In this document: positions 1 to 64,000 of the stretch, piece by piece
How the letters are laid out: each line of letters opens with the position of its first letter
Position numbering within the stretch: position 1 is the stretch's first letter
Source of the DNA: Phapecoctavirus DIJ07P1
DNA: 64,000 bases
Strand: one strand, 5' to 3'
Sequence record: OZ035743.1
Notes under the pieces: model-generated
What the model was told of the DNA's origin: nothing
The model's input: the letters and a program-made list of their open reading frames with translations, nothing else
The model's database searches: none
Program-made: the position numbers and the translations under genes

Positions 1-29
1 GTTAAGATAAAGTTTAGGAGGATTTTATT

Positions 30-326
30 ATGCCTAAACTAAAACGTGGTCGTGGAAGACCAACAGCCGAAATGCAACAGATTTACGCAATGGATGCGGC
101 GCAAGCAAGTGTAAAAGAATTATTTGCAGAGCATTATTTAGAAGCTATGCGGTATATTGTTGAACTTGTTAATGATAAGGATGCAGCAAAACCTCTCCGC
201 TTCCAAGCAGCTAAAGCTATTAAAGAGCAAGTAGAAGAATGGTTAGAAGAACATTATGAAGCTATGGAAGAAGAAACCCCTGCCGTGCAGAATACAGATG
301 ACGTTCCTAAAAAGATCGTAATCTAA
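30..326 (+). CDS. small basic hypothetical protein (KRGRGRP AT-hook-like N-terminus)
   Basis: ORF preceded by AGGAGG at 16-21; followed by hairpin terminators; no recognisable family. Confidence 0.35.
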   Translation: MPKLKRGRGRPTAEMQQIYAMDAAQASVKELFAEHYLEAMRYIVELVNDKDAAKPLRFQAAKAIKEQVEEWLEEHYEAMEEETPAVQNTDDVPKKIVI

Positions 327-341
327 TACCTCTCCTCTCTT

Positions 342-410
342 GGGGCTTTGCCCCTCCTCCTTGTTATTTTTAACACCCCTCTCCGAAAGGTTAGGGGCTT
401 TTTTATTTTT
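342..410 (+). terminator. tandem hairpins plus T-tract (intrinsic terminator)
   Basis: GGGGC-TTT-GCCCC at 342-354, then CCCCT...AGGGG at 376-397 followed by CTTTTTTATTTTT. Confidence 0.5.
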
Positions 411-415
411 AATGC

Positions 416-445
416 TTGCAATTGTATATCCTTTTGTGATAAGAT
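416..445 (+). promoter_or_regulatory. sigma70-like promoter TTGCAA-N18-TAAGAT
   Basis: -35 at 416-421, -10 at 440-445, read directly. Confidence 0.4.
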
Positions 446-488
446 CAGATATGAGGAGGATAAAATATGCGCAATTTTGTAGTTAAAA

Positions 489-704
489 ATGATTTTAACC
501 GTTCTTCTTATCATAAAGATAAAAAGAATGATTACACACGGGCTTGGAACTTGGAGGAAGAACTTTATGATGACAGAGAAGACGTGGGAAGAGATCCTAG
601 CGGAGGCTCAACAAATGGAAGTGAAGAAGATAGTTAATAATGCCCCTTCTCTTCCTAAAATAAAATTTTATGAGGAAGTAGAAGATAATGAATCTAAAGA
701 CTAA
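489..704 (+). CDS. hypothetical small protein (start uncertain; an alternative 57-aa ORF at 467-640 has the better RBS)
   Basis: GAGGAGG at 453-459 sits 7 nt before ATG 467 in another frame; no TM segment so not a holin. Confidence 0.2.
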   Translation: MILTVLLIIKIKRMITHGLGTWRKNFMMTEKTWEEILAEAQQMEVKKIVNNAPSLPKIKFYEEVEDNESKD

Positions 705-1080
705 AACTGTATTAGGTTTTGTTTTAATTGTCGTTCTTATTCTTGCTGGAATGTTTGCTTATAACAAGATACATGAGTCTGGCTACAAAGATGGTGTTGC
801 CTATCAAACGCAATTGTATCAAGCAGCCCAAGCAAAAGCAAAACAAGATTTTGATGTTCTTCAAAAAAGAGCAGATGAAGAAAGAGCATTATTAAATACT
901 CAAATAAACAACTTGTCTAAAAACAATGCACAATTAAAAGCAGATTTAGAGAAGAAGAAACAAACGATCAATGAGGATACAACGAATTATGCAAAAACTA
1001 ATTCTGGCAGTATGTCTTGCTTTGCCCCTAATGATGACGGGTTGTTCATCATCAACAAAAGTTTCCCCAGTTCTTATTGA
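688..1080 (+). CDS. i-spanin (Rz-like): N-terminal TM helix plus coiled-coil
   Basis: hydrophobic stretch VLGFVLIVVLILAGMFA then Q/A/K-rich helical region; overlapped by a lipoprotein ORF in another frame. Confidence 0.55.
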   Translation: MNLKTKTVLGFVLIVVLILAGMFAYNKIHESGYKDGVAYQTQLYQAAQAKAKQDFDVLQKRADEERALLNTQINNLSKNNAQLKADLEKKKQTINEDTTNYAKTNSGSMSCFAPNDDGLFIINKSFPSSY

Positions 1081-1315
1081 TGAGTGTAAGGCTGTAGCCA
1101 TAGAAAAGGTTAAAGGTCCAGATTCGGATTTGATGGATAAAGTATCGACACCTGTGCCATACACTAAAAATCAAATTGCAAAAGGGGTTAGTAGATCTGA
1201 AGTTGTTAACAACCAAACTCAAAACAACGCTCTTTGGGAGCAAGATAGACGAAAGGTTTTAGGTTTACAAACATATATTAAAACACTGCAAGAAAAAGGT
1301 ATTATTGCTGAATAA
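971..1315 (+). CDS. o-spanin (Rz1-like outer-membrane lipoprotein)
   Basis: signal peptide with lipobox LMMTGC; starts inside the i-spanin gene in a different frame and extends past it. Confidence 0.55.
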   Translation: MRIQRIMQKLILAVCLALPLMMTGCSSSTKVSPVLIDECKAVAIEKVKGPDSDLMDKVSTPVPYTKNQIAKGVSRSEVVNNQTQNNALWEQDRRKVLGLQTYIKTLQEKGIIAE

Positions 1316-1324
1316 GGAGGGAAT

Positions 1325-3400
1325 GTGGCAAAGAAAAAGGCAGCAGGTAGTTTAGCTGGAGTAGATATTGAAGTAAAGGCTCAACCAGGTAAACAGACTC
1401 TTGCAATGGATTTAATGCCAGAAGTTATGATTTATGGTGGTGCCGCTGGATGTGTTTCTGCTGAAACGGAATATCTTACAAAAGATGGTTGGAAACAGAT
1501 TAGTGAATATTCGGGAGAGGATATTTACCAATACAACCCTAAGAATAAGCGTTTAGAATTGGTAACACCTTACTTTGTAGAATACGATTTAAATGGAGAT
1601 AATCTATACAGAATAACAAATGGTGTAGGATTGTTCCAAGAACTTAGTATGGAACACCGTTTTGTATTCTATAAGAAAAAGAAATCAAAGAAACATTTCG
1701 AGATTCTTGTAGGAGATCTTATTGCATTACAGCAAATAGGAAAACCCCTGCAAGGTTATGTAGAAAATCCATTCGGTAAACGTGTTCCTTTTAACATACC
1801 TGGTAAAAAGAGCACTTACTTAAAAATACACGAGGTTATTTCAACAGATGATAAGAAATATTGTTTTGAGACTCCAAGCAGCTATATTGTCTTTAGACGT
1901 GGCGATCACTGCTTCGTTACTGGGAATAGCGGCAAGTCTCGTCTGCTATTGCTGAAAGCTTTAAAATACGCCTACAAAGACCCTTTGTTTGGTGGAATAC
2001 TTTTCCGTAAGAACACCACTGCTCACCGTAAACCAGGTGGTCTGTTTACAGAAGCAAAACGTTTGTATCTTCCTTTACAACCGCACGTAAAAGAAAGTAC
2101 AATGGATATCATTTTTGAAGCCACTGGTGGTGGAACCCTCAAATTTGACCATTTGGAAAATGATAACGTAACAGCAGAAACAAACCATCAGGGTACACAG
2201 TATTCAATGGTAGGTTTTGATGAGTTAACCCACTTCACGCAATATGAAATGCTCTATCTTCTGGGACGTATGCGTTCAGAATCAGAAACAAGCTTCATGT
2301 TGTGCACATGTAACCCCGATGCAGATAGTTGGGTTTTGAATTGGGTATTACCTTATCTCGATGAGGGCGGTTATCCTAGAGAAGATATGTGTGGTAAACA
2401 AAAATATTTCATCATTGTTAACGATGAACCTGTTTTTGCTGACACACCTGAAGAACTGAAAGAAAAATATCCAGAAAACTGTTTCATGGAAAACCCTAAT
2501 ACAGGGGAGACAGTTGTTATTGAACCACAAACTTTCGTATTTATCGGTGGGACAATATTTGATAACCCAGAATTGATTAGGCTTAACCCTAATTATTTAG
2601 CACAGCTTAAATCACAAACAGCAATCAAAAGAGCACAACTCTTGGACGGCTGTTGGTTTGCACGTATACAGAAAGAGTCTTTCTTCCAACGTGAATGGTT
2701 GCATAAGATATCTTATAAAGATGTTCCTAATAATCTTAAACTAATGCGAGCATGGGATAAAGCTGTTTCAGTTCCTACAGAAACTTATCGTTATCCAGAC
2801 TATACAACATCTGTCAAAATGGGTAAAGACCAAGATGGTAATATCTACATCTTTGGTGACTATGATTATGATGCTGTGGATGAGAAAAGTAAAATTTTCG
2901 GAAGGTTTCGAAGATTACCTGGGGAAAGGGATAACCTGATTCTAAATCAATGTAAGATTGATGGACCAGAAGTTACAGTAGTTCTTCCTAAAGACCCATC
3001 TGGTGCTGGGACAATAGAATATACAGAGTCTGCAAAGAAACTTATTCTAGAGGGTTTTGTTGTTAAACCAGATGCTATGCCAGGCAACAAGAAAAAGCTT
3101 CAGCGTTTTATGCCTTTTAGTAGTGCGTGTCAAAACGGTTTTGTTTATATTGTTGAAGATTCTTTCCCTAATGTGGAAACTTTAACCCACTTTTATAAAG
3201 AATTGGAATCTTTCAATGGTGAAAGATCTACAGCCACTATTAAAGATGACATTCCCGATGCTGCTGCTTCTTGTTTCAATACTCTGTCAAAAGAGAATAC
3301 TTTCAAAGCAGTAGCTATCCCTGCAACAACAAATGCTCCTACAGGATACAGTAGAATGAACAGCGGATTTCACCAACCGTATAGTGTCCGTAAAAGATAA
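1325..3400 (+). CDS. terL: terminase large subunit, intein-containing
   Basis: GTG start after AAGGAGG; split P-loop GGAAG/SGKS, Walker B VGFDELTHF, LCTCNPD motif, C-terminal nuclease-sized region. Confidence 0.85.
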   Translation: MAKKKAAGSLAGVDIEVKAQPGKQTLAMDLMPEVMIYGGAAGCVSAETEYLTKDGWKQISEYSGEDIYQYNPKNKRLELVTPYFVEYDLNGDNLYRITNGVGLFQELSMEHRFVFYKKKKSKKHFEILVGDLIALQQIGKPLQGYVENPFGKRVPFNIPGKKSTYLKIHEVISTDDKKYCFETPSSYIVFRRGDHCFVTGNSGKSRLLLLKALKYAYKDPLFGGILFRKNTTAHRKPGGLFTEAKRLYLPLQPHVKESTMDIIFEATGGGTLKFDHLENDNVTAETNHQGTQYSMVGFDELTHFTQYEMLYLLGRMRSESETSFMLCTCNPDADSWVLNWVLPYLDEGGYPREDMCGKQKYFIIVNDEPVFADTPEELKEKYPENCFMENPNTGETVVIEPQTFVFIGGTIFDNPELIRLNPNYLAQLKSQTAIKRAQLLDGCWFARIQKESFFQREWLHKISYKDVPNNLKLMRAWDKAVSVPTETYRYPDYTTSVKMGKDQDGNIYIFGDYDYDAVDEKSKIFGRFRRLPGERDNLILNQCKIDGPEVTVVLPKDPSGAGTIEYTESAKKLILEGFVVKPDAMPGNKKKLQRFMPFSSACQNGFVYIVEDSFPNVETLTHFYKELESFNGERSTATIKDDIPDAAASCFNTLSKENTFKAVAIPATTNAPTGYSRMNSGFHQPYSVRKR
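1451..1927 (+). other. mini-intein (159 aa) inside the terminase Walker A motif
   Basis: starts Cys43 with block-A-like CVSAETEYLTKDGWKQI, SMEH block-B-like, ends ...FVTGN followed by Ser; excision restores GGAAGSGKS. Confidence 0.7.
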
Positions 3401-3403
3401 TTG

Positions 3404-3432
3404 TTGACAAAAGTCACTTTAAAGTGTATTAT
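3404..3432 (+). promoter_or_regulatory. sigma70-like promoter TTGACA-N17-TATTAT
   Basis: -35 at 3404-3409, -10 at 3427-3432, upstream of portal gene. Confidence 0.5.
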
Positions 3433-3501
3433 AACTAGATAGGTGAGGTTGTATATAATACAGCCTTGCCTTAACGATTTTATACCTGACTGGAGGAACA
3501 A

Positions 3502-5067
3502 GTGTCAACAGGAAAAAGAACGTACACTAAAAAGTCAGAATACTGGGACAAAGGTGCTGCAAATAAAGCTGCTCTCTCTCCAACAAAAGAGGCAGAGAAA
3601 GAGAAAACGTTACTCCTGTCACCTGAAATAGGAACGATCGGATTAAACTCAATCAAAGCATTTACGAATTTCATGCAACCTTATGAGACTCGTTTCCCAG
3701 AATGTATTCGCACTTTTAAAGAGATGGGTGAAGACCCTGATGTAGCTACTGCTCTTGACGCTACATATATCTTTGTAGATAGAGCATTCTTTGATTTCAA
3801 GATAAAATACAATGTAAACTCGGCAAAGTCAAGAAAAGCTGCTAAGTTTATTGATTACATGTTACGCAATATGCAAGCCCCTCTACGTCAATATGTTAGA
3901 TCACTTTTGACATATAAGCAATATGGTTTTGCATTCGCAGAGAAAGTTTATGAGTTGGATGAAGATCCTAAAAGTCCTTACTTTGGGTATTGGCGATTGA
4001 CCAAACTGGCTTTTAGACCACAAGACACTCTTCACATGGCTCAACCTTTTACATATTCGGCAGACGGACGTTCTATTCTATCTGTTAACCAGAATATCAC
4101 CAATACAATGTTAGCTCCAGGTAATACAACTTTAGAAACTGGTATTAAAGAAATTCCTTTCAGTAAAGTTTTATTTGTTGGTAGTAACATTACAGAGAAT
4201 AACCCACTAGGAGTTAGTCCGCTTTTAGCTGTATATCGTAGCTGGCGTGAAAAATCTCTTATTCAGGAATTTGAGGTTATTGGGGTATCTAAAGATTTAG
4301 GCGGTATGCCAGTTCTTAAGGTTCCAAGTGACATTCTAAACAGGGCATCTTTAGATCCTGCTGGGGATGAAGCACAATCTCTTCGAGTTCTCCAAGCCAA
4401 CATCGCTAACCTGCACTCTGGTGAGCAAGCCTACATGGTATTGCCTTCAGACGTTTATGAAGGCACAGTGATGCGTCAATACGATCTTGTATTCCAAGGT
4501 GTTGATGGCACGGGTAAACAGTTTGACACTCAAGCACTAATCAAACAACGCAAGCTAGATATTTATAACCGCTTTGGTGCGGGTGTGTTGATTATGGGTG
4601 ATGGTGATGCAGGAAGTTTTGCGCTTTCTGACAACAAACAAACACTATTGTCTCATTTTATTGAGCGAGATGTAGATATTGTTGTAGAAGCTATAAACTC
4701 TCAACTGATCCCTCAAACACTACGACTAAACAATATCTTCCTTTCTGATGAAGATATGCCTAAGTTTGTCAGTGGTGAAATGGGTGATCCTGATATTGAA
4801 GTAAATGCTAAAGCTATTCAGCAGTTGGTAGCCTCTGGTGCAATACCTTTAACCCCAGAAGTTATTAACGAGTTCCTTGAAAAAATTGGTTTTGAATATC
4901 GTATCCCTGACGATATTGTTGCCAATAAAGAGAAATTCTTTGAATTCATGGATAACTATATGCCTGACAAAACTTCACGATCAGGAGATGGTTTAGCTAC
5001 AGCGGGAACTGGAACGTCTGATACTGTTTCTGCTTTAGATCCTTCAGCACAAAACCTGTCGAATTAA
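3502..5067 (+). CDS. portal protein
   Basis: 521 aa, directly downstream of terminase; GTG start after GGAGG; size and position typical. Confidence 0.55.
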   Translation: MSTGKRTYTKKSEYWDKGAANKAALSPTKEAEKEKTLLLSPEIGTIGLNSIKAFTNFMQPYETRFPECIRTFKEMGEDPDVATALDATYIFVDRAFFDFKIKYNVNSAKSRKAAKFIDYMLRNMQAPLRQYVRSLLTYKQYGFAFAEKVYELDEDPKSPYFGYWRLTKLAFRPQDTLHMAQPFTYSADGRSILSVNQNITNTMLAPGNTTLETGIKEIPFSKVLFVGSNITENNPLGVSPLLAVYRSWREKSLIQEFEVIGVSKDLGGMPVLKVPSDILNRASLDPAGDEAQSLRVLQANIANLHSGEQAYMVLPSDVYEGTVMRQYDLVFQGVDGTGKQFDTQALIKQRKLDIYNRFGAGVLIMGDGDAGSFALSDNKQTLLSHFIERDVDIVVEAINSQLIPQTLRLNNIFLSDEDMPKFVSGEMGDPDIEVNAKAIQQLVASGAIPLTPEVINEFLEKIGFEYRIPDDIVANKEKFFEFMDNYMPDKTSRSGDGLATAGTGTSDTVSALDPSAQNLSN

Positions 5068-5095
5068 AAATATTTAATATTTTTTAATTTTTCTA

Positions 5096-5124
5096 TTGAC
5101 AAAACAACAAATATCCTGTAGACT
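5096..5124 (+). promoter_or_regulatory. sigma70-like promoter TTGACA-N17-TAGACT
   Basis: -35 at 5096-5101, -10 at 5119-5124. Confidence 0.45.
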
Positions 5125-5160
5125 AAGATTTATGGGATATCTGTTTTTAAGAGGTTTCAA

Positions 5161-5640
5161 ATGGAACTCAATAAAGATACACTGTGGGAACTCTTCAAAA
5201 CCTTCGCTGGTTTTAAAGAGAATTCTGAATCCCAACAAGATTCTATACCATCTCAAAAACCTGAAACTCTAGTCAAACAAAATAAATTTGATGAAGAAAA
5301 GATGCAGGTTATTGAGGTCTTGTATTGTCCACCTGAAGAAGACGATCTCCACGGAGAGCGCATGTCTGATTTGGAAATCAGGAAGATGGTTGACAACTTC
5401 AATGAGAATATTACCAACATTAGTGGTAATCTTGGTCACATGAAGAACACCGATAAGTTTTCTCCAATTAAAGCTTGGGTAAATGAAGTCGATTGTTACA
5501 TTGGTGACGAACTCGTTGTGGAAGGAACTCCCCTCGTTAAAATCCAATTCAACGACCCTGAATTATATCAAGCTCGTAAAGACGGCGTTCTTAAAGGTTT
5601 GAGTATAGGCGCAATGGGCGTTAAAGTCAAGAAGGACTAA
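5161..5640 (+). CDS. head morphogenesis protein, function unknown
   Basis: position between portal and scaffold only. Confidence 0.3.
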   Translation: MELNKDTLWELFKTFAGFKENSESQQDSIPSQKPETLVKQNKFDEEKMQVIEVLYCPPEEDDLHGERMSDLEIRKMVDNFNENITNISGNLGHMKNTDKFSPIKAWVNEVDCYIGDELVVEGTPLVKIQFNDPELYQARKDGVLKGLSIGAMGVKVKKD

Positions 5641-5642
5641 TC

Positions 5643-6758
5643 GTGGCAAATACATATTTAACTAACGTAGACTTTTCTGGAAAAGCTACGGAAGAGTCAC
5701 TAGGTGCTCATATTGCTTACACTTTTGATTTTCAAGGTGGAGCGGCATCTGGTTACAATACCCCCCTTTTATTTAAGTCAGACGGATCTCCAGACATAAC
5801 TTTTGAAAAGTTAGAAGCTCTCACTAAAATGGGAGAAGATGTTACAGAGTTACGTAAAAGCTATATTCAACAAGTGATGGATCGCATTTCTGAAAAAGTG
5901 CGTGAAAAATTTGAAGCTGGTTGGGATTGGGTTTACGTTATTGATGCTGACTTCGATGCGAACGTTGCAATTTTCTGTTCAGATAACGGTATGTTCTCTG
6001 TTGGCTTTAAAGTTGACGGACTGAATGTTGAAGTTGAAGAGGTTGCTAAACCTGTTGTTCGTGTTACTGATTATCAAGTTGTTGATGGTGATGTAATGAT
6101 CTCCATTGATTTCTTTGAGGACGTTTTAGACGATGCTTTGAGTAATCTCGTTAAGAGTTCCTTGAAACAAAGTCAAGTTAAAGATTATTTAGTGAAAGCT
6201 CACGCTAAAGCTAATACAAACTCTGTGGATGCAGAGGCTAACCCCGCAGGTGATAAATCTGCAAACACAACTGGAATCAATAAAGGAGAAACCCCTTTGG
6301 AAAATATCAACAAAGAAGAATTCCTGAAATCTGCTGAATTCCAAGAACTGATGAAAGCACAGATCGCTGAAGCTGTAGAAAAAGCAGCCGCAGATGCACG
6401 TGCAGCCGCAGAACTTGAAGCACAGGAAAAAATCGCTAAGGCAGAACAGGAAGCAGAAGAACTTCGTAAAGCTGAACAAGCTCGTATCGAAGAAGAATAT
6501 ACAACTGTTGTTAAATCCTATTCTTTCGTAGAAGAAGACAAAGTTGAAGCTCTCGTTAAATATCTGGTAGACAATAAAGATATCGCTGAAACTATCGTCA
6601 AAGCATTCGAAAAAGCACGTGCAGAAGTGGACGCAGTTAAGAAAGAATTTGGAGCAGAACGTGGTGTTGATGTGATCAATACTCAACCTGTAGCTAAATC
6701 TTCTTCTGAACTGATTAGTCAGAAAGCTGCTGAACTTAAAAAAGCCCAGAAACAATAA
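5643..6758 (+). CDS. scaffolding protein
   Basis: C-terminal half is A/E/K-rich helical (AEAVEKAAADARAAAELEAQEKIAKAEQEAEELRKAEQ); sits before capsid gene. Confidence 0.5.
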   Translation: MANTYLTNVDFSGKATEESLGAHIAYTFDFQGGAASGYNTPLLFKSDGSPDITFEKLEALTKMGEDVTELRKSYIQQVMDRISEKVREKFEAGWDWVYVIDADFDANVAIFCSDNGMFSVGFKVDGLNVEVEEVAKPVVRVTDYQVVDGDVMISIDFFEDVLDDALSNLVKSSLKQSQVKDYLVKAHAKANTNSVDAEANPAGDKSANTTGINKGETPLENINKEEFLKSAEFQELMKAQIAEAVEKAAADARAAAELEAQEKIAKAEQEAEELRKAEQARIEEEYTTVVKSYSFVEEDKVEALVKYLVDNKDIAETIVKAFEKARAEVDAVKKEFGAERGVDVINTQPVAKSSSELISQKAAELKKAQKQ

Positions 6759-6777
6759 TCTTAGGAGATTAAATTAA

Positions 6778-7176
6778 ATGGCTAAAGGAATTACTTTATC
6801 TAACTCTCGCCAGGAATTCGGACACCTGGTTCTGGGTGGAGTGTTTAGCTCTGACCTTGGACACTGTGTACGTGAAGTTAACCTGGTTAAAACAGCAACC
6901 ATGAAAATTGGTTCTATCCTGAAAGCTGACAACACTGAAGCTGCTAAAGCTGAAGCTGCCGATGCTGCTAAAGTTCTGATTTGGACTGATGCTCTGTTCG
7001 GTATTGATGATGTAGCAGTAGGTGACACTTTCACCGCAGTTGTTGGCGTACGTGATCTTACTCTGAACCGCTTTGCAGTATACTACAAAGATGGCTCCCT
7101 GGTAGATGACGCTGGCGTAGCAGCACTGGAAACACATGATCTGAAACTGACCGAAAAAGTCGTTTTCACTTCTTAA
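6778..7176 (+). CDS. small capsid-associated protein (possible decoration protein)
   Basis: between scaffold and major capsid genes; host-like high-expression codon usage. Confidence 0.3.
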   Translation: MAKGITLSNSRQEFGHLVLGGVFSSDLGHCVREVNLVKTATMKIGSILKADNTEAAKAEAADAAKVLIWTDALFGIDDVAVGDTFTAVVGVRDLTLNRFAVYYKDGSLVDDAGVAALETHDLKLTEKVVFTS

Positions 7177-7197
7177 TTTTAATAGGAGATTAATATA

Positions 7198-8199
7198 ATG
7201 CCAGCAGTAATTTTAGATCAGGTTGTAGATTTCAGCCCTATGATCGAACTTCAGGATTCCCCTGATACACTGATTGCCAGCCTGAATCTGTTCAGTGTTG
7301 ACTATCATTCAACTACCGCTATTGAAATCGGTAAAGAAAAAGCTGAAGATGCTCTGATCTCCGCTCGTGAGCGTGGTGGTGAGCGTAACTTCCTGACCAT
7401 GAAAAATCCAGAACTGAAAGCGTTCCGCATTCCGTTCTTCCCTCTGGATAAAAACATCAAAGCTCAAGATATTCAATCTTTCCGTAGCTTTGCAATGGCA
7501 GGAATCAATGACTCTCTGCGCACAGACGCTGAAGTTGTTAACCGTTATATGTCCCAGATTCTGCGTGACGTAGCAAAAACCAAAGAGAAAATCTTTGCAG
7601 AAGCAGTTATGGGTCGTGCCTATAACGGCGTAGGTGGTGCAGCTAACTCTGCATACAACTGGTATACCGAGTGGAATGCTACCCAGAAATCTGTTGCTGT
7701 AGACTTTGCTTCTACCACTGTTTCTCCAGCAGCCACTATCGAACAAGAAGCTCGTGCTTACATCATCGATACTAAACAAGATGGCTCTACCGCTACCCGT
7801 ATCGTAGCTCTGTGTTCTCGTGAATTTTTCGCATCTCTGGTTAACTCTCCATTTGTTCGCCAGGCGTATCAGTATTTCCAGGGAACTCCTAACCTTCTGC
7901 GTGACCGCCTTAGCGGTAACATGGATGTTCAGGTGTTCGAATGGAACGGTGTAACTTACATTGAAGATATCCACGGTAACATCCCTGCTGGTGAAGCATA
8001 TGTTCTGCCTATGGGTATCGAAGGTATGTTCCAGGCGCACTACGCTCCTGCGGATACTCCAGAACTGGCTAACACCCAGGCTCGTGAACTGTATACCTTC
8101 ATGATCAGCCAGCACCGCACTATTCAGCTTCAGTCTGAATTCTCGCTGCTCGCAGTTAACACCCGTCCAGAACTGGTAGTTAAACTGACTACGGCTTAA
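7198..8199 (+). CDS. major capsid protein
   Basis: 333 aa, position after scaffold, strong CTG/CGT/GAA codon bias, terminator immediately downstream. Confidence 0.6.
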   Translation: MPAVILDQVVDFSPMIELQDSPDTLIASLNLFSVDYHSTTAIEIGKEKAEDALISARERGGERNFLTMKNPELKAFRIPFFPLDKNIKAQDIQSFRSFAMAGINDSLRTDAEVVNRYMSQILRDVAKTKEKIFAEAVMGRAYNGVGGAANSAYNWYTEWNATQKSVAVDFASTTVSPAATIEQEARAYIIDTKQDGSTATRIVALCSREFFASLVNSPFVRQAYQYFQGTPNLLRDRLSGNMDVQVFEWNGVTYIEDIHGNIPAGEAYVLPMGIEGMFQAHYAPADTPELANTQARELYTFMISQHRTIQLQSEFSLLAVNTRPELVVKLTTA

Positions 8200-8220
8200 T
8201 AGAACTCTGTTAAGATTAGA

Positions 8221-8253
8221 GGCTCGTCCGTGATGGGCGAGCCTTTTCTGTTT
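8221..8253 (+). terminator. intrinsic terminator after capsid gene
   Basis: GGCTCG...CGAGCC hairpin at 8221-8243 followed by TTTTCTGTTT. Confidence 0.65.
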
Positions 8254-8283
8254 ACAATAAGAGTTTACAACGAGGAGATTGAT

Positions 8284-8628
8284 ATGTCAAACCCAGAATT
8301 GAAACGTTACTTTAGTTATCACGAAATGATTCGTGATTTCGAATCGCTTTCACCACTGATCGATGCTGATAAAACATTAGTATCTGCGCCACCAATGTCT
8401 TTCTATCTGAAAGATGGTCGTATTGCATTAGGTGGAAACTTCATTCACTTCCTCACGCGTTTGAGAGAAGAAACAGGTATTCTTGTGCATCCTTTTGCAA
8501 GTGAAGAACACATGGGTTACTATCTTGTAAGTTACGAAGACTATGCACCTGTAAAAATCAAAGAAGAAGTTTTAAAAGTAGAAGCGGTAGACACTCCAGC
8601 TAAAAAACGTTCCCTTCGTAAAAAATAA
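8284..8628 (+). CDS. hypothetical head/connector protein
   Basis: likely start at internal ATG 8284 after GAGGAG, downstream of the terminator. Confidence 0.3.
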   Translation: MSNPELKRYFSYHEMIRDFESLSPLIDADKTLVSAPPMSFYLKDGRIALGGNFIHFLTRLREETGILVHPFASEEHMGYYLVSYEDYAPVKIKEEVLKVEAVDTPAKKRSLRKK

Positions 8629-8637
8629 GGTGGGCTT

Positions 8638-9186
8638 ATGCTGAATGCGGTAGAGTTGGCACCACTGATCCGAATTCTTGTTTATAACCCTTCTCAAGAA
8701 GTATTGCCAGATGCAATGCTGATTCAGATCATCCAAACTTGGATTGATATTATAGGGAATGAAGATAAGGATAAGTGTGCAGTATTGTGGAACAGCTTGA
8801 TTTCTGTTTTAGAGTATTTATGGAACAACGATGTTCTTAATAACAATACTCAAACAGGAGGAGCTATGTCCCGCAGAGAAAAGATGGGTGAAGTCGAAGT
8901 TGAAGTTAAATTTAACAACGGTCAAGTAACTTATAAGTCTCCGTGGGAAGATATCTATCATAATTATTTAAATGGTCTTATGGTCATTCCTGGGTGCACG
9001 GCAGGACGGGGAGCAACCAGTAAAGTTCTTATTGGTGGTGTTGATGCTCGTGAGATTGATCGAGTAAACAGTGATCCTAACTCTGTAAATGGTCTTGGTA
9101 ATGTTGCAAGTGTTGATCGTAATACCCGCAACGTTAATTATTTGCGAAATTACGGACCTGTTTCTTTTTATCGTAGGGACAAATAA
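8638..9186 (+). CDS. hypothetical head completion / adaptor protein
   Basis: position in head-tail joining block. Confidence 0.3.
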   Translation: MLNAVELAPLIRILVYNPSQEVLPDAMLIQIIQTWIDIIGNEDKDKCAVLWNSLISVLEYLWNNDVLNNNTQTGGAMSRREKMGEVEVEVKFNNGQVTYKSPWEDIYHNYLNGLMVIPGCTAGRGATSKVLIGGVDAREIDRVNSDPNSVNGLGNVASVDRNTRNVNYLRNYGPVSFYRRDK

Positions 9187-9674
9187 TGGAAAGTGAGATC
9201 TTACCAGGTGACGATACAGATTGGGAAACCATTATCAAAAAGATGATGGACCTTGAACAAGTTCAAATCGAAGCTGGTTTTTTAACAAACAAAAGGCATC
9301 CTGAATCAGATCTCACTATTCCTGCAATAGCAGCTATTCAACAATATGGTAATGAAACAAACAACATACCTGCTCGCCCTTTTATAACAGATGGTGCTGT
9401 TATCTCACAGAACAATATCGCTAAAAAGATGAAGCAGGTTTTTGCAAATTACCTAATGAACAATGTTGGGTTGGCTGTTTTTGAGCCTATAGCGAGAGCC
9501 TCTAGAGAAGGAATAGCTCAAGCGATTGCAATGCAACGTTATCGTCCTTTATCTCCTGTGACAATTAAGATACGACAAGATAAAGGCAACTATTCTAATC
9601 ATATCTTAATAGATACGGCATATATGATAAATGCAATCGAAACAAAAATCACAAAAAGCAAGTCTAAAAAATAA
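9186..9674 (+). CDS. hypothetical head-tail joining protein
   Basis: start overlaps upstream stop (ATAATGG). Confidence 0.3.
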   Translation: MESEILPGDDTDWETIIKKMMDLEQVQIEAGFLTNKRHPESDLTIPAIAAIQQYGNETNNIPARPFITDGAVISQNNIAKKMKQVFANYLMNNVGLAVFEPIARASREGIAQAIAMQRYRPLSPVTIKIRQDKGNYSNHILIDTAYMINAIETKITKSKSKK

Positions 9675-9675
9675 C

Positions 9676-9704
9676 TTGCATAAACTTTGTTTTTGATGTA
9701 TACT
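9676..9704 (+). promoter_or_regulatory. sigma70-like promoter TTGCAT-N17-TATACT
   Basis: -35 at 9676-9681, -10 at 9699-9704. Confidence 0.4.
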
Positions 9705-9719
9705 AAAAAGGAGATACAA

Positions 9720-10136
9720 GTGTTACTAGATCAATTTACTCTCCTTGATCTAACTGAATACCAAGGTCGTAGACGAGTCTACAAAGAGGCAGTTGGTTCA
9801 GTTATTGCTAACTTAGAAAGTAGTGTAGAATATGAACCATTTACTATTGAAGCGGCAAGCTTACAACCGATATCTGGTAAAACACTGAATGCACTACCCG
9901 AAGGTTACAGATCTAAGGCTCAATATAGTTTCTGGACTAAAACAGAGATGAAGGGGTTACAACAAGGAACAGAACAGTTATCAGATCAAATATTGATAGA
10001 TGGTAAATGGTATTCTGTTTATTCCCTTAAAGATTGGACCAGAACATCTTTCTTAGTCCATCATCACTGTGTTGCGATATTAGACGATCAAAACAACTCC
10101 TGGTCTTATGGAACAGAAGGAGGAAACTTTGGCTAA
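9720..10136 (+). CDS. hypothetical tail completion protein
   Basis: probable GTG start at 9720 after AAGGAG at 9707-9712 (track start 9687 lies inside the promoter). Confidence 0.3.
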   Translation: MLLDQFTLLDLTEYQGRRRVYKEAVGSVIANLESSVEYEPFTIEAASLQPISGKTLNALPEGYRSKAQYSFWTKTEMKGLQQGTEQLSDQILIDGKWYSVYSLKDWTRTSFLVHHHCVAILDDQNNSWSYGTEGGNFG

Positions 10137-10767
10137 TATTTACCAACAAATAGAAGCATACGAAAATGCCATCTACTTAAATATAGGTGGCTTCCTTCAA
10201 GAATTAGTGGGGTTGCCAGTCTATGTTATGGATAAGCCATTCATTAAACCGGATACTCCTTACCTAGCACTACGTATTATCACTTCCAGCGATTCTGGAG
10301 GTTGGTCTTACCGAAGCTCTATTCAAAATGACATGTATTCCTACGAGATGGATAATACCTACGAGATTGAACTTGTAGCCTATCGTGGAAGACCTACCAC
10401 TTTGATGAGCTATGTTCTGGCTGCTCTCCGTGGTGCAGAGGAATTAAAATACAAACATCTCTATTCTAAAGGTCTTGGTTTTTTAGGAGCCTCCAATATA
10501 GCTCAAGCCAATACAATTGTAGACGGAGATAAGACTGAATTAAGAGCGCGTATGGTTATGACGTTCAACACTCGTATGAGTATTGAAGATATTGCTACTA
10601 CACCAATAGAAGCAATCAACATGCACATCCGTTCATTCAGAGATAGTTACAATGATCCTATCCCTTTAGATTTAATTCTAAACAGGGTTTATGCAATTAC
10701 TTTGGTTCCAGGCGAATACTCGTCAGTTAATCAAAATGGATCATTATTTAACAACCCTACCGAATAA
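10108..10767 (+). CDS. hypothetical tail protein
   Basis: ORF track only; position before sheath gene. Confidence 0.3.
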   Translation: MEQKEETLANIYQQIEAYENAIYLNIGGFLQELVGLPVYVMDKPFIKPDTPYLALRIITSSDSGGWSYRSSIQNDMYSYEMDNTYEIELVAYRGRPTTLMSYVLAALRGAEELKYKHLYSKGLGFLGASNIAQANTIVDGDKTELRARMVMTFNTRMSIEDIATTPIEAINMHIRSFRDSYNDPIPLDLILNRVYAITLVPGEYSSVNQNGSLFNNPTE

Positions 10768-10801
10768 ACTCATTGGAATTAAGTTTCTAACAGGAGCATA
10801 A

Positions 10802-12175
10802 ATGGCAACTTTTCGTGAAAAGGTAGCAACCGTAACTTTACTGTATGGTGCTACATCAATTCGTGAAACCCAGTTCGATATTCCCCTGATCCTTACAGGT
10901 CAGAACGTAACTGGCGAAGCGATTCAATATTACTCTTCTTCCGATGCACTTTTGGAAGCAGGTTATGGATTAAATGATCCAGCGTATATTATGGCAGTCA
11001 AACTGTTTAACGGTTTGTTCCCACCAGATCAAGTCATGGTTGGTAAGCGTGAAGTTACAAACTTTACTCTAACTCCAATCGTAGAAGATAGTGCAACTTA
11101 CACAATTACCATCAAAAATGGTACCAAGAAAAAAGAATTTAAATTCATTGCTGATGACACTGCAACTGCACAAGAGATTGTAGTTGGTCTGACTGAAATG
11201 ATCAATGCAGATCTTGTTTATGGCCCACTGTTTACAGTAGCTAACAACGGTGCTGCAATGACTTTCACTCCAGTAGAAGGTAAGTTTGGTTCTATTGACA
11301 GCACAGGTTTCACTCAAGAAACTGTCTATGCTAATGCTATTACGGAAGATATTGCTGCTCTGCATGATATTGATAGTAGCTGGTTCTGGACCCTTTCAGA
11401 TTCCCATGAAACAGAAGATGTTCTAGCTTTGGCTGCATGGGTAGAAGAGAATGATAAAGTTTACTTCTTCTCTAGCTCTGAACCTGGAATTAAAACGAAA
11501 GCAGAAGATAACGTTCTGGAACGACTCAATGACCTCGGTTATAATAACACTTGCTTTGCTTTGTGGATGACCGATGCAGATTCTGTATTCCCAGAAGCGG
11601 CAGTTGTTGGTGCAATCTGTTCTCGTCAACCTGGTTTAACTACTCTTCACGGTAAAACACTGGTAGGTGTAGAGATCGAGAAACTGGATCAGACTTCGGA
11701 AAACAATATTGTTCAACAGAACGGTAACATCTATCGTAAAGAGCATGGAACTCTGTTCTATCGTGATGGATTGATGGTTAGCGGTTTCTTTGTTGACTAT
11801 GTTGTTCATGCTTTGTGGTTTAAAGCTCGCACAGAAGAATCACTGTTTACACTGTTTAAACAACAGTCTATGCTGGGTGGTGGTGTTCGTGCTACTTCAA
11901 ACGGTCTGGCTTTGATTCGACAAGCTGTTCTGGCTAACCCGATCCAAGTAGGTATCCTCAACGGTTCCATCGCTAATGAAGTTGTTACTTCTGAAGAGAC
12001 TGGTTTGCGTGTCGATCTGAAACCTATTGTTTATATTCCTTCTCGTGCCGATATGACCGATGCGCAAATCAATGCTCGTCTGGTTGATGGGATGAAGATT
12101 GAATATGTTTACGCTGGCTTCTTCCATTACGTTAAAGTTCAGGTCAACGTCCTGACTAACCGTACTGCAAACTAA
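10802..12175 (+). CDS. tail sheath protein
   Basis: 457 aa, followed by 159-aa tube, frameshifted chaperone and tape measure (P2-type order). Confidence 0.55.
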   Translation: MATFREKVATVTLLYGATSIRETQFDIPLILTGQNVTGEAIQYYSSSDALLEAGYGLNDPAYIMAVKLFNGLFPPDQVMVGKREVTNFTLTPIVEDSATYTITIKNGTKKKEFKFIADDTATAQEIVVGLTEMINADLVYGPLFTVANNGAAMTFTPVEGKFGSIDSTGFTQETVYANAITEDIAALHDIDSSWFWTLSDSHETEDVLALAAWVEENDKVYFFSSSEPGIKTKAEDNVLERLNDLGYNNTCFALWMTDADSVFPEAAVVGAICSRQPGLTTLHGKTLVGVEIEKLDQTSENNIVQQNGNIYRKEHGTLFYRDGLMVSGFFVDYVVHALWFKARTEESLFTLFKQQSMLGGGVRATSNGLALIRQAVLANPIQVGILNGSIANEVVTSEETGLRVDLKPIVYIPSRADMTDAQINARLVDGMKIEYVYAGFFHYVKVQVNVLTNRTAN

Positions 12176-12177
12176 TA

Positions 12178-12203
12178 CGGCGGGGGTTAAGCCCCCGTTA
12201 TCA
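12178..12203 (+). terminator. hairpin after sheath gene
   Basis: CGGGGG-TTAAG-CCCCCG at 12181-12197; weak T-tract. Confidence 0.4.
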
Positions 12204-12221
12204 AAATAAAGAGGATCTATA

Positions 12222-12701
12222 ATGGATAAAATGCTTACTGGCGTAATGGCCTACGACCCATCTCAAGTTATCCTTTCATTAGGTGGTTGGGAACCGTGGG
12301 GTTTTGCGGCTGATACTAAAATCGTTATTGCTAAATCTAACGATATTATCAACCCTTATTCAGGGACTGATGGGGACGTTTCATTAGCTTTGAGTCGTAA
12401 CCGTTTGGGAACACTCACAATGTCTTTGCAACGCACATCTCCAGCTAACGAAGTACTTGCAACATATGCACAAACAATGTATTCTACTCGTCAAGTAGCA
12501 TTCAGTGTTTACTTGGAAGACCCACGTGGCTATTACATTAGCACGATTGGATGGATTCAAAGTCAGCCTGAAGATACTATTGGCGAAATGATTACAGAGA
12601 ACCAATGGGTTATTGGTCTTAAAGATGCAAGCCTTCTGCGTAATGAAGTTGGTGTAGGTTTGAGCACCCTTAACTCAATCTCTGCTCTGACAATTCAATA
12701 A
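12222..12701 (+). CDS. tail tube protein
   Basis: 159 aa directly after sheath; terminator follows. Confidence 0.55.
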   Translation: MDKMLTGVMAYDPSQVILSLGGWEPWGFAADTKIVIAKSNDIINPYSGTDGDVSLALSRNRLGTLTMSLQRTSPANEVLATYAQTMYSTRQVAFSVYLEDPRGYYISTIGWIQSQPEDTIGEMITENQWVIGLKDASLLRNEVGVGLSTLNSISALTIQ

Positions 12702-12707
12702 TAAATA

Positions 12708-12735
12708 AAGGGCAGAAATGCCCTTTTTATCATTA
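12708..12735 (+). terminator. intrinsic terminator after tube gene
   Basis: AAGGGCA-GAAA-TGCCCTT followed by TTTTTATC. Confidence 0.6.
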
Positions 12736-12746
12736 GAGAGGAAAAT

Positions 12747-13229
12747 ATGTCACAAGAACAAGATAACACAATTCAAAAATATGCTCGACCAGAAGAAGTA
12801 GTTGAGATTCCGTTAGATGGAAACAGATCTGTTACTTTCCGTATTATGAAGTGGAGTCCATCTAAAGTGTTTGACAGGATTCCAGAATTGGGTAGTGTTC
12901 TGGTTGTTCCTATGACTATGTATAGCACAGCAACAATGTCCGCAGACGAAGACCTTGAGTCACGTATTGCTATGGCACTGATCCAACTTTTTGCTGGTTT
13001 AGAAGAAAAGAATTTAACTGTCTTTTTGCGTAAAATTTTAGATGAGGTTTATACTCAAGACGGTTATAACGTTGCAGAAAATTTTGATGAATTATTTATG
13101 GCTCACCCAGAACTAGTGTTAGATCTTACTGCTAAAGTTCTGGAGGTAAACTACGGCCCTTTTTTCAAACGAGGTTTCGGAAAACTGTTCACACAGCTTC
13201 AGGCGATGACGAGTTTAGCAGCAAATTAA
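12747..13229 (+). CDS. tail assembly chaperone (frame-0 product, gpE/gpG-like)
   Basis: between tube and tape measure; contains slippery heptamer near its 3' end. Confidence 0.55.
   Translation: MSQEQDNTIQKYARPEEVVEIPLDGNRSVTFRIMKWSPSKVFDRIPELGSVLVVPMTMYSTATMSADEDLESRIAMALIQLFAGLEEKNLTVFLRKILDEVYTQDGYNVAENFDELFMAHPELVLDLTAKVLEVNYGPFFKRGFGKLFTQLQAMTSLAAN
13160..13166 (+). other. -1 programmed frameshift slippery site T_TTT_TTC
   Basis: in-frame codons TTT TTC at 13161-13166; the -1 frame is open from 13166 through 13495. Confidence 0.6.
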
Positions 13230-13495
13230 CACCTGCGATTGAACATGCTATCGACACAGCAACGAAAACCCTTACTTTGAAGTGGTATGAGGTTATTCTT
13301 TGCAAAGTCGTTAAAGATACCTCGGAAACACTGAAAACATTGGATAGCTACGGTGTAGATTATCTTTTAAAACTATATGAGTATTTAACATACGAAGAGT
13401 ATGTTGAAGCCATGTATGTTAAAGACACTTCAATAAAGAGAAAACATCAAAACCAGACAAATAAAATGTCAGATTTGTTTAAGAAACTTGTTTAA
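13166..13495 (+). CDS. -1 frame extension of tail assembly chaperone (fusion product C-terminal part)
   Basis: frame 2 reads QTRFRKTVHTASGDDEFSSKLTPAIEHAIDTATKTLTLKWYEV... without stops; track ORF 13277-13495 is in this frame. Confidence 0.55.
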   Translation, partial: QTRFRKTVHTASGDDEFSSKLTPAIEHAIDTATKTLTLKWYEVILCKVVKDTSETLKTLDSYGVDYLLKLYEYLTYEEYVEAMYVKDTSIKRKHQNQTNKMSDLFKKLV

Positions 13496-13515
13496 TCCAA
13501 CACGAGGAACATACT

Positions 13516-15504
13516 TTGTTAGAAATTAACGCCTCCAAAATTAGTAACGTGGTTACGTTTAAGGTGGACAAGAACAGTCTCAAGGAAGCAAAAGATGCCG
13601 TGTTGAGTGTTCAGAAGTTTGCAAATAAAATGCAACCCACTATGAACATGACCAAGTTTAGACAACAAATGAAAGAGATTGAGCGTGAACTTAAGAAAGC
13701 TCAAACTCAAAGTCAAAAACCTATGCGAGCACCTACTCCCGCTGGAGCGGGTGCTCCTGTAGGCGGATCTGGCAGACCTAGAACTCCTAAAACCCCGCAA
13801 GGAAGAGAAGAAGAAAAAGCTCGTAAAGCTGCTGAACGCGAAGCTAAAGCAGCAGCACGTAGGGAAGACTTAGGTAATCTTCGTTTGCAGAACTTTAACT
13901 ATCGAGCAAGAGCATTTAGTAAAGCCAGTCCTGGCGCTATGCAAGAAGCTAGAGACGTTATGGGTAAAGCTGTAGAGCAATACAAAAAGGGTGAAATAAC
14001 TCTTCAACGTATGAACCAAGCTCTTGCTCACCAGTTGGATGCTTTACGCAGATCTCATCGTGAAAAGAATGCTGAAATAGAAGACGAGGTTCGCGGTCGT
14101 CGCCGTATTCGTAGAGAGTTAGAAGCAGAAGCTAAAATGCGTATACGTATGCGAAATCGTGAACTTAGGGATATAGAACGCAATCGTAAACGTGAATTAG
14201 CTCAACAAAGACGTGACCGTGATCGTCGATATGGACAATTAAAAGAAGGTGCAGCAGGTCTTAATCCACGCATGATTGCATCCTCTTTGATTGGTGCTGG
14301 GCTGTTTGCGGGTGGTTCTGTAGTTGGTAATACGTTGATGAATACTAACGAAAGAATTAAACTTGTAAGCCGTGGTGCTGAAAACGTTCAGACAAACGCC
14401 AACGCTATTTTGGCAATGACAGCTTGGGGTGAACAGAACGGTGTAGACTCTGCAAATATTATTAAGTCAATAGATAATATTAAAGACGTTCGTGAACGTC
14501 TTGGTAATACAGTTTTAGCCTCAAAATGGAATGAGAAAGAAGGGAAGTGGAAAGGCGGCGATAATGGCATAAATGACATTATGAACTTGTTTGGATGGAA
14601 TCCAGAACAGCTTAAACCTTTACAGAACGATCCTTTAGCTTTTATTCAGGCTACTGTTAATGAAGGTGAGCGTCGAGGTATGAACTCTGCTCAAATCGGG
14701 CGACTTCTTGAAAACCTTGGTGATGACCTTATGCACTACCAACGTATGTTTAGTAAAAACGGCGAAGGGTATAATGAAGTATTGAAAATGCTTCAAAGAA
14801 CAGGTGCAACATTAACTCAAGAACAAATAGATGCTTCTAAAGAGTTTACTCGTTTTGCTGCAACAGTTCAGCTTGTAGATCAAGGTATGCAGAACCATTT
14901 CTTAGAGGGTTTTGTGAAAGCCTTACCTAAAGATGATTCTTGGTTGGATAACGTTAAAGTGCTAGATCAGTTTGCCAAAGATTTAGGTGAAGAACTTGGT
15001 AAGACAACAGTGCAATTCGGAGGTTTTGCTAAAGAATTGGGAGATGGTTTCGGATCTTTTACCAATTGGCTTAAAGAAACATTCCCAGATACATTCGGAG
15101 ACAACACAGATCCTAATAAATCTATGGCACAAAAAGCATACGAGGCAACGCAAAGTGGAGACAGCAATCCTGTAGCAGATTGGTTGTACAATTTAACAGG
15201 TATTGATACACAAGATATTGGTCGTATGTGGAGAGGAGAACAAACAAGGACACGTGCTTTTGGATTTGGTAATCCTCTTGAAGATTTACGTGAATCAGCC
15301 TATACACCTAACGTAAGTTTGGCTCGTAATCAACCTGTTGTTGAGAATACGGTAGCAATACCAAGTGATCTTATCAAAGTTACGATCAGCCCTTCTTCAG
15401 AGTTTGGAAATATTCTTGATGCAAGAATTCAAAATAGCGGAAATAGCATTTTCCAACGTTTGTCTCTTTCAACTCTAAGTGGACAATCTAACACTGGTGG
15501 TTAA
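13516..15504 (+). CDS. tail tape measure protein
   Basis: 662 aa, long helical R/E/A-rich region; canonical position after chaperone pair; TTG start after GAGGA. Confidence 0.65.
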   Translation: MLEINASKISNVVTFKVDKNSLKEAKDAVLSVQKFANKMQPTMNMTKFRQQMKEIERELKKAQTQSQKPMRAPTPAGAGAPVGGSGRPRTPKTPQGREEEKARKAAEREAKAAARREDLGNLRLQNFNYRARAFSKASPGAMQEARDVMGKAVEQYKKGEITLQRMNQALAHQLDALRRSHREKNAEIEDEVRGRRRIRRELEAEAKMRIRMRNRELRDIERNRKRELAQQRRDRDRRYGQLKEGAAGLNPRMIASSLIGAGLFAGGSVVGNTLMNTNERIKLVSRGAENVQTNANAILAMTAWGEQNGVDSANIIKSIDNIKDVRERLGNTVLASKWNEKEGKWKGGDNGINDIMNLFGWNPEQLKPLQNDPLAFIQATVNEGERRGMNSAQIGRLLENLGDDLMHYQRMFSKNGEGYNEVLKMLQRTGATLTQEQIDASKEFTRFAATVQLVDQGMQNHFLEGFVKALPKDDSWLDNVKVLDQFAKDLGEELGKTTVQFGGFAKELGDGFGSFTNWLKETFPDTFGDNTDPNKSMAQKAYEATQSGDSNPVADWLYNLTGIDTQDIGRMWRGEQTRTRAFGFGNPLEDLRESAYTPNVSLARNQPVVENTVAIPSDLIKVTISPSSEFGNILDARIQNSGNSIFQRLSLSTLSGQSNTGG

Positions 15505-15511
15505 TAAAATA

Positions 15512-15536
15512 CCTCGCTTCGGCGGGGTTTTTTCGT
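15512..15536 (+). terminator. intrinsic terminator after tape measure gene
   Basis: CCTCGC-TTCG-GCGGGG stem with UUCG loop followed by TTTTTTCGTTT. Confidence 0.6.
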
Positions 15537-15541
15537 TTCCC

Positions 15542-15571
15542 TTGACACGAAGTTTCTATATGTGTTACAAT
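15542..15571 (+). promoter_or_regulatory. sigma70-like promoter TTGACA-N18-TACAAT
   Basis: -35 at 15542-15547, -10 at 15566-15571; followed by hairpin 15582-15600 plus TTTT. Confidence 0.5.
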
Positions 15572-15630
15572 AATCAATATGGGAAGATCTTGCATCTTCC
15601 TTTTGGCATTATCATTACTACGAGGTTATC

Positions 15631-16332
15631 ATGGCAGCAATGACTCCACAACAGTCGGTGAGAGCCGTCTATAAGGCAGAACAGGAAATCAACTCTACCG
15701 AGAATAAAAATACCTCGGCATCTACCGTAAAGGGTGATAATGGTTTCTGTATTTTAGCAAGTGTTTATAATAGTTCAAGCGATCAATACATTCAAAACTT
15801 TAAAGCAATTACTTTCGATTCAGTCCCTGAAATAGGTGTAACTCGTGAAGCAGACGTTACAAGTTTTCCTGTGGAATCAGGATCGGATGTAAGCGATCAT
15901 GTTCAGATAAAAAATAACAGATTTAAACTTTCAGGTATAATTACAGAAACACCAATTCGGCTTATGCGAGATCAATTATACAGTGCAGGTGTAAATGGAG
16001 CAAGGATTTCTCAAGCAATAGAATATCTAGACCAAATATTTGAGGCAAGACAACCAATAGTTCTTTTGACAGAACACAGAACTTTTGAAAATGTTATCCT
16101 CAAAGGTTATTCGTATGATTATAAATCTGAATTTGCTATGAAATTTGATTTAGAGTTTGAACAAATCCGTCTCGTTTCTAAGGCCACTACTAACGCTATT
16201 GCTGTAAAAACAGCACCAAATAAGTCAACTGGTGGTGATGTGAAAGGTCAAGTTGCTTCGAATGGTCCTAAGTCAGATATTACAGTAAGAACTGCTGAAG
16301 CTACTAATACCCCAACAAACAACGGAGGTTAA
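15631..16332 (+). CDS. hypothetical tail protein
   Basis: position after tape measure. Confidence 0.3.
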   Translation: MAAMTPQQSVRAVYKAEQEINSTENKNTSASTVKGDNGFCILASVYNSSSDQYIQNFKAITFDSVPEIGVTREADVTSFPVESGSDVSDHVQIKNNRFKLSGIITETPIRLMRDQLYSAGVNGARISQAIEYLDQIFEARQPIVLLTEHRTFENVILKGYSYDYKSEFAMKFDLEFEQIRLVSKATTNAIAVKTAPNKSTGGDVKGQVASNGPKSDITVRTAEATNTPTNNGG

Positions 16333-16334
16333 TA

Positions 16335-16748
16335 GTGACAACTTATTCTAAAACAACAAGGTCTACAAGTAATACAGGCTACAGTGCAGTTTATCTGGAG
16401 GACCATTCTACTTATTTTGCATGGTATCTGAAAACTGAAGAGTACCCTGATCAAACATATACAGTTACATTGGATGGAGTTGATTATGACATTCGTTTAA
16501 GGTGGAACACTAGGGACGAGTCTTGGCAATGTCAGATAGGATTATCTGGAGATGATCCAAGTATAAGTTTCAAAGTTACAAATGGTTTAGATCTTCTTAA
16601 ACCTTATAAATATCTTGAAAGTGTGCCAGATGGTCAATTGTATATAGTAGATACAGTTAAGATTAATGGTCGTCCTGGGTATACAACTACAGGTCGAGAT
16701 AAACGTTTTGTATTGGTTTATATTGATAACAAACCTAATCAGGCGTAA
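16335..16748 (+). CDS. hypothetical tail protein
   Basis: ORF track, tight gene packing. Confidence 0.3.
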   Translation: MTTYSKTTRSTSNTGYSAVYLEDHSTYFAWYLKTEEYPDQTYTVTLDGVDYDIRLRWNTRDESWQCQIGLSGDDPSISFKVTNGLDLLKPYKYLESVPDGQLYIVDTVKINGRPGYTTTGRDKRFVLVYIDNKPNQA

Positions 16749-16757
16749 GGAGATAAT

Positions 16758-17768
16758 ATGGCAGAAAGAGAGTATACAAAAGCTCCTGCCCCTAATTTAA
16801 ACAGGGCATACAAATTATTAATTGGTTCTGCCACAAACACAATACAGAAGAGAACTAAGAACTCGGCATTTAAATCTACAGTAGATTTGGATACCAAGTT
16901 AGGGACAACAGAAAAATCCTCTTCTAATTTGTATTTGTTGCAAGACCATCAAATAACCTTCAGTATTAAGAAAGATAATAACAAAGATCCTAACCAAGCA
17001 GAGATTGTAGTTTATAACCTTTCGGATGATACTGTTAACTATATAAACCGTGGTATCCGAAATAACTTGGCTGTTGCTTTAGCGGTAGGATACGAAGGTG
17101 AAGAGTTGGTTATGATCTTCAAAGGAACTATCCAGTGGGTTAGTGATACTTTTGACTCGGTAGACAGGAAAACCACTTTACACTGTTTGGATGGCGGTAT
17201 TAACATTGCAGAAGCAAGAACAAGTCGCAGTTATCCAAAAGGAACTAAAATCAAACGTGTTGTGACAGATTTGGTAAAGGATTTAGGAACTACAGAAGGT
17301 AATATACACGTAGACAATGATCAAACCTTATCTTCAGCAACAGCTATGTGTGGAAACACTTCACATTACCTAGAACATATTTGTAAAAGTATTGATCACA
17401 ATGTGTCAATACAAGATGGATCTGTTTATGTCACTCCTCGTTCACAAATGTCTAGTGCACGTAGCGCCTATATTAGCCCTGAAACTGGTCTGATAGGAAG
17501 TCCAGAACCATTCCACAACGATATAAAACCTACTAAAAAAGTTACCAAGTCCTCTAAGAAGGCAAAGAAACCTACAGACGGTGTTAAATTCAAATGCCAA
17601 ATGAATGGTGCAATATTACCAGAAAAAACAATCTGGTTAAAAAGCCGAGATTATGATGGTCCATTTAAAGTTGTTTCTGTTTCTCACAATGGTGATAAAG
17701 AGGGTAAAGAGTGGGTTACTGAAGTGGAGTGTGTATCCGTGTCTGAAATAATGACTAAGGAGAAATAA
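16758..17768 (+). CDS. tail/baseplate hub protein (gpD-like by position)
   Basis: 336 aa, immediately precedes gpV-like spike. Confidence 0.35.
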   Translation: MAEREYTKAPAPNLNRAYKLLIGSATNTIQKRTKNSAFKSTVDLDTKLGTTEKSSSNLYLLQDHQITFSIKKDNNKDPNQAEIVVYNLSDDTVNYINRGIRNNLAVALAVGYEGEELVMIFKGTIQWVSDTFDSVDRKTTLHCLDGGINIAEARTSRSYPKGTKIKRVVTDLVKDLGTTEGNIHVDNDQTLSSATAMCGNTSHYLEHICKSIDHNVSIQDGSVYVTPRSQMSSARSAYISPETGLIGSPEPFHNDIKPTKKVTKSSKKAKKPTDGVKFKCQMNGAILPEKTIWLKSRDYDGPFKVVSVSHNGDKEGKEWVTEVECVSVSEIMTKEK

Positions 17769-18502
17769 TGGATGCATTGAATTTTGTCACAGCAATGCGT
17801 GGCTTAATGACAGAACAATTAGCAGAAGTCCATACAGCCTTGCCAGTCCGTGTGACTGGCGTTAATTATGGTGCTAAAACTGTCACTTTAGAATCTATTG
17901 TTAAAAACACACGATCTAGTGAAGATGAAATAGATTATCCTACTTTTGAAGATGTTCCTTTTATGGTCAATGGCGGGGGGACAGGAAGAATCTCATTCCC
18001 TATTAAAGCTGGTGATTTAGGAACTGTTATATTTTCTGAAAGAGATCCTTCTAATGCACTGCAAACTAGTGGGGAAACCTCTTCATCATCCACTTTTATG
18101 CAGCCTTGTGGATTATACCCTATTTGTTTTATTCCCAAAATAGCTACAGGAACAGATTCAACAGAAGCTGTAGATTCTGAAAAGGTAGTTATTTCTAATA
18201 ACAAAAACACGTACGCTTCTTTCGACCCTACAGGTAATATTTCAATATGGAATAGTCAAGGGATGAAAATAGATATTACTACCTCTGGTATTACTATTAC
18301 AGATGGCACAGGGACTTTGGATTTAAAAGGTGGTAATTTAACTTTCAAAGGCGGCGTAGCAGATATTAATGGTCTTAAAATAGATCAGAACGGTTTGATG
18401 ACAGATGGTAATGGCATCGGATTCCATACTCACACGCACACGGTTCGTAACATTCAGAGCGGTAGCTCAAGTGCCGAGTCCTTAAAACCAACAGGAGCCT
18501 AA
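17768..18502 (+). CDS. baseplate central spike (P2 gpV-like)
   Basis: C-terminal NGIGFHTHTHTV matches the HxH metal-binding apex motif of gpV-type spikes (P2 gpV ...NGKVLHTHKH...). Confidence 0.55.
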   Translation: MDALNFVTAMRGLMTEQLAEVHTALPVRVTGVNYGAKTVTLESIVKNTRSSEDEIDYPTFEDVPFMVNGGGTGRISFPIKAGDLGTVIFSERDPSNALQTSGETSSSSTFMQPCGLYPICFIPKIATGTDSTEAVDSEKVVISNNKNTYASFDPTGNISIWNSQGMKIDITTSGITITDGTGTLDLKGGNLTFKGGVADINGLKIDQNGLMTDGNGIGFHTHTHTVRNIQSGSSSAESLKPTGA

Positions 18503-18503
18503 C

Positions 18504-19130
18504 ATGGGAATCCCTTTTGACTTAAAGCTTGGACCAAACAACGACCTCATCATGGACGATGGGGATTTGGTCCTCACCACAACCAGAACAGAAATTGCAG
18601 CACAAACTCTTGGGATAACTCTGAACACGTATCGTGGAGAGTGGTTTTTAAATACTAACTTCGGTGTTCCTTACTTACAAGAGATTATTGGTGTTGCTAG
18701 AAAGAAAGATATTGTAGACAGAATATTTTTAGCGGAGATTGCCAAAAACGTTTACATAGATACAATAAACAGTTATAAATCTGCTTATGATATGGACCAA
18801 CGTTATTACTCAATGACAGTTATGGTGACAGTTGGAGCAGATACAGTAACATCTATATTCAATACTCAACCTTCTGAAGAGTTTATTTACCCTGAAGCTG
18901 GTGAAGACAATGCAGCGATCACTTGTGAAGCTTACAGTATTGTTGAGAATTCGAATAGACTTTATCGCTTTATCAACTTTGTTGGTTTGCCACGTGATAC
19001 CTACTCTACTTGGTGGAATGAATGGTCTACAGAGTCAGCAGTGGAAAGAATCATGGTTAACGAAAAAGGTGATGCATTAGCTACAAACAATAATTTCGGT
19101 ATAACAGCTATGACAGGAGTAGAAGAGTAA
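18504..19130 (+). CDS. baseplate protein
   Basis: position after spike. Confidence 0.3.
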   Translation: MGIPFDLKLGPNNDLIMDDGDLVLTTTRTEIAAQTLGITLNTYRGEWFLNTNFGVPYLQEIIGVARKKDIVDRIFLAEIAKNVYIDTINSYKSAYDMDQRYYSMTVMVTVGADTVTSIFNTQPSEEFIYPEAGEDNAAITCEAYSIVENSNRLYRFINFVGLPRDTYSTWWNEWSTESAVERIMVNEKGDALATNNNFGITAMTGVEE

Positions 19131-19603
19131 TGGCAGATTTAACTACGATCAAAGTTTCTGATCTTACACAAACAACCTCTGTGTCTGATACAGATTTCTT
19201 TGTAACAGATCAAGCTGGAATAACAAAGAAAACTTCTTTGAAAGTGCTGTTGAGTGGTGCAGGGGTAACTAGAAACCGTTTAAATGCACGGGGAACAGTG
19301 ACTAGCACCTTGGCATTAGATATTAGTTCAGCAGAATATTTTTCGGCAACCTTATCTTCTGCAACGTGCACAATTAGTTTTACTAATATTCCAGTAGCAA
19401 CAAATGCAGTTTTAAACTTTACTTTAGCTTTGCGTCAAGGAAGTGGTGCAAATAAAGTCGTATGGCCTTCTTCTGTAAAATGGAGTTTTGGTCGTTCCCC
19501 AGTTTTGAGTTATCGTCAAGGTGCAACAGACACTTTTGAGTTTATCAGTTATGATAATGGAGCAACTTGGACAGGTAGCTTAGTTTTAGCAGGAGTTATT
19601 TAA
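19130..19603 (+). CDS. hypothetical structural protein
   Basis: start overlaps upstream stop. Confidence 0.3.
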   Translation: MADLTTIKVSDLTQTTSVSDTDFFVTDQAGITKKTSLKVLLSGAGVTRNRLNARGTVTSTLALDISSAEYFSATLSSATCTISFTNIPVATNAVLNFTLALRQGSGANKVVWPSSVKWSFGRSPVLSYRQGATDTFEFISYDNGATWTGSLVLAGVI

Positions 19604-22479
19604 TGTCAAGAGTTAAGCACAATATTGACAACACGTTTCAGTTGATTGAAGGGTTGGTTCAGTTTTTGGAAAGAAATACTGGGCTTACCATAGATCCTAC
19701 GGTTCAGCATTACATTATCAACCCACAAAACGTATTGGCGAACAACAGACACTTTATTAACTGGACAGCGCAGGAAGGGCAACCAAACGGTGACGCTACT
19801 ACCGAAGGTCAATCTGTGCTTATCACTGGTTTTGCTTATGCATATTTGGCTACAGGGGATAAAAAATATCTTGAATCTGCCGAGAAGTATTGGCAAGCCT
19901 ATATAGATCACTTCTTCGGGGGCCAACCTATTCCTGATCCTCCAGCTAAATATCGTCCCAACTGGATCATCAATGGTAAAGAACCACGTTTAGCACATTA
20001 CCCTCTCACAGATGATGGGTATCCTACGCATGGCGGGTTCAAAGGTAGCATGATGACTTGGATTAACGGAAGGACTGTTATTCCTAAAGGTGCACCGCAT
20101 TGGGGGGAATACTTAGATAAAGCTTGGTTTGCTTTCAATGGCAATCTTGGTTGGAACTCCGTTAACGCAACAGTTTATGCAACTAACCCAGATGGTTCAA
20201 CCAACTGGAAAGAATATGGAGATCAGTGGGACGTTGAATGGATTATAGATCGTCTAGGACGTAAAGTTGATTGGGACGGTAACATTTTATCTACAGGGCA
20301 CAGCTTCGCAGAATATGGAACAGTGCAACTTAAAAATGCTTCTGTGAACGGTGATTACAAATTCAACTACGCTACATGCAACCCTGTAGAACACGGTGGA
20401 TATCTGCTTAAGCGTAACGAGATGTGGCATAACCGTCCTGTAAACGTTCCGGTAGAGTTAGGTTATCAAGATAATGCTTCCGATGCTGAAACGTGGTGGT
20501 GTGATGCAAACTACCTGATGTATCAGATCACAGGAGAGAGAAAATACTGGCTTTGCTGGCAATCTTCTTTATTGTTGTGTCAAGACTACTCAAACATCGA
20601 TATGTTTGATAAATTCTTCCGTAGATCTACGACAGCAATAATTCCTTTTACAGATGGTATCTCGTATGATTACTCATACCCATCTACAGCAATACCTAAA
20701 TATTCTCGTGACGAGTTAGGATACACAGTAATTCGCCAAGATGTTGCAGCACAAACAACTCTAGAACAACAAGCAGTTTGGTTCAGAGTGGATCAGAATT
20801 CAAAACTGCGTATTGAGTTTCAAGGTGTAGATGATGCAGGGGAAGGTGTTCTTTTCCGTCCAGAGTTAGAATTAAGCAAGACTAAGAGTGAAACAGACAC
20901 AGTGACATATCGTTGTGGCTTACCTCTTGGTGCAGCTAATATGACTAAGATGGATATACCTTTATCCAATTTTATGCGCACTGAACCTCCTGGAGGTGGT
21001 GTATATATTATTGCTGAACCTAGAATCATTGTTGACTGGGGAAGCAATACTGTGATACAATATAAATATGCAACTGGTATTGCTGGGACAAATAGTGATC
21101 AGATAGTTTCTGCTAATATGGATTCAGATGGTGGTTTTACTATTGGGTTTTGGTTAACACCAACTAAAACAACCAATTTAAAATCTATTACGTATCGTTC
21201 ATACGCAGATGATTTTAACATCACTATTACGGATTCCGCAGGTTGGAGATGGTGGGCCATGTTAGAAAAAACAAATTCTGCATGGGTTACTAAAGCTTTA
21301 AGTCCTGCTGATTTCAAATTAAGTACTTGGCAACCTAATCACAATGACACAGAGACAAAACCTTCGTCAATAAACCTGACTGCTGTTGATCAGATTAACA
21401 TTGCATTGGATTCTGAACCTGCAAATGGTTTGACAGGGGCAATAGACTTTTATTGCGTTAACGATATCCCATCTTTGTATTCTTCAGCCACTGGCGATGA
21501 TTACACAATGTACTTCAGGGTTACAGTTTCATCTGAAAAGCCTTATACAGCAAAACTTGGAGATTGTACGATACTGGACTACAAACTTGATAGTTTGAAT
21601 TATACTCCAGGAATCATTCCATTTTCCAATATTAGTGATCCTAACACAGCATTATATGATGGTTGGCGTGGTATTCCTTACCCAGGTTATCAATACCCAT
21701 CCTTATATTGTTTTAAAGGGAGAGATATTGACTGGGTTCGTATGAACAACAGTATAGACTTTTTATATGATTCACAAATGTGGTTTTATAATAAGTTTGC
21801 CCCTGTGATGCCTGGGCCAATGGCACAAGCTTATGTTTGGGATCGTTGGGATGCTCATAAATACGGAAATAAAAATGAGTTCACAATGTATCATTGGAAC
21901 GATAAAGCTTGGGATGGTTATGAAGCACGAGCATTCTTCTGTGCGTGTCATACAGTATACGAACTGAAGCAGCGAGGAGCAGAAGTTCCTGCAAAACTTT
22001 TAACAGTTTGTAAAAACTGGATCAATTATCTGAAGTGGTTCCAAGATAACAACGAAGGAAGAACACCAACAATATTTTATCCCAACGGAGAAGTGGCTGC
22101 GCCTGTAGATGACTTTACAAGTCACATGTCTGCGCTCTTTATGGCGGGATGTGCTATAATGGGGATGGCTGGATATGATTCAGAAATTCCTAACATTAAA
22201 ATAGTAGCAGATCGCTGTTTTGAACTTATTCAGGAAAATTATATTGTTCTTGGTCCTAATCACGTTATGAATGGTTGTTGGAGTGCTGCTCCTAGACCAG
22301 ACAGTGATAACGGAGTCTTCTTTGGCTTCCACGCCGGAGAGTTGTTACGTGGTTTTGGGTTGTATGCCTTATACAAAAAACTTAATCCCCAAAATGCATT
22401 ACCTGTTTTGGATTCGAGCAATATTCCTGCACTTACTGTTTTGACAATGGCAAACATTAGTGTGGACGTTACCGAGTAA
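19603..22479 (+). CDS. large (958 aa) baseplate-module protein of unknown function
   Basis: long ORF, W/Y/N-rich; no motif recognised. Confidence 0.35.
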   Translation: MSRVKHNIDNTFQLIEGLVQFLERNTGLTIDPTVQHYIINPQNVLANNRHFINWTAQEGQPNGDATTEGQSVLITGFAYAYLATGDKKYLESAEKYWQAYIDHFFGGQPIPDPPAKYRPNWIINGKEPRLAHYPLTDDGYPTHGGFKGSMMTWINGRTVIPKGAPHWGEYLDKAWFAFNGNLGWNSVNATVYATNPDGSTNWKEYGDQWDVEWIIDRLGRKVDWDGNILSTGHSFAEYGTVQLKNASVNGDYKFNYATCNPVEHGGYLLKRNEMWHNRPVNVPVELGYQDNASDAETWWCDANYLMYQITGERKYWLCWQSSLLLCQDYSNIDMFDKFFRRSTTAIIPFTDGISYDYSYPSTAIPKYSRDELGYTVIRQDVAAQTTLEQQAVWFRVDQNSKLRIEFQGVDDAGEGVLFRPELELSKTKSETDTVTYRCGLPLGAANMTKMDIPLSNFMRTEPPGGGVYIIAEPRIIVDWGSNTVIQYKYATGIAGTNSDQIVSANMDSDGGFTIGFWLTPTKTTNLKSITYRSYADDFNITITDSAGWRWWAMLEKTNSAWVTKALSPADFKLSTWQPNHNDTETKPSSINLTAVDQINIALDSEPANGLTGAIDFYCVNDIPSLYSSATGDDYTMYFRVTVSSEKPYTAKLGDCTILDYKLDSLNYTPGIIPFSNISDPNTALYDGWRGIPYPGYQYPSLYCFKGRDIDWVRMNNSIDFLYDSQMWFYNKFAPVMPGPMAQAYVWDRWDAHKYGNKNEFTMYHWNDKAWDGYEARAFFCACHTVYELKQRGAEVPAKLLTVCKNWINYLKWFQDNNEGRTPTIFYPNGEVAAPVDDFTSHMSALFMAGCAIMGMAGYDSEIPNIKIVADRCFELIQENYIVLGPNHVMNGCWSAAPRPDSDNGVFFGFHAGELLRGFGLYALYKKLNPQNALPVLDSSNIPALTVLTMANISVDVTE

Positions 22480-22487
22480 GGGGTAAA

Positions 22488-24551
22488 ATGAAACAAGCTA
22501 TATTTACTGTCACGCGAGACAAGAGAGTAAATGCGAGTTCATTTAACTACACGACTGTTGATGGAACAGCAGTCGCTGGTAGAGATTATATTGCAAAATC
22601 GGGAACACTTGTGTTCCCTGATGATGCTGATTCTGCTACCATTGTGGTTGAAGTATTTGAACGACCAAAGAACTCAATAGATCTTAACTTCTCCCTCCAA
22701 GTTTCAGGGATTAGTCAAAATAACATGATGGTTGAAACGACCATCAATTGTATTATAACTACGATCCAAGAAAATACTACTCCAATAACTTGGACTACAA
22801 AAGACGTTAAAATGTTCTCTCCTATGTATTGGACAATAGATTCTCAAGCAACGGAAAGTTGTTCTATTGTATCTCATGGAGACTCTTTTACTGCAAGATT
22901 TGTAAACAGAACAGCAGCAGGTTTGGCAGGGGTTATCTGGAGCACAGTTGACAAATATGACCATAAAGGTGTTGGGTATTTACCCCACACAGATTTAAGT
23001 TCAGAGAAACTTTGGTTTAAAATGGAAATTAGTCAAAACATGCCAGGTTTTAAAGAAGAACCTTTGGTGCCAACTTTGACTGTAACCCTCCTGGATAAAA
23101 GTGTCCACTATGTTAGTTTAGGATTTTATGCTTCAGATATTTCAGAAGATGGTAAAACAGCCACAATCAAATTAGATTTTGGTAATATCTTCTCTGGTCC
23201 TAATAATGATATTCCTTTGGACATGAGTGCTGTAGATAATATTTTCTTCTCTTTGATTACAGCAAGGTATGAAGAAATAGAAGAGATTGTGCCTATTGAT
23301 AGTCAAGAGGCTTGGTTTACTTTCACTCTTCTTGAACCTACTTCTGGTTATAGTACGATGAAAGTCAGTAACCTTGTCCAGCCTGAACATGATATTCGCA
23401 TGTGCACATCTTATGACGATATGTATAACCTGACTCCAGAGAGAGTTATTTATAATACATATGCACTAGGTTATCGTGGAATGATTAACCATTACAATGG
23501 AATGTCTCACTATTATGAGTTCTCATGGAACGGAACATCTTGGGCTTTAAACAGATCTGTCTTCTTGAATCCCGCTACAGAAGCTTGGCTAAATAGTTTC
23601 CATTCTATAGCGAACGAGAAGGGTTACACAATAATGAACTCTTTAAGTTTTGAGTTGATGAGCACAGTTTGTCCTGTAGAATGGGTCCAGCATGATTGGA
23701 ACGATGCTCTTGCAGCAACAGGGTATGAGCCTCCTAGTTACGTATTGTCTCCAACTATTGACGAAGGTATGGAATATTTGCAAAATGTTATTAATAAAAT
23801 AGCATCTATTTCGCAAGCTAATAATATTCCAGTTGTCATTCAAATTGGTGAGCCTTGGTGGTGGTATAATACAGCGAGTAAAATGCCTTGTATATACGAT
23901 TACACTACTAAACTAGCATTCAACACAGAAACAGGTTTATTTGCACAAGATGTAGGAACAATAGATAATTATAAAACAGGAACACCGTTTGACGAATACT
24001 ATGCATTTTTGTCTCGTAAACTAGGATTAAGAGTTACAAAGTTTGCAACAGATACTAGATTAGCCTATCCTGGAGCTAAAGTTACATTATTACCATTTGT
24101 GCCATCCATTTTAGGTAACGGTATGATGGAGTTTGTTAACTTCCCTAAAGATTATTATATCCCAGAAAACTTCGACTTTTATTGTTCAGAATGTTATGAC
24201 TGGTTGTTGGAAGGTAAGATGGAAAAATCTTTTGACGCTATCACAATACCTAATGAACAATTAGGTTTTAGTTATGATAAGATACATTATCTTGCAGGAT
24301 TTGTTCCAGATGCTACTCTTGCACCTTTGTATGGCTTCGATCCTGAATCAAACTACCGAACGTATCTTTGGAAAATGATTATAGGCAATATAGTATTGAA
24401 CACCAACAAGTTTGACGGACTTACACAATATATATGGGCCTATCCTCAAATAATGCACGATTCAATCACGGTAGTTAATTCTCAATCCCAAGTGTTCTAT
24501 ATGGGTAACGTGCCTTTGAACGTTTATTTACAGGATACAGTATATGCCTAA
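22488..24551 (+). CDS. large (687 aa) baseplate-module protein of unknown function
   Basis: ORF track; no motif recognised. Confidence 0.3.
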   Translation: MKQAIFTVTRDKRVNASSFNYTTVDGTAVAGRDYIAKSGTLVFPDDADSATIVVEVFERPKNSIDLNFSLQVSGISQNNMMVETTINCIITTIQENTTPITWTTKDVKMFSPMYWTIDSQATESCSIVSHGDSFTARFVNRTAAGLAGVIWSTVDKYDHKGVGYLPHTDLSSEKLWFKMEISQNMPGFKEEPLVPTLTVTLLDKSVHYVSLGFYASDISEDGKTATIKLDFGNIFSGPNNDIPLDMSAVDNIFFSLITARYEEIEEIVPIDSQEAWFTFTLLEPTSGYSTMKVSNLVQPEHDIRMCTSYDDMYNLTPERVIYNTYALGYRGMINHYNGMSHYYEFSWNGTSWALNRSVFLNPATEAWLNSFHSIANEKGYTIMNSLSFELMSTVCPVEWVQHDWNDALAATGYEPPSYVLSPTIDEGMEYLQNVINKIASISQANNIPVVIQIGEPWWWYNTASKMPCIYDYTTKLAFNTETGLFAQDVGTIDNYKTGTPFDEYYAFLSRKLGLRVTKFATDTRLAYPGAKVTLLPFVPSILGNGMMEFVNFPKDYYIPENFDFYCSECYDWLLEGKMEKSFDAITIPNEQLGFSYDKIHYLAGFVPDATLAPLYGFDPESNYRTYLWKMIIGNIVLNTNKFDGLTQYIWAYPQIMHDSITVVNSQSQVFYMGNVPLNVYLQDTVYA

Positions 24552-24804
24552 AGAAAGTGGTTTTAAAAAGTTTATTCGCGGAATGTTCTGCACTTACCCT
24601 GGTAACGGGGTAAGCTCTACAAAAGTCTGGAACGCTGTAGGCATGTCTGTTATGACAGGCATGTTTATCTTTTTAGGAATAGAAAAAGAAATTCCTGAAT
24701 GGATGGGTTGGGCTTTTGTTTTCATGATAACACCTTCTCGCCTCATGAAAAATCTTATTGATTTACGTTGGGGCAGATCACAATCTACCAAAGAGGACGA
24801 CTAA
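24544..24804 (+). CDS. small two-TM membrane protein with charged C-terminus (holin-like topology)
   Basis: two hydrophobic segments (VWNAVGMSVMTGMFIFLGI, WMGWAFVFMITPS) and KEDD tail. Confidence 0.3.
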   Translation: MPKESGFKKFIRGMFCTYPGNGVSSTKVWNAVGMSVMTGMFIFLGIEKEIPEWMGWAFVFMITPSRLMKNLIDLRWGRSQSTKEDD

Positions 24805-26291
24805 TGGATGAATATGGTTTGACAGATGCGGGATTTGTAATCCCGACTTTTGACGATGTTCTAAACAACTATATGACAGCAGTAAAAAACACATTTGGTG
24901 CAGATGCAGCCACTTCGGAAGATACTGTGATCGGACAACTGTTTAGAATAATTGCATACACAGATTACACATTGTGGGAAGGTATGCAAGGGGTTTATAA
25001 TACTCAAACACTGGATGGTGCAGAAGGTATCTATCTTGACGAAATCTTTTCTAAACGTGGTTTCTATCGAGCAGGGGCAGCAGCAAGTACAGGTTATGCA
25101 TATGTTAAAAGTAATAACAAAGCAGCTTGGACTTACGAGTTAGGCACAGATATTTACTTCAACTCTGATAGCGATATGAACTACTATGTCAGCACACCAA
25201 CTATGTTGAATGCTAAGATTGCAGCTTATCAAATTTCTCGTGCTAATGCAACTGCTACAGGTGTTCCAAACATTACTTTTTATGCACAAAGTGCGATAGA
25301 TGGAGGACTAAACAGTAAAACACTTGCACCTGGTTCTTCTACATTTATAGCCGATCTTGAAACTTTTATCAAGGCAAACTTAACAGAGGCTGATCGTAGT
25401 CTTGTATTTTCTGATTCTGGTAACTTGTCAATTGGTTTTACTTCTTTAACCAGTGATACTCCAGTGGGACTAGTAACTCCTATCAAATTTTATGCTAGTG
25501 TTCCAGTTGGAACCAAATGGAGTGAAATTCCGGTAGTTGCAGCAGAGAAAGGATACAATCCGGTGGGTGTGGAGTCTATTACAGGGATATCTTCTACCTT
25601 TACAGGTTATCTTGATAGTGGTAACTTCTATTCGTTTTCTCCTGGTCGAGATGTTGAGACAGATGCAGAATTCCGCTCTCGTTTCAATGACAACGTTGAC
25701 GAAGCTAACGCAGGGACACGAGCAGCTATTGTGAAAGCTCTGTTACTTACAGATGGTGTTACTAAGGTGAAGATTTATGATAACCCTACGTTACATGATC
25801 AAGAACATGCTCCAGCTATGACTTTCCAGACTATAGTCTATGGAGGGAGTGCTGAAGAAGTTGCTGAAGTTATTTACAAAACTAAACCAATCAATAGTTT
25901 GACACATGGAACAACTCACATAACTGTTACAACGGAAGACGGAGGACAAGAAATTATTCGTTTTTCTCCTGGTGCTTCTGCTACGTATTCCGTAAAACTT
26001 GTTTATCAAACTGTCAACGGAACAACTTTAAGTGGAACAGAAAAACAAAATATTGTAGAAGCTTTACAAAACCTGCAAGCTTACTTTGAATTAGGTTCTT
26101 CAGTAACGAACGATCAAATCAAAGGTGTTATTTATGCAGCACTTGCTTTTGGACGCTTGACTTCTCTTCGTGTTTATGTTAAACTTAATACTGAGGATGA
26201 CAGTAAATATACAGAGAATAATATAGTTCCTGCTTATAATGTTGTCCCTTCTTTTGACCTTGATAACATTTCTTACGAGTATGGAGTGTAA
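24804..26291 (+). CDS. baseplate J-like protein
   Basis: ATG overlaps upstream stop (TAATG); position before gpI-like gene and tail fiber. Confidence 0.4.
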   Translation: MDEYGLTDAGFVIPTFDDVLNNYMTAVKNTFGADAATSEDTVIGQLFRIIAYTDYTLWEGMQGVYNTQTLDGAEGIYLDEIFSKRGFYRAGAAASTGYAYVKSNNKAAWTYELGTDIYFNSDSDMNYYVSTPTMLNAKIAAYQISRANATATGVPNITFYAQSAIDGGLNSKTLAPGSSTFIADLETFIKANLTEADRSLVFSDSGNLSIGFTSLTSDTPVGLVTPIKFYASVPVGTKWSEIPVVAAEKGYNPVGVESITGISSTFTGYLDSGNFYSFSPGRDVETDAEFRSRFNDNVDEANAGTRAAIVKALLLTDGVTKVKIYDNPTLHDQEHAPAMTFQTIVYGGSAEEVAEVIYKTKPINSLTHGTTHITVTTEDGGQEIIRFSPGASATYSVKLVYQTVNGTTLSGTEKQNIVEALQNLQAYFELGSSVTNDQIKGVIYAALAFGRLTSLRVYVKLNTEDDSKYTENNIVPAYNVVPSFDLDNISYEYGV

Positions 26292-26293
26292 AA

Positions 26294-26923
26294 ATGGCAG
26301 TGAGTGTTGACCATGTAACAACTTGGGCCAGTATCAATGAAGACGTTAAAAACCTTCTGATTGAAGATTTTAAATCTTCTCCTAACATTGTCAAGCTCCT
26401 CTACATCGTATCCAGTGAAAAGCAAAAGATAGATCAGGCAATGATCTATCTTGCTAAACACCGCTTGATCTCCACAGCCACAGGCAAATACCTAGATATC
26501 TTAGGAGAAGAAATGGGGATCGAACGTAATGGCTCTGATGATGAAGAGTATAGAACAATATTAAAAATCAGGGCTTACCGCGTAGCCTCCTCTGGGACTC
26601 GTGGTGACATAATTGATATCTTCGCCCGTTTCACAGGAACAGAGCGTGAAACGCTTAATACTTACGTAGGTTTGAATAAAACCTTTGATGTGTTTTTCTA
26701 CAACCTGTGTCTTCAATCTGATCAAGCTTTAGAGCAGTTGCTAAGTGTTTTCCCTATTATTAGTAGCTACCGTCTTGGAGCAAAAGCAGGATCAGCTTTT
26801 GGTTTTAGTTCTTATTATGCTACCAAACCGCCTCATGGTATTGGTGGTTTAGGTTCCCTGTACATGGAATCTACTGGGGATGAAACAGGACGCATGTGTA
26901 CGCTTCTCAAGCAAATAGATTAA
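26294..26923 (+). CDS. baseplate/tail protein (gpI-like by position)
   Basis: 209 aa between J-like gene and tail fiber. Confidence 0.3.
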   Translation: MAVSVDHVTTWASINEDVKNLLIEDFKSSPNIVKLLYIVSSEKQKIDQAMIYLAKHRLISTATGKYLDILGEEMGIERNGSDDEEYRTILKIRAYRVASSGTRGDIIDIFARFTGTERETLNTYVGLNKTFDVFFYNLCLQSDQALEQLLSVFPIISSYRLGAKAGSAFGFSSYYATKPPHGIGGLGSLYMESTGDETGRMCTLLKQID

Positions 26924-26932
26924 GGAGTTTAA

Positions 26933-27994
26933 ATGGCGAAGCCAATATATTATCCTGACTGGGCTACACAAACTGTAACGCTCCCAGGAACTTTAAACAC
27001 AAACAAAATTAGACCTAAAGAAACCATCCGCACAGTTGGTATGGATTATGGTCAAATCATGACTTGCGAAGAAATGAACTGGATTCTTAATAATATCGGT
27101 TTATGGATTCGCTATTTGGTGGATGACTTTCTTCCAACTTTACCTAATACCTACTTGCCTTTAGTTGGAACTAAGATTACAATGGCAGGTGATGCTACTG
27201 GTGAGGCTACTTGGAACGGTAACAAAGAAGTTACTTTATCTATCCAAGTTCAAGATAACAGTCATAATCACTTGTCGGCAAACATTACGGATGCCACTAG
27301 TTCAATAGTAACACCAAATGTGTTGGTAAAACGTGATGCAGGTGGTGCTATTTATGGTGGTGATGTTTATGTTAACGGTACTTCCACAACAGATCCTGCA
27401 ACCCTGTTTTTCAAGAACTTTGCAGGACAGACTAATGGTGAGATTTCTGCCGAATACCAAAGTGGAGGTCAGCTTTATATTTATCGTAGAAATCCTAGCA
27501 CAGGTAGTGTAGCCGCAGGTGTTCGTTTATATGATGCAGGTTATGTTCTAATAGACAATCCAAGATCAAACAATGGACAAGACACTTCTAACGGAAATGC
27601 CTTGGTTCGCTTAGATTATCTGAATTCTCGTTTGACTTCTCTTCAGAACACATTGCAAACGAATATTAATACTGTTCAAAACAACCTGAATAGTGTTAAC
27701 AGCAACCTCTCTTCCCGTATAAACAATGTAGAAAGTAATCATCAAAGTCAGATTACAAATAACTACAACTATGCTAATGGAACCTTTGTAAGAGATATTC
27801 GTTACACTAGCCAAGGTGTGTATTATCCACCAGGGAACGAAGTTTCTTGGACTTATATCTGTTCTTCTGGTTATGTTCTTTCTGGTATTATTGTCCAGGA
27901 AACAGGGCGTAGTTCTGCGGATAACATCGGTGGGGTTTATTTCAAACGCCTCCAGCGCAACGTTAACGGAAACTGGTACGATATCGGAGGCTAA
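26933..27994 (+). CDS. tail fiber protein
   Basis: 353 aa, N/S/T/G-rich, followed by probable fiber assembly gene. Confidence 0.4.
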   Translation: MAKPIYYPDWATQTVTLPGTLNTNKIRPKETIRTVGMDYGQIMTCEEMNWILNNIGLWIRYLVDDFLPTLPNTYLPLVGTKITMAGDATGEATWNGNKEVTLSIQVQDNSHNHLSANITDATSSIVTPNVLVKRDAGGAIYGGDVYVNGTSTTDPATLFFKNFAGQTNGEISAEYQSGGQLYIYRRNPSTGSVAAGVRLYDAGYVLIDNPRSNNGQDTSNGNALVRLDYLNSRLTSLQNTLQTNINTVQNNLNSVNSNLSSRINNVESNHQSQITNNYNYANGTFVRDIRYTSQGVYYPPGNEVSWTYICSSGYVLSGIIVQETGRSSADNIGGVYFKRLQRNVNGNWYDIGG

Positions 27995-28540
27995 ATGATA
28001 TTTACAAATTTTAAAAGATATATTCCCGAAGATCCCGAACTAAAAGAATTGGTAGAAGTAGAGAACATTCTTTTTCTTCGTTGCGATCAAGGTTACGATT
28101 GGTATGATTTACGTAGCACAGAATTCAATAACGATAAAATGAAAGTCGTTTTTGACGATCAAAATCGTATTGTGTTTTGGAACACTGATCCTACATTACT
28201 TTGCCCTGAAGACCTTTCTATAGCACAAGTGGACTTTAATATAGACACTTTTGAGGATATTAGAAACAAGGTTCTGGATTTAGAAACTTTGACTCTTAAG
28301 GATAAAGAGTATTCCCGTGAAGAGTTGATGACACAAGCTAGTGCAAAAATTCGCTCTTTACAAGAAACAGCGGTAGCACTTATAACACCTTTACAGTATG
28401 CTAAAGATTTAGAAATGGCTACTGAAGATGAATTAGCTTATCTTAAAAATCTTCAAGTTTATGTGGTTAAACTAAACCGTGTTCCGCTTCAAAAAGACTA
28501 TCCTTACACTATAGATTGGCCTACATTACCAACGGAATAA
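27995..28540 (+). CDS. tail fiber assembly protein
   Basis: 181 aa immediately after fiber gene, start overlapping stop. Confidence 0.35.
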   Translation: MIFTNFKRYIPEDPELKELVEVENILFLRCDQGYDWYDLRSTEFNNDKMKVVFDDQNRIVFWNTDPTLLCPEDLSIAQVDFNIDTFEDIRNKVLDLETLTLKDKEYSREELMTQASAKIRSLQETAVALITPLQYAKDLEMATEDELAYLKNLQVYVVKLNRVPLQKDYPYTIDWPTLPTE

Positions 28541-28549
28541 GGGATCATT

Positions 28550-28885
28550 ATGGAATTTCAAGAAGCATGGGGACTTGCAAAGGATGCAATAATCCCTTTA
28601 ATCGGAGTCATCTGGTTCTTTTTCAAACAAAAAATGGATAAATTCGGCTCTGATCTTGAGGAAATGGAGGAGAAAAGTCGAGAGCTAGAGAAGAAGTTGG
28701 TCTTTGTTGAATCAACTTATGCAACTAAAGCCGAACTTACCCAGATGCTAAATCAAATTAACTCTACATTAATGGCAAATAATAACACTCTTGAGCAAAA
28801 AATTGAAAAGATTATGGACCTCAAGAATGCGACTATCCAAATGATGCTAGATGACATAGTTAAACGTACACAGAATAAGGGGTAA
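28550..28885 (+). CDS. single-TM coiled-coil membrane protein
   Basis: N-terminal hydrophobic segment IIPLIGVIWFFF then helical region. Confidence 0.3.
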   Translation: MEFQEAWGLAKDAIIPLIGVIWFFFKQKMDKFGSDLEEMEEKSRELEKKLVFVESTYATKAELTQMLNQINSTLMANNNTLEQKIEKIMDLKNATIQMMLDDIVKRTQNKG

Positions 28886-28888
28886 TTA

Positions 28889-31800
28889 ATGGCAACATTC
28901 CCAACGTATCCAGCAACGTCTCTTGAACAGGGCGTAGATCTGGTTATTTTCTCGTCCAATCAACTTCATGATGTTATTAATGGAAGTGCGACAGAAAGTA
29001 TTGAGACAGAATCAGGGTTGATACCAACCCTGAGAAAAGCCCTTGTTGATAACTTTTTCTTTAAAAGCCCATTGGATTGGGCGCAAGGCACAAATGAAAC
29101 GGTTTTTAACCAACTACGTTATTTTCAGAATGGGGTATTGAGCGGTTATTATTATGCTCCTAATGCTACATTGGTAAACCCAATCCCTATGCAAGGTACT
29201 CCAGTAGGAGATAACAACTGGGTATTGTGGGGACTGAAAACAGAACAATTAGCAACAGAAGTCACCCCGTGGGTATATTCTGGTGCAACGGGTTATGAAA
29301 CAGTAATTAGTCCTCCTTATATTTTTGACAGTGCTATTGTTACTATCAACGGTGTTATTCAGGTTCTGGGGGAAGCTTTCCGTATAGAAGATAGTAAGAT
29401 CATCTTATCTGAACCTTTGGGACACGATCCTGCAACAGGACTGCCAAACAAGCTTTTTGCTTATATTGGTAAAATCGTAGCTTCAGCAGATACAGATCCT
29501 AATCTAGAGAACCGTCTTGTTAGTTTAGAAACAAAAACGGAAGAACTAACAGAAAGTATGGATAAAGTCCCTCTGCAAACTATTGCTCGTAAGTATGGTT
29601 TGTTAGATGATGAGGTGGCTTACGCAACAGCAGGTCAATCGTTAACAGGGATTAAAGCTCTGTATGATCCGGTAGCGCAGTCTTCCTACACATTACCTCC
29701 TAACATTACAGGCACTTTAACATCCTTGTCTGTTTCTGGAGTAATGACTTATTCTGGAGGATCTGTAGACCTTTCTGCACTGGCTGTTGAGCGTGGACAG
29801 TTTGTTCATTTGCCTACAAGCTTTGGTAATAATGTAACTCTGACAGCTAAAAATCAGACGATTGGACGTGGCGCTGGTCGTTATCGTTGGGCTGGAAGTT
29901 TACCAAAAAGTATTTTGGCTTCCGATACATTGGAGACGAGCGGAGGATTAGGTCCAAATGCATGGGTTCTGACTAATACAGAAGGACTGTTAACCCCTCG
30001 TGGTGGAACATACAACGATTTATTCGATGTTGTCTACTTGTCCGAATTTGCTAACAATACAACTACCTATACCACACCAGAAGCAGCTTTCCAAGCGGCA
30101 CTGTTAGCAGCAAAAGCTTCGAAAAGCAAGATTCTCGATGCTTACGGTTGCGATATGACTTTCACGACAAGCTCTTTTGATATTCAAGGTATCACTTTGC
30201 GTGGGGGTGTGTTCCGTGGTCAACGCGACTATCGTGTGCAAAATGCTACAGTAGAAGGCACAACTTTCCGTAACTCTCGTGTTATGTATTGGGGTGGTGC
30301 TGTGCGCATGTTCGATTGTTTGTGGGACGGTGCTCCTCGCGCAGGTCAAGTTGGTAGCTTGGTATTCCAAGGCAACCCAATATCAGGTACTTTTGAAATT
30401 GATAATTGTACTTTTAAAAACGGGTTGTATGGCATCCTTCAACAAGGAACAGGGGAACCAGTAACACGTGGTGTCTTCCGTAACCTTACCTTCATGGACA
30501 TGCAAGGTGATGCAATAGAACTGAACGTCATCAATAAACATTATGACGATGGTTGTGTGATTGAGAATATTTACCTGTCTAATATCGATGGGACTAATGC
30601 TCCTATTCCTCTGTCCAACTGGGGTATCGGTATTGGTGTAGCTGGTAAAGGACCATATGGTTACGGAATCCCTGATGATCAATATTGTAAGAATATTACA
30701 ATTCGTAATGTTTTTGCAAAACGTTGCCGTCAGATTGTCCACGTAGAAGTTGGTCGTAATATCTCTATCGAAAACATTCATGGTGATCCAGATCAAACCG
30801 TATCTGTTGGGACAGGTTTGGCAACTGGCGCAGTTGTAATGTACGGAAGTAAAGATTTTACGATTGATGGTGTTTATGGAGAGCCTAAAACAGACGGTAG
30901 CACACTTGCAAGTAATATCCGTATGATTTATTTGGAGTGGGGAACTAACGCAGTTCTGGACGAAGAGGGTAATCCGGTAGTTCCGGCACAGGGTAGACCT
31001 TCAAACCCATGCTTTAACTATTCTGTTCGTAACATTCACACCAAAACTGGGCGTGTTTTTGCAGGAGTTTCCGCTGGGCCAGGTTATGAAAACAGAGTCA
31101 GCTTTGAGAATATCCGTTGTGCTGCGTTGCAGTTGTTCGGTGTAGCTTCTTGGCTTTCAATGTCTAACATCACCTGTAATATCTTTGATTGTGTTGGTCA
31201 ACCTGAATCTGGTCCAGGAACATTTTATGATGGATTCTTCCGTAGAGAAAAATCTGTTCTTGAGATGGTTAACGTAAACTGTTACCCAGATGGCAAGACT
31301 ATGGTTACTGGTCGCCCACAGTGGAGCCGTTGCCGTTACTCTGATATTCATCGTGTCAACTGTAATGTTGAAGCTAATATGTATACCAATATCGCAGGTG
31401 GTATTGGAGCTATTGTAGGGACAACTGGCAAAGTTTATTACTTAGAGCCTAACCCTAGCCGAAACATTGACGGGATGCATTTCCCAACAGGGAAGGAGTT
31501 TGACAAAGGAGATATGATAGTCAAAGCGGATAATACGTTCTTCCTTGTAACAACAAGTGGGGCATACATTCCAGATATCCCAGCTTTCGGTATTCGAGCT
31601 ACACAAGCAGGAGATACCTTCCTGACACAGAACTTGACTCCTAATGGGACAGCAACAAACGCTTCTTGGTTGTATCACTATCCTCTGTCAGCAGGAACAC
31701 GTATCCGTATTCCTGGTGCTGGTGTAGGTGGAGCAGATTTGGACACAGTTATTACTCGTGCACCTTATCAAGATAATGATACGTGGACTAACCCAGTTAA

Positions 31801-31951
31801 AATAGACATTGCAGATCCAATTGTAACGCCTACGAGTGCTGGAGTTAGAATCAAAACCATACCTAACGATTCTAGTAATGTTTCTGTAGGTAATACTGCG
31901 GTTATTCGCCCAACACCAGTGGTAGATGTGCCAACAACCCAATGGAAATAG
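28889..31951 (+). CDS. tailspike with parallel beta-helix (putative polysaccharide depolymerase)
   Basis: 1020 aa; repeated Asn/Gly-rich coil-like motifs (NCTFKNG, ENIYLSNIDG, KNITIRNV, RNISIENIHG). Confidence 0.5.
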   Translation: MATFPTYPATSLEQGVDLVIFSSNQLHDVINGSATESIETESGLIPTLRKALVDNFFFKSPLDWAQGTNETVFNQLRYFQNGVLSGYYYAPNATLVNPIPMQGTPVGDNNWVLWGLKTEQLATEVTPWVYSGATGYETVISPPYIFDSAIVTINGVIQVLGEAFRIEDSKIILSEPLGHDPATGLPNKLFAYIGKIVASADTDPNLENRLVSLETKTEELTESMDKVPLQTIARKYGLLDDEVAYATAGQSLTGIKALYDPVAQSSYTLPPNITGTLTSLSVSGVMTYSGGSVDLSALAVERGQFVHLPTSFGNNVTLTAKNQTIGRGAGRYRWAGSLPKSILASDTLETSGGLGPNAWVLTNTEGLLTPRGGTYNDLFDVVYLSEFANNTTTYTTPEAAFQAALLAAKASKSKILDAYGCDMTFTTSSFDIQGITLRGGVFRGQRDYRVQNATVEGTTFRNSRVMYWGGAVRMFDCLWDGAPRAGQVGSLVFQGNPISGTFEIDNCTFKNGLYGILQQGTGEPVTRGVFRNLTFMDMQGDAIELNVINKHYDDGCVIENIYLSNIDGTNAPIPLSNWGIGIGVAGKGPYGYGIPDDQYCKNITIRNVFAKRCRQIVHVEVGRNISIENIHGDPDQTVSVGTGLATGAVVMYGSKDFTIDGVYGEPKTDGSTLASNIRMIYLEWGTNAVLDEEGNPVVPAQGRPSNPCFNYSVRNIHTKTGRVFAGVSAGPGYENRVSFENIRCAALQLFGVASWLSMSNITCNIFDCVGQPESGPGTFYDGFFRREKSVLEMVNVNCYPDGKTMVTGRPQWSRCRYSDIHRVNCNVEANMYTNIAGGIGAIVGTTGKVYYLEPNPSRNIDGMHFPTGKEFDKGDMIVKADNTFFLVTTSGAYIPDIPAFGIRATQAGDTFLTQNLTPNGTATNASWLYHYPLSAGTRIRIPGAGVGGADLDTVITRAPYQDNDTWTNPVKIDIADPIVTPTSAGVRIKTIPNDSSNVSVGNTAVIRPTPVVDVPTTQWK

Positions 31952-31977
31952 AGAGGGGGAATCCCCCCTCTTCTTCC
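31952..31977 (+). terminator. GC-rich hairpin after tailspike gene
   Basis: AGAGGGGG-AATC-CCCCCTCT; weak T-tract. Confidence 0.35.
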
Positions 31978-32007
31978 AATAGAATGGTCTAATAATAGGA
32001 GAGATAA

Positions 32008-34032
32008 ATGAATTTAACAAGACCTAATAGTGCGATAGCCGATCTAGTAGAAGCTACTTATCGAAAACGTCGCAGTTTTGAGGCAGGTTTTACATTACGT
32101 AATTCCCGTGAAGTTTTGCTGTTAGCGGCAGAAGGGAATTATTACCAATGGAAAGGAACTTTTCCTAAAGTAGTTCCAGCAAACTCTACGCCAGCCACCA
32201 CAGGTGGTATTTCTTCCCTTGCATGGCAAAGTGTTGGGACCGCTGATGATATAGCAATTATCAATGCCAAGTTTACGGCAATGCAGCAACAGATTGATGA
32301 TCTGTCGGAAACAATACCTGAAGCTGGTAAATCGGCTTATCAGATCGCACTTGATAATGGTTTTGTTGGAACAGAAGCACAATGGCTTGCTTCTTTGAAA
32401 GGGGATACTGGTGCTCAACTTAATATTAAAGGATCGTTAGCAAGCACTAGTGAACTACCATCTACAGGTAACGTTGCAGGGGATGGTTATATCGTAGGCG
32501 ATGTGATTTACGCTTGGGACGGTTCTGTTTGGAAACTTATTTCTTCTCTTGGACCAGAAGGGAAATCAGCTTACGAGGTATGGTTGGCAGATGGTAATAC
32601 AGGATCTGTTTATGACTTTCTTGCCTCTATAAAAGGTGATAAAGGAGACGTTGGTCCTACAGGTCCACAGGGTGCACCTGGTGTCAACGCTAATGGTTTT
32701 GATTACCGTGGAGATTTGCCTTCTACAAGTAACTTACCACAACCCAACTCTGAAAACGTAAGCCAAGCTTATTCTATTAATGGTAATCTTTATGTCTCTA
32801 ATGGGACAGCTTGGGTCAACATGGGTAATATTGTTGGTCCTCAAGGTCCACAAGGTGAGGCAGGTAAAGACGGTCTAGATGGAACAGATGGAGACGAAGG
32901 GAAATCTGCATATCAAAGTTGGCTGGACGCTGGTAATGAAGGGACAGAAGTAGATTTTATTGCCTCGCTTAAAGGTCCAAAAGGAGACAAGGGAGAGCAA
33001 GGAGAACGAGGACCACAAGGCGAATTAGGTCCACAAGGACCAGTGGGTGCAACAGGATCAGGTTTAGAGATTATCGGGGTTCTGAACAGCGAAGCTGAAC
33101 TTCCTCCGACTGGAGAAGTAGGTGATGCATATAAAATTAATAATGATTTGTATGTTTGGGTTCAAGATGCTACAGAATGGATGAATGTTGGCAGTCTTGG
33201 AGGAACATCAATTACAGCCAAAGGTCATGTTCCGAACAGCGAGGCTCTCCCTGTTTATAATAACTATGGTGATGCCTACTTAACTGAGGACACTAGTAAT
33301 CTTTACATCTATACCTACGATCAAGACACCAATTCCGCATCTTTTGTTGACATGGGGAGTATTAAAGGTGACAAAGGTGAAAAAGGGGATAAAGGAGATA
33401 AGGGTGATCCTGGAACAAACGGAACCAACGGTACTGATGGAACCAACGGTAAGGACGGCGCACAGTGGTTTGTAGCAACAACTAATCCAGTCACAGGAGA
33501 TGGTGTTATCAATGATTACGCCTTCAATACTACCACTGGGGCAGTGTTTAAGAAAACAGATTCTTCTACGTGGACACTTATAGGAACTCTTCCTAGTATA
33601 CCAGAAGCCCCTCAAGATGGCTTGACGTATGGTCGTTCTGATGGAAACTGGATCGAAATATCAGGATCAGATCCTACGGAAGCTATAACACCAACTAGAG
33701 TTACAGCAGGTTTCATGGAACTTGAAACAACTACTGCCAACTCTGGAGCATCTTGGACTCCTTCTGGAACTTCCAATATGTATGTTGTTACAGTAACTGA
33801 CGCTTTGACAGTTGGAGCATGGCCTGGTGTCACTGGCTCTACAAAACCTAAAGCGTTTTCAGCAATGATTTATTTGATTCAAGATACAACGGGACACACG
33901 GTTACACTAGATGCGTCTTATGGAGCACTAAATGATACAGAAATAGCAACTACTGCTAACGCAGTAACAATTTTGCAATTAACGTATCCTGGTGTGGGCG
34001 ATATCGTGGACATGGTTGTTGTAACACGATAA
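32008..34032 (+). CDS. tail fiber with collagen-like Gly-X-Y repeats
   Basis: KGDKGDVGPTGPQGAPG, GPQGPQGEAGKDGLDGTDGDEG, KGPKGDKGEQGERGPQGELGPQGPVGATG, KGDKGEKGDKGDKGDPGTNGTNGTDGTNGKDG. Confidence 0.6.
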   Translation: MNLTRPNSAIADLVEATYRKRRSFEAGFTLRNSREVLLLAAEGNYYQWKGTFPKVVPANSTPATTGGISSLAWQSVGTADDIAIINAKFTAMQQQIDDLSETIPEAGKSAYQIALDNGFVGTEAQWLASLKGDTGAQLNIKGSLASTSELPSTGNVAGDGYIVGDVIYAWDGSVWKLISSLGPEGKSAYEVWLADGNTGSVYDFLASIKGDKGDVGPTGPQGAPGVNANGFDYRGDLPSTSNLPQPNSENVSQAYSINGNLYVSNGTAWVNMGNIVGPQGPQGEAGKDGLDGTDGDEGKSAYQSWLDAGNEGTEVDFIASLKGPKGDKGEQGERGPQGELGPQGPVGATGSGLEIIGVLNSEAELPPTGEVGDAYKINNDLYVWVQDATEWMNVGSLGGTSITAKGHVPNSEALPVYNNYGDAYLTEDTSNLYIYTYDQDTNSASFVDMGSIKGDKGEKGDKGDKGDPGTNGTNGTDGTNGKDGAQWFVATTNPVTGDGVINDYAFNTTTGAVFKKTDSSTWTLIGTLPSIPEAPQDGLTYGRSDGNWIEISGSDPTEAITPTRVTAGFMELETTTANSGASWTPSGTSNMYVVTVTDALTVGAWPGVTGSTKPKAFSAMIYLIQDTTGHTVTLDASYGALNDTEIATTANAVTILQLTYPGVGDIVDMVVVTR

Positions 34033-34036
34033 CAGA

Positions 34037-34060
34037 AGCCCCGAAAGGGGCTTTCTTTTT
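34037..34060 (+). terminator. intrinsic terminator
   Basis: AGCCCC-GAAA-GGGGCT followed by TTCTTTTTAT. Confidence 0.6.
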
Positions 34061-34073
34061 ATGGAGGGTTTAA

Positions 34074-35840
34074 ATGTTTCCAATTCCAATATTTACTATT
34101 ATGACCAGCACTGGTGTCGTTCCTCTGCCAGCAGGTATTGTTAAAAAAGTAATCACTTTAGATTACCCAGATAATGCTGGTAATTCTAACAGCAGTTTAG
34201 CAATTTTGCTTAATGATGGTAGATTGTTTACTCAAGGCGCAAACCTTTTTGGTGAGATTGCAGATGGAACTCGTAGTGCACGATTCAATAATTTCCACTT
34301 AGCTTCTACTGTAGTAGCGGATGTGTTTACCGCAGATCGTTGTTTTGTTATTAAAACTAACAGTGGGGGATGGCAATATTCAGGATTGACAGCAGGGTTG
34401 GTAGGATCTATAGCAGCAGGTGGTACGGATGCATGTGTAACTACCTGGACCAGCTTTCCATCTGTAATAACAGGGACTATTTCTTTAGCCAATCTTAAAG
34501 AGGTTAAAGGAGGGTATAACAATACTCTCTGGTTAATGAATAGTGGTGTTCTTTATGGATCGGGTCAAAACACAGTGGGTAGTTTAGGTGCAAGCACTAC
34601 TAACGAAGTTTCTACTCCTCGTCAGATAACAAGCGCAGCAGTTGCTTTTGATGCAGGTTACAACCAATGCTCTTATGTCAACAATGTGGGAACCTTGCGT
34701 GTTTGTGGAGCTAGTAAAGGTTTAGCAGGTAATAATAACACAACAACAGCTTTTGTCAATGCCACAATATCCGCTACTGAAACAGTGTATGTCAAAGATT
34801 ACATCAATACAGTTTCCCAGACAATAGTTGTAGGAGATACCTCCGGTGGCACGGGTACAGTAAACTACTTATATGTTAGATCTAATACAGAAACAACCTA
34901 CACTAAACTGGATACCTTTGCAGCAGGTTTCTCAACATGGAAGTTTCCACCAAGCCGCCACTCTTTTTTCGTTGGGATCAATAATTCCTTGTGGGCTATT
35001 GGTAAGAACTACACTGCAAACTTAGGTTTGGGGTATGATTCTGCGAGCGGAGATCCACTCCAAGTGGGAAAACCAGTTAAACCTGAAGGAGTGGGTTCTT
35101 GGGATATAAACAAGCTCACAAGCGTTCATACGCTGAATATGGATGTTACTAACCAATTAGGTTATCAAGGAACCTTTTTCGTTTATAATGGAGATATGTA
35201 TTATTCCGGTATTTGGAAAGATGGGAAAGCCTCGTATCTGTTCAATAGTGGTCTAAACTATAATAAATTCACACCAATAGCAAGCTCCGTGATTACGGGC
35301 GATATTCTGGCAACTGGCTTAACTACAGATTCTTTAGGAATTTGTATTGTAGGTGGAACTAAACAGTTGACACATTCTGTTAGCCCAGAAGGAGGTAAAC
35401 TTTTCAATATTAAATACACTTCTTCTGCCCCTGCAAACATGACAATATCATCTACTGGTTTAATGACTTTCCATGCAGAAGGTGGTTTTGATGCAGGTAT
35501 GACAGCCTTAAACGCTGAAGGAACAACTTTATCAGATACCTCTGGAGGATATGCTTCAACATTGAGTGTTTACACCCCTAGCTTATCTGCGATGGATGTA
35601 GGAACAACACAAACAATGGTAGCAGAAATAACGCCAACAGGAGCAGCAAGCTTACCTGGTATGGTTGTTGAGTATTTCTCTAATGACCCTACGGTAGCAA
35701 CAGTTGACCCCGTTACAGGCGTTATTACAGCGGTTGCTGATGGAGGTTGTCGTATCGGTTGTAGAGCAACTTATCAAGGTGTGGTAACTGCCGAAGATAG
35801 TTCTTATCTCACAGTGAATGCTGTGGTGATTATGATTTGA
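34074..35840 (+). CDS. tail fiber/structural protein with C-terminal bacterial Ig-like (Big_2-type) domain
   Basis: C-terminal ...FSNDPTVATVDPVTGVITAVADGGCRI...VTAEDSSYLTVN resembles Big_2; G/T/S-rich body. Confidence 0.45.
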   Translation: MFPIPIFTIMTSTGVVPLPAGIVKKVITLDYPDNAGNSNSSLAILLNDGRLFTQGANLFGEIADGTRSARFNNFHLASTVVADVFTADRCFVIKTNSGGWQYSGLTAGLVGSIAAGGTDACVTTWTSFPSVITGTISLANLKEVKGGYNNTLWLMNSGVLYGSGQNTVGSLGASTTNEVSTPRQITSAAVAFDAGYNQCSYVNNVGTLRVCGASKGLAGNNNTTTAFVNATISATETVYVKDYINTVSQTIVVGDTSGGTGTVNYLYVRSNTETTYTKLDTFAAGFSTWKFPPSRHSFFVGINNSLWAIGKNYTANLGLGYDSASGDPLQVGKPVKPEGVGSWDINKLTSVHTLNMDVTNQLGYQGTFFVYNGDMYYSGIWKDGKASYLFNSGLNYNKFTPIASSVITGDILATGLTTDSLGICIVGGTKQLTHSVSPEGGKLFNIKYTSSAPANMTISSTGLMTFHAEGGFDAGMTALNAEGTTLSDTSGGYASTLSVYTPSLSAMDVGTTQTMVAEITPTGAASLPGMVVEYFSNDPTVATVDPVTGVITAVADGGCRIGCRATYQGVVTAEDSSYLTVNAVVIMI

Positions 35841-35902
35841 CGCAAGAAACTATTCCGGCGGATTGGGGATCGAAGTTCATTACAGGTTTGAAATATTACG
35901 AC

Positions 35903-35941
35903 TAATAAAAAAGGGAACCCGCAAAGGTTCCCTTTTCTTTT
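35903..35941. terminator. bidirectional intrinsic terminator at module junction
   Basis: AAAAAA-GGGAACC-CGCAAA-GGTTCCC-TTTTCTTTT between convergent gene sets. Confidence 0.65.
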
Positions 35942-35968
35942 ATAAAAACTCTTTATAAATCAATAAGA

Positions 35969-36856
35969 TCAGAACGGAATATCATCGTCGAAGTCCATTG
36001 GAGGTTCTTCTTGATTACTTGGAGTTGGTTCTGGTTGTGGTTCAGGTTTCTTAACTTCTTTCTTCTCTTCTTTCTTAGGCTGTTCTGCGGAACCACGAAT
36101 GGCAGCAGCAACTTTATCAGACAGAGCCAGAACTTTACGAGCAGAGTCGATCAGATCTTCTACAGATACAGTCTTAATGGTATGGTCTTTACAAGCATTG
36201 AGGATAGCGTGACCAACAGATGCCCCAAGATCATAATCATTAATATCAACACCACGAGATTCAGCAATTTCCGATTTCAGTGTGACAGTTGCAGATTGAA
36301 CAACCCCAGCGATATCGAAAGCATCGCCTTTAACACCATTACGAATCAGTTCCAGTGCACCATTTACTGCGTGACCAGTTTCCAGACCTACAGTATCACG
36401 TTTTTTATAGGACTGCTTAGGAGCAGCATCGTTGGAACCTTTATTACCAGAAGATTTGTTAGACTTCTGAACACCATCGGTAGACAATACTGTAATACGA
36501 GATTTTTTAGTATTGTAGTAAGTTTTACCGCCTTTATTATCAACGCGATCAATATCAATACTTACTTCTACACCTTTTTCAATAGTGATCCAATTATCAC
36601 CTTCTTTGACTTGCAGGTTTTCATAACCTTCTTTCAGTTCAATGTCACCAAGAGAAATCCAAACACCTTTCTCATCTGGTTTAGCACCTTTCTCTTTCAG
36701 AACAAGAGAGGCTCGGTGAGTTGAAACAATCGTTTTTCCTTCCCAATGAAAAGTTTTAGGTTCAGCGAATTTATCCAGTTTAACGTAGTCTACGATACCA
36801 GTTGCATAAGTTACGGTTTTGCCTTTACGATCAGTTTCAGTATTAATTACGGACAT
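35969..36856 (-). CDS. ssb: single-stranded DNA-binding protein with E. coli SSB-like acidic tail
   Basis: ends ...EEPPMDFDDDIPF; P/E/K-rich linker before tail; replication-module context. Confidence 0.55.
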   Translation of the reverse strand: MSVINTETDRKGKTVTYATGIVDYVKLDKFAEPKTFHWEGKTIVSTHRASLVLKEKGAKPDEKGVWISLGDIELKEGYENLQVKEGDNWITIEKGVEVSIDIDRVDNKGGKTYYNTKKSRITVLSTDGVQKSNKSSGNKGSNDAAPKQSYKKRDTVGLETGHAVNGALELIRNGVKGDAFDIAGVVQSATVTLKSEIAESRGVDINDYDLGASVGHAILNACKDHTIKTVSVEDLIDSARKVLALSDKVAAAIRGSAEQPKKEEKKEVKKPEPQPEPTPSNQEEPPMDFDDDIPF

Positions 36857-36872
36857 TATTATCTCCTCTACA

Positions 36873-37265
36873 TTACATTAATTTTGCACAGAAAGAGCGG
36901 AGTCTTTCCATATCATCTTGCTCTAACAGGTATTTACCTTTACCTATTCCAACTCCAATTTCACCATTAGGAAAATGAACTATTTGCACTGGGAAACCTC
37001 CGAGTTTAATTGTGGCAGCTTTGCCTTCTTCGTCTATAACGTTTCGGATTGTATCTTGCAGTGAAATGAATTCTTTGTTTGTAACAGTGGTTTCAATTAT
37101 TTCAGATGTTTCGACACGAGCAGTTAGCTTCTTGTTTCCACCTTGAATAACCAAAATTTGAAAATAAAAAGAGTTGTCAAGACCTACAACATTTTTCTCA
37201 ACTAGTGTCAAACTGGTGTAGTTTCCATAAACAGTTTCAACAGCTATCTTAGAACGTTCAGTCAT
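36873..37265 (-). CDS. hypothetical protein
   Basis: ORF track. Confidence 0.3.
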   Translation of the reverse strand: MTERSKIAVETVYGNYTSLTLVEKNVVGLDNSFYFQILVIQGGNKKLTARVETSEIIETTVTNKEFISLQDTIRNVIDEEGKAATIKLGGFPVQIVHFPNGEIGVGIGKGKYLLEQDDMERLRSFCAKLM

Positions 37266-37273
37266 TGAATGCT

Positions 37274-37303
37274 ATCCTATCATAAAATGTTTAATATTGT
37301 CAA
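37274..37303 (-). promoter_or_regulatory. sigma70-like promoter TTGACA-N18-TAGGAT (minus strand)
   Basis: reverse complement of 37274-37303. Confidence 0.35.
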
Positions 37304-37310
37304 GCTTTAA

Positions 37311-37904
37311 TTACCAAGGAATATCATCTTCTTCCAATCTGGTATCTACTTGAGGTGGACGTGGAACCTTAACCTCTTTCACAAAACGAAGATATGGGAA
37401 ACGTGTAGCAATTTTAATAACGTGTTTGGCATCTTCTCTAACATCTTTGTGCAAGAAGCAGATCCCTGTTTCCAAAGTTGTTTCAAAATCTTTAGAGTAA
37501 TAACAATCCTTCCCATCAAATGCAGCCTGGCAGATGGACAGATCAAACTCATTTAGAAAGGTTGTCATTACGCTTGGTTCCATAATCATAAGGTTGCAAA
37601 GCTGACCATCACGTTCAAACTCAAAAACGTGTTTAAGACCAGTAACACCCTCGTAGTTATCCGAAGCTTCTTTGTTTCCTAATTTACGAACATTAGTTCC
37701 CATCAAAGCAGATGCAATCAATTCTTGTATTTGCTCTTCTGATCGATGTGCAGGAAGAGACGTGTAAAAATCCAGATCACGTCCAGCAATATCAAGAATA
37801 CGCCAATCACGAACAGCGCCGCCAGCCAAGACAGAATTAGGATCAGCAATCTTTAATACGGTAAGAATTTCTTTGGCAATATTGATTTGTTTTGATTTAG
37901 TCAT
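37311..37904 (-). CDS. minimal nucleotidyltransferase (GGAVRD...DxD head domain) with acidic aromatic C-terminal tail
   Basis: LAGGAVRDWRILDIAGRDLDFY matches the CCA-adding/poly(A) polymerase head motif; ends EEDDIPW. Confidence 0.5.
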   Translation of the reverse strand: MTKSKQINIAKEILTVLKIADPNSVLAGGAVRDWRILDIAGRDLDFYTSLPAHRSEEQIQELIASALMGTNVRKLGNKEASDNYEGVTGLKHVFEFERDGQLCNLMIMEPSVMTTFLNEFDLSICQAAFDGKDCYYSKDFETTLETGICFLHKDVREDAKHVIKIATRFPYLRFVKEVKVPRPPQVDTRLEEDDIPW

Positions 37905-38115
37905 GGATACGCCCCACAGTTACTTTTACAACATCGTCCATATTAATCTCATCCCCCAAGACCTCAATAACACCTTCCTCATAAAGTCGAGCACATTCTT
38001 CCCACACTTCAGCTTCCGTCATTCCACCTGCAATCTTATTTGCAAGACCTTTAATAACATCTTCATTTTGTTCATCAACAAGAATTGAAACATTAAAGCT
38101 CACTAATTTACGCAT
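37897..38115 (-). CDS. hypothetical small protein
   Basis: ORF track. Confidence 0.25.
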   Translation of the reverse strand: MRKLVSFNVSILVDEQNEDVIKGLANKIAGGMTEAEVWEECARLYEEGVIEVLGDEINMDDVVKVTVGRIHD

Positions 38116-38292
38116 TGTTTTCTCCTTATACTTCTAAACGGAAAGTTTCTTTAGATACAAAATCGTATCCACCTTTTTCAAGCCAGTCATTGTAAACCTC
38201 ATCGGCTTGAGACTCTATCATAAAATACCGAGTGATAACTTCGTCTCCGACAATACGCACAATTTTATAGCAAATCATGATACCATTTCCCA

Positions 38293-38484
38293 TTAATCTT
38301 CCTCCAGATCAATTTCATTATAACAATGTATGCAGAAACCATCATTGTGCATATGTTGTTCATAGGACATATCTTTACCACAAGACCAACAACGGATATC
38401 CCCATCGTCCCATTCACGTTCTTCTTCACCTTCAAATTCATCTGGTAGATAAGGCATACCAAGACAATCTAAATCGTAATGCAT
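38293..38484 (-). CDS. zinc-ribbon small protein
   Basis: CWSCGKD...CIHCYNE Cys pairs. Confidence 0.3.
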   Translation of the reverse strand: MHYDLDCLGMPYLPDEFEGEEEREWDDGDIRCWSCGKDMSYEQHMHNDGFCIHCYNEIDLEED

Positions 38485-38491
38485 ATCTCCT

Positions 38492-38515
38492 CCTATAAAG
38501 GGGCAGAAGCCCCTT
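38492..38515 (-). terminator. hairpin terminator after DNA polymerase gene (minus strand)
   Basis: AAGGGGC-AGAA-GCCCCTT. Confidence 0.4.
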
Positions 38516-38532
38516 ATAAAACAATGAGTTAA

Positions 38533-41130
38533 CTAGTGACAGGACGCCCAGGAGTTACCCACATCATATCCGGCAGTAAGCTGAACATTAAGATTGTAAA
38601 ATTCTCCAGCCTTAGTAACAGCTAAAGCAGCAAGTTCACCTGCCCGACTATAGGCTGTAAACCATCCACCTTTGGGAGATTCATGAATGTTAGCCCAAAT
38701 TTGCCCTGTCTCTTTTTCCTTATTATGCTTCCATTCTTCAACTTTAGCAAGGCATTCTTTATCAATTTTCTTTTGTTCTTCAGGATCGTCTACTTTCTTC
38801 CAACCTAATGATTCAGGTGAAAACCATTTAAATTCTACAAGGTTACGAGAAACTTCAAGCTGGGCTTCATCGTGATATGCAATCATTTGTTGCACGAAGT
38901 CTTTATTCTTCCAGTCATCTTTAAAGAAGTCAACACTTAGCCCTTCTTCTTCGATCATGTCGTCATAAATAACCATTGCACGTTTAGCACAGATAACCCC
39001 ACCACTTTGGAACAGAGAGTTAAGAATCGCGTGAGCAGAACGAGTAGGAACCTTACGACCGTCAATACCCAAAACATACTGTTTACCAGTCTTAACCCAG
39101 AAATCGTTTAAACGTTCTTTAAGACGCGCCAGTGGGAATGCAGCTTCCCAGAAAGCATCGAACACCAGTTGCCCTGTGTATTTATCGCTACCAATTGTTT
39201 TAGCAACCTTGTCTGCTTGTGCACCATAAGTGATCCCGTATTTAACAGATTTCGCCGGACTACGTTCAAATTTACGCCCAATAGTATCTGTAATACGTTT
39301 TGCCATCATGGTATGAACATCGTTAGGCTTCTCTAACAAGAGAGCGTTACAGTATTCATGAGGCTCCGGTTCGTAGCGCCAACAATAATGCGACTCAATC
39401 TTTGCTTCCAAAGAGTCGAAGTCATAACCGATCTGGAAGTATTTAGGAACTTCTACACCAAACAAGTTACGCATCTCCCATCCAAACAAAGATGTGACAC
39501 GAGGGATATTGGCTACAGACCTATGCTTCATACGAGAGGTTGCAGCATCACATGTAGCGGCTGGTGTAGGAATACGCCCATCCGCCCTTACTGCGGCTAA
39601 GAAACCTTTATCGTATTCTTGATCTTCTTCATCTTCTTCCCAATCAGCACCGCCACCTAAAATAGAGTTCCTACGATGCTTATACGTTAAGTATTCTACA
39701 ATCTGAGTAGCATAAGGAAATTTCTCACCCAAAGCTTGCAGGTTAGGACAAATTTCTTTTTCCTGGCCTTTGGTAAAACATGGGTTAGTCAATACTTTAA
39801 GACCGCGACCTTTACCTTTTGCTATACGCTCTTGAATCTTCCTTTCCAAGGTTTCCGGTGTGCACTCCAGATGATCACAACGATCCTGACAAAAATTAGA
39901 AGATAGAGTTTGCTCAACGTAAGCTCGAATACCTTTCTGAAGTTCTTCCTCGCTCTTTTTAATCTTGGTGCCAGATTTAAGAGTCAAGTCTTTATCTTTA
40001 TATTCAGACGGTACCCAACCTAATCCTACAAGCCAGTTTTTAATATGGGTTGTATCGTTCAATGTTGCAGGGATGTTAGGATCACATAGAGGTTCATCTG
40101 CTGCAACTGGCAGTTTCCACTCTTTCCCCAACATAACTAACCACCAATCGCCATCCCTCTCTTCCAAATGACCATCATGTTTCTTAGCAAAATTAATCAT
40201 ATGGTTAGTTGGCTCTAAGTTCTTTTTAATTTGCAACTTAGGTGGAATAAAAGCCTTAAGATAACCTTTTGTTGCTGGTTTAGGTGGCAAAATAGGCTCA
40301 ACGAGTAAACGAAGACGCTCCATTTCTGCATCCAAAAAAGCAAGGTTCTCTTCTGCTTGCTTCATGTTAAAAGCAAACCCACGGTGTTCCTGGCGTGTAA
40401 TAATGTCTGCTACACGTTGTTCAAGTTCAAATGGACCTTCCCATTTATCATAATCGCCCCATTCTTCCATAAGGTAATTATATACGCTCGTATTGGCTTT
40501 GTTGTCATAGATACAGTAATAAAGCATATCCGCAGCAAAAGTCTTAAATCGATCTTCTTCTGGAATCTCTTTACGGAAATCTATTTTTACATCACCACCT
40601 GCCTTTCGAGAAAGTGCTGCCAAACTATGTCCTGATTTGCCCTCAATCTTTCGATCTGGGTTTAACACTTTACTCAAAATCAAGGAGTCAATAAGTTTTA
40701 CCTTATTTTTGCCCCACGTATTATATTTAACACTGTAATCTAAGCCATAAAACAGTTTTGTAGCCAACCAGTCATAGTTGATACCGTTGTGAGCCACAGC
40801 CATTTCAACTAGATATTCAGGCTTATCTTTAAAATAACCTTCATGATTAATAAAATCTGGGAAATCTTTTAGTTGAAAATGTGTGTAATCTTGCGCCACA
40901 TATTCTTTAAGAACATATGTGTATTTACCATCTGACTCTTCATAAGGACGCCCATCAAAGATGTATTTAGGGCCATCGTGGAAAGCTACTATTTCTCCTG
41001 TTTCATGGTTCTCTAAGACAATACAGTGCATTTGAAATGTGTCTTTGAGACGATAAGGACTAGCTAAATAATCGATAGTGTCATTATTCAACAATCCGTT
41101 TGCTTCAATATCCCATGTAAACTTACTCAC
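38533..41130 (-). CDS. family A DNA polymerase, T7 gp5-like, with 3'-5' exonuclease
   Basis: exo motifs DIEANGL and VAHNGINYDWLATKLF; pol motif A GYDFDSLEAKIESH, motif B RSPAKSVKYGITYGA, motif C AYHDEAQLEV. Confidence 0.9.
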   Translation of the reverse strand: MSKFTWDIEANGLLNNDTIDYLASPYRLKDTFQMHCIVLENHETGEIVAFHDGPKYIFDGRPYEESDGKYTYVLKEYVAQDYTHFQLKDFPDFINHEGYFKDKPEYLVEMAVAHNGINYDWLATKLFYGLDYSVKYNTWGKNKVKLIDSLILSKVLNPDRKIEGKSGHSLAALSRKAGGDVKIDFRKEIPEEDRFKTFAADMLYYCIYDNKANTSVYNYLMEEWGDYDKWEGPFELEQRVADIITRQEHRGFAFNMKQAEENLAFLDAEMERLRLLVEPILPPKPATKGYLKAFIPPKLQIKKNLEPTNHMINFAKKHDGHLEERDGDWWLVMLGKEWKLPVAADEPLCDPNIPATLNDTTHIKNWLVGLGWVPSEYKDKDLTLKSGTKIKKSEEELQKGIRAYVEQTLSSNFCQDRCDHLECTPETLERKIQERIAKGKGRGLKVLTNPCFTKGQEKEICPNLQALGEKFPYATQIVEYLTYKHRRNSILGGGADWEEDEEDQEYDKGFLAAVRADGRIPTPAATCDAATSRMKHRSVANIPRVTSLFGWEMRNLFGVEVPKYFQIGYDFDSLEAKIESHYCWRYEPEPHEYCNALLLEKPNDVHTMMAKRITDTIGRKFERSPAKSVKYGITYGAQADKVAKTIGSDKYTGQLVFDAFWEAAFPLARLKERLNDFWVKTGKQYVLGIDGRKVPTRSAHAILNSLFQSGGVICAKRAMVIYDDMIEEEGLSVDFFKDDWKNKDFVQQMIAYHDEAQLEVSRNLVEFKWFSPESLGWKKVDDPEEQKKIDKECLAKVEEWKHNKEKETGQIWANIHESPKGGWFTAYSRAGELAALAVTKAGEFYNLNVQLTAGYDVGNSWASCH

Positions 41131-41924
41131 TATTCCTCCTTTCTAATGTTCTCCAGAACCCACTGAAGTTCTTTTAAACTTAAACTTCTTACTCCCGCAG
41201 TTTTACTAGCTTCAGCTTTAAGTAACGGGTAAGCCTCAATGATACGCGTTTTAAGATCAGAAGTCAAGGCTTTTAAAAAATAGGTAGATGCTTCAGATAA
41301 AGAATCTTCTTCTGATAACACTTTACCTGCACTTGCTCCCGCTCTCCTAACGGCTATATCGTAGTCTTTACTGTTACCTAATACGAATAGTCGATTCTCT
41401 CCTAAAACAACGGGAGAACGCTTCTCGTTGCGTTTAATCCATATCTGGAATACACAAGGAACATCCCAAGGTTCTCCATGAAGAATAAAAGATCCTTTTG
41501 GACATTCTTCTTCGTAAAGAAGATGCATATGGGGATTTAGTTTGTGTGCAAAAAAGATTTTTTGAAATGTGCGAGGCAAGATAAAACAAATACCACCTTC
41601 GTTATCCAGCATTTCAGCACAATGGTTAAAGAATTTAATGGCAAGACTAGCATTTTTTCCAAATGGAGGATTACCGACAAAAGCAGTTACACTACCAACA
41701 GACTCAACAGATTGAGCTAAAAAATCTGCCTCAATACAATCTTCAAACTTAGGGTCAATATCAAAAGAAGTTATGTTTTTAAAACAAGAAGAGAAAGCTC
41801 CTTCTCCCGCAGATGGTTCTACGTAGTTAGCTTCCTCTCCAAAAATTTCTTTGATCTTATCACATAAGAACCCCGCATAAGCGGGGTTAGTGTAATATTG
41901 ATCAAGTGTGTTCAACTTGCTCAA
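41130..41924 (-). CDS. N6-adenine methyltransferase (gamma-class motif order)
   Basis: motif I EPSAGEGAF then motif IV VGNPPFGK; stop overlaps polymerase start. Confidence 0.5.
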   Translation of the reverse strand: MSKLNTLDQYYTNPAYAGFLCDKIKEIFGEEANYVEPSAGEGAFSSCFKNITSFDIDPKFEDCIEADFLAQSVESVGSVTAFVGNPPFGKNASLAIKFFNHCAEMLDNEGGICFILPRTFQKIFFAHKLNPHMHLLYEEECPKGSFILHGEPWDVPCVFQIWIKRNEKRSPVVLGENRLFVLGNSKDYDIAVRRAGASAGKVLSEEDSLSEASTYFLKALTSDLKTRIIEAYPLLKAEASKTAGVRSLSLKELQWVLENIRKEE

Positions 41925-41933
41925 TAGTCCTCC

Positions 41934-42365
41934 TTAGTTGTTAGCGAACTCAATAGTGAGGTCCACTTTACCATCATCAGAAATAACCATGTTTTTGGTA
42001 TTTTTAAAGATGATATCTACTTTACCTTCACTTACACGACAGAATGCAACACCATCTGCAACTTTATCAATATAATATTTGTAAGAAAGAATACCCACTT
42101 TACTACGACCAGCACCTTTTGTGAAAGAAGGGCTTACATCGAAACGGAAACCTTTAGAAGAAACAACACGGTAAGAACGTCCAGTTGGGATATGTTCAAT
42201 AACAGAGACATTGTTCTCAACAACTTTTACAGCAAACTCTTCAGGATGATCCTCAACAATCATGTGCGGAATGGCAAATGCCAACGCTTGTTTGTGTTTA
42301 ATAACACCAGCACCCAGAGCACCAGCAGCTTTAACTTTTGCATTCAGATCGATTGTCATACGCAT
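41934..42365 (-). CDS. hypothetical protein
   Basis: ORF track; own promoter upstream. Confidence 0.3.
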   Translation of the reverse strand: MRMTIDLNAKVKAAGALGAGVIKHKQALAFAIPHMIVEDHPEEFAVKVVENNVSVIEHIPTGRSYRVVSSKGFRFDVSPSFTKGAGRSKVGILSYKYYIDKVADGVAFCRVSEGKVDIIFKNTKNMVISDDGKVDLTIEFANN

Positions 42366-42398
42366 TTTTACTTCTCCTCTTGTTTGGTTGATGAGACA

Positions 42399-42427
42399 AG
42401 TATAAGTCCCTTCCGCAAAGTTGTCAA
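42399..42427 (-). promoter_or_regulatory. sigma70-like promoter TTGACA-N17-TATACT (minus strand)
   Basis: -35 at 42427-42422, -10 at 42404-42399. Confidence 0.5.
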
Positions 42428-42435
42428 CAGGTATT

Positions 42436-42460
42436 TTTAATAAAAGGGCCGAAGCCCTTA
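42436..42460 (-). terminator. intrinsic terminator after primase-helicase (minus strand)
   Basis: AAGGGC-TTCG-GCCCTT followed by TTTATTAAAAA on minus strand. Confidence 0.55.
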
Positions 42461-44236
42461 ATAGTTGCTATCCGTAGGCAAATTAGCAGGATTGTTGAAA
42501 TACTGCTCTTTGTCATGCAGAGTTGCAGTTCTAATATCATAGTAAAACTGCCCTGCTGGACCAGTCTCTGAGAACTCACGGTTTTTTAGGATAAAGCAAT
42601 GAGTCGTATTTCGTTCTACAGGGTCTTCAGCGGCTTTATCTCGTTCCAAAGCCAAGGTAATACCAGCACCTTTAGCCAAGAAACTACTACCCATTGCATC
42701 GTCCTCTGTTAAGTGTTCATTGCCACCATTAGCCGATTTCTTAACGTGTGAGATGACGATAATAGTTATAGCATACTCTTTCATGATGCGCTTCAACCAT
42801 GTTGCTAACTCTTCCTGGGCTTGAACATCCATACCAGAAAGCAAATCAGAATAAGGGTCGATAACAAGAATTGTTACTCCAAAATAGATGATCATCTCCA
42901 AAACTTTTTCTTTGATAGACTCCACATCTGCTCCACGATCATCACACACATAAAAACGTGGTGATCCATCTTCTCTTTCGTAAAAATCTAGAATTTTTTC
43001 TTTATTCTCTTCCAGGATTTGAAATTTCTCTTCCGGTGTTTTCCTATGTAGAGGAATGTGCAGGAAAGAGGACAACAGGTTACGAGAATATTTCTTATAG
43101 GTTGCTTCCAATGACAGAATACCGAGGGTATGTTCTGGGTGTGCAACGATAATATGTTTGGTGATCTCGTTCACCATCAAAGTTTTACCGATACTGGTCT
43201 TTGCCAGGATAACTGTAATCTCTTCCTCTACTAAACCACCACCCAGCATATTTGCAGCAACACGCATAAAAGGAGGCAAGGTAATCATCTTGGATTCCAA
43301 GCATTCTAATGCAGCTTCATACAAGACATTAGAAGCATAAACACCTGCTGGGGTGTATAGACGAGCACTCCAAAAAGCTTTTACGAAATCTTTTGCACGA
43401 CCTTCTTCCAGATACTGATTGGCATCCTTAAGATCCATCTGCATACGGTAGACTTTGTTACGAGGCAGCACCTTAACAATATTTTCAAATGCCTCATTAC
43501 CCGCTTTGTCATTATCCATGCAAACAATAATCTTCTTAAATTTTTCAAAGAAAGGATATTGTGCCTGAACTTGTTTATACATACTGGTTTCACCAGTTGT
43601 GCCACTAACTACTGCTGGAAGTTCATATTTGTTGTCCAAGTTTTCAGACAGCATCTGATAAGCTGCCAGAGCATCGTGTTCACCACCTGTAATTACAACA
43701 GTATGAGAACGGTCTGCAAAACGAATTTGTCCAAAAAGATCTACATCTTTACCTACTTGACCAATAGGTTTACTGAAATCTTTAGGATGAATACGACGCT
43801 TAAAACCAACCAATTCTTTACCGATAGTAGTCGGATATAAACAACTTTCTACTACCATCTGATCCCCTTCCTGACGGTATTCATAACGAACACCATAGAA
43901 AGATGAAACTTTTTCTTTAATACCTCGATAACCACGTGGGTTGGTTGATGTTTCTTGAACAATTTTACGATGAATCTGTTTATTAAATTCCGAACCCACA
44001 ATCTCCTCCTCTTCTTCTAAAACTTCACCATTTTCTCGTAACCATTCTACGCTAGGAATAGTGTATTCACACGCAAAGCACTTAGCACCTTTATGCTCTC
44101 CATTAGAATCTAATCCATAAACCATCAGGTTATTACGAGAGCGATCCTTGCCATTTTTCATGCAGCGCGGACAACCTGTATGCCCTTCCTTGCTAAGATC
44201 AACATCAAATCCATATTTAGTTATAATGTGCGACAC
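42458..44236 (-). CDS. primase-helicase, T7 gp4-like
   Basis: N-terminal zinc ribbon CPRC...CFAC, TOPRIM-like VVITGGEHDALAAY, Walker A ILAKTSIGKT. Confidence 0.8.
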   Translation of the reverse strand: MSHIITKYGFDVDLSKEGHTGCPRCMKNGKDRSRNNLMVYGLDSNGEHKGAKCFACEYTIPSVEWLRENGEVLEEEEEIVGSEFNKQIHRKIVQETSTNPRGYRGIKEKVSSFYGVRYEYRQEGDQMVVESCLYPTTIGKELVGFKRRIHPKDFSKPIGQVGKDVDLFGQIRFADRSHTVVITGGEHDALAAYQMLSENLDNKYELPAVVSGTTGETSMYKQVQAQYPFFEKFKKIIVCMDNDKAGNEAFENIVKVLPRNKVYRMQMDLKDANQYLEEGRAKDFVKAFWSARLYTPAGVYASNVLYEAALECLESKMITLPPFMRVAANMLGGGLVEEEITVILAKTSIGKTLMVNEITKHIIVAHPEHTLGILSLEATYKKYSRNLLSSFLHIPLHRKTPEEKFQILEENKEKILDFYEREDGSPRFYVCDDRGADVESIKEKVLEMIIYFGVTILVIDPYSDLLSGMDVQAQEELATWLKRIMKEYAITIIVISHVKKSANGGNEHLTEDDAMGSSFLAKGAGITLALERDKAAEDPVERNTTHCFILKNREFSETGPAGQFYYDIRTATLHDKEQYFNNPANLPTDSNY

Positions 44237-44248
44237 TTTGTTCTCCTG

Positions 44249-44527
44249 TTAAAATGGTTCGTTAGTCTCCATCATATATTCTGCTTCTAGTTCTTCCATA
44301 TGCTTTCTAAATTGGAAAGCAATTTCTGCTACAGTTACATTTAAATCTTTTTCAAAAACTTCTGTAGAGCCTTCATAAAAACGAATACCGTCAATTAAAA
44401 GCCCTCCGTGGTAATCCCAATCACTTTCACGAGAAAGCGGGTTAGGCTCTTCATAATAGTAATCCACCTCCACAACTAAGGCTTTCCCGTTACGAGTGGT
44501 GTATTCAAAATCAAAAGTGTTAATCAT
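44249..44527 (-). CDS. hypothetical protein
   Basis: ORF track. Confidence 0.25.
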   Translation of the reverse strand: MINTFDFEYTTRNGKALVVEVDYYYEEPNPLSRESDWDYHGGLLIDGIRFYEGSTEVFEKDLNVTVAEIAFQFRKHMEELEAEYMMETNEPF

Positions 44528-45471
44528 TATAGCTCCTCAAATAAAAGTCTACGACGCTCATTCAACACATCAATGTGATAATGAGTCCTGACATACTTAG
44601 CTAATGCTAATCCTTTCTCCATGCAAACATTAGGAGCACTTAATAAGTATTCCGTAATATCTTTCCACTCGGAAGGTGTTTCAGCAAAGAATAACAAATC
44701 TTTAAACTCTTGTGTATGATAATTCTCACGAGGAGAACAGATCAAAGGTAAACCCTTAGCACCTGCCTCAAGAATTTTAAGATTGCTTTTTGCATTATTA
44801 AACACGTTATCAATCAATGGCGCAAGACTGATTTGATGACCATCGTAAGATTCCATGTAGTTGGCATATGGTCTTACACCTTCATAAACACAAGTTGGTG
44901 CGACATTTTCTCTGATTACAGACCATTCACGACTACTTAAAACTTCAGAATCCCTACGAAAACCACATATTGTAAGATCTTTACCAAAATCAGGCAAGAT
45001 AGCCAAATCTTGTTTATGTGTTTCACTTCCAGCCCAGACTAATGGAGTTTTGGAGTAGCGATCACGGGTCAACACAAATTGACCTTCATCGTAAGGAAGT
45101 CCATTAGGGATTATGTGCACATTATCATTGTATTGTGAAAGTTCAACTTGCAAGGCAGGTGTCGTAGTTGTAACAAGGTCACTGTGCTCTAAAAACCATT
45201 TTAAATGTTCACGAATACCTGATTCAAAAATACCTTCTAACATGTGTCCTTTTGGAATAACTAAAGAGTCATCCAAATCCATAACCATTTTAAAGCCTAG
45301 GTTTTTAAGGGCTAAAAAGCCCTCTTTACCTTTTGTTGGCACTCCGTTAAAAACGAAAACGTTGTGTTTAGGTTGTGAAGAGAACTGCCTTGAGTAAGGC
45401 AGCACTACCCTATGGAAATCGCAGACACTATAATTGATTCCGTTACGATTGTCAAGAATTATTTGTCCCAT
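44527..45471 (-). CDS. glycosyltransferase-like protein, paralog A
   Basis: paralog of the adjacent gene (shared NLKILEAGAKGLPLICS, PLVWAG, HRVVLP blocks). Confidence 0.4.
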   Translation of the reverse strand: MGQIILDNRNGINYSVCDFHRVVLPYSRQFSSQPKHNVFVFNGVPTKGKEGFLALKNLGFKMVMDLDDSLVIPKGHMLEGIFESGIREHLKWFLEHSDLVTTTTPALQVELSQYNDNVHIIPNGLPYDEGQFVLTRDRYSKTPLVWAGSETHKQDLAILPDFGKDLTICGFRRDSEVLSSREWSVIRENVAPTCVYEGVRPYANYMESYDGHQISLAPLIDNVFNNAKSNLKILEAGAKGLPLICSPRENYHTQEFKDLLFFAETPSEWKDITEYLLSAPNVCMEKGLALAKYVRTHYHIDVLNERRRLLFEEL

Positions 45472-45478
45472 ACTTCAC

Positions 45479-46426
45479 CTACAAACTTTCAATAACCTGG
45501 CGTCGCAATTCGTTTGCATCTGCTAGATTATAGTGTGTTCGAACATGTTCCGCTAAGAACAAGCCACGATCTTCCCGATAGTTTGGATTGCGAAGAAGCT
45601 TAACAATTTCGTAATGCCATTCTGCTTTGTTCTCTGCGTAAGCAACAGCACGAGCATCTACAGGGTTAAAATAAGGTAATACCTTAGAACAAACAATCGG
45701 AATACCCTTTGCTCCAGCTTCCAGGATTTTGAGATTACTTTTACAATTATTAAAATCATTATCTACCAAAGGAGCTATAGCAATAGCATGACTTTCGTAA
45801 ACACTCATGTAATTATCTAAATCTTTTACAGCAGCTTTATATTTAGCGTTTGGTAAATTTCTGCGAATCTTAATCCACTCTTGTCCCGTGATGCTCTGTG
45901 ATGCTTCATATCCCGCAATAGTAAGAAGTTCATCATCGAAAGTATTAGAGACTAGTCGTAAGTCGGGTTCGTGACTAGCACCGCCAGCCCATACAACAGG
46001 GGTACCGGATGAACGATCATTTGACAAAGTGAATTGTCCACTATCAAAAGGAAGTGCATTTCGGATCACAACAACATTCCTATTTAAGTGACGGATCTTA
46101 TATGCCAAGTATTCCGTAGTCACAATAACCACATCAGCAAGCTTAACCATAGCCACAATAGCATGAGTGTTTGACTCGTATAAACTTGCCAAATAATGCT
46201 CTGGATTAAGTTGGTAAAAATCATCTAAGTCTACAACAATCTTAACACCTTGACGTTTCAAAGATAAAACGTATTCTGCACCTTTAGAGTGGATACGGTT
46301 AAACACAACAACATCTTTCTTAGGTTGAATATTATTGTTGTTAAATGGCATAACAATACGATGATAGTCACAACCGCTGTGAGGTTTTGCATCAATTTTT
46401 AGTTTAGACCATTTTTTATTTGACAT
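45479..46426 (-). CDS. glycosyltransferase-like protein, paralog B
   Basis: same length and conserved blocks as 44527-45471 (NLKILEAGAKGIPIVCS, PVVWAG, HRIVMP). Confidence 0.4.
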   Translation of the reverse strand: MSNKKWSKLKIDAKPHSGCDYHRIVMPFNNNNIQPKKDVVVFNRIHSKGAEYVLSLKRQGVKIVVDLDDFYQLNPEHYLASLYESNTHAIVAMVKLADVVIVTTEYLAYKIRHLNRNVVVIRNALPFDSGQFTLSNDRSSGTPVVWAGGASHEPDLRLVSNTFDDELLTIAGYEASQSITGQEWIKIRRNLPNAKYKAAVKDLDNYMSVYESHAIAIAPLVDNDFNNCKSNLKILEAGAKGIPIVCSKVLPYFNPVDARAVAYAENKAEWHYEIVKLLRNPNYREDRGLFLAEHVRTHYNLADANELRRQVIESL

Positions 46427-47099
46427 GTGCTAGTGCCTCCTCATAGGAAATTCGGATTTTCCCATTTTTAATATCCTCTAAAGATGCTTTATATTCTTCC
46501 CAGTTAATCCCAATAGCAGCTTCTTTCTCTTCTTTTGTCAGATTAGCAAAAGGCATAGGATTGTTTCCAAAAACATCGTCTGGGTGGATATAAGCCATGA
46601 TACGAAGTGGACAAGGTGTTGCCTGAATACCATGATTCAAACCAGCAGCTTTCAAACGGTGTCCCCATTCGGCATCTTCAAAACCATAACCGTGAGTGTA
46701 AGGGCGGAAATAACCCATCTTCTCAACAACGGCACGAGAATACATTGCAAATTGACACATTGCAAGTTCCCAGAGAATAACTTCTCCTTTGCTTCCAACA
46801 ACTTTATCTTTGAAGTACTCCGGCATACCAAAAAAATCCCATCCTCCAGAAACAGCTTGATCTACAAAGTATGTTTCCCATCCTTCCATGACTGGGTAGC
46901 AATCATCATCAAAAATAAACCAATAATCATAACCTTCTTCATAAAACTGGTGCATAAGTTCATTCCTGGCGTAAGCTACACCTTTACGATCTGGATCGTT
47001 GAATACTCGAAAATCTGCATGTGGATCTGTTACAAGATAGTCTTTAAGTGGACGGACACCTACAGTGATAACACCCACTCCGATTTTAATATTTTCCAT
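46416..47099 (-). CDS. GT-A-type glycosyltransferase-like protein (DxD motif)
   Basis: YWFIFDDDCYP acidic motif in a beta-alpha context. Confidence 0.35.
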   Translation of the reverse strand: MENIKIGVGVITVGVRPLKDYLVTDPHADFRVFNDPDRKGVAYARNELMHQFYEEGYDYWFIFDDDCYPVMEGWETYFVDQAVSGGWDFFGMPEYFKDKVVGSKGEVILWELAMCQFAMYSRAVVEKMGYFRPYTHGYGFEDAEWGHRLKAAGLNHGIQATPCPLRIMAYIHPDDVFGNNPMPFANLTKEEKEAAIGINWEEYKASLEDIKNGKIRISYEEALAHVK

Positions 47100-47107
47100 T
47101 TTCTCTC

Positions 47108-47671
47108 CTAGATAGTTTTACTGTGATCGTGACAGTGTAATAAATGATGTATAGACCGTTGAGGATTTGTTTGACCTAATCTGTAAATGTGAAACAGATA
47201 CATTCCCCGCATCAATCCTAACCTCTTTCCTTTTTCATGTAAAGTGCGAGAGAAAATTAGGTCGAATTGGATAGATTTTTCTTCGAAAGGAATTTCATTC
47301 CACAATGATTTTCTAAAAAGCAAAAAGAAACCTGCCAGAGGTGTTCCGAAAGGAACTTCTTCAACACTCACTTTATGATATTCTCTTGCAATCTTAGCAT
47401 ATTCTATATGGTTTAGAATATCTGGATCATCGTTAATTTGGTTAGAGAAAAGCTGATAACCACTACCTAACCTGTTACAAGTTGCACCTATTACATCAAA
47501 AGGCGGGTTTGACATAACAAGCTCTTCAAGCATAGATGGTTGATCAGGCAGGAGGAACATTGTATCGGTATCTCTTAAGCACACCCAACTATCATCTGGA
47601 AGAACGGCAATAGCTTCATTGATAGCCTTGCCGATATTTCCTGTCAGATAGGGAGTAATATAATAAATCAT
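47108..47671 (-). CDS. hypothetical protein, possibly nucleotide-sugar transferase-like
   Basis: VCLRDTDTMF acidic motif; weak. Confidence 0.25.
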   Translation of the reverse strand: MIYYITPYLTGNIGKAINEAIAVLPDDSWVCLRDTDTMFLLPDQPSMLEELVMSNPPFDVIGATCNRLGSGYQLFSNQINDDPDILNHIEYAKIAREYHKVSVEEVPFGTPLAGFFLLFRKSLWNEIPFEEKSIQFDLIFSRTLHEKGKRLGLMRGMYLFHIYRLGQTNPQRSIHHLLHCHDHSKTI

Positions 47672-47687
47672 TCTCCCCTCCGTTATA

Positions 47688-47879
47688 TTAACTGTCAGCT
47701 ACAATCCCACGTTTAATCATTTCTTGTTGGATTTGGATGACACGATCTCGTGCTTCCATATATTCTTTAAAAGATTCTTGGAGATGGTCACGAGCTACAT
47801 CCCGTAGTTTAATCAGCTTGTCGTTTGTCACTTCTTGAAGAGAGATCTCGCCAGTTTCATTGGTCCCAAGCGTTTTCAT
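47688..47879 (-). CDS. hypothetical small protein
   Basis: ORF track. Confidence 0.2.
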   Translation of the reverse strand: MKTLGTNETGEISLQEVTNDKLIKLRDVARDHLQESFKEYMEARDRVIQIQQEMIKRGIVADS

Positions 47880-48135
47880 TTACAACCTCCTTAATAGCTA
47901 CTGCACAGTTCTTACAAATACATTGACCTTTGTTCTTAGAAATTTCAATGTAAGGTTCATTTTCGTTTTCTCCGCGTCGTGAATCGTATATTACAGTATT
48001 GAAGCAGACAACGCAAATGTTTTTAATAACGACATATTTTTGCACTTTTTGTTTAGTGCGAAAATTGACTTCAATAACTTCTCCCATCAGTGAATCTCCC
48101 CTAAAATGTTGTTTTGAGACATTACTGCGGAGCAT
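47857..48135 (-). CDS. small Cys-rich (zinc-finger-like) protein
   Basis: CVVCFN...CICKNC. Confidence 0.25.
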   Translation of the reverse strand: MLRSNVSKQHFRGDSLMGEVIEVNFRTKQKVQKYVVIKNICVVCFNTVIYDSRRGENENEPYIEISKNKGQCICKNCAVAIKEVVNENAWDQ

Positions 48136-48371
48136 TCTACAGCATCATGAGTCCTTGCAAAACGCTCCCACAACACAACATCTACTTTAAGAACCATACA
48201 AGGATAAATACTGTCGTTGATCATATCAATACTGTATTTATCTACATCCTTTTCATCTTCCATAAACAAAGTAGCGTATGCTTCCAAATGCTTACGGGTG
48301 TAGTATACGTCCTCTTCGGTAAGACCGACAACCAGGTAACTTGCTACAACAACAGTATTATCTTCTTGCAT
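48087..48371 (-). CDS. hypothetical small protein
   Basis: probable start at internal ATG 48371, 1 nt past the upstream stop. Confidence 0.25.
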   Translation of the reverse strand: MQEDNTVVVASYLVVGLTEEDVYYTRKHLEAYATLFMEDEKDVDKYSIDMINDSIYPCMVLKVDVVLWERFARTHDAVECSAVMSQNNILGEIH

Positions 48372-48372
48372 T

Positions 48373-48894
48373 TTAACTCCCCTTTGGTAGATAGAAACCA
48401 TGCACTTTATCTCGATAAACAAGACGCATATCACGCTCCCAGTGTGTCTTTATATTCCGCTTCTTGAAGTATAGAGCACCTTTAGTAACATCTAAAACAG
48501 ACCGCAATTCAGGAAAATGTTTCTCTAAATAAAGTAAACGCTCCGCTATTGCTTTTGCTTCCTGCCACTTATCTTTCTCTGTTACGTTAAAAGTTTTCGC
48601 ATATGAGAATTGCCCTTTCTGGAACAAGACTCCTCTGACTGTGTTAGGAAAGTAGGCATCATTTCTTCTATTGATTACCACATTCCCAACGGCATTCATT
48701 CCTTTTTTACCCAGACCGCGACCTTCTGCGTAAATTGCACAAGCTAATAGAATTTTATCATTATATTGTTTTGTACATTTGTGAACTACTTTAGCGGTTT
48801 TTACGTTTGCAGCTTCGGCTTTCGCCACAACAGGTGTAAATGTAAAAGCAGTTAAGGATAGTAACGCAACTGTTACAAAGTTTTTTATCAGCAA
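48373..48894 (-). CDS. secreted SleB/CwlJ-like cell wall hydrolase (candidate endolysin)
   Basis: Sec signal peptide ending AKAEA; CAIYAEGRG...GMNAVGNVVINR matches the Hydrolase_2 signature. Confidence 0.55.
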   Translation of the reverse strand: MLIKNFVTVALLSLTAFTFTPVVAKAEAANVKTAKVVHKCTKQYNDKILLACAIYAEGRGLGKKGMNAVGNVVINRRNDAYFPNTVRGVLFQKGQFSYAKTFNVTEKDKWQEAKAIAERLLYLEKHFPELRSVLDVTKGALYFKKRNIKTHWERDMRLVYRDKVHGFYLPKGS

Positions 48895-48926
48895 ATTTTG
48901 CCTCCTTTTTAAGTTAACGAACTTCT

Positions 48927-48955
48927 AGTATAACACGATAGAGGCTTTATTGCAA
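48927..48955 (-). promoter_or_regulatory. sigma70-like promoter TTGCAA-N17-TATACT (minus strand)
   Basis: -35 at 48955-48950, -10 at 48932-48927; RBS AAGGAGG follows. Confidence 0.45.
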
Positions 48956-48993
48956 GAGGGGGATTTCTCCCCCTCAAAATCATTTGTTAATTA

Positions 48994-49596
48994 TTATGGA
49001 CATTCATACCATTCTTTTTTACCACCGAAGGCCATCACCACATCGCAAATATCCAGACCAGCTTTACCTACACCATATGCTTTCAGTTTCCATTCCCCAT
49101 CTTCACGAACCAAGGAAGCCACGTGGCAGATTGTGTTGCCAGCTACTTCAGGAGCCAGGAAGTCAAAATCCAGAATTTCCACATTGCGCTCGGAGTCGAA
49201 GATTTTAAGCATACCTTCAGAAGCATGACCAAAACGTTTCAGACCTGTATCATCATCAATGGTCAGAACAAAGGCAATCTCTTGTGCATCAGGAGAGATT
49301 TTAGCCAGAGTAATATCAATCTGCTCCATGCTGCCAGTTCCATCACGAACATCGTCACCAGCGAAGGTAGAACGTTCAGGATCAAACTTGTTAGCATAGC
49401 AAACCAGATGACGTGCAGACAGCATTTCAGGATTGCCAGCGGCATTGTGACGACAAACCAGTGCACTTACATCCAGATCCAGTTTAGAATCAGATTTCCA
49501 AGAGAATTCCAGGCGCAGTTCTTTCAGAGCCGGAGCAACTTTCTTCAGGGAAATTTTTTCGCTAGAGCCTTTTTTCAGGGAAATTTTATCAGTCAT
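48994..49596 (-). CDS. terD: TerD-family protein
   Basis: aligns by eye along its length to E. coli TerD (ISLKKG..ISLKK, LDLDVSA, GDDVRDGTGSMEQI, EGMLKIFD, DGEWKLKAYGVG). Confidence 0.85.
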   Translation of the reverse strand: MTDKISLKKGSSEKISLKKVAPALKELRLEFSWKSDSKLDLDVSALVCRHNAAGNPEMLSARHLVCYANKFDPERSTFAGDDVRDGTGSMEQIDITLAKISPDAQEIAFVLTIDDDTGLKRFGHASEGMLKIFDSERNVEILDFDFLAPEVAGNTICHVASLVREDGEWKLKAYGVGKAGLDICDVVMAFGGKKEWYECP

Positions 49597-49611
49597 CTTT
49601 TGTCTCCTCTA

Positions 49612-49881
49612 TTATTTAAGTGTAATACCAGTTACAGTCAATTCTACTTCCAAAAGCTTAGATGTGTTTTGGATTGATACTAATTGTGCATGATGGTTTA
49701 GTTCTACAGCAGAATAATCGTTTTCCCCATCATCTACTTTTAAATAAACAATGACTTCACTAAGGTCTAAACCATTTTCGTCAAATGCATTTTCATAGAC
49801 GAAAGTATCTCCTACATCCAAATCCTTAATGGTAAGGCATCGTTTATTTATTTTTTGCTCATCAATTTCGAAGTTTAACAC
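49612..49881 (-). CDS. small protein, paralog of 50903-51247
   Basis: shares F-I-EEK...DLGIG-TF-Y-A-ED-GLD and C-terminal V-L-VT-ITLK with the other copy. Confidence 0.35.
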   Translation of the reverse strand: MLNFEIDEQKINKRCLTIKDLDVGDTFVYENAFDENGLDLSEVIVYLKVDDGENDYSAVELNHHAQLVSIQNTSKLLEVELTVTGITLK

Positions 49882-50110
49882 TTCTTCCTCCTAATGTTAT
49901 CTCCGGTTTGTATATACGAAGAATTATAGCATTTTCATTTTCTTTGTCAACCCATTCTTCATAATCAGGCCATACATGAATCTCTACTCTACTTACAATA
50001 TCTTCCATTCGCACAGTCCCAATGAAATACTCTTTGAGACTGCGCATAATGAAAGCTTCTCTCTCGCGCCAATAATTTTCTATGACTTGAGAGGCAAGCT
50101 CGTCGATCAT
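49862..50110 (-). CDS. hypothetical small protein
   Basis: ORF track. Confidence 0.25.
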   Translation of the reverse strand: MIDELASQVIENYWREREAFIMRSLKEYFIGTVRMEDIVSRVEIHVWPDYEEWVDKENENAIILRIYKPEITLGGRSVKLRN

Positions 50111-50901
50111 TTTTTAGCACCTACTTTAACAACCCACTCTCCGAACTCTTCAGATAAGAGTTTGTCATAAAGCTCTGAATCTGTCAAGTCTAAATCTTTA
50201 ATGCCAATAAAACCAACATTATCATAAGCATTTGCCAGTTCTTTCAGGAAGCCAAACTTCTCATTACCAACGCCAACCATGAACCAATAAATAGGTTTAT
50301 TCTTATTCTCTTCAATAAGACGACGAACAGCACTAGGATCACCATTCTCACCATCCGTCTGGAAGAATACAACACCAGGGGTAACGTCAGCACCTGGTTC
50401 AGACACAGCTACAACCTTTTCACGCTCTACAGATACTGTTTCAGTTTTACCAAGCAGACGATTAAAGAAGCCTTTCTTTGGAGCCTCCTCTTGTACCACT
50501 TGTTTAGTGGTAATATATTTGGTAACAGTGCCAAAATACTCATCGTAGATATCTGCCATTACAGGGGCGTAATTTGTTCCACCTCCGATACGAACATTGC
50601 GCATACATTTACCAACATAGTCATCGTAAACGTCTGCTGTTGCTGGAGTAAGCTCTTGGGAACTCGTATTGAAGGCCCACATATCAATTTGTTGATTATC
50701 GTCGAACAGCATACCAAAAGGAAGCAGTTTACCTACAAAATCACTCACTACCCCACTAGAATATAGACCATGCATACTACCAGAAATATCTAGAGCACAT
50801 GCTACACGAAGAACAATCTTACCTTCATTCAGGTTCTTATTCTTTTTCAGAGAGAAAGCAAGGTTTTCTTGACGTTTTTTCAGGCTGATTTTCTCGGACA
50901 T
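50107..50901 (-). CDS. vWA-domain protein with TerD-like N-terminus (TerY-like)
   Basis: MIDAS motif LDISGSM, later GGGTNYAP and FFQTDGENGD; N-terminus ISLKK...SLKK resembles TerD start. Confidence 0.6.
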   Translation of the reverse strand: MSEKISLKKRQENLAFSLKKNKNLNEGKIVLRVACALDISGSMHGLYSSGVVSDFVGKLLPFGMLFDDNQQIDMWAFNTSSQELTPATADVYDDYVGKCMRNVRIGGGTNYAPVMADIYDEYFGTVTKYITTKQVVQEEAPKKGFFNRLLGKTETVSVEREKVVAVSEPGADVTPGVVFFQTDGENGDPSAVRRLIEENKNKPIYWFMVGVGNEKFGFLKELANAYDNVGFIGIKDLDLTDSELYDKLLSEEFGEWVVKVGAKK

Positions 50902-50902
50902 A

Positions 50903-51247
50903 TTATTTCTCCTTCTTAAGTGTAATATTGGTAACTTCTAAATCTACTTCCACCATATTTGTATCTGGCGGGATGCAATGAGTATAGCCTCGTTGTGCTA
51001 GTGATCCATTAATACAGATCGCACTGTTTGTGGAATTTTTAATGAACACCAAGTTACGGTAGGTATCCAACCCTGCGTCTTCATAGGCATCATAATACAT
51101 GAATGTGGCCCCTATGCCAAGATCTTCGAAAGCAATAGGTAAATCCTGACTTTTTTCTTCTTGAATATTGAATCTAAACACGCATACCTCCTCTACCAAT
51201 TTTGAAGCCCAAATCGTAAGCTTCCTTAGTGATCTTTTGTAACTCAC
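50903..51247 (-). CDS. small protein, paralog of 49612-49881 (likely GTG start near 51181)
   Basis: paralogy; GGAGG precedes GTG that overlaps the upstream stop. Confidence 0.35.
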   Translation of the reverse strand: MSYKRSLRKLTIWASKLVEEVCVFRFNIQEEKSQDLPIAFEDLGIGATFMYYDAYEDAGLDTYRNLVFIKNSTNSAICINGSLAQRGYTHCIPPDTNMVEVDLEVTNITLKKEK

Positions 51248-51737
51248 TTATAGGAAGTGTTACAAGAGGATCATCTTCTTCAATTTCCATCTTGTCATCT
51301 TCTGTTTCAATGAGAGTATTATGCACTTTGTGATAAGGGTTGTCAACACGTTTAAACTTATTCTTTTCTGTGCTGAAAAAACAATCTGGATCTTCTTCAC
51401 CATCACCCCAACCTTGGTTAGGATCTCCGTCAGATTGTTCTGTAGGGATTTCACCTGTAAAATACTCTTCCAGCACCATAGCGATACCGTCCCTTGGATT
51501 TGAGGAATGCATCAAATCACAAACCTTACTCCAATCCATAGCCCATTCGAATCGTTCGCGAACACCATTTTCATCCTCCTTTCCAGAGAAAACACAACCA
51601 TAACTATCATAGTTGCCATACATCTCTTCAATAACAACACCGTCCTTCAAAAGAAAGAGGTAGCAAGGTGATCCGTCGAAAGAAGTAGAAAGGGCAGCTT
51701 TGCCCGATTCTTTGCACAAAAAACTAAAACAACCCAT
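51174..51737 (-). CDS. acidic hypothetical protein
   Basis: ORF track. Confidence 0.3.
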   Translation of the reverse strand: MGCFSFLCKESGKAALSTSFDGSPCYLFLLKDGVVIEEMYGNYDSYGCVFSGKEDENGVRERFEWAMDWSKVCDLMHSSNPRDGIAMVLEEYFTGEIPTEQSDGDPNQGWGDGEEDPDCFFSTEKNKFKRVDNPYHKVHNTLIETEDDKMEIEEDDPLVTLPISELQKITKEAYDLGFKIGRGGMRV

Positions 51738-51940
51738 TACAAACCCTCCTTCAGATTATCAAGAGCTACAGTGGTTTCACAAAATTCTCCATAAGCTTTA
51801 TGATGTTCCAGAAAAGCTTCGGGTCCACCCCAGTCATTATCTTGTGTATTCCAACCATCAATAAAAGCATCTTCAATGATTGTGATCAGTTCTTGTCGGG
51901 TTAACTGGATAATATTAGGATCGTTATCGTAGTTAAACAT
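51737..51940 (-). CDS. hypothetical small protein
   Basis: ORF track. Confidence 0.2.
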   Translation of the reverse strand: MFNYDNDPNIIQLTRQELITIIEDAFIDGWNTQDNDWGGPEAFLEHHKAYGEFCETTVALDNLKEGL

Positions 51941-52105
51941 CTTCTTCCTCCTCTAAAATATGAAACCCGTAATTACAATAGTCCTGAAAGGTTTCGTGCG
52001 CAAGATCTTCTATATCCTCTTGAGACATATCATCTTCAATTTCGATATCCACAACCTCATTGCATCCACACCAAGCAGTTTCAATATTCACTCGTAATAT
52101 TTTCA

Positions 52106-52303
52106 TTACTCCTCCTCCTCATTGAAGTCAATATCTGCAAGGAGTTGGAATTTACGGAAGTTACGACAACCTTCATAAATATAACAATCACGACAAACTG
52201 CTAGAACACTTGGGGGATATATGCCTCCCATCGGTGCGAATCGTTTTTCGTCATCATAACGGACACCAATGTCTTCATCAATTATATAGATACGGATTCT
52301 CAT
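52106..52303 (-). CDS. small Cys-containing protein
   Basis: ORF track. Confidence 0.2.
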   Translation of the reverse strand: MRIRIYIIDEDIGVRYDDEKRFAPMGGIYPPSVLAVCRDCYIYEGCRNFRKFQLLADIDFNEEEE

Positions 52304-53412
52304 TTACCAAGCCCTCGTTTCACAGCAGCTACCATCCCGTCTTCCAAAGATTGAACTTCATTAATATAATCAACACGAGCAGCACGGGCTTCCGTATTGA
52401 TGCGGTTAGTTTCTTCCAACATCTTAACCAAGTTTTCCTGATCGTGACGCAGAGTTTCAATATCCAACACTTGACGGTTAGCCAGTGCTGCTGCTTCGAT
52501 CTGATTCTGTGTGGCAAGATCGCTACCCAGTTTAATTGCCAGGTTAAATTCATCAAGAACGTTATTCTGCGTCTCTGCTGCTTTCATTTGACGTAAGCTC
52601 TCGATATACATTGAGAAGTTAGCAGAGTAAGCAGGAATAACATTATTTACTATGTTACGCGCAGATCGCATTAAGCTTGCAGAAACTTTTTGCATACCTT
52701 GTACACGCGGTCCCATTTGGACACACAGTAGGCGCAATGCTTTTAAATCTGCAATACGAATCTCCAGAAGATCCAAAGTATCTCGGATCACTTGTCGCTG
52801 TTCTACTGCATCTTCTGGAAGAGCAGCCAAAGCTTGTTCTTCTTTTTCATAGGTTGCTGTTAGAAGCTGCATATCTCGGTTCAAACTTGCAGCATATTGT
52901 CCAATAGCTTGATGTAGCTTTTCAAGATATACCAAGGAATCTTCTTCTTTGCGAATATCCATTTGAAGGTTTTTTACCAACTCTTCAATACGGTTATTAA
53001 CATTATCAAACTCCCCAAACAGATCTTCTTTCATACCCATAACTTTTTTAATGAGTTTAGTAATACCCTTGCTTTGTTTAATAGAGTTTGGATCAAGTTG
53101 TTTTGCCTGTTTAATCAAAGCTGTGAGTCGTTCACTCATCTGATCGCCTTGATTACTACGTTGATGTTTTAATACCTCGGCATTCAAGGAACGCAAGGTT
53201 GTTCCTGCCTCTGCTCCAATCTCTTCGATCTCCTGTCGGGTCATAGAAGGCAAAACTGGAACTTCTTGCGGTGCCGCTGGTGCATAAACAGGACTGGCAT
53301 CTAACACGCTTGGAGCGAATACAGATTTACTTGCATCTGTTGTTGCAGCAAATACGCTCATTTCAGGTTTCTTCTGACAGCCAGTAGCTGCTTTTAAAAA
53401 TGGACTTGTCAT
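52300..53412 (-). CDS. TelA-like toxic-anion-resistance family protein (tentative)
   Basis: 370 aa, all-helical, size and Ter neighbourhood consistent with TelA/KlaB; no motif check possible. Confidence 0.35.
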   Translation of the reverse strand: MTSPFLKAATGCQKKPEMSVFAATTDASKSVFAPSVLDASPVYAPAAPQEVPVLPSMTRQEIEEIGAEAGTTLRSLNAEVLKHQRSNQGDQMSERLTALIKQAKQLDPNSIKQSKGITKLIKKVMGMKEDLFGEFDNVNNRIEELVKNLQMDIRKEEDSLVYLEKLHQAIGQYAASLNRDMQLLTATYEKEEQALAALPEDAVEQRQVIRDTLDLLEIRIADLKALRLLCVQMGPRVQGMQKVSASLMRSARNIVNNVIPAYSANFSMYIESLRQMKAAETQNNVLDEFNLAIKLGSDLATQNQIEAAALANRQVLDIETLRHDQENLVKMLEETNRINTEARAARVDYINEVQSLEDGMVAAVKRGLGK

Positions 53413-53999
53413 TCTTCATTCTCCTCTTCTGCATCTCTTATATATGGTGAAACACCGTACTCTTTAGCTACTTTAACCCAATCGTCCCATTTATACAACC
53501 ATAATTTTCCTTCGGTCCCTTCTTTATCTGATTTCAACCACATATTAGGTTGCTTACCTGGGTACATGCGATTAGGTTTACGATTATAACCTCTAACACA
53601 TCTTGTCGCAAACCTATCTACCAGAACAAGAACATATTTATATTCGTGGTTCAACGGCTCTTTGGAAGTGGCTTTAGGATTAGCCCCTAACTCTGCTGCC
53701 AGTTTTTGCCAATGAGCACCGTGTCTACTAAACTTACCCATACAACCATCAATAGCATGAGCAATTTCGTGCTTCATTGTATCCACGATCATATCTCTTG
53801 TAGAGTTCTTATGCAAGTGCCAATTTACAACAACAATTTTATCTCGGTAGTTGCACCAACCGAAAGAGTTATTCACTTTGTTTCTAACACAAGCTTTATA
53901 TCCTGCTTCACGTAACATGTTGTAGTAAACAGGAAAATCTTCTTTTATTTCCTGCATCACTTCCCACCACAAGAGTTGCAAGTCTCTCTCGGTATACAT
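53409..53999 (-). CDS. SprT-like zinc metalloprotease
   Basis: MKHEIAHAIDG...HGAHW (HExxH plus downstream His/Trp). Confidence 0.55.
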   Translation of the reverse strand: MYTERDLQLLWWEVMQEIKEDFPVYYNMLREAGYKACVRNKVNNSFGWCNYRDKIVVVNWHLHKNSTRDMIVDTMKHEIAHAIDGCMGKFSRHGAHWQKLAAELGANPKATSKEPLNHEYKYVLVLVDRFATRCVRGYNRKPNRMYPGKQPNMWLKSDKEGTEGKLWLYKWDDWVKVAKEYGVSPYIRDAEEENEE

Positions 54000-54002
54000 A
54001 AC

Positions 54003-54596
54003 TTACACCTTAAAAGTGAAATGCGTGGTCGTGGTTTCAAAATCAGGACCAGATAAACGTGCACTGAAATCTGAAATATTTGTAATTAAAAAGCTTTTAT
54101 GCATACCTAACACAGCTACGCTTTCAATATCTTCTACTAACATTTCAATCATGTTAGAAACATGGCTGAACGTAGAGTTTTGTTTTTTGATGGTGTAGAA
54201 AGAAAGATTCCCACCTGCTGTATAAGATACCTCTTCAAAATCTTTAATGGTATATTGTGTGCCATCAGTAAAGAAAATGGTAGCTTTATTAGTAGCACGT
54301 TTCTTGTTTTTTGGTCCTTTTTTACGTTTACTGCGAGTAGGCAAACCGTTTGGGAACACCATAGCTACAAATTCTTCAGCAGAAACCTCCTTACCGAAAT
54401 CATAACCATAAGAAACAGCGTCTATAAACTCGTCATCTTCATTTTTAAAATAATGGAAATAGGGCCAATTTGAGAGATTATCGAGCATCTTATGCTCATC
54501 CACAGCAGAGAACGTATCCCTCAAAGCACGTGTGATTTGCAAAGCATTAGGCAAACTTTTAACACCTGTAATGGAAGTACGAATAGAAATTGTCAT
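54003..54596 (-). CDS. hypothetical protein
   Basis: ORF track. Confidence 0.3.
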   Translation of the reverse strand: MTISIRTSITGVKSLPNALQITRALRDTFSAVDEHKMLDNLSNWPYFHYFKNEDDEFIDAVSYGYDFGKEVSAEEFVAMVFPNGLPTRSKRKKGPKNKKRATNKATIFFTDGTQYTIKDFEEVSYTAGGNLSFYTIKKQNSTFSHVSNMIEMLVEDIESVAVLGMHKSFLITNISDFSARLSGPDFETTTTHFTFKV

Positions 54597-54610
54597 TGTT
54601 TTTCTCCTTA

Positions 54611-55048
54611 TTAACGTCGCTTGCTACGAGATGAACTCTTTTTACTTAAAGGGCTATTGTAAGATTTACGAGTTGTATAGCTACTATTTGTTTTAAAAGT
54701 TTGTCTCGGCTTTTCATAAGTTTTTATCTCTTGTTTAGGCTTACTATAAAAATTAGTTTTCGGTTTAGGTGTATTATAATGTTTATTAATAATCGTTCTG
54801 TTATCGTTATAATCCCCACTGCTACGATTACTACCGCCACTCATCATATGCCCTAACAACATACCTGTAGCAAACTCACCAACACCGTTACTACTAGAAC
54901 CGCCACCATTGTTGATAATAGTTGTATCTCCGTCAGATCCTTGTTGAGCGTATTGTTGAGGAGGTTGTTGGTATTGTGCAGGATTTGTTTCATCCTCGCA
55001 AGCTGTTAAAAAGATACAACCAATTAAAATCAGGGCTAGTTTTTTCAT
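54611..55048 (-). CDS. lipoprotein (start at internal Met)
   Basis: MKKLALILIGCIFLTAC lipobox; Q/G-rich middle, basic C-terminus. Confidence 0.45.
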   Translation of the reverse strand: MKKLALILIGCIFLTACEDETNPAQYQQPPQQYAQQGSDGDTTIINNGGGSSSNGVGEFATGMLLGHMMSGGSNRSSGDYNDNRTIINKHYNTPKPKTNFYSKPKQEIKTYEKPRQTFKTNSSYTTRKSYNSPLSKKSSSRSKRR

Positions 55049-55231
55049 ATTTGCTTTCCTCGTTTTGGCTATTAATACATCTGTGTTTGAAATCTCCAGA
55101 GAAGCAATAAAGTTGCTCTCCATCTCGGTATAAACTCACTTTACTGCCGTTGATTACGCTTGTCAATACAAAAATTACAACAAACAACCCTATTGCAAAA
55201 CAAATATTTTCAAACACAACCAACAAGTATT

Positions 55232-55582
55232 TCATTTTAAAAATACCTCATCATCAGTTTCATTATCCCAGAAGAACAAGTCCCAACCATTCGGATCATT
55301 CCATTTAGCTGCTGGAGAAGTCCATATTTGCTCGATATCAATATTCAAAACTTCACCGTTTCGTTTTGAAACAGCTTTAGTTAATTCCCAACGGGATACA
55401 GGCTCCACTTCCCCTGAACCACTCCCACAACAAGCTACCACATTAGGAGGCAAATTAATTGGATCTTTGGTCACGATCATAACGCTTACCCCAGGGTAAA
55501 CTTTTGAAAGATAATCTAAAACGTAATCCACATCACCAGATAAATCCCAAACAAGTTCTTGAATTTCATCAAAATTATTCAT
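55232..55582 (-). CDS. hypothetical protein
   Basis: ORF track, RBS AGGAGAG. Confidence 0.3.
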   Translation of the reverse strand: MNNFDEIQELVWDLSGDVDYVLDYLSKVYPGVSVMIVTKDPINLPPNVVACCGSGSGEVEPVSRWELTKAVSKRNGEVLNIDIEQIWTSPAAKWNDPNGWDLFFWDNETDDEVFLK

Positions 55583-55592
55583 AAGTCTCTCC

Positions 55593-55618
55593 TATAAAAT
55601 AGCCTCCCGAAGGAGGCT
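55593..55618 (-). terminator. intrinsic terminator after terC (minus strand)
   Basis: AGCCTCC-TTCG-GGAGGCT followed by ATTTTAT on minus strand. Confidence 0.6.
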
Positions 55619-55624
55619 CATCTA

Positions 55625-56599
55625 TTAAACAGAAGCTTCTTCTTTTTCAGGGAAGATAAAGCTTGCAATAACACCAAGAGATAATGTGCCTAGAACAATC
55701 ATCAGACTTACGTTAGGGGAAATATCATGCGGGAGGAATGACCACTTGGCATGAAGTGTTTCACCGAACGGGTGATACATAAGTTTAGCACCAACAAACA
55801 CCAGAACCACAGCAACAGCTTTCTCTAAGTGAACCAGATATTTCACAGCTACACTTAACACAAAGAAAAGTGCACGTAAACCAAGAACAGCCATCAGCAT
55901 TGCAGAATAAACTAGCAGAGGTTCTTGTGTCACACCGATCACAGCCGGAACTGAATCAAAAGAGAAGACAATATCTGTAAGCTCAATAACAAACACACAA
56001 AGAAGAGCAGGAGTTGCATATTTAATACCATTCTTAATGGTGATGAACTTTTCACCATCCAGTGCATTGTGCACAGGCAGAACTTTACCTACTAAACGAA
56101 CAGCCCAATGTTTAGAGTAATCAATATCCTCTTCTTCGTCACCACCTTTGATGATAGCCACGGCAGACCAAGCTACAATCAAACCGAACAACACTTGGAC
56201 CGACCAATGAAGGTTAAACAAAGCGGTCCCTGCTGCAACAAAAATACCTCGGAAGACAATGGCTCCTGCAATCCCCCAAAGTAGAATCTTATGTTGGAGA
56301 TGTGTGCTCTTAATTCCAAAGCTTGCAAAAATTGCCATGAACACCATTAGGTTATCTACAGAAAGACTCTTTTCCAACACATAGCCACTTAGGAAAAGCG
56401 CGGCAAACTCTTTACCATGTTCTACCCAAATGAATGCGTAATACCCTAAAGCTAAAGCAATCCAAAAAACAGACCAAAGCAAAGCAGATTTAATTCCAAT
56501 TTCTTTATTCTCTTTATGACCAAAGAAATCGATACCAATAGACAATGCCAAAATACCAACTAAAACAACTACATCAATAATTGGGAAACCGAGTTGCAT
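55625..56599 (-). CDS. terC: TerC-family integral membrane protein
   Basis: multi-pass membrane protein with LSGYVLEKSLSVDNLMVF family signature. Confidence 0.8.
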   Translation of the reverse strand: MQLGFPIIDVVVLVGILALSIGIDFFGHKENKEIGIKSALLWSVFWIALALGYYAFIWVEHGKEFAALFLSGYVLEKSLSVDNLMVFMAIFASFGIKSTHLQHKILLWGIAGAIVFRGIFVAAGTALFNLHWSVQVLFGLIVAWSAVAIIKGGDEEEDIDYSKHWAVRLVGKVLPVHNALDGEKFITIKNGIKYATPALLCVFVIELTDIVFSFDSVPAVIGVTQEPLLVYSAMLMAVLGLRALFFVLSVAVKYLVHLEKAVAVVLVFVGAKLMYHPFGETLHAKWSFLPHDISPNVSLMIVLGTLSLGVIASFIFPEKEEASV

Positions 56600-56649
56600 T
56601 CTTTTCTCCTCTCTCTGCGGGGGAACTATTCCCCCGCTTCATGTGATAT

Positions 56650-56677
56650 ATCTTACTCTTTTTAAGAACTATGTCAA
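56650..56677 (-). promoter_or_regulatory. sigma70-like promoter TTGACA-N16-TAAGAT upstream of terC (minus strand)
   Basis: -35 at 56677-56672, -10 at 56655-56650; GC hairpin 56616-56637 in the leader. Confidence 0.45.
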
Positions 56678-56680
56678 CAC

Positions 56681-56902
56681 TTATTTTGTTGAATGAGAGG
56701 AAAAGATTCCTCGTAATACCGCCAGAATAAACGAAACACAAACCACGGTCCAGAAGGTTACTGGGACAGTGATATCTGCATGACCCATAACTTCAGCAAC
56801 ATAGTTGTAAGCCAGCAACAGTAACCAAGCTGGAATCAAACTAAGCATAAAAGCAATAACAAAAAAGCTTACCACTGCAACAATACCTGCAAAAACACCC
56901 AT
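56681..56902 (-). CDS. small multi-TM membrane protein
   Basis: 73 aa, two to three hydrophobic segments. Confidence 0.3.
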   Translation of the reverse strand: MGVFAGIVAVVSFFVIAFMLSLIPAWLLLLAYNYVAEVMGHADITVPVTFWTVVCVSFILAVLRGIFSSHSTK

Positions 56903-56914
56903 ACTAATCTCCTC

Positions 56915-57454
56915 TTAAAGTTTATAAATAGTCACATCGTGACCTGTTTTTACTAAAGTTTCTTCAATCATCACTTGGATGATAGCCCAATTACCTCCAG
57001 CATATCCAGCGCCAATCATAGGTAAGCCGATCTTACATTTTTGGTCACGGAGAAGCAAATCATTAGCCATAGCTATTAGTGCATCGTAAAGTGCATCATA
57101 GTCCAACTGACGACCTTTAGCATTGTATCCGTAACGGTATTGCCCGTATAGATTATATACCAAAGGGTCTGATTGTTCGTCTGGCACCCCTAAACTAAAA
57201 GAACCTAACTTACTTTGATCACCAGCCATTGTGTCTAAATCTGCCGCATATGCATAAGGGAATGCTCGTTTAATTTGCGGAGCAATTCCTGCTCCCATAT
57301 TACACATACAATTGCAACAATGAGCAATAACAGTTACTTCACCTGCTTTAGCGGCATCAATAAGATTACCTGTTTTCATTTTAAGCATTTTTAGCTCCTT
57401 ATTACAGAATGTGTTGTTTTGTGTAACGATCCAAGAATTCAAAGTTTTCAGCAT
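56915..57454 (-). CDS. macro-domain protein (ADP-ribose binding/processing)
   Basis: GNLIDAAKAGEVTVIAHCCNC..MGAGIAPQIKRAFP and GLPMIGAGYAGGNW resemble MacroD motifs; start probably internal Met. Confidence 0.5.
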   Translation of the reverse strand: MLKTLNSWIVTQNNTFCNKELKMLKMKTGNLIDAAKAGEVTVIAHCCNCMCNMGAGIAPQIKRAFPYAYAADLDTMAGDQSKLGSFSLGVPDEQSDPLVYNLYGQYRYGYNAKGRQLDYDALYDALIAMANDLLLRDQKCKIGLPMIGAGYAGGNWAIIQVMIEETLVKTGHDVTIYKL

Positions 57455-58229
57455 ACTTTGAAATTCGGTTGTAACCTTCTCCCAAACATCCGAAGAAAAG
57501 TTGCTCTACATAGTAGTGTGGCAATTGGCTAAGAATGATTTTGAAGTCTTCGTGATTTTGGCCCATAAGATACTTAATAGGACGAACAAGACACTGTGCA
57601 TCACGTTCTTCATTAATCATTTTAACAAACGCTTCTGGTGTATTGATGTAGTTAAAATTCAGTTTAGCTTCAGTATCTGCTTGATTACCTTCATATTTTG
57701 CAAAATACAAGAAGTAAACATCATTTTTAACTTGATTTTCATCAAGAATCTCAATCAGTTTGTCTTCATGAGTTCCGGTGATATTTACATCATCAATGAA
57801 CACAAGCTTCTTATCACCCCAGAATTCTTTGTTGCAGTAGAATGTATCCCCATCAATAAGTTTCTTACGACTAGCTTTATCCAAGAAACCATAATCGTTG
57901 ATATAGCTAACTTTACGATGAATAATATCCAGTTCTGCTGAACGACCTTGATCATATTGTGCTTGCAACATATTAAAGTAATTAATAAAATGATCTGTCA
58001 TCATTGTTGCAGCATTGTGCACATGGTTATAAGGAGAAGGGATGATAACAAATTGTTCCCCAATATGTTTCATTGCCACTTGAGCAAAAAACTGAAGTGC
58101 CAATTCTTTACCCATACGACGCGCAGCTTGGTTACTACCAAATTTCAATTTTGAATAGTCTTTGATATCAAAAGTAGCAGTTTCCAGGTCATCAAATTTA
58201 TTTGCAAAAATTTGAGTTTGATTACGCAT
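57402..58229 (-). CDS. type I phosphoribosyltransferase
   Basis: PRPP-binding motif KKLVFIDDVNITGTHE. Confidence 0.6.
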   Translation of the reverse strand: MRNQTQIFANKFDDLETATFDIKDYSKLKFGSNQAARRMGKELALQFFAQVAMKHIGEQFVIIPSPYNHVHNAATMMTDHFINYFNMLQAQYDQGRSAELDIIHRKVSYINDYGFLDKASRKKLIDGDTFYCNKEFWGDKKLVFIDDVNITGTHEDKLIEILDENQVKNDVYFLYFAKYEGNQADTEAKLNFNYINTPEAFVKMINEERDAQCLVRPIKYLMGQNHEDFKIILSQLPHYYVEQLFFGCLGEGYNRISKYAENFEFLDRYTKQHIL

Positions 58230-58899
58230 TTACAATTTCTCCTCTTTTAAGTTTCTCTAGTAAGTCGTTAGGGTTCTTAATATGACAGAAGTTAATCCCT
58301 ATGTCAACACATTTACCATCAAATTCTTCGCTGTCCCCAACATGTAAAATCTCTTCAGCCTTCAAAGGAATGCTTGAATATGTGGCGGTCCTAACAAAGA
58401 ATCTAGGATCTGGTTTACATAACAGATGTTCGTCTGAAAAATGCATAAATTCAAAACAATTCCAACTGTCGAACATACAAGCACGACGCAAAATATCCCC
58501 AGATATAAAATTAGTATTGCTTTTAATACTAAGATCATATTTACCAGACAAGTATAGCAAACAAACTGGCAAATCTAAAGCGATATGTGGAGGAAATTTA
58601 AGAAACCATTGCTCACACTCAAAACGCATTTGTGCAGATTCTACAGGGGTTAAACCTATCTTTCTTCCCAACATATTCCATGCATATGCTACACCTTCTG
58701 CACACCCATTTAGTGCAGCATTATCCATAATTTCTTTGGCATCTTTATATGCTTCTTTTGCCGCACGTTCAGACATTCTACCATATGTAGCAATAGTGTG
58801 CGTACGTGCATCTGCATAGTTTTGATTGGCAGAAATAAGAGTATTCCATACATCAAAAGAAATATGTTTTATTGTCATACTAGGCCCACCACGCATCAA
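58222..58899 (-). CDS. HAD-superfamily hydrolase
   Basis: motif I ISFDVWNTL, motif III CKPDPRFF, motif IV HVGDSEEFD. Confidence 0.6.
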   Translation of the reverse strand: MMRGGPSMTIKHISFDVWNTLISANQNYADARTHTIATYGRMSERAAKEAYKDAKEIMDNAALNGCAEGVAYAWNMLGRKIGLTPVESAQMRFECEQWFLKFPPHIALDLPVCLLYLSGKYDLSIKSNTNFISGDILRRACMFDSWNCFEFMHFSDEHLLCKPDPRFFVRTATYSSIPLKAEEILHVGDSEEFDGKCVDIGINFCHIKNPNDLLEKLKRGEIVNA

Positions 58900-59485
58900 G
58901 ATTTAAGTTACTGTCTACCACAACTTGTTCTATGTGGTAGCCTTTTATCTGTATCCCACTGTTCAAGAGCATATCATACGCTTCATTGAAACGCAACTTA
59001 TCTTCTGCGGAATATAAGCGAGCATTATAAAATCGGTAATCAATTTCTTCAGCATTAGAAGAAATACGGAAGAAGTTTGTTTCTACTTCGGGATCACTTG
59101 CTGAAGTCTTAATGTGAACTTCTCCATAATTTTCTTTACTTAGATCCATGAAAAGAACACAGGCAACATGTTTAAACATTCGTTCCAGTTTGTAACGAAC
59201 AACATTGAAACCTGCATTCTCAAGTTTTTCTACACACTGCAACATTAAAGTAGTGTCGAGATCGCTTTGATACTTTGTTAACATACGATCACGTTGAGAC
59301 TTTGTATCCCGATGTAAATCAATTGTTGTGCATTTGGCACCAATAATCTTAGCTGCTTTCATCAACTCTTCAGAACTAACGTTAGATAAAGTAAGATGAA
59401 AATGGGCTTTCCACACTTTTTTAGCAGGGACACCAAAAGATTTATCCCCACTATTCGGCATGTTGACTACTACACTATGTTGCAT
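58880..59485 (-). CDS. hypothetical protein
   Basis: ORF track. Confidence 0.3.
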   Translation of the reverse strand: MQHSVVVNMPNSGDKSFGVPAKKVWKAHFHLTLSNVSSEELMKAAKIIGAKCTTIDLHRDTKSQRDRMLTKYQSDLDTTLMLQCVEKLENAGFNVVRYKLERMFKHVACVLFMDLSKENYGEVHIKTSASDPEVETNFFRISSNAEEIDYRFYNARLYSAEDKLRFNEAYDMLLNSGIQIKGYHIEQVVVDSNLNLDAWWA

Positions 59486-59500
59486 TACTTATCTCCTCAC

Positions 59501-59725
59501 TTAAAATGGAAGTCTTTGAAGTTCATCTCCTCCAATATCAAGTAATTTAGCAACATCTCGATCAGAAAGCAACTCTTTTCTTTGTAAAATATCCACAAGG
59601 GTTGCAAGAATCTCCTTAACGTCCCGATCACTGTTCTTCAACAGTTCTCCTGCCGTCCCTACTCTATCTCCTACAGCAAAATATGTAACCATGAAACCTC
59701 CTAAGTTAATCTGATTGCCAACCAC
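59501..59725 (-). CDS. hypothetical small protein
   Basis: ORF track. Confidence 0.2.
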   Translation of the reverse strand: MVGNQINLGGFMVTYFAVGDRVGTAGELLKNSDRDVKEILATLVDILQRKELLSDRDVAKLLDIGGDELQRLPF

Positions 59726-60176
59726 TTGCCGTTTTGGTCCATAATCTTTGATTATCTGACCCTCTGAAAGGTTTTGTAGTTGGATTGTTTATTTCGTACT
59801 TTCCGTCTACAATAATGTCAATAAGATTTTTAATATACAAAGGCACTTCCTCAAAAGTATATCCTGTATACACCATTATATCTTTGCTTGACCCATAAAC
59901 GTCTCTAACCTTTTCTATAAGGCTTTTAACATTGTGAATATTCTGCGGATCTAATGGTTCTCCTCCTAAAATTGTTAAACCTTTTACAAATGGTCTTGAC
60001 AAATCTTTTAAAACTTGCTCTACATTTTCGTCAGTAAACGGTTTCCCATAAGAATAAGACCAGGCTTTTTGGTTAAAACAGCCACGACAACCGTGGCTAC
60101 AACCACTAACCCAGAGGGAGCACCTAACTCCCTCACCATTAATAAGATCTACAGGTTCATATCCTGCAAAATTCAA
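59706..60176 (-). CDS. nrdG: anaerobic ribonucleotide reductase activating protein
   Basis: radical-SAM cluster motif CSHGCRGC near N-terminus; 156 aa; downstream of nrdD. Confidence 0.8.
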   Translation of the reverse strand: MNFAGYEPVDLINGEGVRCSLWVSGCSHGCRGCFNQKAWSYSYGKPFTDENVEQVLKDLSRPFVKGLTILGGEPLDPQNIHNVKSLIEKVRDVYGSSKDIMVYTGYTFEEVPLYIKNLIDIIVDGKYEINNPTTKPFRGSDNQRLWTKTASGWQSD

Positions 60177-61987
60177 AGATGTTTCTCCCTTTGCAAAACT
60201 TCCTGCATTTTACCTTTGTTATAAGGCCGTGAATTAGGGGCAGAAAGATACCCTGATACACGCCTAACTACAGAAATAGTTTCTTCTTCATGGTTGCCAC
60301 AATCAGGGCACTCAAACCCTTTAGCCGTTGCCTTAAATTCTCCATGAAAACCACACTTAAAGCATTGATCCACGGGCTGATTAATACCAAAATAGTGAAT
60401 ATGTTCATAAGCGTAGTCTACTAAAGTCTCCAAAGCTTCTAAGTTATTCTTTAAGTTTGGTGTTTCGACATAACTTATGTTACCACCATTGCTAATCTGT
60501 GCAAAACCTGCTTCATAATCCCATTTTTCAAAAGGATTTGTTACCAACCATACAGGTTGGTGAAAAGAGTTGGTAAGATAGTCTCTTTCTACCAAACCTG
60601 GGTATTTTTCATTTAAAGCTGTTGCAAACTTATAGCACAAGGATTCTGCTGGAGTTCCATAGAGACTAAACGCCAACTTAGATCGTTCTTTAAACACAGC
60701 ACACACATCTTTCATATGTTGCAGAACGCTTTTACCAAGTTCCTTTTTATCTTTTTCTTCTGGATAAAGGATTTCCAAAGCTTCGGCAAGACCTACATAA
60801 CCAATACTAATAGAAGCATAACCACCTTCAAACAAAACACCAATTTCATCATTGGCATTTAAACGCGCTAAAGCCCCTTCCATGAAAAGAATAGGGTTTT
60901 CAGATGCTTTGGTATGTTTAATACGGTTTACACGTAACATGTGAGCATCGTAGGCTATCTCCATATGTTTATTAAGGAGGTCGGTGAAAGATTCTCCTTT
61001 ACTTCTCGCTTCCGCAGCAATCAGAGGCAAGTTGATAGAAACTACTCCAAGGTTGAATCGTCCATCATATTTTTCTCCTTGTTCGGTGGCATAGTACGAC
61101 AAAAAGGAACGACAACCCATACTCGTAACAGTACCATCTGCTGATCCCGTAACTTCTTTGTTCAAAGGAACAGAAATAAAATCTGGATAAATGCGATCAG
61201 CACAACATGCCAAAGCTTGTTGCTTAAGGTCATAGTTAGGATCACTAGGTTTCATGTTCACACCTTCTTGTAAAAAGAAAATAACTTTAGGAAATACAGG
61301 TGTTACATGATCTTTGCCTAGACCATTACTATGCACTTTAAGATAGTTAGCTGTGATCATTCTGCCAAAAACAGAGGTATCCAGGCCCATACTGATTGTA
61401 ATAAAAGGAGATTGTCCATTTACACTCATTAAAGTATTAACCTGATACAAGAGAGTTTGCATAGCATCATATACATCTTGTTCGGTCATTTCTAGGGCTT
61501 CTTTCCTTGCATAACAACCGTAGCGACGTTTAGTTATCTCCATGTTTTTAAGGAAACTAGCTTCAACATAAGGACTAAGACCTTTATCAATGTGCGCACA
61601 CGTCTGACCTCCATACTGACTGGAGGCAACAGCTTGGATGATTTGAGTTAGCACTGTAGTAGCTACTCCAATAGATTTTGGTTTTTCTATCTGTGCAGCA
61701 CCGATCTTAAAACCATTCTCTAACATATCTTGATAATTAACAAGACAACAGTTTGTAAGAGGAGAGAGCAGATAATCCAAGTCGTGAATATGTCCAAAAC
61801 CTTCTGTATGCCATTCTGACAAGTTTTTTGGCAGTATCTGTGTCATTGCCATATGTTTGCTTAAAATCCCCGCCAAGAGATCCCTATGCGTGTTAACGAG
61901 GTGGGAAGGTTTGTTTGCATTCTCTCTAGTGTATGTTTCTGAAGTGCGATCTAAAAAAGAAAAAACATCTTGGTACAAATCTTTCAT
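60173..61987 (-). CDS. nrdD: anaerobic ribonucleoside-triphosphate reductase
   Basis: 604 aa; C-terminal zinc ribbon CFKC...CPDC and glycyl-radical motif RRVSGYL. Confidence 0.85.
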   Translation of the reverse strand: MKDLYQDVFSFLDRTSETYTRENANKPSHLVNTHRDLLAGILSKHMAMTQILPKNLSEWHTEGFGHIHDLDYLLSPLTNCCLVNYQDMLENGFKIGAAQIEKPKSIGVATTVLTQIIQAVASSQYGGQTCAHIDKGLSPYVEASFLKNMEITKRRYGCYARKEALEMTEQDVYDAMQTLLYQVNTLMSVNGQSPFITISMGLDTSVFGRMITANYLKVHSNGLGKDHVTPVFPKVIFFLQEGVNMKPSDPNYDLKQQALACCADRIYPDFISVPLNKEVTGSADGTVTSMGCRSFLSYYATEQGEKYDGRFNLGVVSINLPLIAAEARSKGESFTDLLNKHMEIAYDAHMLRVNRIKHTKASENPILFMEGALARLNANDEIGVLFEGGYASISIGYVGLAEALEILYPEEKDKKELGKSVLQHMKDVCAVFKERSKLAFSLYGTPAESLCYKFATALNEKYPGLVERDYLTNSFHQPVWLVTNPFEKWDYEAGFAQISNGGNISYVETPNLKNNLEALETLVDYAYEHIHYFGINQPVDQCFKCGFHGEFKATAKGFECPDCGNHEEETISVVRRVSGYLSAPNSRPYNKGKMQEVLQREKHL

Positions 61988-62054
61988 TATTAATCCTTAT
62001 TTTGTGAGTAGAACTATTATTCTACCTCTTCCAACCGAAAAAAGCTTTGAGGGA

Positions 62055-62082
62055 AATCAAAAAAGGCGCAAAGTGCGCCTTT
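62055..62082 (-). terminator. intrinsic terminator (minus strand)
   Basis: AGGCGCA-CTT-TGCGCCT followed by TTTTTTGATTT on minus strand. Confidence 0.55.
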
Positions 62083-62090
62083 AAGTTTTA

Positions 62091-63506
62091 TCATTTGGAG
62101 AGGAATTGTCTTCCCATGATCTTACCGTTCTTCACAGCGGTCCCATCGTGTCCATTGTAATCCCAGGTTCCATCGATATTACGCAAGAAGCTATCACGAA
62201 CAGTATAGGCTTTACCGTTCTCTACTTTACTTTCTTCCACAATGATTGCCATAACAAGCTTATTTTCAATTTCGGTAGTAACCGATTCTTTGATACCCTC
62301 TGTAACTTCACGATCATATTGGATATAAACTCGCTCCTCGGTTACTTGCACGTCTACCACATTTTTAAATGTGTAGGTCTGTTGCGTAGTGTAGAGGACA
62401 CGAACGACACTCTTCTTACCTACCGGAGGCTTCTTACGAGGCTTACGGTAACGTGGTTTAGGGTTGTTAGTTGGAAGCCAACCAACAATATCCCGATCAT
62501 ATCCAACATGACCCCAAGTGAAATGCGTAGCCGATCCACTATCCGTAGTTCCGTCACGAAAGAGAACTTCTACGTGACCACCACAAGGGCGGTGTCCACC
62601 ATTATTATAGTTGTATTTTGCCGTGCGCGGGAGAATGAAGTATTCTTTAATCGCCCACTCTTCCAGATTGTCGATATTCCAAGTGAATACTGTTCCCTTA
62701 GCAACATCTGTTTGACCATTGTTGAAGCGAACCTGCACGAAATCTTCTGAAGGCATAACACCTGTGTTCGGCAGATATTCAAATGCAGTATCTTCCGCTA
62801 CAAACTGTTCTTCCTCTTGCTCCTCAATACTTGGCACAGGCGCAGCTTCATCGTATTTCGCAGCAAACATATTTTTAAATTCTTGAGCCGTGACTTCTAC
62901 AAGGCCGCGATCACCAGTAGCAGCAGAGTGTGGGCGTGGTAAATCCCCAACTTCAATATGCATTGCATCTAAGCCTGCTTGACGATCAAAGAAGATAACC
63001 TTGCGGAATTGTTTATCTTTATATTGTGGCAGTTCATACATACTTGGATCGATTGTCTTCAAACGTTCAGCATCTTCTGGCTTCCAGAAGCTTTTACCTG
63101 TTGCAAATCTAAAGTCTACCAGTAGTTTAACAACATCTCCTAATGATAAACTATCTGCATCTACGAAAACGTCTTCGATTCCCAATAACCCTGATTTCTT
63201 AAGAATCAGATCTAACATGTAACCTCCTGTGGTTTGTTCTGCATCTGGATAACGATCAACACTGGTGCTGGTTACACCGTTTATTTCACCAGTGGAGGCA
63301 TTGTAGGAAATATATGGGAAGGTCATATCGTTCATTGCAAAATCACCTGAACAGGTTGGATCATCTTCTCCCTCCCAACCATACACCTTCACAATACCTT
63401 CACACAATTTGTCATACACACCAGCGCGACGTGCTGCTTCAGCAACTTCCTGTTTACGGGCAAATTTATTAATCATGATTCCTCCTGTTAATTGCCATAG
63501 ATGCAC
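62091..63506 (-). CDS. hypothetical protein (471 aa)
   Basis: ORF track; no motif recognised. Confidence 0.3.
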   Translation of the reverse strand: MHLWQLTGGIMINKFARKQEVAEAARRAGVYDKLCEGIVKVYGWEGEDDPTCSGDFAMNDMTFPYISYNASTGEINGVTSTSVDRYPDAEQTTGGYMLDLILKKSGLLGIEDVFVDADSLSLGDVVKLLVDFRFATGKSFWKPEDAERLKTIDPSMYELPQYKDKQFRKVIFFDRQAGLDAMHIEVGDLPRPHSAATGDRGLVEVTAQEFKNMFAAKYDEAAPVPSIEEQEEEQFVAEDTAFEYLPNTGVMPSEDFVQVRFNNGQTDVAKGTVFTWNIDNLEEWAIKEYFILPRTAKYNYNNGGHRPCGGHVEVLFRDGTTDSGSATHFTWGHVGYDRDIVGWLPTNNPKPRYRKPRKKPPVGKKSVVRVLYTTQQTYTFKNVVDVQVTEERVYIQYDREVTEGIKESVTTEIENKLVMAIIVEESKVENGKAYTVRDSFLRNIDGTWDYNGHDGTAVKNGKIMGRQFLSK

Positions 63507-63969
63507 GAGGTTCGGCTATGGCTGTTGCATAAATATATGGATGACCTTGTGGGGACAATCTTGTTCCGAATGACCCTAATTCTAAACCATTCATGTCTTC
63601 CACGTCAAGACCAATATCTGTCTCTATGATTTGAGTTTGAACTTTGTAATACGTCCAAAAGAAATAGCGCATAGTTTCGGCATATTCTTTGACGGACGCT
63701 CCTGGATAAAACTCAATAATTTCCAACTTTAAGAAAATGTTAAAATGAGCATCATCCAACTCTTCTTCTGTTCGGTAGCAAGGTGTTAGAGCCATATAAG
63801 GATGATCTGTTGAAAATTCAAACCCATCTTTCTCCATCTGGAGGAAAGACTGCTCTGCACTGGCTACGTAGAACTTACCATTAGGATGCCCCAAGGGGCG
63901 ATCCTCTTTACCTTCTGGTAATGTATATGCAAGGATATCCGCATCTACAAGATAAGGGACTTCCAACAT
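63469..63969 (-). CDS. hypothetical protein (5' end may lie beyond the window)
   Basis: ORF track. Confidence 0.25.
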   Translation of the reverse strand: MLEVPYLVDADILAYTLPEGKEDRPLGHPNGKFYVASAEQSFLQMEKDGFEFSTDHPYMALTPCYRTEEELDDAHFNIFLKLEIIEFYPGASVKEYAETMRYFFWTYYKVQTQIIETDIGLDVEDMNGLELGSFGTRLSPQGHPYIYATAIAEPRASMAINRRNHD

Positions 63970-64000
63970 CTCCGCAAATCGCCCGTAGTAATCAATAGCT

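Follow-up and report, generated by a model that had tools for sequence, protein, structure and literature searches.

Which molecules receive the sugars transferred by a run of glycosyltransferase (GT) genes located beside the primase and polymerase genes of Phapecoctavirus DIJ07P1? The window analyzed here, a 64,000-nucleotide stretch of sequence record OZ035743.1 from this phAPEC8-like Escherichia coli phage, carries four consecutive GT genes at 44527-47671, all on the minus strand, and their presence was confirmed. The first-pass annotation had interpreted them as glycosyltransferase-like, limited their targets to DNA bases or host surface glycans, and favored DNA modification on the basis of their placement. 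The glycosyltransferase identity holds for all four genes and the host-glycan option is still live, whereas the preference for DNA is not sustained. Glycosylation of the phage virion proteins, an option overlooked in that annotation, is now ranked first among the readings, with a probability of roughly 45%.

Composition of the glycosyltransferase cassette

The genes of the cassette and the features flanking it are as follows.

49923..49950, minus strand: sigma-70 consensus promoter-like site (TTGACA-16-TATAAT with extended TG), a perfect match in a pattern scan
47688..47879, minus strand: small conserved protein, 63 aa (phrog_5932), directly upstream of ORF4
47108..47671, minus strand: ORF4, a minimal glycosyltransferase of 187 aa with the GT-A fold, carrying H161 and an invariant DxD (D34, D36); first gene of the cassette
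46416..47099, minus strand: GT-A (GT2-like), 227 aa; DDD (64-66) and YGxED (138-142) are invariant
45479..46426, minus strand: GT-B2, GT4-like GT-B, 315 aa, paralog of GT-B1
44527..45471, minus strand: GT-B1, GT4-like GT-B, 314 aa, with an invariant KSNLKxLE, a predicted nucleotide-sugar motif
44249..44527, minus strand: small acidic protein, 92 aa, pI 4.2 (phrog_4240), directly after GT-B1

PHROG matches, conserved motifs, and fold comparison assign all four proteins as bona fide glycosyltransferases, two of them GT-A and two GT4-type GT-B enzymes. GT-B1 and GT-B2, earlier described as tandem paralogs of about 315 aa, are indeed 314 and 315 aa long and share 42% identity. Both have the GT-B topology with two Rossmann-like domains, and GT-B2 matches phrog_7162 at an E value of 3e-149. 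Residues K228-S-N-L-K232, L234, and E235 are unchanged across 26 aligned GT-B sequences, and by likeness to GT4 enzymes KSNLKxLE is assigned as the putative nucleotide-sugar binding motif of the C-terminal domain. The GT-B Pfam scores fall under the gathering cutoffs (Glyco_trans_1_2, 23.7 versus 25; Glyco_trans_1_4, 22.8 versus 27), and PF13524 is precomputed for closer GT-B homologs. GT-B2 is the copy nearer to the homologs of other phages (by BLAST, L004, L005, L027, and L028), with 52% identity to the GT-B of a Serratia prophage.

A GT-A Rossmann-like fold is present in both GT-A and ORF4. The former, previously noted as a DxD-containing GT-A-like protein, matches phrog_2456 (E=6e-79) and phrog_1579 (E=8.5e-13), and in its alignment F61-I-F63-D64-D65-D66 and Y138-G-x-E141-D142 are invariant. 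Its Pfam matches are below threshold (TAGT, 19.2 bits versus a cutoff of 27.5; Glycos_transf_2, 14.5 versus 23.3; and Glyco_transf_7C), and the TAGT and phrog_842 matches are confined to some 40 residues surrounding the DxD. In tblastn, GT-A is distantly similar to the GT-A domain of glycosyltransferases from cluster F mycobacteriophages, and no other cultured phage beyond its own group gave a match. ORF4, initially listed as a weak fourth candidate, turned out to be firmer than that, combining the GT-A fold with a D34-x-D36 motif that is invariant in the alignment. It has no match in Pfam and belongs to a family of approximately 1,000 sequence clusters lacking a Pfam model, of which a long member, P0086, matches Glycos_transf_2 over the ORF4-like region (E=2e-11). 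No relationship between ORF4 and the 227-aa GT-A is detectable by hhalign, and the two therefore represent distinct GT-A lineages. The ORF4 domain is found fused to a second GT domain (TOD1/MUCI70 in 21/31, GT2 in 5), and it also adjoins or fuses with Methyltransf_24. A pattern-based scan of genome contigs for ORF4 relatives, a narrow method, recovered one contig only, a MAG contig that is a near-identical phage fragment. Sequence and profile searches of the three GT families against PDB sequences gave nothing meaningful, and fold comparison alone worked; searches of NCBIfam and PADLOC gave no matches.

The reading frames of GT-A and GT-B2 share 11 nucleotides, and GT-B1 and the 92-aa acidic gene are linked by a TAATG overlap with a GAGGAG Shine-Dalgarno sequence, indicating translational coupling. 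In large-phage relatives (L008 to L011), a gene of 87 to 89 aa takes the place of the 92-aa gene between GT-B and primase, and the acidic protein may be an accessory of the cassette. Membership of the 63-aa protein is uncertain; matches with 48% identity lie right upstream of ORF4 homologs in two distant large-phage contigs (L027 and L028). The site at 49923..49950 is the nearest strong candidate start of a leftward transcript that would cover the genes for Ter, lysis, GTs, and replication, and no terminator-like site was found inside the GT cluster. None of the four GTs has a convincing transmembrane segment, and all are read as soluble because Kyte-Doolittle hydropathy, averaged over 19 residues, peaks at 1.65 or less in each of them.

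Mobility of the cassette and its pairing with a rhamnose pathway

Among tailed phages, the cassette behaves as a mobile unit. A prophage of Serratia sp. M24T3 carries ORF4-GT-A-GT-B with the order kept and identities of 41%, 37%, and 52%, respectively; there the genes occupy the late operon, with the lysis genes on one side and HNH-TerS-TerL-capsid on the other, co-directional with them and not next to int/att. In small phages, homologs are found in or beside the head/packaging genes in 9/9 contexts from at least five lineages, although these contexts are not fully independent, as L030 to L033 and phi12:1 are probably related. They lie between TerL and portal in L005, after TerS in L006 (along with a GT2, a PLOD-type GT, and a DegT aminotransferase), between capsid and portal in L032, next to the portal in L031 and L033, next to the prohead protease and capsid in L030, and between portal/minor capsid and protease/MCP in Cellulophaga phage phi12:1, while in Streptomyces phage Zuko a sugar epimerase and a GT-B homolog are immediately upstream of TerL and portal. 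The gene content varies, with ORF4 and GT-B forming the core and GT-A and a second GT-B being optional. The window phage has its cassette right against the primase gene, near the polymerase and not beside the structural genes, and this replication-module placement is lineage specific. A capsid type common to the window phage and the cassette-bearing small phages was considered, and the capsid types differ. A "nucleotide kinase" beside the L005 GT-B, taken up as a possible link to nucleotide modification, is really a DUF3310/T7 gp1.7-like small protein and is weak evidence; we take this to be a common phage family. An Nmad5 gene is present on the same contig as the L005 GT-B.

The phage encodes a complete dTDP-L-rhamnose pathway (RmlA-D), and the cassette is paired with this pathway in this phage family: the distribution of rmlC is that of the cassette, with about 129 versus 139 to 141 phage records and the same genus breakdown. 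Phage ESCO37 is without RmlA and RmlB, and its putative glycan would therefore depend on host dTDP-rhamnose.

Candidate acceptors of the transferred sugars

Transfer of rhamnose or other sugars to modified phage DNA bases, by which host nucleases would be evaded, is very unlikely. The cassette proteins do share folds and weak local profile matches with phage DNA glycosyltransferases, and their genes lie among those of DNA metabolism, but no enzyme making 5-hydroxymethyl-pyrimidine was found, the sole thymidylate-synthase-like protein being ThyX/Thy1 (phrog_85). The PHROG-based annotation of the relative PQ433349 likewise contains no hydroxymethylase or TET/JBP at 1 to 50 kb and 75 to 150 kb, a listing that is not exhaustive with respect to the many small hypothetical proteins; its 50- to 75-kb region lies in the structural-gene block of the window. 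The cassette proteins did not place in the T-even alpha/beta-GT or TAGT families, the TAGT score lying below its cutoff and the TAGT and phrog_842 matches being confined to the surroundings of the DxD. The literature on related phages describes virion DNA that is open to restriction: HincII cut Phapecoctavirus and phi92-like DNAs into RFLP patterns, with only three T-even-type phages resisting (PMC10269720), and the phi92-like phages that carry this cluster are described as "exceptionally susceptible" to restriction-modification systems (PMC8594841). A sparse, site-specific DNA modification may be compatible with these restriction data. The argument from placement, on which the first-pass annotation had leaned, is weakened by the same cassette lying in the head/packaging module of small phages. 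Published speculation tying the dTDP-rhamnose pathway to DNA glycosylation is corrected by the present analysis. The isoelectric points of the cassette proteins are weak evidence against DNA binding.

Glycosylation of virion proteins is the best explanation. The two GT-A and two GT-B enzymes would form a soluble, cytoplasmic glycan-assembly cassette, in which one enzyme would act as the primer of a residue in a structural protein of the phage, with a head protein the most plausible choice and a tail protein a possible one, and the others would extend a short, probably rhamnose-containing oligosaccharide, so that released virions would carry surface glycans as in mycobacteriophage Che8 and chlorovirus PBCV-1. 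The enzyme classes, the paralogy, the conservation, the mobility of the cassette, its co-occurrence with Rml genes, and the head-module placement in small phages are shown by the data, whereas we infer which sugar is donated, in what order the enzymes act, and, most of all, what accepts the sugar. This explanation is favored by the head/packaging placement of the small-phage homologs and the late-operon cassette of the Serratia prophage, and by four GTs that have no transmembrane segment and no Gtr-type flippase or membrane GT nearby. The Che8 gp108-110 GT genes occupy an equivalent position, just ahead of HNH/cos/terminase, and Che8 gp110 and Corndog gp38 are reported to be essential for capsid glycosylation (Freeman et al. 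2023, cited in PMC12363180). The variable gene content of the cassette fits glycans of variable length. The shared distribution of rmlC and the cassette also counts in favor of this explanation, as do the GT and methyltransferase fusions and neighbors of ORF4, which resemble Che8 gp108 and PBCV-1 A064R. Against this explanation, the cassette of the window phage borders primase/polymerase and not structural genes; this position and a probably early transcription are no obstacle, because the capsid GTs of PBCV-1 are soluble and early expressed. The top structural neighbors of GT-B1 also use small-molecule or lipid-linked-glycan acceptors as often as proteins. The literature searched gave no direct evidence of glycans on Stephanstirmvirinae virion proteins, and searches for glycosylated virions of Gram-negative phages, phage rhamnosyltransferases, and functional studies of these genes gave nothing relevant. 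A Thr/Ser-ending C terminus of the major capsid protein was considered as an acceptor signature and dropped as nonspecific, since it also occurs in the cassette-lacking Vequintavirus, Seunavirus, ICP1, and Pakpunavirus capsids.

The lipid-linked side of the GT-B1 neighborhood (PglH/WlaC, the Campylobacter concisus Und-PP GalNAc transferase 8dqd, PimA, WbnH, WaaG, and WaaB) includes enzymes with undecaprenyl- or lipid-linked acceptors and LPS enzymes, and RmlT, TarP, and TarS are among the structural neighbors of ORF4. These proteins point to a live rival, considered unlikely, in which the soluble GTs would modify lipid-linked intermediates or lipid A-core (LPS core, enterobacterial common antigen [ECA], or O-antigen units) from the cytoplasmic side of the inner membrane. 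dTDP-rhamnose is a classic precursor of O-antigen, and peripheral GTs of the envelope type need no transmembrane segment. The added rhamnose or other sugars would hide phage receptors on the infected cell, on debris, or, for prophage versions, on the lysogen, and the receptors of these phages are ECA and LPS outer-core glucose (PMC8594841). In L031 the ORF4 homolog is preceded by a pectate-lyase-like beta-helix protein, and some of the copies in small phages run opposite to the head genes, as morons do. If the host envelope is the target, virulent phages would have in the cassette an unusual means of masking receptors. However, none of the contexts examined links the cassette to a GtrA/GtrB/GtrC-type flippase, a membrane GT, or a phosphoglycosyl-transferase; the Vequintavirus phages reportedly use the same receptors and yet are without it; and an effective, complete surface remodeling inside one lytic cycle is considered unlikely (PMC11990801). 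The Serratia cassette, co-directional in the late operon and not located by int/att, favors expression in lytic growth over lysogenic conversion.

Many of the best structural matches of GT-B1 act on small molecules (sucrose-phosphate synthase, BshA, TreT, GlgM, and BGluT), and all four GTs fall in the PHROG category "moron, auxiliary metabolic gene and host takeover." Host-takeover functions are often located in early regions downstream of strong promoters, and the cassette, part of the early/replication region, is preceded by the strong sigma-70-like site predicted by the pattern scan. The target could accordingly be a host or nonstructural phage protein, in the manner of EarP/NleB-like effectors, a small molecule, or RNA, for example at a tRNA base, a reading likewise of low probability. 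Four transferases, recurrent GT-GT fusions, and a sugar-modifying retinue of methyltransferase, DegT, and epimerase indicate oligosaccharide assembly, whereas a single regulatory glycosylation would need no such enzyme set, and the head-module placement across small phages would be left unexplained.

Implications and comparison with known systems

If virion-protein glycosylation is correct, no earlier case would be known from phages that infect Gram-negative bacteria. It is conceivable, although we would put it at about one chance in three, that the virions of Phapecoctavirus and phi92-like coliphages, widely used therapy candidates, carry rhamnose-containing glycans made by a previously unrecognized mobile cassette and that the ORF4-type mini GT-A marks virion glycosylation across many tailed-phage lineages with Gram-negative, Bacteroidota, and actinobacterial hosts. 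In that case the glycosylation of phage particles would be general rather than an oddity of mycobacteriophages, with consequences for antibody neutralization and phage pharmacokinetics. The genera involved, Phapecoctavirus and Justusliebigvirus, are common in therapeutic cocktails. Virion glycans of mycobacteriophages are reported to shield the particles from antibody binding (PMC12363180), and glycans here might thus bear on how the phages are dosed, on giving them repeatedly, and on which production host is chosen. The large, unannotated GT-A family of ORF4 is now defined and could serve as a genomic marker.

Among known systems, the T4 alpha-GT/beta-GT, the T2/T6 beta-glucosyl-HMC-alpha-GT, and TAGT likewise place GT-B and GT-A enzymes among DNA-metabolism genes. 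Unlike these, the window phage has no hydroxymethyl-base pathway, restrictable DNA (from the literature on related phages), and sub-threshold profile scores, and it has four enzymes and a deoxy-sugar pathway where the T-even type has one or two glucosyltransferases. GtrABC, the O-antigen seroconversion system of temperate phages, is similar in being phage-encoded glycosylation that alters adsorption-relevant glycans (PMC11990801); it is an integral-membrane system acting with bactoprenol-linked glucose in the periplasm, whereas the GTs of the window are soluble, with no linked flippase or membrane GT.

Likenesses are also found in systems that glycosylate capsids. Che8/Corndog-type mycobacteriophages also have a run of phage-encoded soluble GTs, with a GT-A associated with a methyltransferase (gp108 is a GT-A plus methyltransferase), comparable to the fusions and neighbors of ORF4, and GTs that adjoin HNH/terminase, as in the small-phage versions of the cassette. 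The cassette genes are not orthologs of Che8 gp108-110, as BLAST gives E=0.002 confined to the GT-A core and hhalign probabilities do not exceed 2.4%, and the parallel is therefore an analogy, the similarity being limited to the generic GT-A nucleotide-binding/DxD region. Che8 is without GT-B, of which the window cassette has two, and the window phage, known here from its genes, differs further in its Gram-negative host, its own dTDP-rhamnose pathway, and the location of its cassette in the replication module. In PBCV-1, a virus-encoded, soluble, early set of multiple GTs (A064R, A061L, and A111/114R) assembles a glycan with rhamnose on the major capsid protein, and A064R, acting on this glycan, combines two rhamnosyltransferase domains with a methyltransferase (PMC9614988), a GT-GT-methyltransferase modularity comparable to that seen in the fusions and neighbors of ORF4.

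Four glycosyltransferase genes beside the replication module

The window derives from a phAPEC8-like myovirus (Phapecoctavirus, Stephanstirmvirinae), and its positions 44000-48000 share 98-98.8% identity with dozens of GenBank phage genomes. The cassette, which lies exactly at the coordinates noted in the first-pass annotation, and two genes of a neighboring tellurite-resistance-type set are as follows:

44527-45471, minus strand, GT-B1, 314 aa
45479-46426, minus strand, GT-B2, 315 aa
46416-47099, minus strand, GT-A, 227 aa
47108-47671, minus strand, ORF4, 187 aa
48994-49596, TerD
50107-50901, vWA-TerF-like protein

All four cassette proteins are identified as glycosyltransferases (GTs), which bears out and extends the first-pass annotation of a run of three to four such genes. 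GT-B1 and GT-B2, already recognized as tandem paralogs of about 315 aa, share 42% identity (E=2e-78); their Pfam scores fall slightly under threshold, their PHROG matches are overwhelming, and a KSNLKxLE motif is invariant in an alignment of 26 GT-B family members. GT-A, previously picked out as a DxD-containing GT-A-like protein, carries invariant FxFDDD and YGxED motifs and has strong GT PHROG matches. ORF4, formerly a weak fourth candidate, also holds up as a GT and belongs to a large, unclassified family, added by the present analysis: an exhaustive profile search collected 984 representatives at 50% identity, with E<=1e-10 for 723. The ORF4-type domain is either standalone (about 180 aa) or joined to a second GT domain, and 31 long members include TOD1/MUCI70 (21), GT2 (5), and Methyltransf_24 (1) domains. 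TM segments are absent from all four cassette proteins. The gene calls are not new, since several GenBank/RefSeq records already annotate these genes as glycosyltransferases; a literature search for functional reports on them found none.

The genes are tightly spaced, with an 11-nt overlap between GT-A and GT-B2, and the stop codon of GT-B1 overlaps the start codon (ATG) of a gene for a conserved acidic protein of 92 aa; a GAGGAG ribosome-binding site lies shortly before that ATG. A site scan revealed no terminator-like sites within the four-gene run, and the nearest strong promoter-like site in a pattern scan, at 49950-49923 (minus strand), matches the sigma-70 consensus perfectly. This site (TTGACA-16 nt-TATAAT with an extended TG), the only 12/12 match in 9 kb, stands upstream of the Ter/lysis/GT/replication block. 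The flanks agree with the first-pass annotation: a primase-helicase, family-A polymerase, and NPPF-motif methyltransferase border the run at one end, and a Hydrolase_2 endolysin, TerD, and vWA-TerF at the other.

The tellurite-resistance-type set, here in a virulent phage, occupies 48994-50901 and extends leftward, directly upstream of the endolysin and cassette, a position conserved across the subfamily; the large-phage relatives L008 and L009 add TelA, TerC, and a Band_7 protein. The polymerase ORF (38533-41130, minus strand) encodes 865 aa, versus 1110 aa in the closest annotated relative, PQ433349 (81255-84587), which suggests an insertion/deletion polymorphism among near-identical phages, perhaps an intein or homing element; in Klebsiella phage KP2025, the polymerase is annotated in pieces. 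The sign of the GC skew reverses at about 36 kb, where plus-strand structural genes (1-35.8 kb) give way to replication/metabolism genes on the minus strand. The window contains no tRNA genes; the genus is reported to carry 10 to 13 elsewhere in the genome.

Distribution, rhamnose synthesis, and the disfavored DNA target

In tblastn searches, the cassette occurs in 139-141 phage records and rmlC in about 129 (cutoff, at least 60% identity), with an identical genus breakdown of Phapecoctavirus, phiWec179-like phages, phi92-like Justusliebigvirus, and Klebsiella and Citrobacter relatives; Vequintavirus phages gave no cassette match. The closest annotated relative encodes, outside the window region, the complete dTDP-L-rhamnose pathway (RmlA-D), a set remarked on by Olsen et al. 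(PMC7552041). ESCO37, a viable Phapecoctavirus, retains the cassette without RmlA and RmlB, and therefore the phage pathway supplements the host supply and is not indispensable. Among large myoviruses, the core consists of ORF4 and a GT-B, then a small gene of about 90 aa, then the primase, while GT-A and the second GT-B vary. Some records carry questionable host labels, which may reflect contaminating coliphages or mislabeling: those of Campylobacter phages (B15, C3, A150, etc.), Acinetobacter phage vB_AbaM_ABPW7, and Dompiswa phage TSP7_1 match coliphage Phapecoctavirus or phi92-like genomes in this region with an identity of at least 98%.

The first-pass annotation was right about the enzymes; its preference for phage DNA bases as their target is disfavored, and it overlooked a third candidate target, virion proteins. 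Known DNA glycosyltransferases take as substrates 5-hydroxymethyl-pyrimidines or the sugars that these bases already bear. The sole thymidylate-synthase-like protein here is the flavin-dependent ThyX, and no hydroxymethylase or TET/JBP enzyme was found in the annotation of the relative's genome. In one study, HincII cut 39 of 42 coliphage isolates, and the three resistant ones were the three Tevenvirinae; five Phapecoctavirus and three phi92-like phages are among the sequenced members of the collection (PMC10269720). The BASEL study described phi92-like phages, whose copy of the cluster is 66-76% identical, as "exceptionally susceptible" to RM systems "despite a putative dTDP glycosylation machinery" (PMC8594841). 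In addition, TAGT and T2/T6 DNA-GT profile matches stay under threshold and are confined to some 40 residues around the DxD motif, and T4 DNA GTs rank only mid-list among structural neighbors. Base glycosylation by the cassette is thus highly improbable and its wholesale form very unlikely, although sparse, site-specific modification may occur.

The "thymidylate synthase" of PQ433349 (21315-22313, region L003, outside the window) is a divergent, unusually long ThyX of 332 aa, matching Pfam Thy1 over residues 22-174 only (E=4.5e-8). At least three DNA-methyltransferase-like proteins are encoded, one in the window (41130-41924, minus strand, NPPF motif) and two in PQ433349 (1035-1718 and 8136-8645; phrog_757 and phrog_799), in contrast to the description of this phage group as highly RM sensitive.

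Cassette relatives in small phages

The location of the cassette elsewhere is the most informative result of the analysis. In a prophage of Serratia sp. M24T3, ORF4, GT-A, and GT-B keep their order (41%, 37%, and 52% identity), co-directional and tightly packed, between holin/endolysin genes and HNH-TerS-TerL-protease/capsid genes. GT-B and GT-A lie between TerL and portal in L005 (a P22-like contig, Logan SRR29836460), and in contig L006, TerS is followed by GT-B, a GT2, a PLOD-type GT, and a DegT aminotransferase. ORF4 homologs adjoin head genes in four IMG/VR contigs: the prohead protease and capsid in L030, the portal in L031 and L033, and both capsid and portal in L032, where they lie between the two with a 438-aa GT-A-like partner. 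In the cultured Cellulophaga phage phi12:1, a Methyltransf_24 gene and a GT::ORF4 fusion separate the portal/minor capsid genes from those for prohead protease/MCP. In Streptomyces phage Zuko, a sugar epimerase and a GT-B homolog stand immediately upstream of TerL and portal. Thus, in each of the nine contexts from small phages, which represent at least five lineages, the homologs fall in or beside the head/packaging module, although the contexts are not fully independent (L030-L033 and phi12:1 are probably related). That the cassette is mobile among phages is an addition of the present analysis.

L005 also encodes Nmad5 ("nucleotide modification associated domain 5," E=2e-41; 16754-17359, minus strand) and, abutting GT-B, a kinase-like protein (9558-10004, plus strand) that shares PHROGs with the Phapecoctavirus "nucleotide kinase." The latter was considered as a link to nucleotide modification; it is of the DUF3310/T7 gp1.7 type and hence weak evidence.

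Remodeling of the host envelope accords with the GT4/GT2 enzymes acting on lipid-linked glycans among the closest folds and with ECA and LPS core, host surface glycans, as receptors of these phages (PMC8594841). Against it, the cassette has no linked flippase, membrane GT, or priming enzyme in the contexts examined, and the prophage copy sits in the late operon; this role is rated as fairly unlikely, though a live rival. Another soluble acceptor (a host protein, RNA, or metabolite) is similarly doubtful and leaves both the multi-GT architecture and the head-module linkage unexplained.

Proposed virion glycosylation and known systems

The comparative context points to virion glycosylation, a reading introduced here, and we give roughly 45% probability to the cassette glycosylating a structural protein of the virion. 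The classes of enzyme, the mobility of the cassette, its co-occurrence with Rml genes, and its linkage to head modules in small phages are established, and we infer acceptor, order of action, and donor. As soluble cytoplasmic transferases, one GT would prime a residue on the structural protein and the others would lengthen a short glycan, with dTDP-L-rhamnose from the phage Rml enzymes as one donor; the duplicated GT-B and optional GT-A may set a lineage-specific glycan length. The window phage has a capsid unrelated to those of the small phages that bear the cassette. A Thr/Ser-ending capsid C terminus was discarded as an acceptor signature because it is equally present in cassette-lacking relatives.

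In Che8, gp108-110 lie just before HNH/cos/terminase, with gp108 joining a GT-A to a methyltransferase, and one source describes Che8 gp110 and Corndog gp38 as essential for capsid glycosylation (PMC12363180). Comparison ruled out orthology between the cassette and Che8 enzymes, so the likeness reflects convergence of design. The modular make-up of the cassette relatives also recalls the GT-GT-methyltransferase arrangement of chlorovirus A064R, the protein that assembles the rhamnose-containing terminus of the N-glycan on the capsid (PMC9614988). The GTs of chloroviruses are soluble, and their expression is early (PMC9614988); therefore a location in an early/replication module is no objection to a structural target.

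Follow-up and report, generated by a model that had tools for sequence, protein, structure and literature searches.

A SleB-like cell wall hydrolase with a predicted Sec leader, a candidate accessory muralytic enzyme of a phAPEC8-like coliphage

Bona fide SleB requires the muramic-delta-lactam of the spore cortex, which is absent from the wall of E. coli. SleB and CwlJ from Bacillus (PDB 4F55, 4FET) are spore cortex-lytic enzymes, and SleB contains an N-terminal peptidoglycan-binding domain that is missing from the phage hydrolase described here, which resembles CwlJ in being likewise a bare catalytic domain. The phage protein differs from the Bacillus enzymes in that it belongs to a Gram-negative host without muramic-delta-lactam and in its predicted Sec leader, which is of the Gram-negative type.

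Lys44 (from the Oenococcus phage fOg44) and the SAR endolysins (such as P1 Lyz and R of phage 21) reach the wall via the host Sec system and not through holin holes, and leader-bearing phage lysins have reportedly been described in several studies. Lys44 and the SAR endolysins are sole endolysins, encoded in lysis cassettes together with a holin or pinholin, and have another catalytic fold, whereas the hydrolase has no adjacent holin and coexists with a separate, cytoplasmic T4-type lysozyme. With regard to expression, T4 lysozyme (the product of gene e) is said to be under translational control, and PeSL elements, in which a stem-loop is followed by an early promoter, reportedly occur in T4-type phages. 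The locus described here shares with T4 gene e and the PeSL cassettes a GC stem-loop followed by a sigma-70-type promoter and, possibly, a sequestration of the Shine-Dalgarno (SD) sequence that would affect read-through transcripts only. It differs from them in that the cassette has no further copies in the window (the whole 64,000-nucleotide stretch of Phapecoctavirus DIJ07P1 that was analysed, from record OZ035743.1), the anti-SD pairing is supported in some orthologues only and there is apparently no late promoter.

Homologues with about 35% identity are present in Vequintavirinae (gp83 of Pectobacterium phage CB7, gp087 of Cronobacter phage CR3 and AFU63728 of Salmonella phage SSE121). They share with the hydrolase the leader, an HxC...LAC..E motif and the TTG start codon, and SSE121 also has a terminator hairpin upstream, although in SSE121 and in the locus L013, unlike in the window, the hairpin lies too close to the ribosome-binding site for a promoter to fit in between. 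The genomes of these Vequintavirinae phages carry another endolysin too, and this partner differs, being a modular lysozyme or an M15-type peptidase (PMC7344957, PMC12210895). The Pectobacterium phage homologue, CB7_83, is reported to carry a signal peptide and to be toxic when expressed in E. coli (PMC7344957).

The window is part of the genome of a phAPEC8-like E. coli myovirus (Phapecoctavirus, Stephanstirmvirinae), and the hydrolase gene is the same as the phAPEC8/Phapecoctavirus gene annotated as 'putative cell wall hydrolase SleB' (AFU62770.1; ESCO13 gp226; nieznany gp193). The phAPEC8-type loci share its synteny, with a TerD-like gene upstream and small ORFs followed by glycosyltransferases downstream; nothing substantive separates them from the present locus, and those records contain annotation only. 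The coding sequence (173 aa) occupies positions 48373-48894 of the minus strand, from a TTG start codon to a TAA stop codon at 48375-48373, and this TTG (48894-48892) is the earliest possible start downstream of the in-frame stop that precedes the ORF. The 1.9 kb that surround the gene (window positions 47800-49700) are 99.6% identical to phage KKP 3954 and at least 95% identical to 64 records, and 131 phage records match them in all. The identical 173-aa sequence is already present in NCBI, ENA and Logan, and the public names for this exact protein are 'cell wall hydrolase SleB' or 'endolysin', the latter being its existing label in RefSeq and PHROGs. Its 90%-identity protein cluster includes members from phAPEC8, ESCO13 and ZCKP1, under names such as 'endolysin [phAPEC8]', 'putative cell wall hydrolase' and 'Spore cortex-lytic enzyme'. 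In the literature that was searched, neither transcriptomes nor functional studies were found for this gene family in Gram-negative phages. Databases and the literature already cover the gene, its family and its leader, and the only new element at the locus is the frozen, antisense-structured 5' region of the gene.

Catalytic domain and predicted signal peptide

That the gene codes for a SleB-like cell wall hydrolase, as proposed by a previous reading of the letters and translations of this DNA (hereafter, the sequence-only reading), is borne out by profile searches. Pfam Hydrolase_2 (PF07486) covers residues 62-168 with 64.6 bits, against a gathering cut-off of 27, and is present in all the homologues found; a search of the PDB with a profile made of 36 homologues has SleB catalytic domains as its sole matches (E~1e-23), placing the protein in the SleB catalytic-domain fold. 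The catalytic domain comprises residues 37-170 (positions 48385-48786, minus strand). In the alignment of these 36 sequences, residues E57, N75, R76, F96 and H165 are invariant, and two cysteines (Cys40 and Cys52) are invariant across the close family. Glu57, the catalytic residue (codon GAA, 48726-48724), is aligned with the glutamate of the SleB motif 'ESRGE', which is essential for lytic transglycosylase activity (PMC12331253). The AF2 model has a mean pLDDT of 84 and is confident for residues 31-173, while residues 1-30 are disordered (pLDDT <50).

The hydrolase is a single-domain enzyme of the SleB/CwlJ fold and most likely a lytic transglycosylase that would work on the glycan strands of peptidoglycan. 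E. coli murein would be its substrate, although the dependence of bona fide SleB on muramic-delta-lactam speaks against this. The possibility of a bona fide SleB was considered and rejected: the protein contains no peptidoglycan-binding domain, it comes from a phage of a non-sporulating host, and its score with the SleB equivalog model TIGR02869 is 52.5 bits (residues 37-117 on model positions 79-159), far under the cut-off of 236.5. After the predicted cleavage of its leader, the mature hydrolase would be a basic protein of about 17 kDa (pI ~9.9).

The predicted Sec (SPase I) signal peptide comprises codons 1-26 (positions 48817-48894, minus strand), with n/h/c architecture, a proline at -6 and AXA motifs, and would be cut between MLIKNFVTVALLSLTAFTFTPVVAKA and EA. 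Its positively charged n region reads MLIK, its h region FVTVALLSLTAFTFTPVVA and its c region KA, followed by EA after the cleavage point. The h-region (F6-A24) has 19 residues, eight of which are Thr, Ser or Ala, with a mean Kyte-Doolittle hydrophobicity of 1.94, and Pro21 is the residue at position -6. Small-x-small sites are found at VVA24, AKA26 and AEA28, and cleavage is alternatively predicted after A24 or A28. The leader contains neither a lipobox nor a twin-arginine motif, and there is no cysteine before residue 40. A leader of this class is not peculiar to the phage under study, since an N-terminal hydrophobic segment was found in 121 of 150 family representatives (followed by a small-x-small motif in 112 of the 121), and the homologues of T5-like phages and Seunavirus bear one as well. 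A cysteine lies within the hydrophobic segment in 41 of the 121 leader-bearing relatives, and the N-terminal segment of the present hydrolase has none. The Sec-type leader anticipated by the sequence-only reading is in this way upheld by heuristic analysis, which combined sequence features (n, h and c regions, no lipobox or twin arginine) with the pLDDT below 50 of residues 1-30. On these grounds the hydrolase would be exported and its leader cleaved, and export without a holin, as that reading had suggested, is plausible.

The leader also bears on a different role, that of a virion-associated lysin piercing the wall at DNA injection. Hydrolase_2 domains do occur in some virion or tail proteins of at least 1000 aa (BFVD matches ranked 21, 31, 35 and 40), but a cleavable Sec leader would take the protein away from the cytoplasm, where virions assemble, and the gene is located outside the structural module, which occupies the plus strand from 1 to 35.8 kb. 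In addition, the CB7 study gave the role of virion lysin to a gp25-like protein and not to the SleB homologue (PMC7344957). A virion lysin is accordingly very improbable, and this reading was rejected on leader and gene position.

Gene neighbourhood and the endolysin question

The neighbours of the hydrolase gene, all of them on the minus strand and non-structural, include TerD and vWA-TerF-like genes, small ORFs of unknown function (94 and 92 aa), glycosyltransferases, primase and polymerase, in agreement with the minus-strand accessory module in which the gene had been placed. Downstream, a 94-aa ORF (48087-48371, minus strand) belongs to PHROG 16257, a family of unknown function (E=1.7e-57), has no Pfam or NCBIfam match and, on inspection by eye, lacks a long hydrophobic segment. 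Its ATG lies 1 nt past the hydrolase stop codon, so that co-transcription and translational coupling with the hydrolase gene are probable, and the same arrangement is found in ESCO13 and nieznany. Upstream lies a gene with a TerD domain (48994-49596, minus strand; Pfam TerD, E=3.2e-28), itself preceded by a perfect TTGACA-16-TATAAT site at 49950-49923; transcription from it would stop at the GC hairpin described in the next section or continue past it.

This environment could be that of a periplasmic enzyme that remodels peptidoglycan as part of the early or middle programme and has no part in lysis. Secretion systems and flagella have specialised lytic transglycosylases that work like this, and the hydrolase might in a similar way open the sacculus for a phage envelope complex (made of Ter-like proteins, the TerC membrane protein and vWA), or else act on cell size and shape or on muropeptide turnover. 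Such a function is consistent with a gene that sits between TerD, vWA-TerF-like, TerC-like and glycosyltransferase genes and replication genes, with its host-type promoter, and with the occurrence of leader-bearing homologues in non-lysis, replication-type neighbourhoods in a T5-like phage that has its own lysis genes (one of these homologues adjoins a recombination exonuclease gene). However, the Ter-like synteny is not universal, as the orthologous loci L007-L009 have another gene upstream of the hydrolase, and the toxicity of the CB7 homologue (PMC7344957) fits a lytic role equally well, so that a purely remodelling enzyme is regarded as unlikely.

No membrane protein, holin or small transmembrane protein adjoins the hydrolase gene. 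The spanin pair of the phage is located 47 kb away, next to the terminase, at 688-1315 of the plus strand (i-spanin at 688-1080 and an Rz-like/o-spanin ORF at 971-1315); it was recognised by PHROG 4297, PHROG 1267 ('Rz-like spanin') and an N-terminal transmembrane domain in the translation, and it is annotated in nieznany. The hydrolase gene is therefore not linked to a lysis cassette, which argues weakly against an endolysin role, given that large virulent phages often have their lysis genes scattered. Its placement, together with a host-type promoter, does not suggest late expression.

The relatives of this phage encode a second enzyme, a full-length, leaderless GH24 lysozyme of the T4 e type (166 aa), whose residues 7-165 are aligned to residues 3-161 of T4L (E~1e-48), with the catalytic E/D/T motif kept and without a hydrophobic N-terminus. 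It is at least 99% identical in 58 Phapecoctavirus genomes, KKP 3954 among them, and across the subfamily the lysozyme was found in about 132 genomes and the SleB-like gene in about 131. The lysozyme gene lies outside the window, which by synteny corresponds approximately to positions 72-136 kb of the nieznany genome. 'Two lytic proteins' have been stated for Phapecoctavirus (PMC10793346), and a published genome note mentions 'two endolysins' (PMC12210895). Because both are core genes, the SleB-like gene and the GH24 lysozyme gene are presumably both useful and not simply redundant.

The endolysin candidacy that the sequence-only reading had attributed to the hydrolase is maintained only in part. 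The protein has a phage-encoded, muralytic-type catalytic domain and carries 'endolysin' annotations; on the other side, the leaderless GH24 lysozyme co-occurs in every close relative and the hydrolase gene has neither holin nor spanin linkage, the spanins (688-1315) being beside the terminase. The hydrolase is neither the sole candidate lysin nor the most canonical one, and it is probably not the main endolysin of the phage.

It could nevertheless be argued that the hydrolase is the principal endolysin, exported early by Sec, held harmless in the envelope and activated when a holin or pinholin depolarises the membrane, the GH24 lysozyme being redundant or otherwise employed. Restraint would come from an uncleaved, SAR-like N-terminal helix that tethers the enzyme, or from its inactivity while the membrane is energised. 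Leader-bearing lysins of such logic are said to exist, the database label is 'endolysin', and the Thr/Ser/Ala content of the h-region (8/19), which is more conserved than the enzyme domain, would be in line with this role. So would the invariant C40 and C52 beside the catalytic E57 and the cysteine in the segment of 41 of the 121 relatives; these residues recall the disulfide caging of P1 Lyz. The toxicity of the homologue in E. coli (PMC7344957) points in the same direction. However, the good SPase I sites (VVA, AKA, AEA) and the proline at -6 favour cleavage over a SAR anchor, and the N-terminal segment of this hydrolase is devoid of cysteine. Moreover, a complete T4 e-type lysozyme is kept in all the relatives, no holin or pinholin lies beside the hydrolase gene, and its surroundings are of early or middle type with a host-type promoter. 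A principal endolysin is, on this evidence, improbable.

The reading that we favour, and hold to be moderately probable, is that of an accessory muralytic enzyme of the periplasm, exported by Sec and kept at low dose. The hydrolase would be synthesised with a Sec signal peptide that is cleaved off, and would enter the periplasm of the infected E. coli as a second, accessory muralytic enzyme. The role of canonical endolysin would fall to the leaderless lysozyme of the T4 e type, working together with a holin and the spanins. In this division of labour, which we infer, the periplasmic hydrolase would introduce nicks into the sacculus, or remodel it, while infection proceeds, and so prime or back up the final lysis.

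Promoter, hairpin and translation start

A candidate promoter of the sigma-70 type is found at 48927-48955 of the minus strand, with TTGCAA at 48955-48950, a 17-nt spacer and TATACT at 48932-48927, and a TG at 48935-48934 gives it an extended -10; it matches 9 of the 12 consensus positions and lies within a 99-nt gap, among the few real intergenic gaps. Taken alone, a single site like this is not beyond chance, as a 6-kb scan gave 28 such sites against 16.5+/-4.4 expected, and the exact pattern has two matches in the window against 1.0 expected. Nevertheless, TTGCAA, the 17-nt spacing and TGnTAnAnT are kept, despite differing flanks, in four distinct orthologous upstream sequences (L004/L006, L007/L008, L009 and L012), which are all those read with TTGCAA. 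L010, from a lineage with 53% identity, has a weaker -35 (TTGTTT) and a TGn extended -10. The order of GC hairpin, TTGCAA, 17 nt, TGnTAnAnT, conserved 5' UTR, AGGAGGC and TTG is maintained across orthologues and persists where the flanking DNA, and even the upstream gene, differs. The promoter of its own (TTGCAA-N17-TATACT) that had been assigned to the gene was therefore correctly located and, being conserved among orthologues, stands as a sigma-70-like candidate.

The GC hairpin (GAGGGGG-AGAAAT-CCCCCTC, 48956-48975, minus strand), identified by sequence and folding, lies 3' of the TerD-like gene. It had been described as overlapping the -35 region, but it stops one base short of it and abuts the -35. 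A strict terminator scan did not call this hairpin because its U-tract is poor. In the orthologues a GC hairpin is present at the same place in every lineage, with other stem and loop sequences, and the U-tract is better in L007, L010, L013 and L086, so it is likely that the element works as a leaky intrinsic terminator of the TerD-like gene or as a stabiliser of its 3' end. A family of repeated, PeSL-like cassettes was also considered and rejected, since a search of the window for repeats of the hairpin-promoter cassette (TTGCAA-N14-TGNTANANT) returned this site and one match with one mismatch, which is the chance level. The T4-type late promoter motif TATAAATA is not enriched (six found, 4.75 expected), with none near the hydrolase gene, and an Rfam scan of positions 48200-49200 at E<=1 gave no match.

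Translation would start from a TTG preceded, 6 nt before, by a Shine-Dalgarno sequence (AGGAGG, 48901-48906, minus strand), and AGGAGGC followed by a TTG start is present in all the orthologous loci read. TTG is used by 7/7 Stephanstirmvirinae-type loci and also by SSE121 and L013 (35-36% aa identity), although these are related sequences and not independent counts; in the genome of a relative, TTG accounts for 8 of 134 annotated starts (~6%). A GCCTCT within the promoter spacer (48940-48945, minus strand) is complementary to the Shine-Dalgarno sequence and pairs with GGAGGC in the MFE structure, as a possible anti-SD. The probability that the SD is paired is 0.99 in a read-through RNA and 0.66 in an RNA initiated at the promoter, and this pairing was reached by 2 of 100 spacer shuffles both in the window and in L004. 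Support for the pairing is found in the window and in L004, is weak in L007 and L009, and is absent from L012 and L010. GCCTCT could possibly block the translation of read-through transcripts only, which is a lead and not a finding.

For the accessory enzyme favoured here, the dose would be limited in three ways: the hairpin, as a leaky terminator, would insulate the gene from the upstream Ter-like operon, the gene would depend on its own moderate sigma-70-type promoter with extended -10, and the conserved TTG would be a weak start codon. A low dose would be needed because an exported enzyme that cuts the wall is dangerous. This low dosage, like the timing and the physiological role of the hydrolase, is our inference. 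An apparently deliberate low expression (from the TTG start and the upstream hairpin) would suit the remodelling enzyme discussed above as well.

The 5' codons and the antisense strand

The codons of the signal peptide and the first codons of the mature protein contain a long, imperfect inverted repeat (48779-48869) that forms a strong hairpin on the antisense, plus strand only. The MFE of the plus-strand hairpin is -36.5 kcal/mol (z=-6.08), with 0 of 200 shuffles as stable, which places it within about the top ten 96-nt folds of the window by stability, while the sense strand of the same stretch reaches -15.7 kcal/mol (z=+0.25). Sense-strand mRNA structure across the 5' region is not above shuffles in stability (z=+0.14, +0.25), and RNAalifold applied to this region found no compensatory changes. 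The arms of the repeat are the codons T15-T20 and A29-V37, and the variable cleavage region forms the loop; the mismatched positions read as G-U on one strand and as A-C on the other, which is why the hairpin is strong on the plus strand only. The same strand-biased fold is present in L004, L006, L007, L008, L009 and L012, and SSE121, whose DNA cannot be aligned with that of the window, shows an antisense bias too in the hairpin that covers its leader codons (z=-3.4 to -3.7). Among 21 loci, z is below -2 in the leader region of seven and in a control region of one, and four of these seven loci belong to close relatives. In L010 the strand bias of the leader-region fold is the opposite. Given these counts (7/21 loci, with L010 reversed), a family-wide antisense hairpin was rejected, and the trait is regarded as lineage-specific.

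Pairwise identity among the orthologues is 0.86 in the h-region, 0.69 in the catalytic domain and lowest (0.57) in the cleavage region, and the identity of synonymous codons is 0.94 in the h-region and 0.88 in the c-region versus 0.54 in the catalytic domain; the inverted-repeat stretch is the peak of DNA identity at the locus (0.93-0.98). The conservation of the h-region appears to have its cause at the DNA or RNA level, because synonymous sites are frozen too. This also detracts from the principal-endolysin argument, in which the conserved h-region was counted in favour, as a conservation that reaches synonymous sites does not require a function of the peptide. Alternatively, the conserved h-region could be more than a disposable leader, for example a membrane tether.

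It has been considered that the first ~110 nt of the gene may be constrained at the nucleotide level by an RNA element, in which a cis-antisense RNA or another strand-specific structure would gate the translation or the timing of the toxic, Sec-exported hydrolase, together with the anti-SD and the TTG start. The logic would be that of type I toxin-antitoxin control, transferred to a virulent phage and one of its lysis-related genes. A search for antisense promoters found only weak TTGCAC-N18-TAnTAT-like matches (7-8/12), in which the invariant LACA codons account for the -35. The antisense hairpin is likewise a lead and not a finding, and gating of this kind is judged quite doubtful.

As an annotation, the hydrolase adds little. 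The large virulent coliphages used in therapy (phAPEC8-like, rV5-like and T5-like) all keep a leader-bearing SleB-type hydrolase together with a conventional endolysin, and the role of a second hydrolase beside a T4-type lysozyme is a modest question in the biology of phage lysis. The conserved throttling features of this gene (the TTG start, the hairpin with its promoter, and the frozen 5' codons with their antisense-biased hairpin) suggest in what way an exported enzyme that cuts the wall could be carried safely by a phage. Should the RNA element prove real, it would represent a new kind of control for a phage muralytic gene.

Conservation and folding of the signal-peptide codons

DNA identity between the hydrolase locus of the window and its orthologous loci peaks at the signal-peptide codons (48779-48894), and synonymous sites across them are frozen in the window and in the orthologous loci L004, L006-L009 and L012. 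The same codons give rise to a long hairpin whose stability is confined to the antisense (plus) strand (z=-6.1), the sense strand giving z=+0.25. The SSE121 orthologue (L086:2486-2615), whose DNA is unalignable with that of the window, has a comparable hairpin with the same antisense bias; this feature over the leader codons is not present in all lineages compared. The window also contains other exceptionally stable 96-nt RNA folds (MFE of -35 to -44 kcal/mol), several of which lie within coding regions and favour one strand. They are on the plus strand at 8149-8268, 22549-22644 and 24577-24684, on the minus strand at 50005-50100 and 60037-60168, and, with no strand given, at 13669-13812 and 31885-32004.

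Translation start and cysteines of the hydrolase

The hydrolase gene starts with a TTG codon (48892-48894) that is kept from Stephanstirmvirinae to Seunavirus-type orthologues (35% amino acid identity), as read in the window and in L004, L006-L009, L012, L013 and L086; in phage nieznany, TTG accounts for about 6% of annotated starts. The promoter spacer contains a GCCTCT motif (48940-48945) complementary to the Shine-Dalgarno sequence (48901-48906); support for their pairing comes from the window and L004 and is weak or absent in other orthologues. This pairing would be limited to read-through transcripts from the TerD-like gene and, if GCCTCT masks the Shine-Dalgarno sequence in such RNA, translational control could be similar to that of T4 gene e.

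A cysteine lies within the N-terminal hydrophobic segment in 41 of the 121 leader-bearing hydrolase homologues, and those named for their cysteine pattern are the family representatives P0018-P0022, P0042, P0044-P0046, P0051, P0054, P0056 and P0060, together with L086 and L013. The window hydrolase has no N-terminal cysteine. In its close family, C40 and C52 are invariant and adjoin the catalytic Glu; these residues and the leader cysteines of the homologues recall, by analogy, the way in which the SAR endolysin P1 Lyz is caged by a disulfide.

Ter-like neighbourhood and promoters

The hydrolase gene is surrounded by a phage-borne Ter-like gene set on the minus strand, which codes for a TerD-domain protein (48994-49596), a vWA-TerF-like protein (50107-50901), a 370-aa "tellurite resistance" protein (~52300-53412) and a TerC-like membrane protein (~55625-56599), as well as for a phosphatase and a hydrolase. 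The "tellurite resistance" and TerC-like proteins are assigned from gene order shared with ESCO13 and nieznany. Small genes on the minus strand are preceded by a perfect TTGACA-16-TATAAT site with TG (12/12; 49923-49950) and an 11/12 sigma-70 site (51318-51346), both on the minus strand and consistent with transcription of this module by the host RNA polymerase.

Database records and the other lysis genes

A search with the 1.9-kb region around the hydrolase gene of this E. coli phage genus also matches several GenBank records whose labels name Campylobacter, Acinetobacter or Klebsiella as the host. Identity over the full 1.9 kb is 98.6-98.7% for ABPW7 (labelled Acinetobacter) and ZCKP1 (labelled Klebsiella), and one Campylobacter-labelled record, B15, also encodes an identical GH24 lysozyme. 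These records may carry wrong host labels or come from mixed samples.

The T4 e-type lysozyme of these phages (gp046 in phage nieznany, L002:23212-23712) is encoded outside the window, and its top PDB sequence match is 7RGR, "Artificial protein L056", whose first ~70 residues are identical to this phage enzyme. The spanin pair (688-1315, plus strand), an i-spanin with an N-terminal TMD followed by an overlapping Rz-like/o-spanin ORF, directly precedes the large terminase gene (1325-3400). The spanins are thus remote from both muralytic genes, so that this phage has its lysis genes scattered.

Follow-up and report, generated by a model that had tools for sequence, protein, structure and literature searches.

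Background

The nearest described counterparts of the locus reported here are bacterial ter loci and the short Ter operons of phages. In Bacillus subtilis the yceCDEFGH unit encodes three TerD paralogues, TerC/MeeF, YceG and the TelA-like YceH; like the phage set it combines TerD, TerC and TelA in one envelope-stress-associated unit, but unlike the phage set it is chromosomal and sigma-factor regulated and, to our knowledge, has no vWA-TerF protein. The enterobacterial terZABCDEF genes with their divergent biosynthetic operon are exemplified by Klebsiella plasmid pRJA166a and IncHI2 R478, and the canonical Klebsiella ter island draws on PRTase_2+TRSP, StiP+PELOTA, ATPgrasp_Ter, C-C_Bond_Lyase and a PF12710 HAD protein. 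Plasmid ter loci have been credited with inhibiting phages and with resistance to colicins (Whelan 1995; Taylor & Summers 1979, as related in citing papers including PMC6141743). Phage Ter operons in general have been treated by Iyer, Anantharaman, Krishnan, Burroughs and Aravind (2021, Viruses 13:63, PMC7824862), and suggested roles of phage Ter genes are the exclusion of superinfecting phages and resistance to colicins (PMC7824862; PMC6141743). The abbreviated form is represented in our comparison by CcrBL9 gp249-252 and phiPsa315 gp014-018. We found no experimental study of any phage Ter gene in the literature.

The window analysed here is a stretch of 64,000 nucleotides from Phapecoctavirus DIJ07P1 [OZ035743.1], a virulent-type myovirus of the phAPEC8/ESCO13 type infecting E. 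coli. The window and the 10.5-kb block under study (48994-59485) are 99.3% identical to phage ESCO13, and at least 80% of the block is held by 64 phage records. Ter genes in this type of phage have been reported previously: in 2018 ZCKP1, a phage at 98.6% identity, was described as having four tellurite-related genes (PMC6141743), and GenBank already labels the Ter genes 'tellurite resistance'.

The original prediction treated the block as a single Ter-like island. In this work we show that it is pieced together from three or more modules that can be separated, four of which are set out below (Ter core, HAD-PRTase_3, macrodomain and orf201). We lean towards regarding it, with the functions proposed for its modules, as a mosaic accessory region of Phapecoctavirus and not a single pathway.

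The Ter core

All named genes lie on the minus strand at the coordinates given below, with NrdG and NrdD directly upstream of the block; the predicted setting, co-oriented minus-strand genes beside nrdDG and replication genes of a large lytic phage, was upheld. The predicted domains (TerD, vWA-TerF-like, TelA, TerC, SprT-like, macro, PRTase_3 and HAD) were all recovered with profile support far beyond chance, in the case of HAD through NCBIfam and PDB, the Pfam match being below cutoff.

The product of 48994..49596 belongs, as predicted, to the TerD family (Pfam TerD, E 3e-28) and matches the TerD structures 2KXT (1.5e-15) and 3IBZ in PDB; its DLD motif is conserved and its acidic Ca-binding loop is only partially conserved and partly degenerate (GDDVRDGTGSMEQ vs GDNRTGEGDGDDES). 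The vWA-TerF-like protein (50107..50901; Pfam PF10138, E 1.6e-37) has an intact MIDAS motif, DISGS, and matches the vWA genes of phages CcrBL9 and phiPsa315 as well as the homologous vWA domain of Klebsiella plasmid TerF. The TerD-like N-terminus claimed for it is real but short; a DNA-level duplication covers about 13 codons together with the upstream small gene (49570-49652 vs 50875-50952, 76-77% identity). The TelA-like protein (52300..53412) matches Pfam TelA over residues 59-361 (E 3e-33) and has homologues in 224 phage records of several lineages. The fourth member, encoded at 55625..56599, was placed as expected in the TerC family (Pfam TerC, E 3e-40); it is a TerC/Alx-family integral membrane protein with multiple TM segments in a hydropathy scan, and with NCBIfam TIGR03718 (Alx subfamily, 'TerC/Alx family metal homeostasis') it reaches 318.6 bits where the cutoff is 246.4.

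The abbreviated phage Ter operons share these four Pfam families with the window and, like it, place them in an early or accessory region of a large lytic phage, at identities of 25-29% for vWA and 21-28% for TelA (CcrBL9 and phiPsa315). They are, however, compact: in Caulobacter phage CcrBL9 the core is contiguous in the order TelA, vWA-TerF-like, TerC-family, TerD, and Pseudomonas phage phiPsa315 keeps this order with one small extra gene, whereas here the set begins with TerC and extends across 7.6 kb, with about 15 other, small ORFs lying between its members. CcrBL9 also encodes a DUF475/TerC-type protein in place of the Alx-subfamily TerC of the window.

Compared with the Klebsiella ter plasmid, the phage TerC shows 46% identity to TerC along its whole length and the phage TerD shares 31% identity with TerE/TerD, and in both loci PRTase- and HAD-superfamily enzymes are found close by. 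The phage has one TerD paralogue where the enterobacterial locus has five or six, and it lacks TerB and TerW as well as ATPgrasp_Ter, C-C_Bond_Lyase, StiP/PELOTA and PRTase_2/TRSP; conversely, TelA is absent from the Klebsiella plasmid ter locus. No BLAST similarity was found between the Klebsiella ter biosynthetic proteins and the phage proteins, and the phage PRTase (PF15610) and HAD (DVW type) are of different families from the enterobacterial ter enzymes, the two HAD proteins being unrelated (18% identity). The predicted match to the bacterial ter repertoire thus holds for the four-gene core, and for the biosynthetic part at superfamily level only.

Between Phapecoctavirus and Justusliebigvirus the core (TerD 81%, TelA 78%, TerC 71% and vWA 67% identity) is conserved to much the same degree as the neighbouring ribonucleotide reductase genes (NrdD 80%, NrdG 67%).

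The HAD-PRTase_3 cassette, the macrodomain and orf201

The first gene of the cassette (58222..58878; profile call on 58222-58899) encodes a HAD-IA-like hydrolase recognized by NCBIfam HAD-IA models and PDB 2OM6, with a match to Pfam Hydrolase below cutoff (E 1.4e-3). Its motif I is atypical (D-V-W-N-T), 2OM6 sharing FDVWNTL, and motifs II-IV are kept across 11 cassette homologues. The following gene, overlapping it by 8 nt, encodes a ComF-like phosphoribosyltransferase, PRTase_3 (57402..58229), with a full-length match to Pfam PF15610 (E 6e-42, positions 9-264 of 264) and a conserved PRPP loop, FIDDVNITGTHE, in which D146, D147, V148, I150, T151, G152, H154 and E155 are invariant. Its homologues form 408 clusters, every one PF15610. 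The clade sampled within this family is a phage/plasmid two-gene cassette with a DVW-type HAD that is mostly unlinked to Ter: in the contexts compared the HAD gene is always directly upstream of PRTase_3, and the pair stands without a Ter gene within 10-15 kb in nine further contexts, namely phages of Xanthomonas, Rhizobium and Brevundimonas, three phage contigs from metagenomes, one contig of Fibrobacterota, and plasmids of Rhizobium and Sinorhizobium. The rhizobial-plasmid copies adjoin repA.

The macrodomain protein (56915..57388, longest ORF to 57454) belongs to the Tk.4/AdfM (DarG/TARG1-like) family. Its score with Pfam Macro only just exceeds the gathering score (E 8e-5), and it is matched by PDB macrodomains (5E3B at 6e-13, DarG 5M31 and TARG1 at about 1e-6 to 2e-6), by DarG models (NCBIfam 2e-8, PADLOC 4e-10) and by T4 Tk.4 (37% identity, E 3e-21), which has been reported to be the anti-DarTG2 factor AdfM (bioRxiv 10.1101/2025.11.20.689424). 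The best PDB match (5E3B) is not DarG but a Streptomyces SCO6735-type macrodomain. Together with PF15610 for the PRTase, and NCBIfam and 2OM6 for the HAD, these matches show that the motifs first noticed were not chance resemblances. Homologues of the macrodomain family occur in about 2,985 phage records; this breadth, like the recurrence of the HAD-PRTase_3 pair without Ter genes, goes against the proposal of one island or system.

The protein orf201 (201 aa; 58880..59485) lies outside the Ter component set. It matches PADLOC 'AbiEi' models, with no match to the Pfam AbiEi family and no AbiEii-like partner gene, and its domain is elsewhere fused to NUDIX or HD_4 domains. Identities between Phapecoctavirus and Justusliebigvirus are 47% for HAD, 64% for PRTase and 49% for macro, and SprT, orf201, orf116 and orf82 are all absent from Justusliebigvirus.

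Possible functions of the modules

Gene identities, homologies, separability and conservation were observed, and from here on we infer functions. The first module, an 'abbreviated Ter' core made of a TerC/Alx-type membrane transporter, TelA, a vWA-TerF-like protein and a TerD-domain protein, most likely shields the membrane or excludes superinfecting phages. During infection the four proteins would come together at the inner membrane of the cell and alter its ion and envelope state, and the changed envelope could resist pore-forming or DNA-injecting attack by superinfecting phages, colicins or membrane-targeting abortive-infection effectors, in parallel with the phage-inhibition and colicin-resistance phenotypes of the bacterial loci. 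The genes beside the core are most likely independent anti-defence or nucleotide genes. In the HAD(DVW)-PRTase_3 pair, apparently a translationally coupled, self-contained and mobile unit, PRTase_3 probably joins PRPP and a base-like acceptor to give a ribosylated small molecule that the HAD protein would then process. The macrodomain most likely strips ADP-ribose from DNA, and we therefore propose that it counters DarT2-type toxins. As a predicted nucleotide-associated domain resembling the PADLOC 'AbiEi' model, orf201 may therefore be an orphan antitoxin-like or nucleotide-handling factor.

It is rather unlikely that the block forms a single integrated Ter pathway on the Anantharaman/Iyer/Aravind model, in which PRTase_3 and HAD make a nucleoside-like metabolite, perhaps together with orf201 and the macrodomain, TerD senses it, and TerC, TelA and vWA act at the membrane. 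PF15610 is presumably a Ter-related Pfam lineage, judged by the adjacency of its accession to those of other families from the Ter papers, and this counts against the mosaic reading. The genes are contiguous, co-oriented and syntenic in both Stephanstirmvirinae genera, with orf201, HAD, PRTase and macro tightly spaced (1-nt gap, 8-nt overlap and ~13-nt gap) and the run from nrdD to TerC bracketed by hairpin terminators. Brevundimonas and Caulobacter jumbo phages hold both modules, the fusions of the orf201 domain are to NUDIX/HD nucleotide hydrolases, and Iyer et al. count PRTases and HAD enzymes among Ter signal-biosynthesis components (PMC7824862). Throughout Stephanstirmvirinae the HAD-PRTase_3 pair and macro sit beside the Ter core, and in phiPsa315 a homologue of macro, at 42% identity, is found some 3 kb upstream of the Ter core, so the modules may be functionally linked. 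Against a single pathway, the cassette lies far from Ter genes in the nine other contexts, plasmids included; Otagovirus, Asteriusvirus and RaK2-type phages, which carry TelA or the Ter core, are absent among the PRTase_3 matches; the enterobacterial biosynthetic genes are of different families, and the macrodomain family is ubiquitous in phages devoid of Ter genes. A metal-homeostasis module, in which the Alx/TerC transporter and Ca/Mg-binding TerD and vWA adjust Mn2+, Zn2+ or Ca2+ during infection and could in this way serve phage enzymes, the neighbouring ribonucleotide reductases among them, or supply metal to envelope proteins, is similarly doubtful. It fits the TIGR03718 score of TerC, the intact MIDAS of vWA, the DLD of TerD and a transcript that TerC may share with nrdDG, and published work (PMC10197570, PMC12054061) links TerC/Alx to Mn export and Zn/tellurite resistance; however, no Mn riboswitch or other Rfam element was detected ahead of TerC, the four-gene core is away from RNR genes in other phages, and this reading accounts neither for TelA nor for the resistance to phages and colicins described historically.

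Two further readings have little in their favour. The original prediction also envisaged nucleotide modification, and PRTase and HAD chemistry could yield an unusual nucleotide which, with four glycosyltransferase genes 1.3-4.5 kb downstream, might build a modified base protecting phage DNA. This is now highly improbable: phi92-like relatives carry the syntenic HAD-PRTase-macro-Ter block and yet are reportedly exceptionally susceptible to restriction-modification systems, with effective protection absent (PMC8594841), and the cassette is also found on rhizobial plasmids beside repA and has no linked hydroxymethylase or DNA-transferase gene. That the genes are cargo which does little for the phage, having come by horizontal transfer as part of a host ter locus and giving tellurite resistance or nothing, is suggested by the GenBank labels and by the likeness of TerC to plasmid TerC, but is very unlikely. 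Between genera the Ter-core proteins are conserved roughly to the level of NrdD and NrdG, no DNA-level similarity, including for TerC, was found in 5,426 E. coli genomes, the same four-gene set has been kept independently in three unrelated phage lineages, and long-term metalloid resistance of the host is useless to a strictly lytic phage.

Small genes and putative regulatory signals

Promoters and terminators were assigned as consensus matches only, and the overall promoter count is barely higher than in shuffled sequence (66 vs 54 ± 7). Directly upstream of TerC a small membrane protein of 73 aa with two hydrophobic segments in the hydropathy scan (56681..56902) is 60% identical to its Justusliebigvirus counterpart, and directly after TerC a terminator-like hairpin, AGCCTCC-TTCG-GGAGGCT followed by a T-rich tail (55601..55618), was found by the scan and by direct reading. 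The lineage-specific ORFs of 53999..55582 match only PHROGs families without an assigned function and are partially or not at all conserved in Justusliebigvirus; they are orf116 (55232-55582), a 1-TM protein by hydropathy (54990-55235), a predicted lipoprotein with lipobox LTAC (54611-55048) and orf197 (54003-54596). The SprT-like HExxH metalloprotease (53409..53999; PF10263, E 4e-9, 36.7 bits with cutoff 25.6; HEIAH motif) has a stop codon overlapping the TelA start. Downstream of TelA lie three small ORFs (52106-52303, 51933-52106 and 51737-51940), orf187 (51174-51737), which carries a widespread phage domain and is not Ter-specific, and a small phrog_11278 protein, paralogue b (50903..51181), which has a promoter-like site at 51346-51318 and lies directly upstream of the vWA gene. 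Paralogue b is 32% identical to paralogue a (49612-49881), which follows orf82 (49862-50110). Ahead of paralogue a and TerD stands a perfect (12/12) sigma-70 consensus, TTGACA-16-TG-TATAAT (49950-49923), and TerD, if no other gene, seems to be transcribed from a host-type promoter.

Composition and context of the block

The minus-strand genes between 48994 and 59485 had been regarded in the original prediction as a single Ter-like stress/nucleotide-metabolite island; the observation has proved correct and its interpretation is partly supported. All the domains named in it are present, and the placement of the 48994-49596 and 55625-56599 products in the TerD and TerC families, on which it had been made to depend, holds in profile searches. 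Four families forming a Ter core are encoded on the phage within 48994-56599, with Pfam E-values of 3e-28 to 3e-40: the membrane protein TerC (55625-56599; 3e-40), TelA (52300-53412; 3e-33), a TerF-like vWA protein (50107-50901; 1.6e-37) and TerD (48994-49596; 3e-28). The SprT-like protease (53409-53999; 4e-9), the macrodomain protein (56915-57388; 8e-5) and the phosphoribosyltransferase PRTase_3 (57402-58229; 6e-42) are also recognized by Pfam; the HAD hydrolase (58222-58878), weak in Pfam (1.4e-3), is backed by NCBIfam HAD-IA models, by PDB 2OM6 and by conserved motifs II-IV.

Along its whole length the block shares 99.3% identity with Escherichia phage ESCO13 (Caudoviricetes; Stephanstirmvirinae; Phapecoctavirus), and 96.6-99.3% with each of the 30 top phAPEC8-like records listed. 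Itself on the minus strand, it adjoins nrdDG and replication genes, as had been noted: upstream are the genes of NrdD, NrdG and a helicase, and downstream those of an endolysin, four glycosyltransferases, a primase/helicase and a DNA polymerase. The GC skew of the window changes sign at about 36 kb, which is consistent with a long minus-strand early/replication arm.

Promoters and terminators were called as consensus matches only. Two predicted hairpin terminators on the minus strand, at 62082-62062 and at 55618-55601, the latter directly after TerC, bracket nrdD, nrdG, orf201 (58880-59485), the HAD, PRTase and macrodomain genes, a 73-aa membrane protein and TerC. On the same strand a predicted extended -10 sigma-70 promoter with a perfect consensus match (49950-49923) precedes TerD and a small protein gene of phrog_11278 (paralogue a, 49612-49881), and a predicted promoter with an 11/12 match (51346-51318) precedes the second such gene (paralogue b, 50903-51181) and the vWA gene. 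We estimate that 19 kb would hold about 0.01-0.02 chance matches of 12/12 to the promoter consensus.

The presence of Ter genes on phages has already been published, and the block adds no new kind of system. GenBank records of the genus annotate TerE/TerD, TelA, TerC, a phosphatase and a hydrolase, and for phage ZCKP1, 98.6% identical across the block, four tellurite-resistance-related genes have been described, with colicin resistance and superinfection exclusion suggested as their roles (PMC6141743). Phage Ter systems, including abbreviated TerD/TerC/TerF/TelA operons, have been reported by Iyer et al., who suggest that they serve in competing with superinfecting phages (PMC7824862), and a Klebsiella phage preprint likewise observes phage Ter genes. 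Superinfection exclusion and xenobiotic protection by a phage Ter operon have the status of proposals (PMC7824862, PMC6141743), and the literature searches turned up no experiment on a phage Ter gene.

The Ter core

In transcript order the four core genes run TerC, TelA, vWA, TerD, with about 15 ORFs interspersed. The same four families form a compact operon in Caulobacter phage CcrBL9 and Pseudomonas phage phiPsa315, in the order TelA, vWA-TerF-like, TerC-family, TerD, whereas in the window the arrangement is not compact and TerC comes first. PaulScherrer, a phage of the sister genus Justusliebigvirus, carries a syntenic block. Its four Ter-core proteins are 67-81% identical to those of Phapecoctavirus, a conservation like that of NrdD (80%) and NrdG (67%), which indicates that the core is under purifying selection. 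PaulScherrer lacks SprT, orf201, orf116 and orf82 (49862-50110 in the window); lineage-specific additions thus include the SprT-like protease and a number of small ORFs. In place of orf201 it has a gene for an AAA-ATPase-like protein of 386 aa (locus 7785-8945) and small ORFs, and its macrodomain protein (locus 10833-11567), at 244 aa, exceeds that of the window in length and has an additional N-terminal region.

Against the Alx/TerC metal-homeostasis subfamily TIGR03718 (NCBIfam) TerC passes the curated cutoff, and it shares 46% identity, full length, with the TerC of a Klebsiella ter plasmid. A recent capture of the gene from the host is ruled out, since blastn found no DNA-level match in 5,426 E. 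coli genomes. A search upstream of this Alx-like gene for a Mn (yybP-ykoY) or other riboswitch gave none, either at the gathering threshold or with E<=1. The solved TerD structures of Klebsiella and Streptomyces can be aligned with the phage TerD (PDB 2KXT at 1.5e-15); LDLDVSA is conserved, and the loop reads GDDVRDGTGSMEQ as against the acidic GDN(R/L)TGEGDGDDE of the Ca2+-binding TerD domain, so that several acidic positions are lost. The vWA protein has the MIDAS motif DxSxS in the form DISGS within LRVACALDISGSMHG. In the SprT-like protein HEIAH fits HExxH, and PF10263 is matched with 36.7 bits (cutoff 25.6). The product of orf187 (51174-51737) was considered as a missing Ter component, e.g. 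TerB, and rejected, being a widespread phage domain of non-Ter contexts without a known fold.

The TerD-like N-terminus ascribed to the vWA protein is real, yet it amounts to a duplication of about 13 codons. The tandemly duplicated segments, recognizable in the DNA (49570-49652 and 50875-50952), run from the 3' part of a phrog_11278 gene across the ribosome-binding site into these first codons of the next gene, which gives TerD and the vWA protein a common MxxKISLKK start; paralogues a and b are 32% identical. The TerD gene also has an internal 30-nt repeat of the MxxKISLKK motif (49540-49608).

The claimed match to the gene repertoire of bacterial ter neighbourhoods stands for the four core families, the TerC membrane protein being common to the phage and the enterobacterial terZABCDEF system, although the phage has one TerD-domain paralogue and bacteria have five or six. 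It does not extend below superfamily level for the biosynthetic enzymes. A Klebsiella ter locus of the canonical type carries genes for PRTase_2+TRSP, StiP+PELOTA, ATPgrasp_Ter, C-C_Bond_Lyase, a PF12710 HAD and TerB. None of the PRTase_2/TRSP, StiP/PELOTA, ATPgrasp_Ter, C-C_Bond_Lyase or PF12710 HAD families was matched in the window ORFs scanned with Pfam, and TerB (PF05099) had no match among 20 ORFs scanned, the plasmid TerB being easily detected (1.4e-22). Direct homology between the enterobacterial ter-island enzymes and the phage PRTase and HAD was rejected (none by tblastn at E<1), and no IncHI2-type plasmid was matched. With these plasmid-module families absent or without BLAST similarity, the resemblance to the bacterial "biosynthetic" module is one of superfamilies only.

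The HAD-PRTase_3 cassette and its neighbours

The HAD and PRTase_3 genes overlap by 8 nt. PRTase_3 matches PF15610 with 144 bits (cutoff 28.7), and residues D146 D147 V148 I150 T151 G152 H154 E155 of its PRPP loop (FIDDVNITGTHE in the window protein) are invariant in 5/5 diverse phage sequences. Motif I of the HAD protein is D-V-W-N-T and not DxD, the Trp being nearly invariant in the clade and found also in PDB 2OM6; the other motifs (S120-N121, K155-P156 and G181-D182...D187) are nearly invariant and fit S/T, K and GDxxxD. The HAD(DVW)-PRTase_3 pair is found in no fewer than five unrelated phage lineages as well as on megaplasmids of rhizobia. With HAD immediately upstream of PRTase throughout, it is present in Xanthomonas phage XaC1, Rhizobium phage TM30 and Brevundimonas phage Kabachok, on a Fibrobacterota contig, on three metagenomic phage contigs and, as an isolated pair, on plasmids of Rhizobium johnstonii (pRL10, locus 8346-9819, about 0.9 kb from repA) and Sinorhizobium (locus 8370-9840). 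A genome-contig search for chromosomal relatives of the PRTase in bacteria returned two phage-derived contigs and one Fibrobacterota contig with the bare cassette. A contig of the MAG 'Proteobacteria bacterium OH_PFB_59' is probably a binned phage contig, because its PRTase_3 is 100% identical to the window protein.

In nine contexts from outside Stephanstirmvirinae no Ter genes lie within 10-15 kb of the cassette, and among the contexts examined PF15610 is associated with Ter genes in Stephanstirmvirinae only. A Ter core was also sought in Kabachok as a measure of its distance from the cassette, and was not found in the 75 kb examined. A place for PRTase_3 in a NARP2-like NAD pathway was considered and is unsupported: the 'cytidyltransferase' adjacent to the TM30 cassette is a NUDIX protein, and the window gene annotated 'nucleotidyltransferase' has no Pfam match.

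The macrodomain protein can be aligned with solved structures of the SCO6735, DarG and TARG1 group, matches DarG models and is 37% identical to T4 Tk.4 (E 3e-21); about 2,985 phage records contain a homologue, which in many of them is annotated tk.4. A 2025 preprint identifies T4 Tk.4 as AdfM, a macrodomain required for DarTG2 resistance, and it is for T4 Tk.4 only that DNA ADP-ribosyl-glycohydrolase activity and protection against DarTG2 have been shown (bioRxiv 10.1101/2025.11.20.689424). The best-supported assignment of the window protein is a candidate AdfM-type DNA ADP-ribosyl hydrolase and not a Ter component.

On the other side of the cassette, orf201 is matched by PADLOC AbiEi models at 4.7e-13, and 22/22 members of its family match two such models (E down to 5e-14); the model contains no wHTH domain, Pfam gives orf201 no AbiEi family match and no AbiEii gene lies nearby. 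An exhaustive profile search places the domain in 251 representative clusters. Among the representatives listed, 13 are proteins of 337-352 aa with the domain C-terminal, an N-terminal NUDIX domain being present in 3/3 scanned; in others HD_4 and HTH_3 are found once each. The PADLOC matches and the NUDIX, HD_4 and HTH fusions point to a putative nucleotide-related or antitoxin-like role, and the neighbours of the cassette look like orphan antitoxins. Homologues of orf201 in Rheinheimera phages sit among unrelated early genes, and its structural relatives in BFVD include proteins of Acinetobacter phage ME3 and several giant viruses. Lacking two HxT/S motifs on a 2H fold, orf201 was rejected as a 2H phosphoesterase.

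Possible functions

The most economical inference for the Ter core is a membrane-associated protective complex. An Alx-type transporter, TelA, the MIDAS-bearing vWA protein and the TerD protein would together shift the infected cell to another envelope or ion state, and this altered state would block both secondary DNA injection and pore-forming attack. This view takes up the inhibition of phages and the resistance to colicins attributed to plasmid ter loci, as cited in PMC6141743 and in the Klebsiella phage preprint, together with the earlier proposals for phages. A metal homeostasis module would be compatible with the Alx assignment, TerC belonging to the Alx/TerC metal-homeostasis subfamily, but it leaves TelA unexplained, and the conservation of the core argues against its being neutral cargo.

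For the block as a whole a single nucleoside-signal pathway had been envisaged, and the separability of HAD-PRTase_3 from Ter genes argues against one system. A role in nucleotide or DNA modification, also suggested originally, is disfavoured, since phi92-like relatives, in which the syntenic block is present, are reported to be exceptionally vulnerable to restriction-modification systems (PMC8594841). In Stephanstirmvirinae the orf201/HAD-PRTase_3/macrodomain cluster adjoins the Ter core. The occurrence of the cassette on rhizobial megaplasmids suggests a function general to mobile elements rather than specific to phages. We put forward tentatively, as a rather unlikely reading, that the pair is an uncharacterised self-contained mobile module which makes or destroys a ribosylated small molecule in conflicts of phage or plasmid with the host, and that within Stephanstirmvirinae it is part of a small anti-defence cluster, with the AbiEi-model-like, NUDIX/HD-associated protein on one side and the AdfM-like macrodomain on the other. 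If so, the cassette may, for example, rebuild a nucleotide pool, sequester an immune signal or detoxify a base analogue.

Dividing the block into modules prevents mis-annotation, the macrodomain protein being better read as an AdfM-type anti-DarT candidate. HAD(DVW)-PRTase_3 is left as an unexplained mobile-element module and, together with its orphan-antitoxin-like neighbours, as the most novel residue. What Ter, TelA and TerD systems do has been a question since the 1970s, and a minimal four-gene core on lytic, genetically tractable phages of E. coli K-12 offers a clean test bed; the phi92-like relatives in the BASEL collection have been isolated on E. coli K-12 (PMC8594841).

Additional observations

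Within 11 kb of phiPsa315 (locus 726-11449) ribose-phosphate pyrophosphokinase-like and nicotinamide PRTase-like genes and a macrodomain are followed by the compact TelA-vWA-TerC-TerD operon, so that a second, unrelated lineage has the Ter core close to PRPP/NAD-type enzymes and a macrodomain. The pyrophosphokinase and nicotinamide PRTase pairing looks NARP1/NARP2-like, and the macrodomain is 42% identical to that of the window.

Near-identical Phapecoctavirus genomes have been deposited under unlikely hosts, e.g. as Campylobacter phage B15 and Acinetobacter phage ABPW7, the odd host names on phage records being Campylobacter, Acinetobacter, Pseudomonas or Klebsiella. The four consecutive genes just 3' of the endolysin gene (44527-47671, minus strand) are annotated as glycosyltransferases in close relatives; phi92-like phages have been described with a putative dTDP-glycosylation machinery that gives no restriction protection (PMC8594841). 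The endolysin homologue itself (48373-48894, minus strand) has a hydrophobic N-terminal segment (residues 1-24 in a hydropathy scan), which would be compatible with a signal-anchor-release type endolysin.
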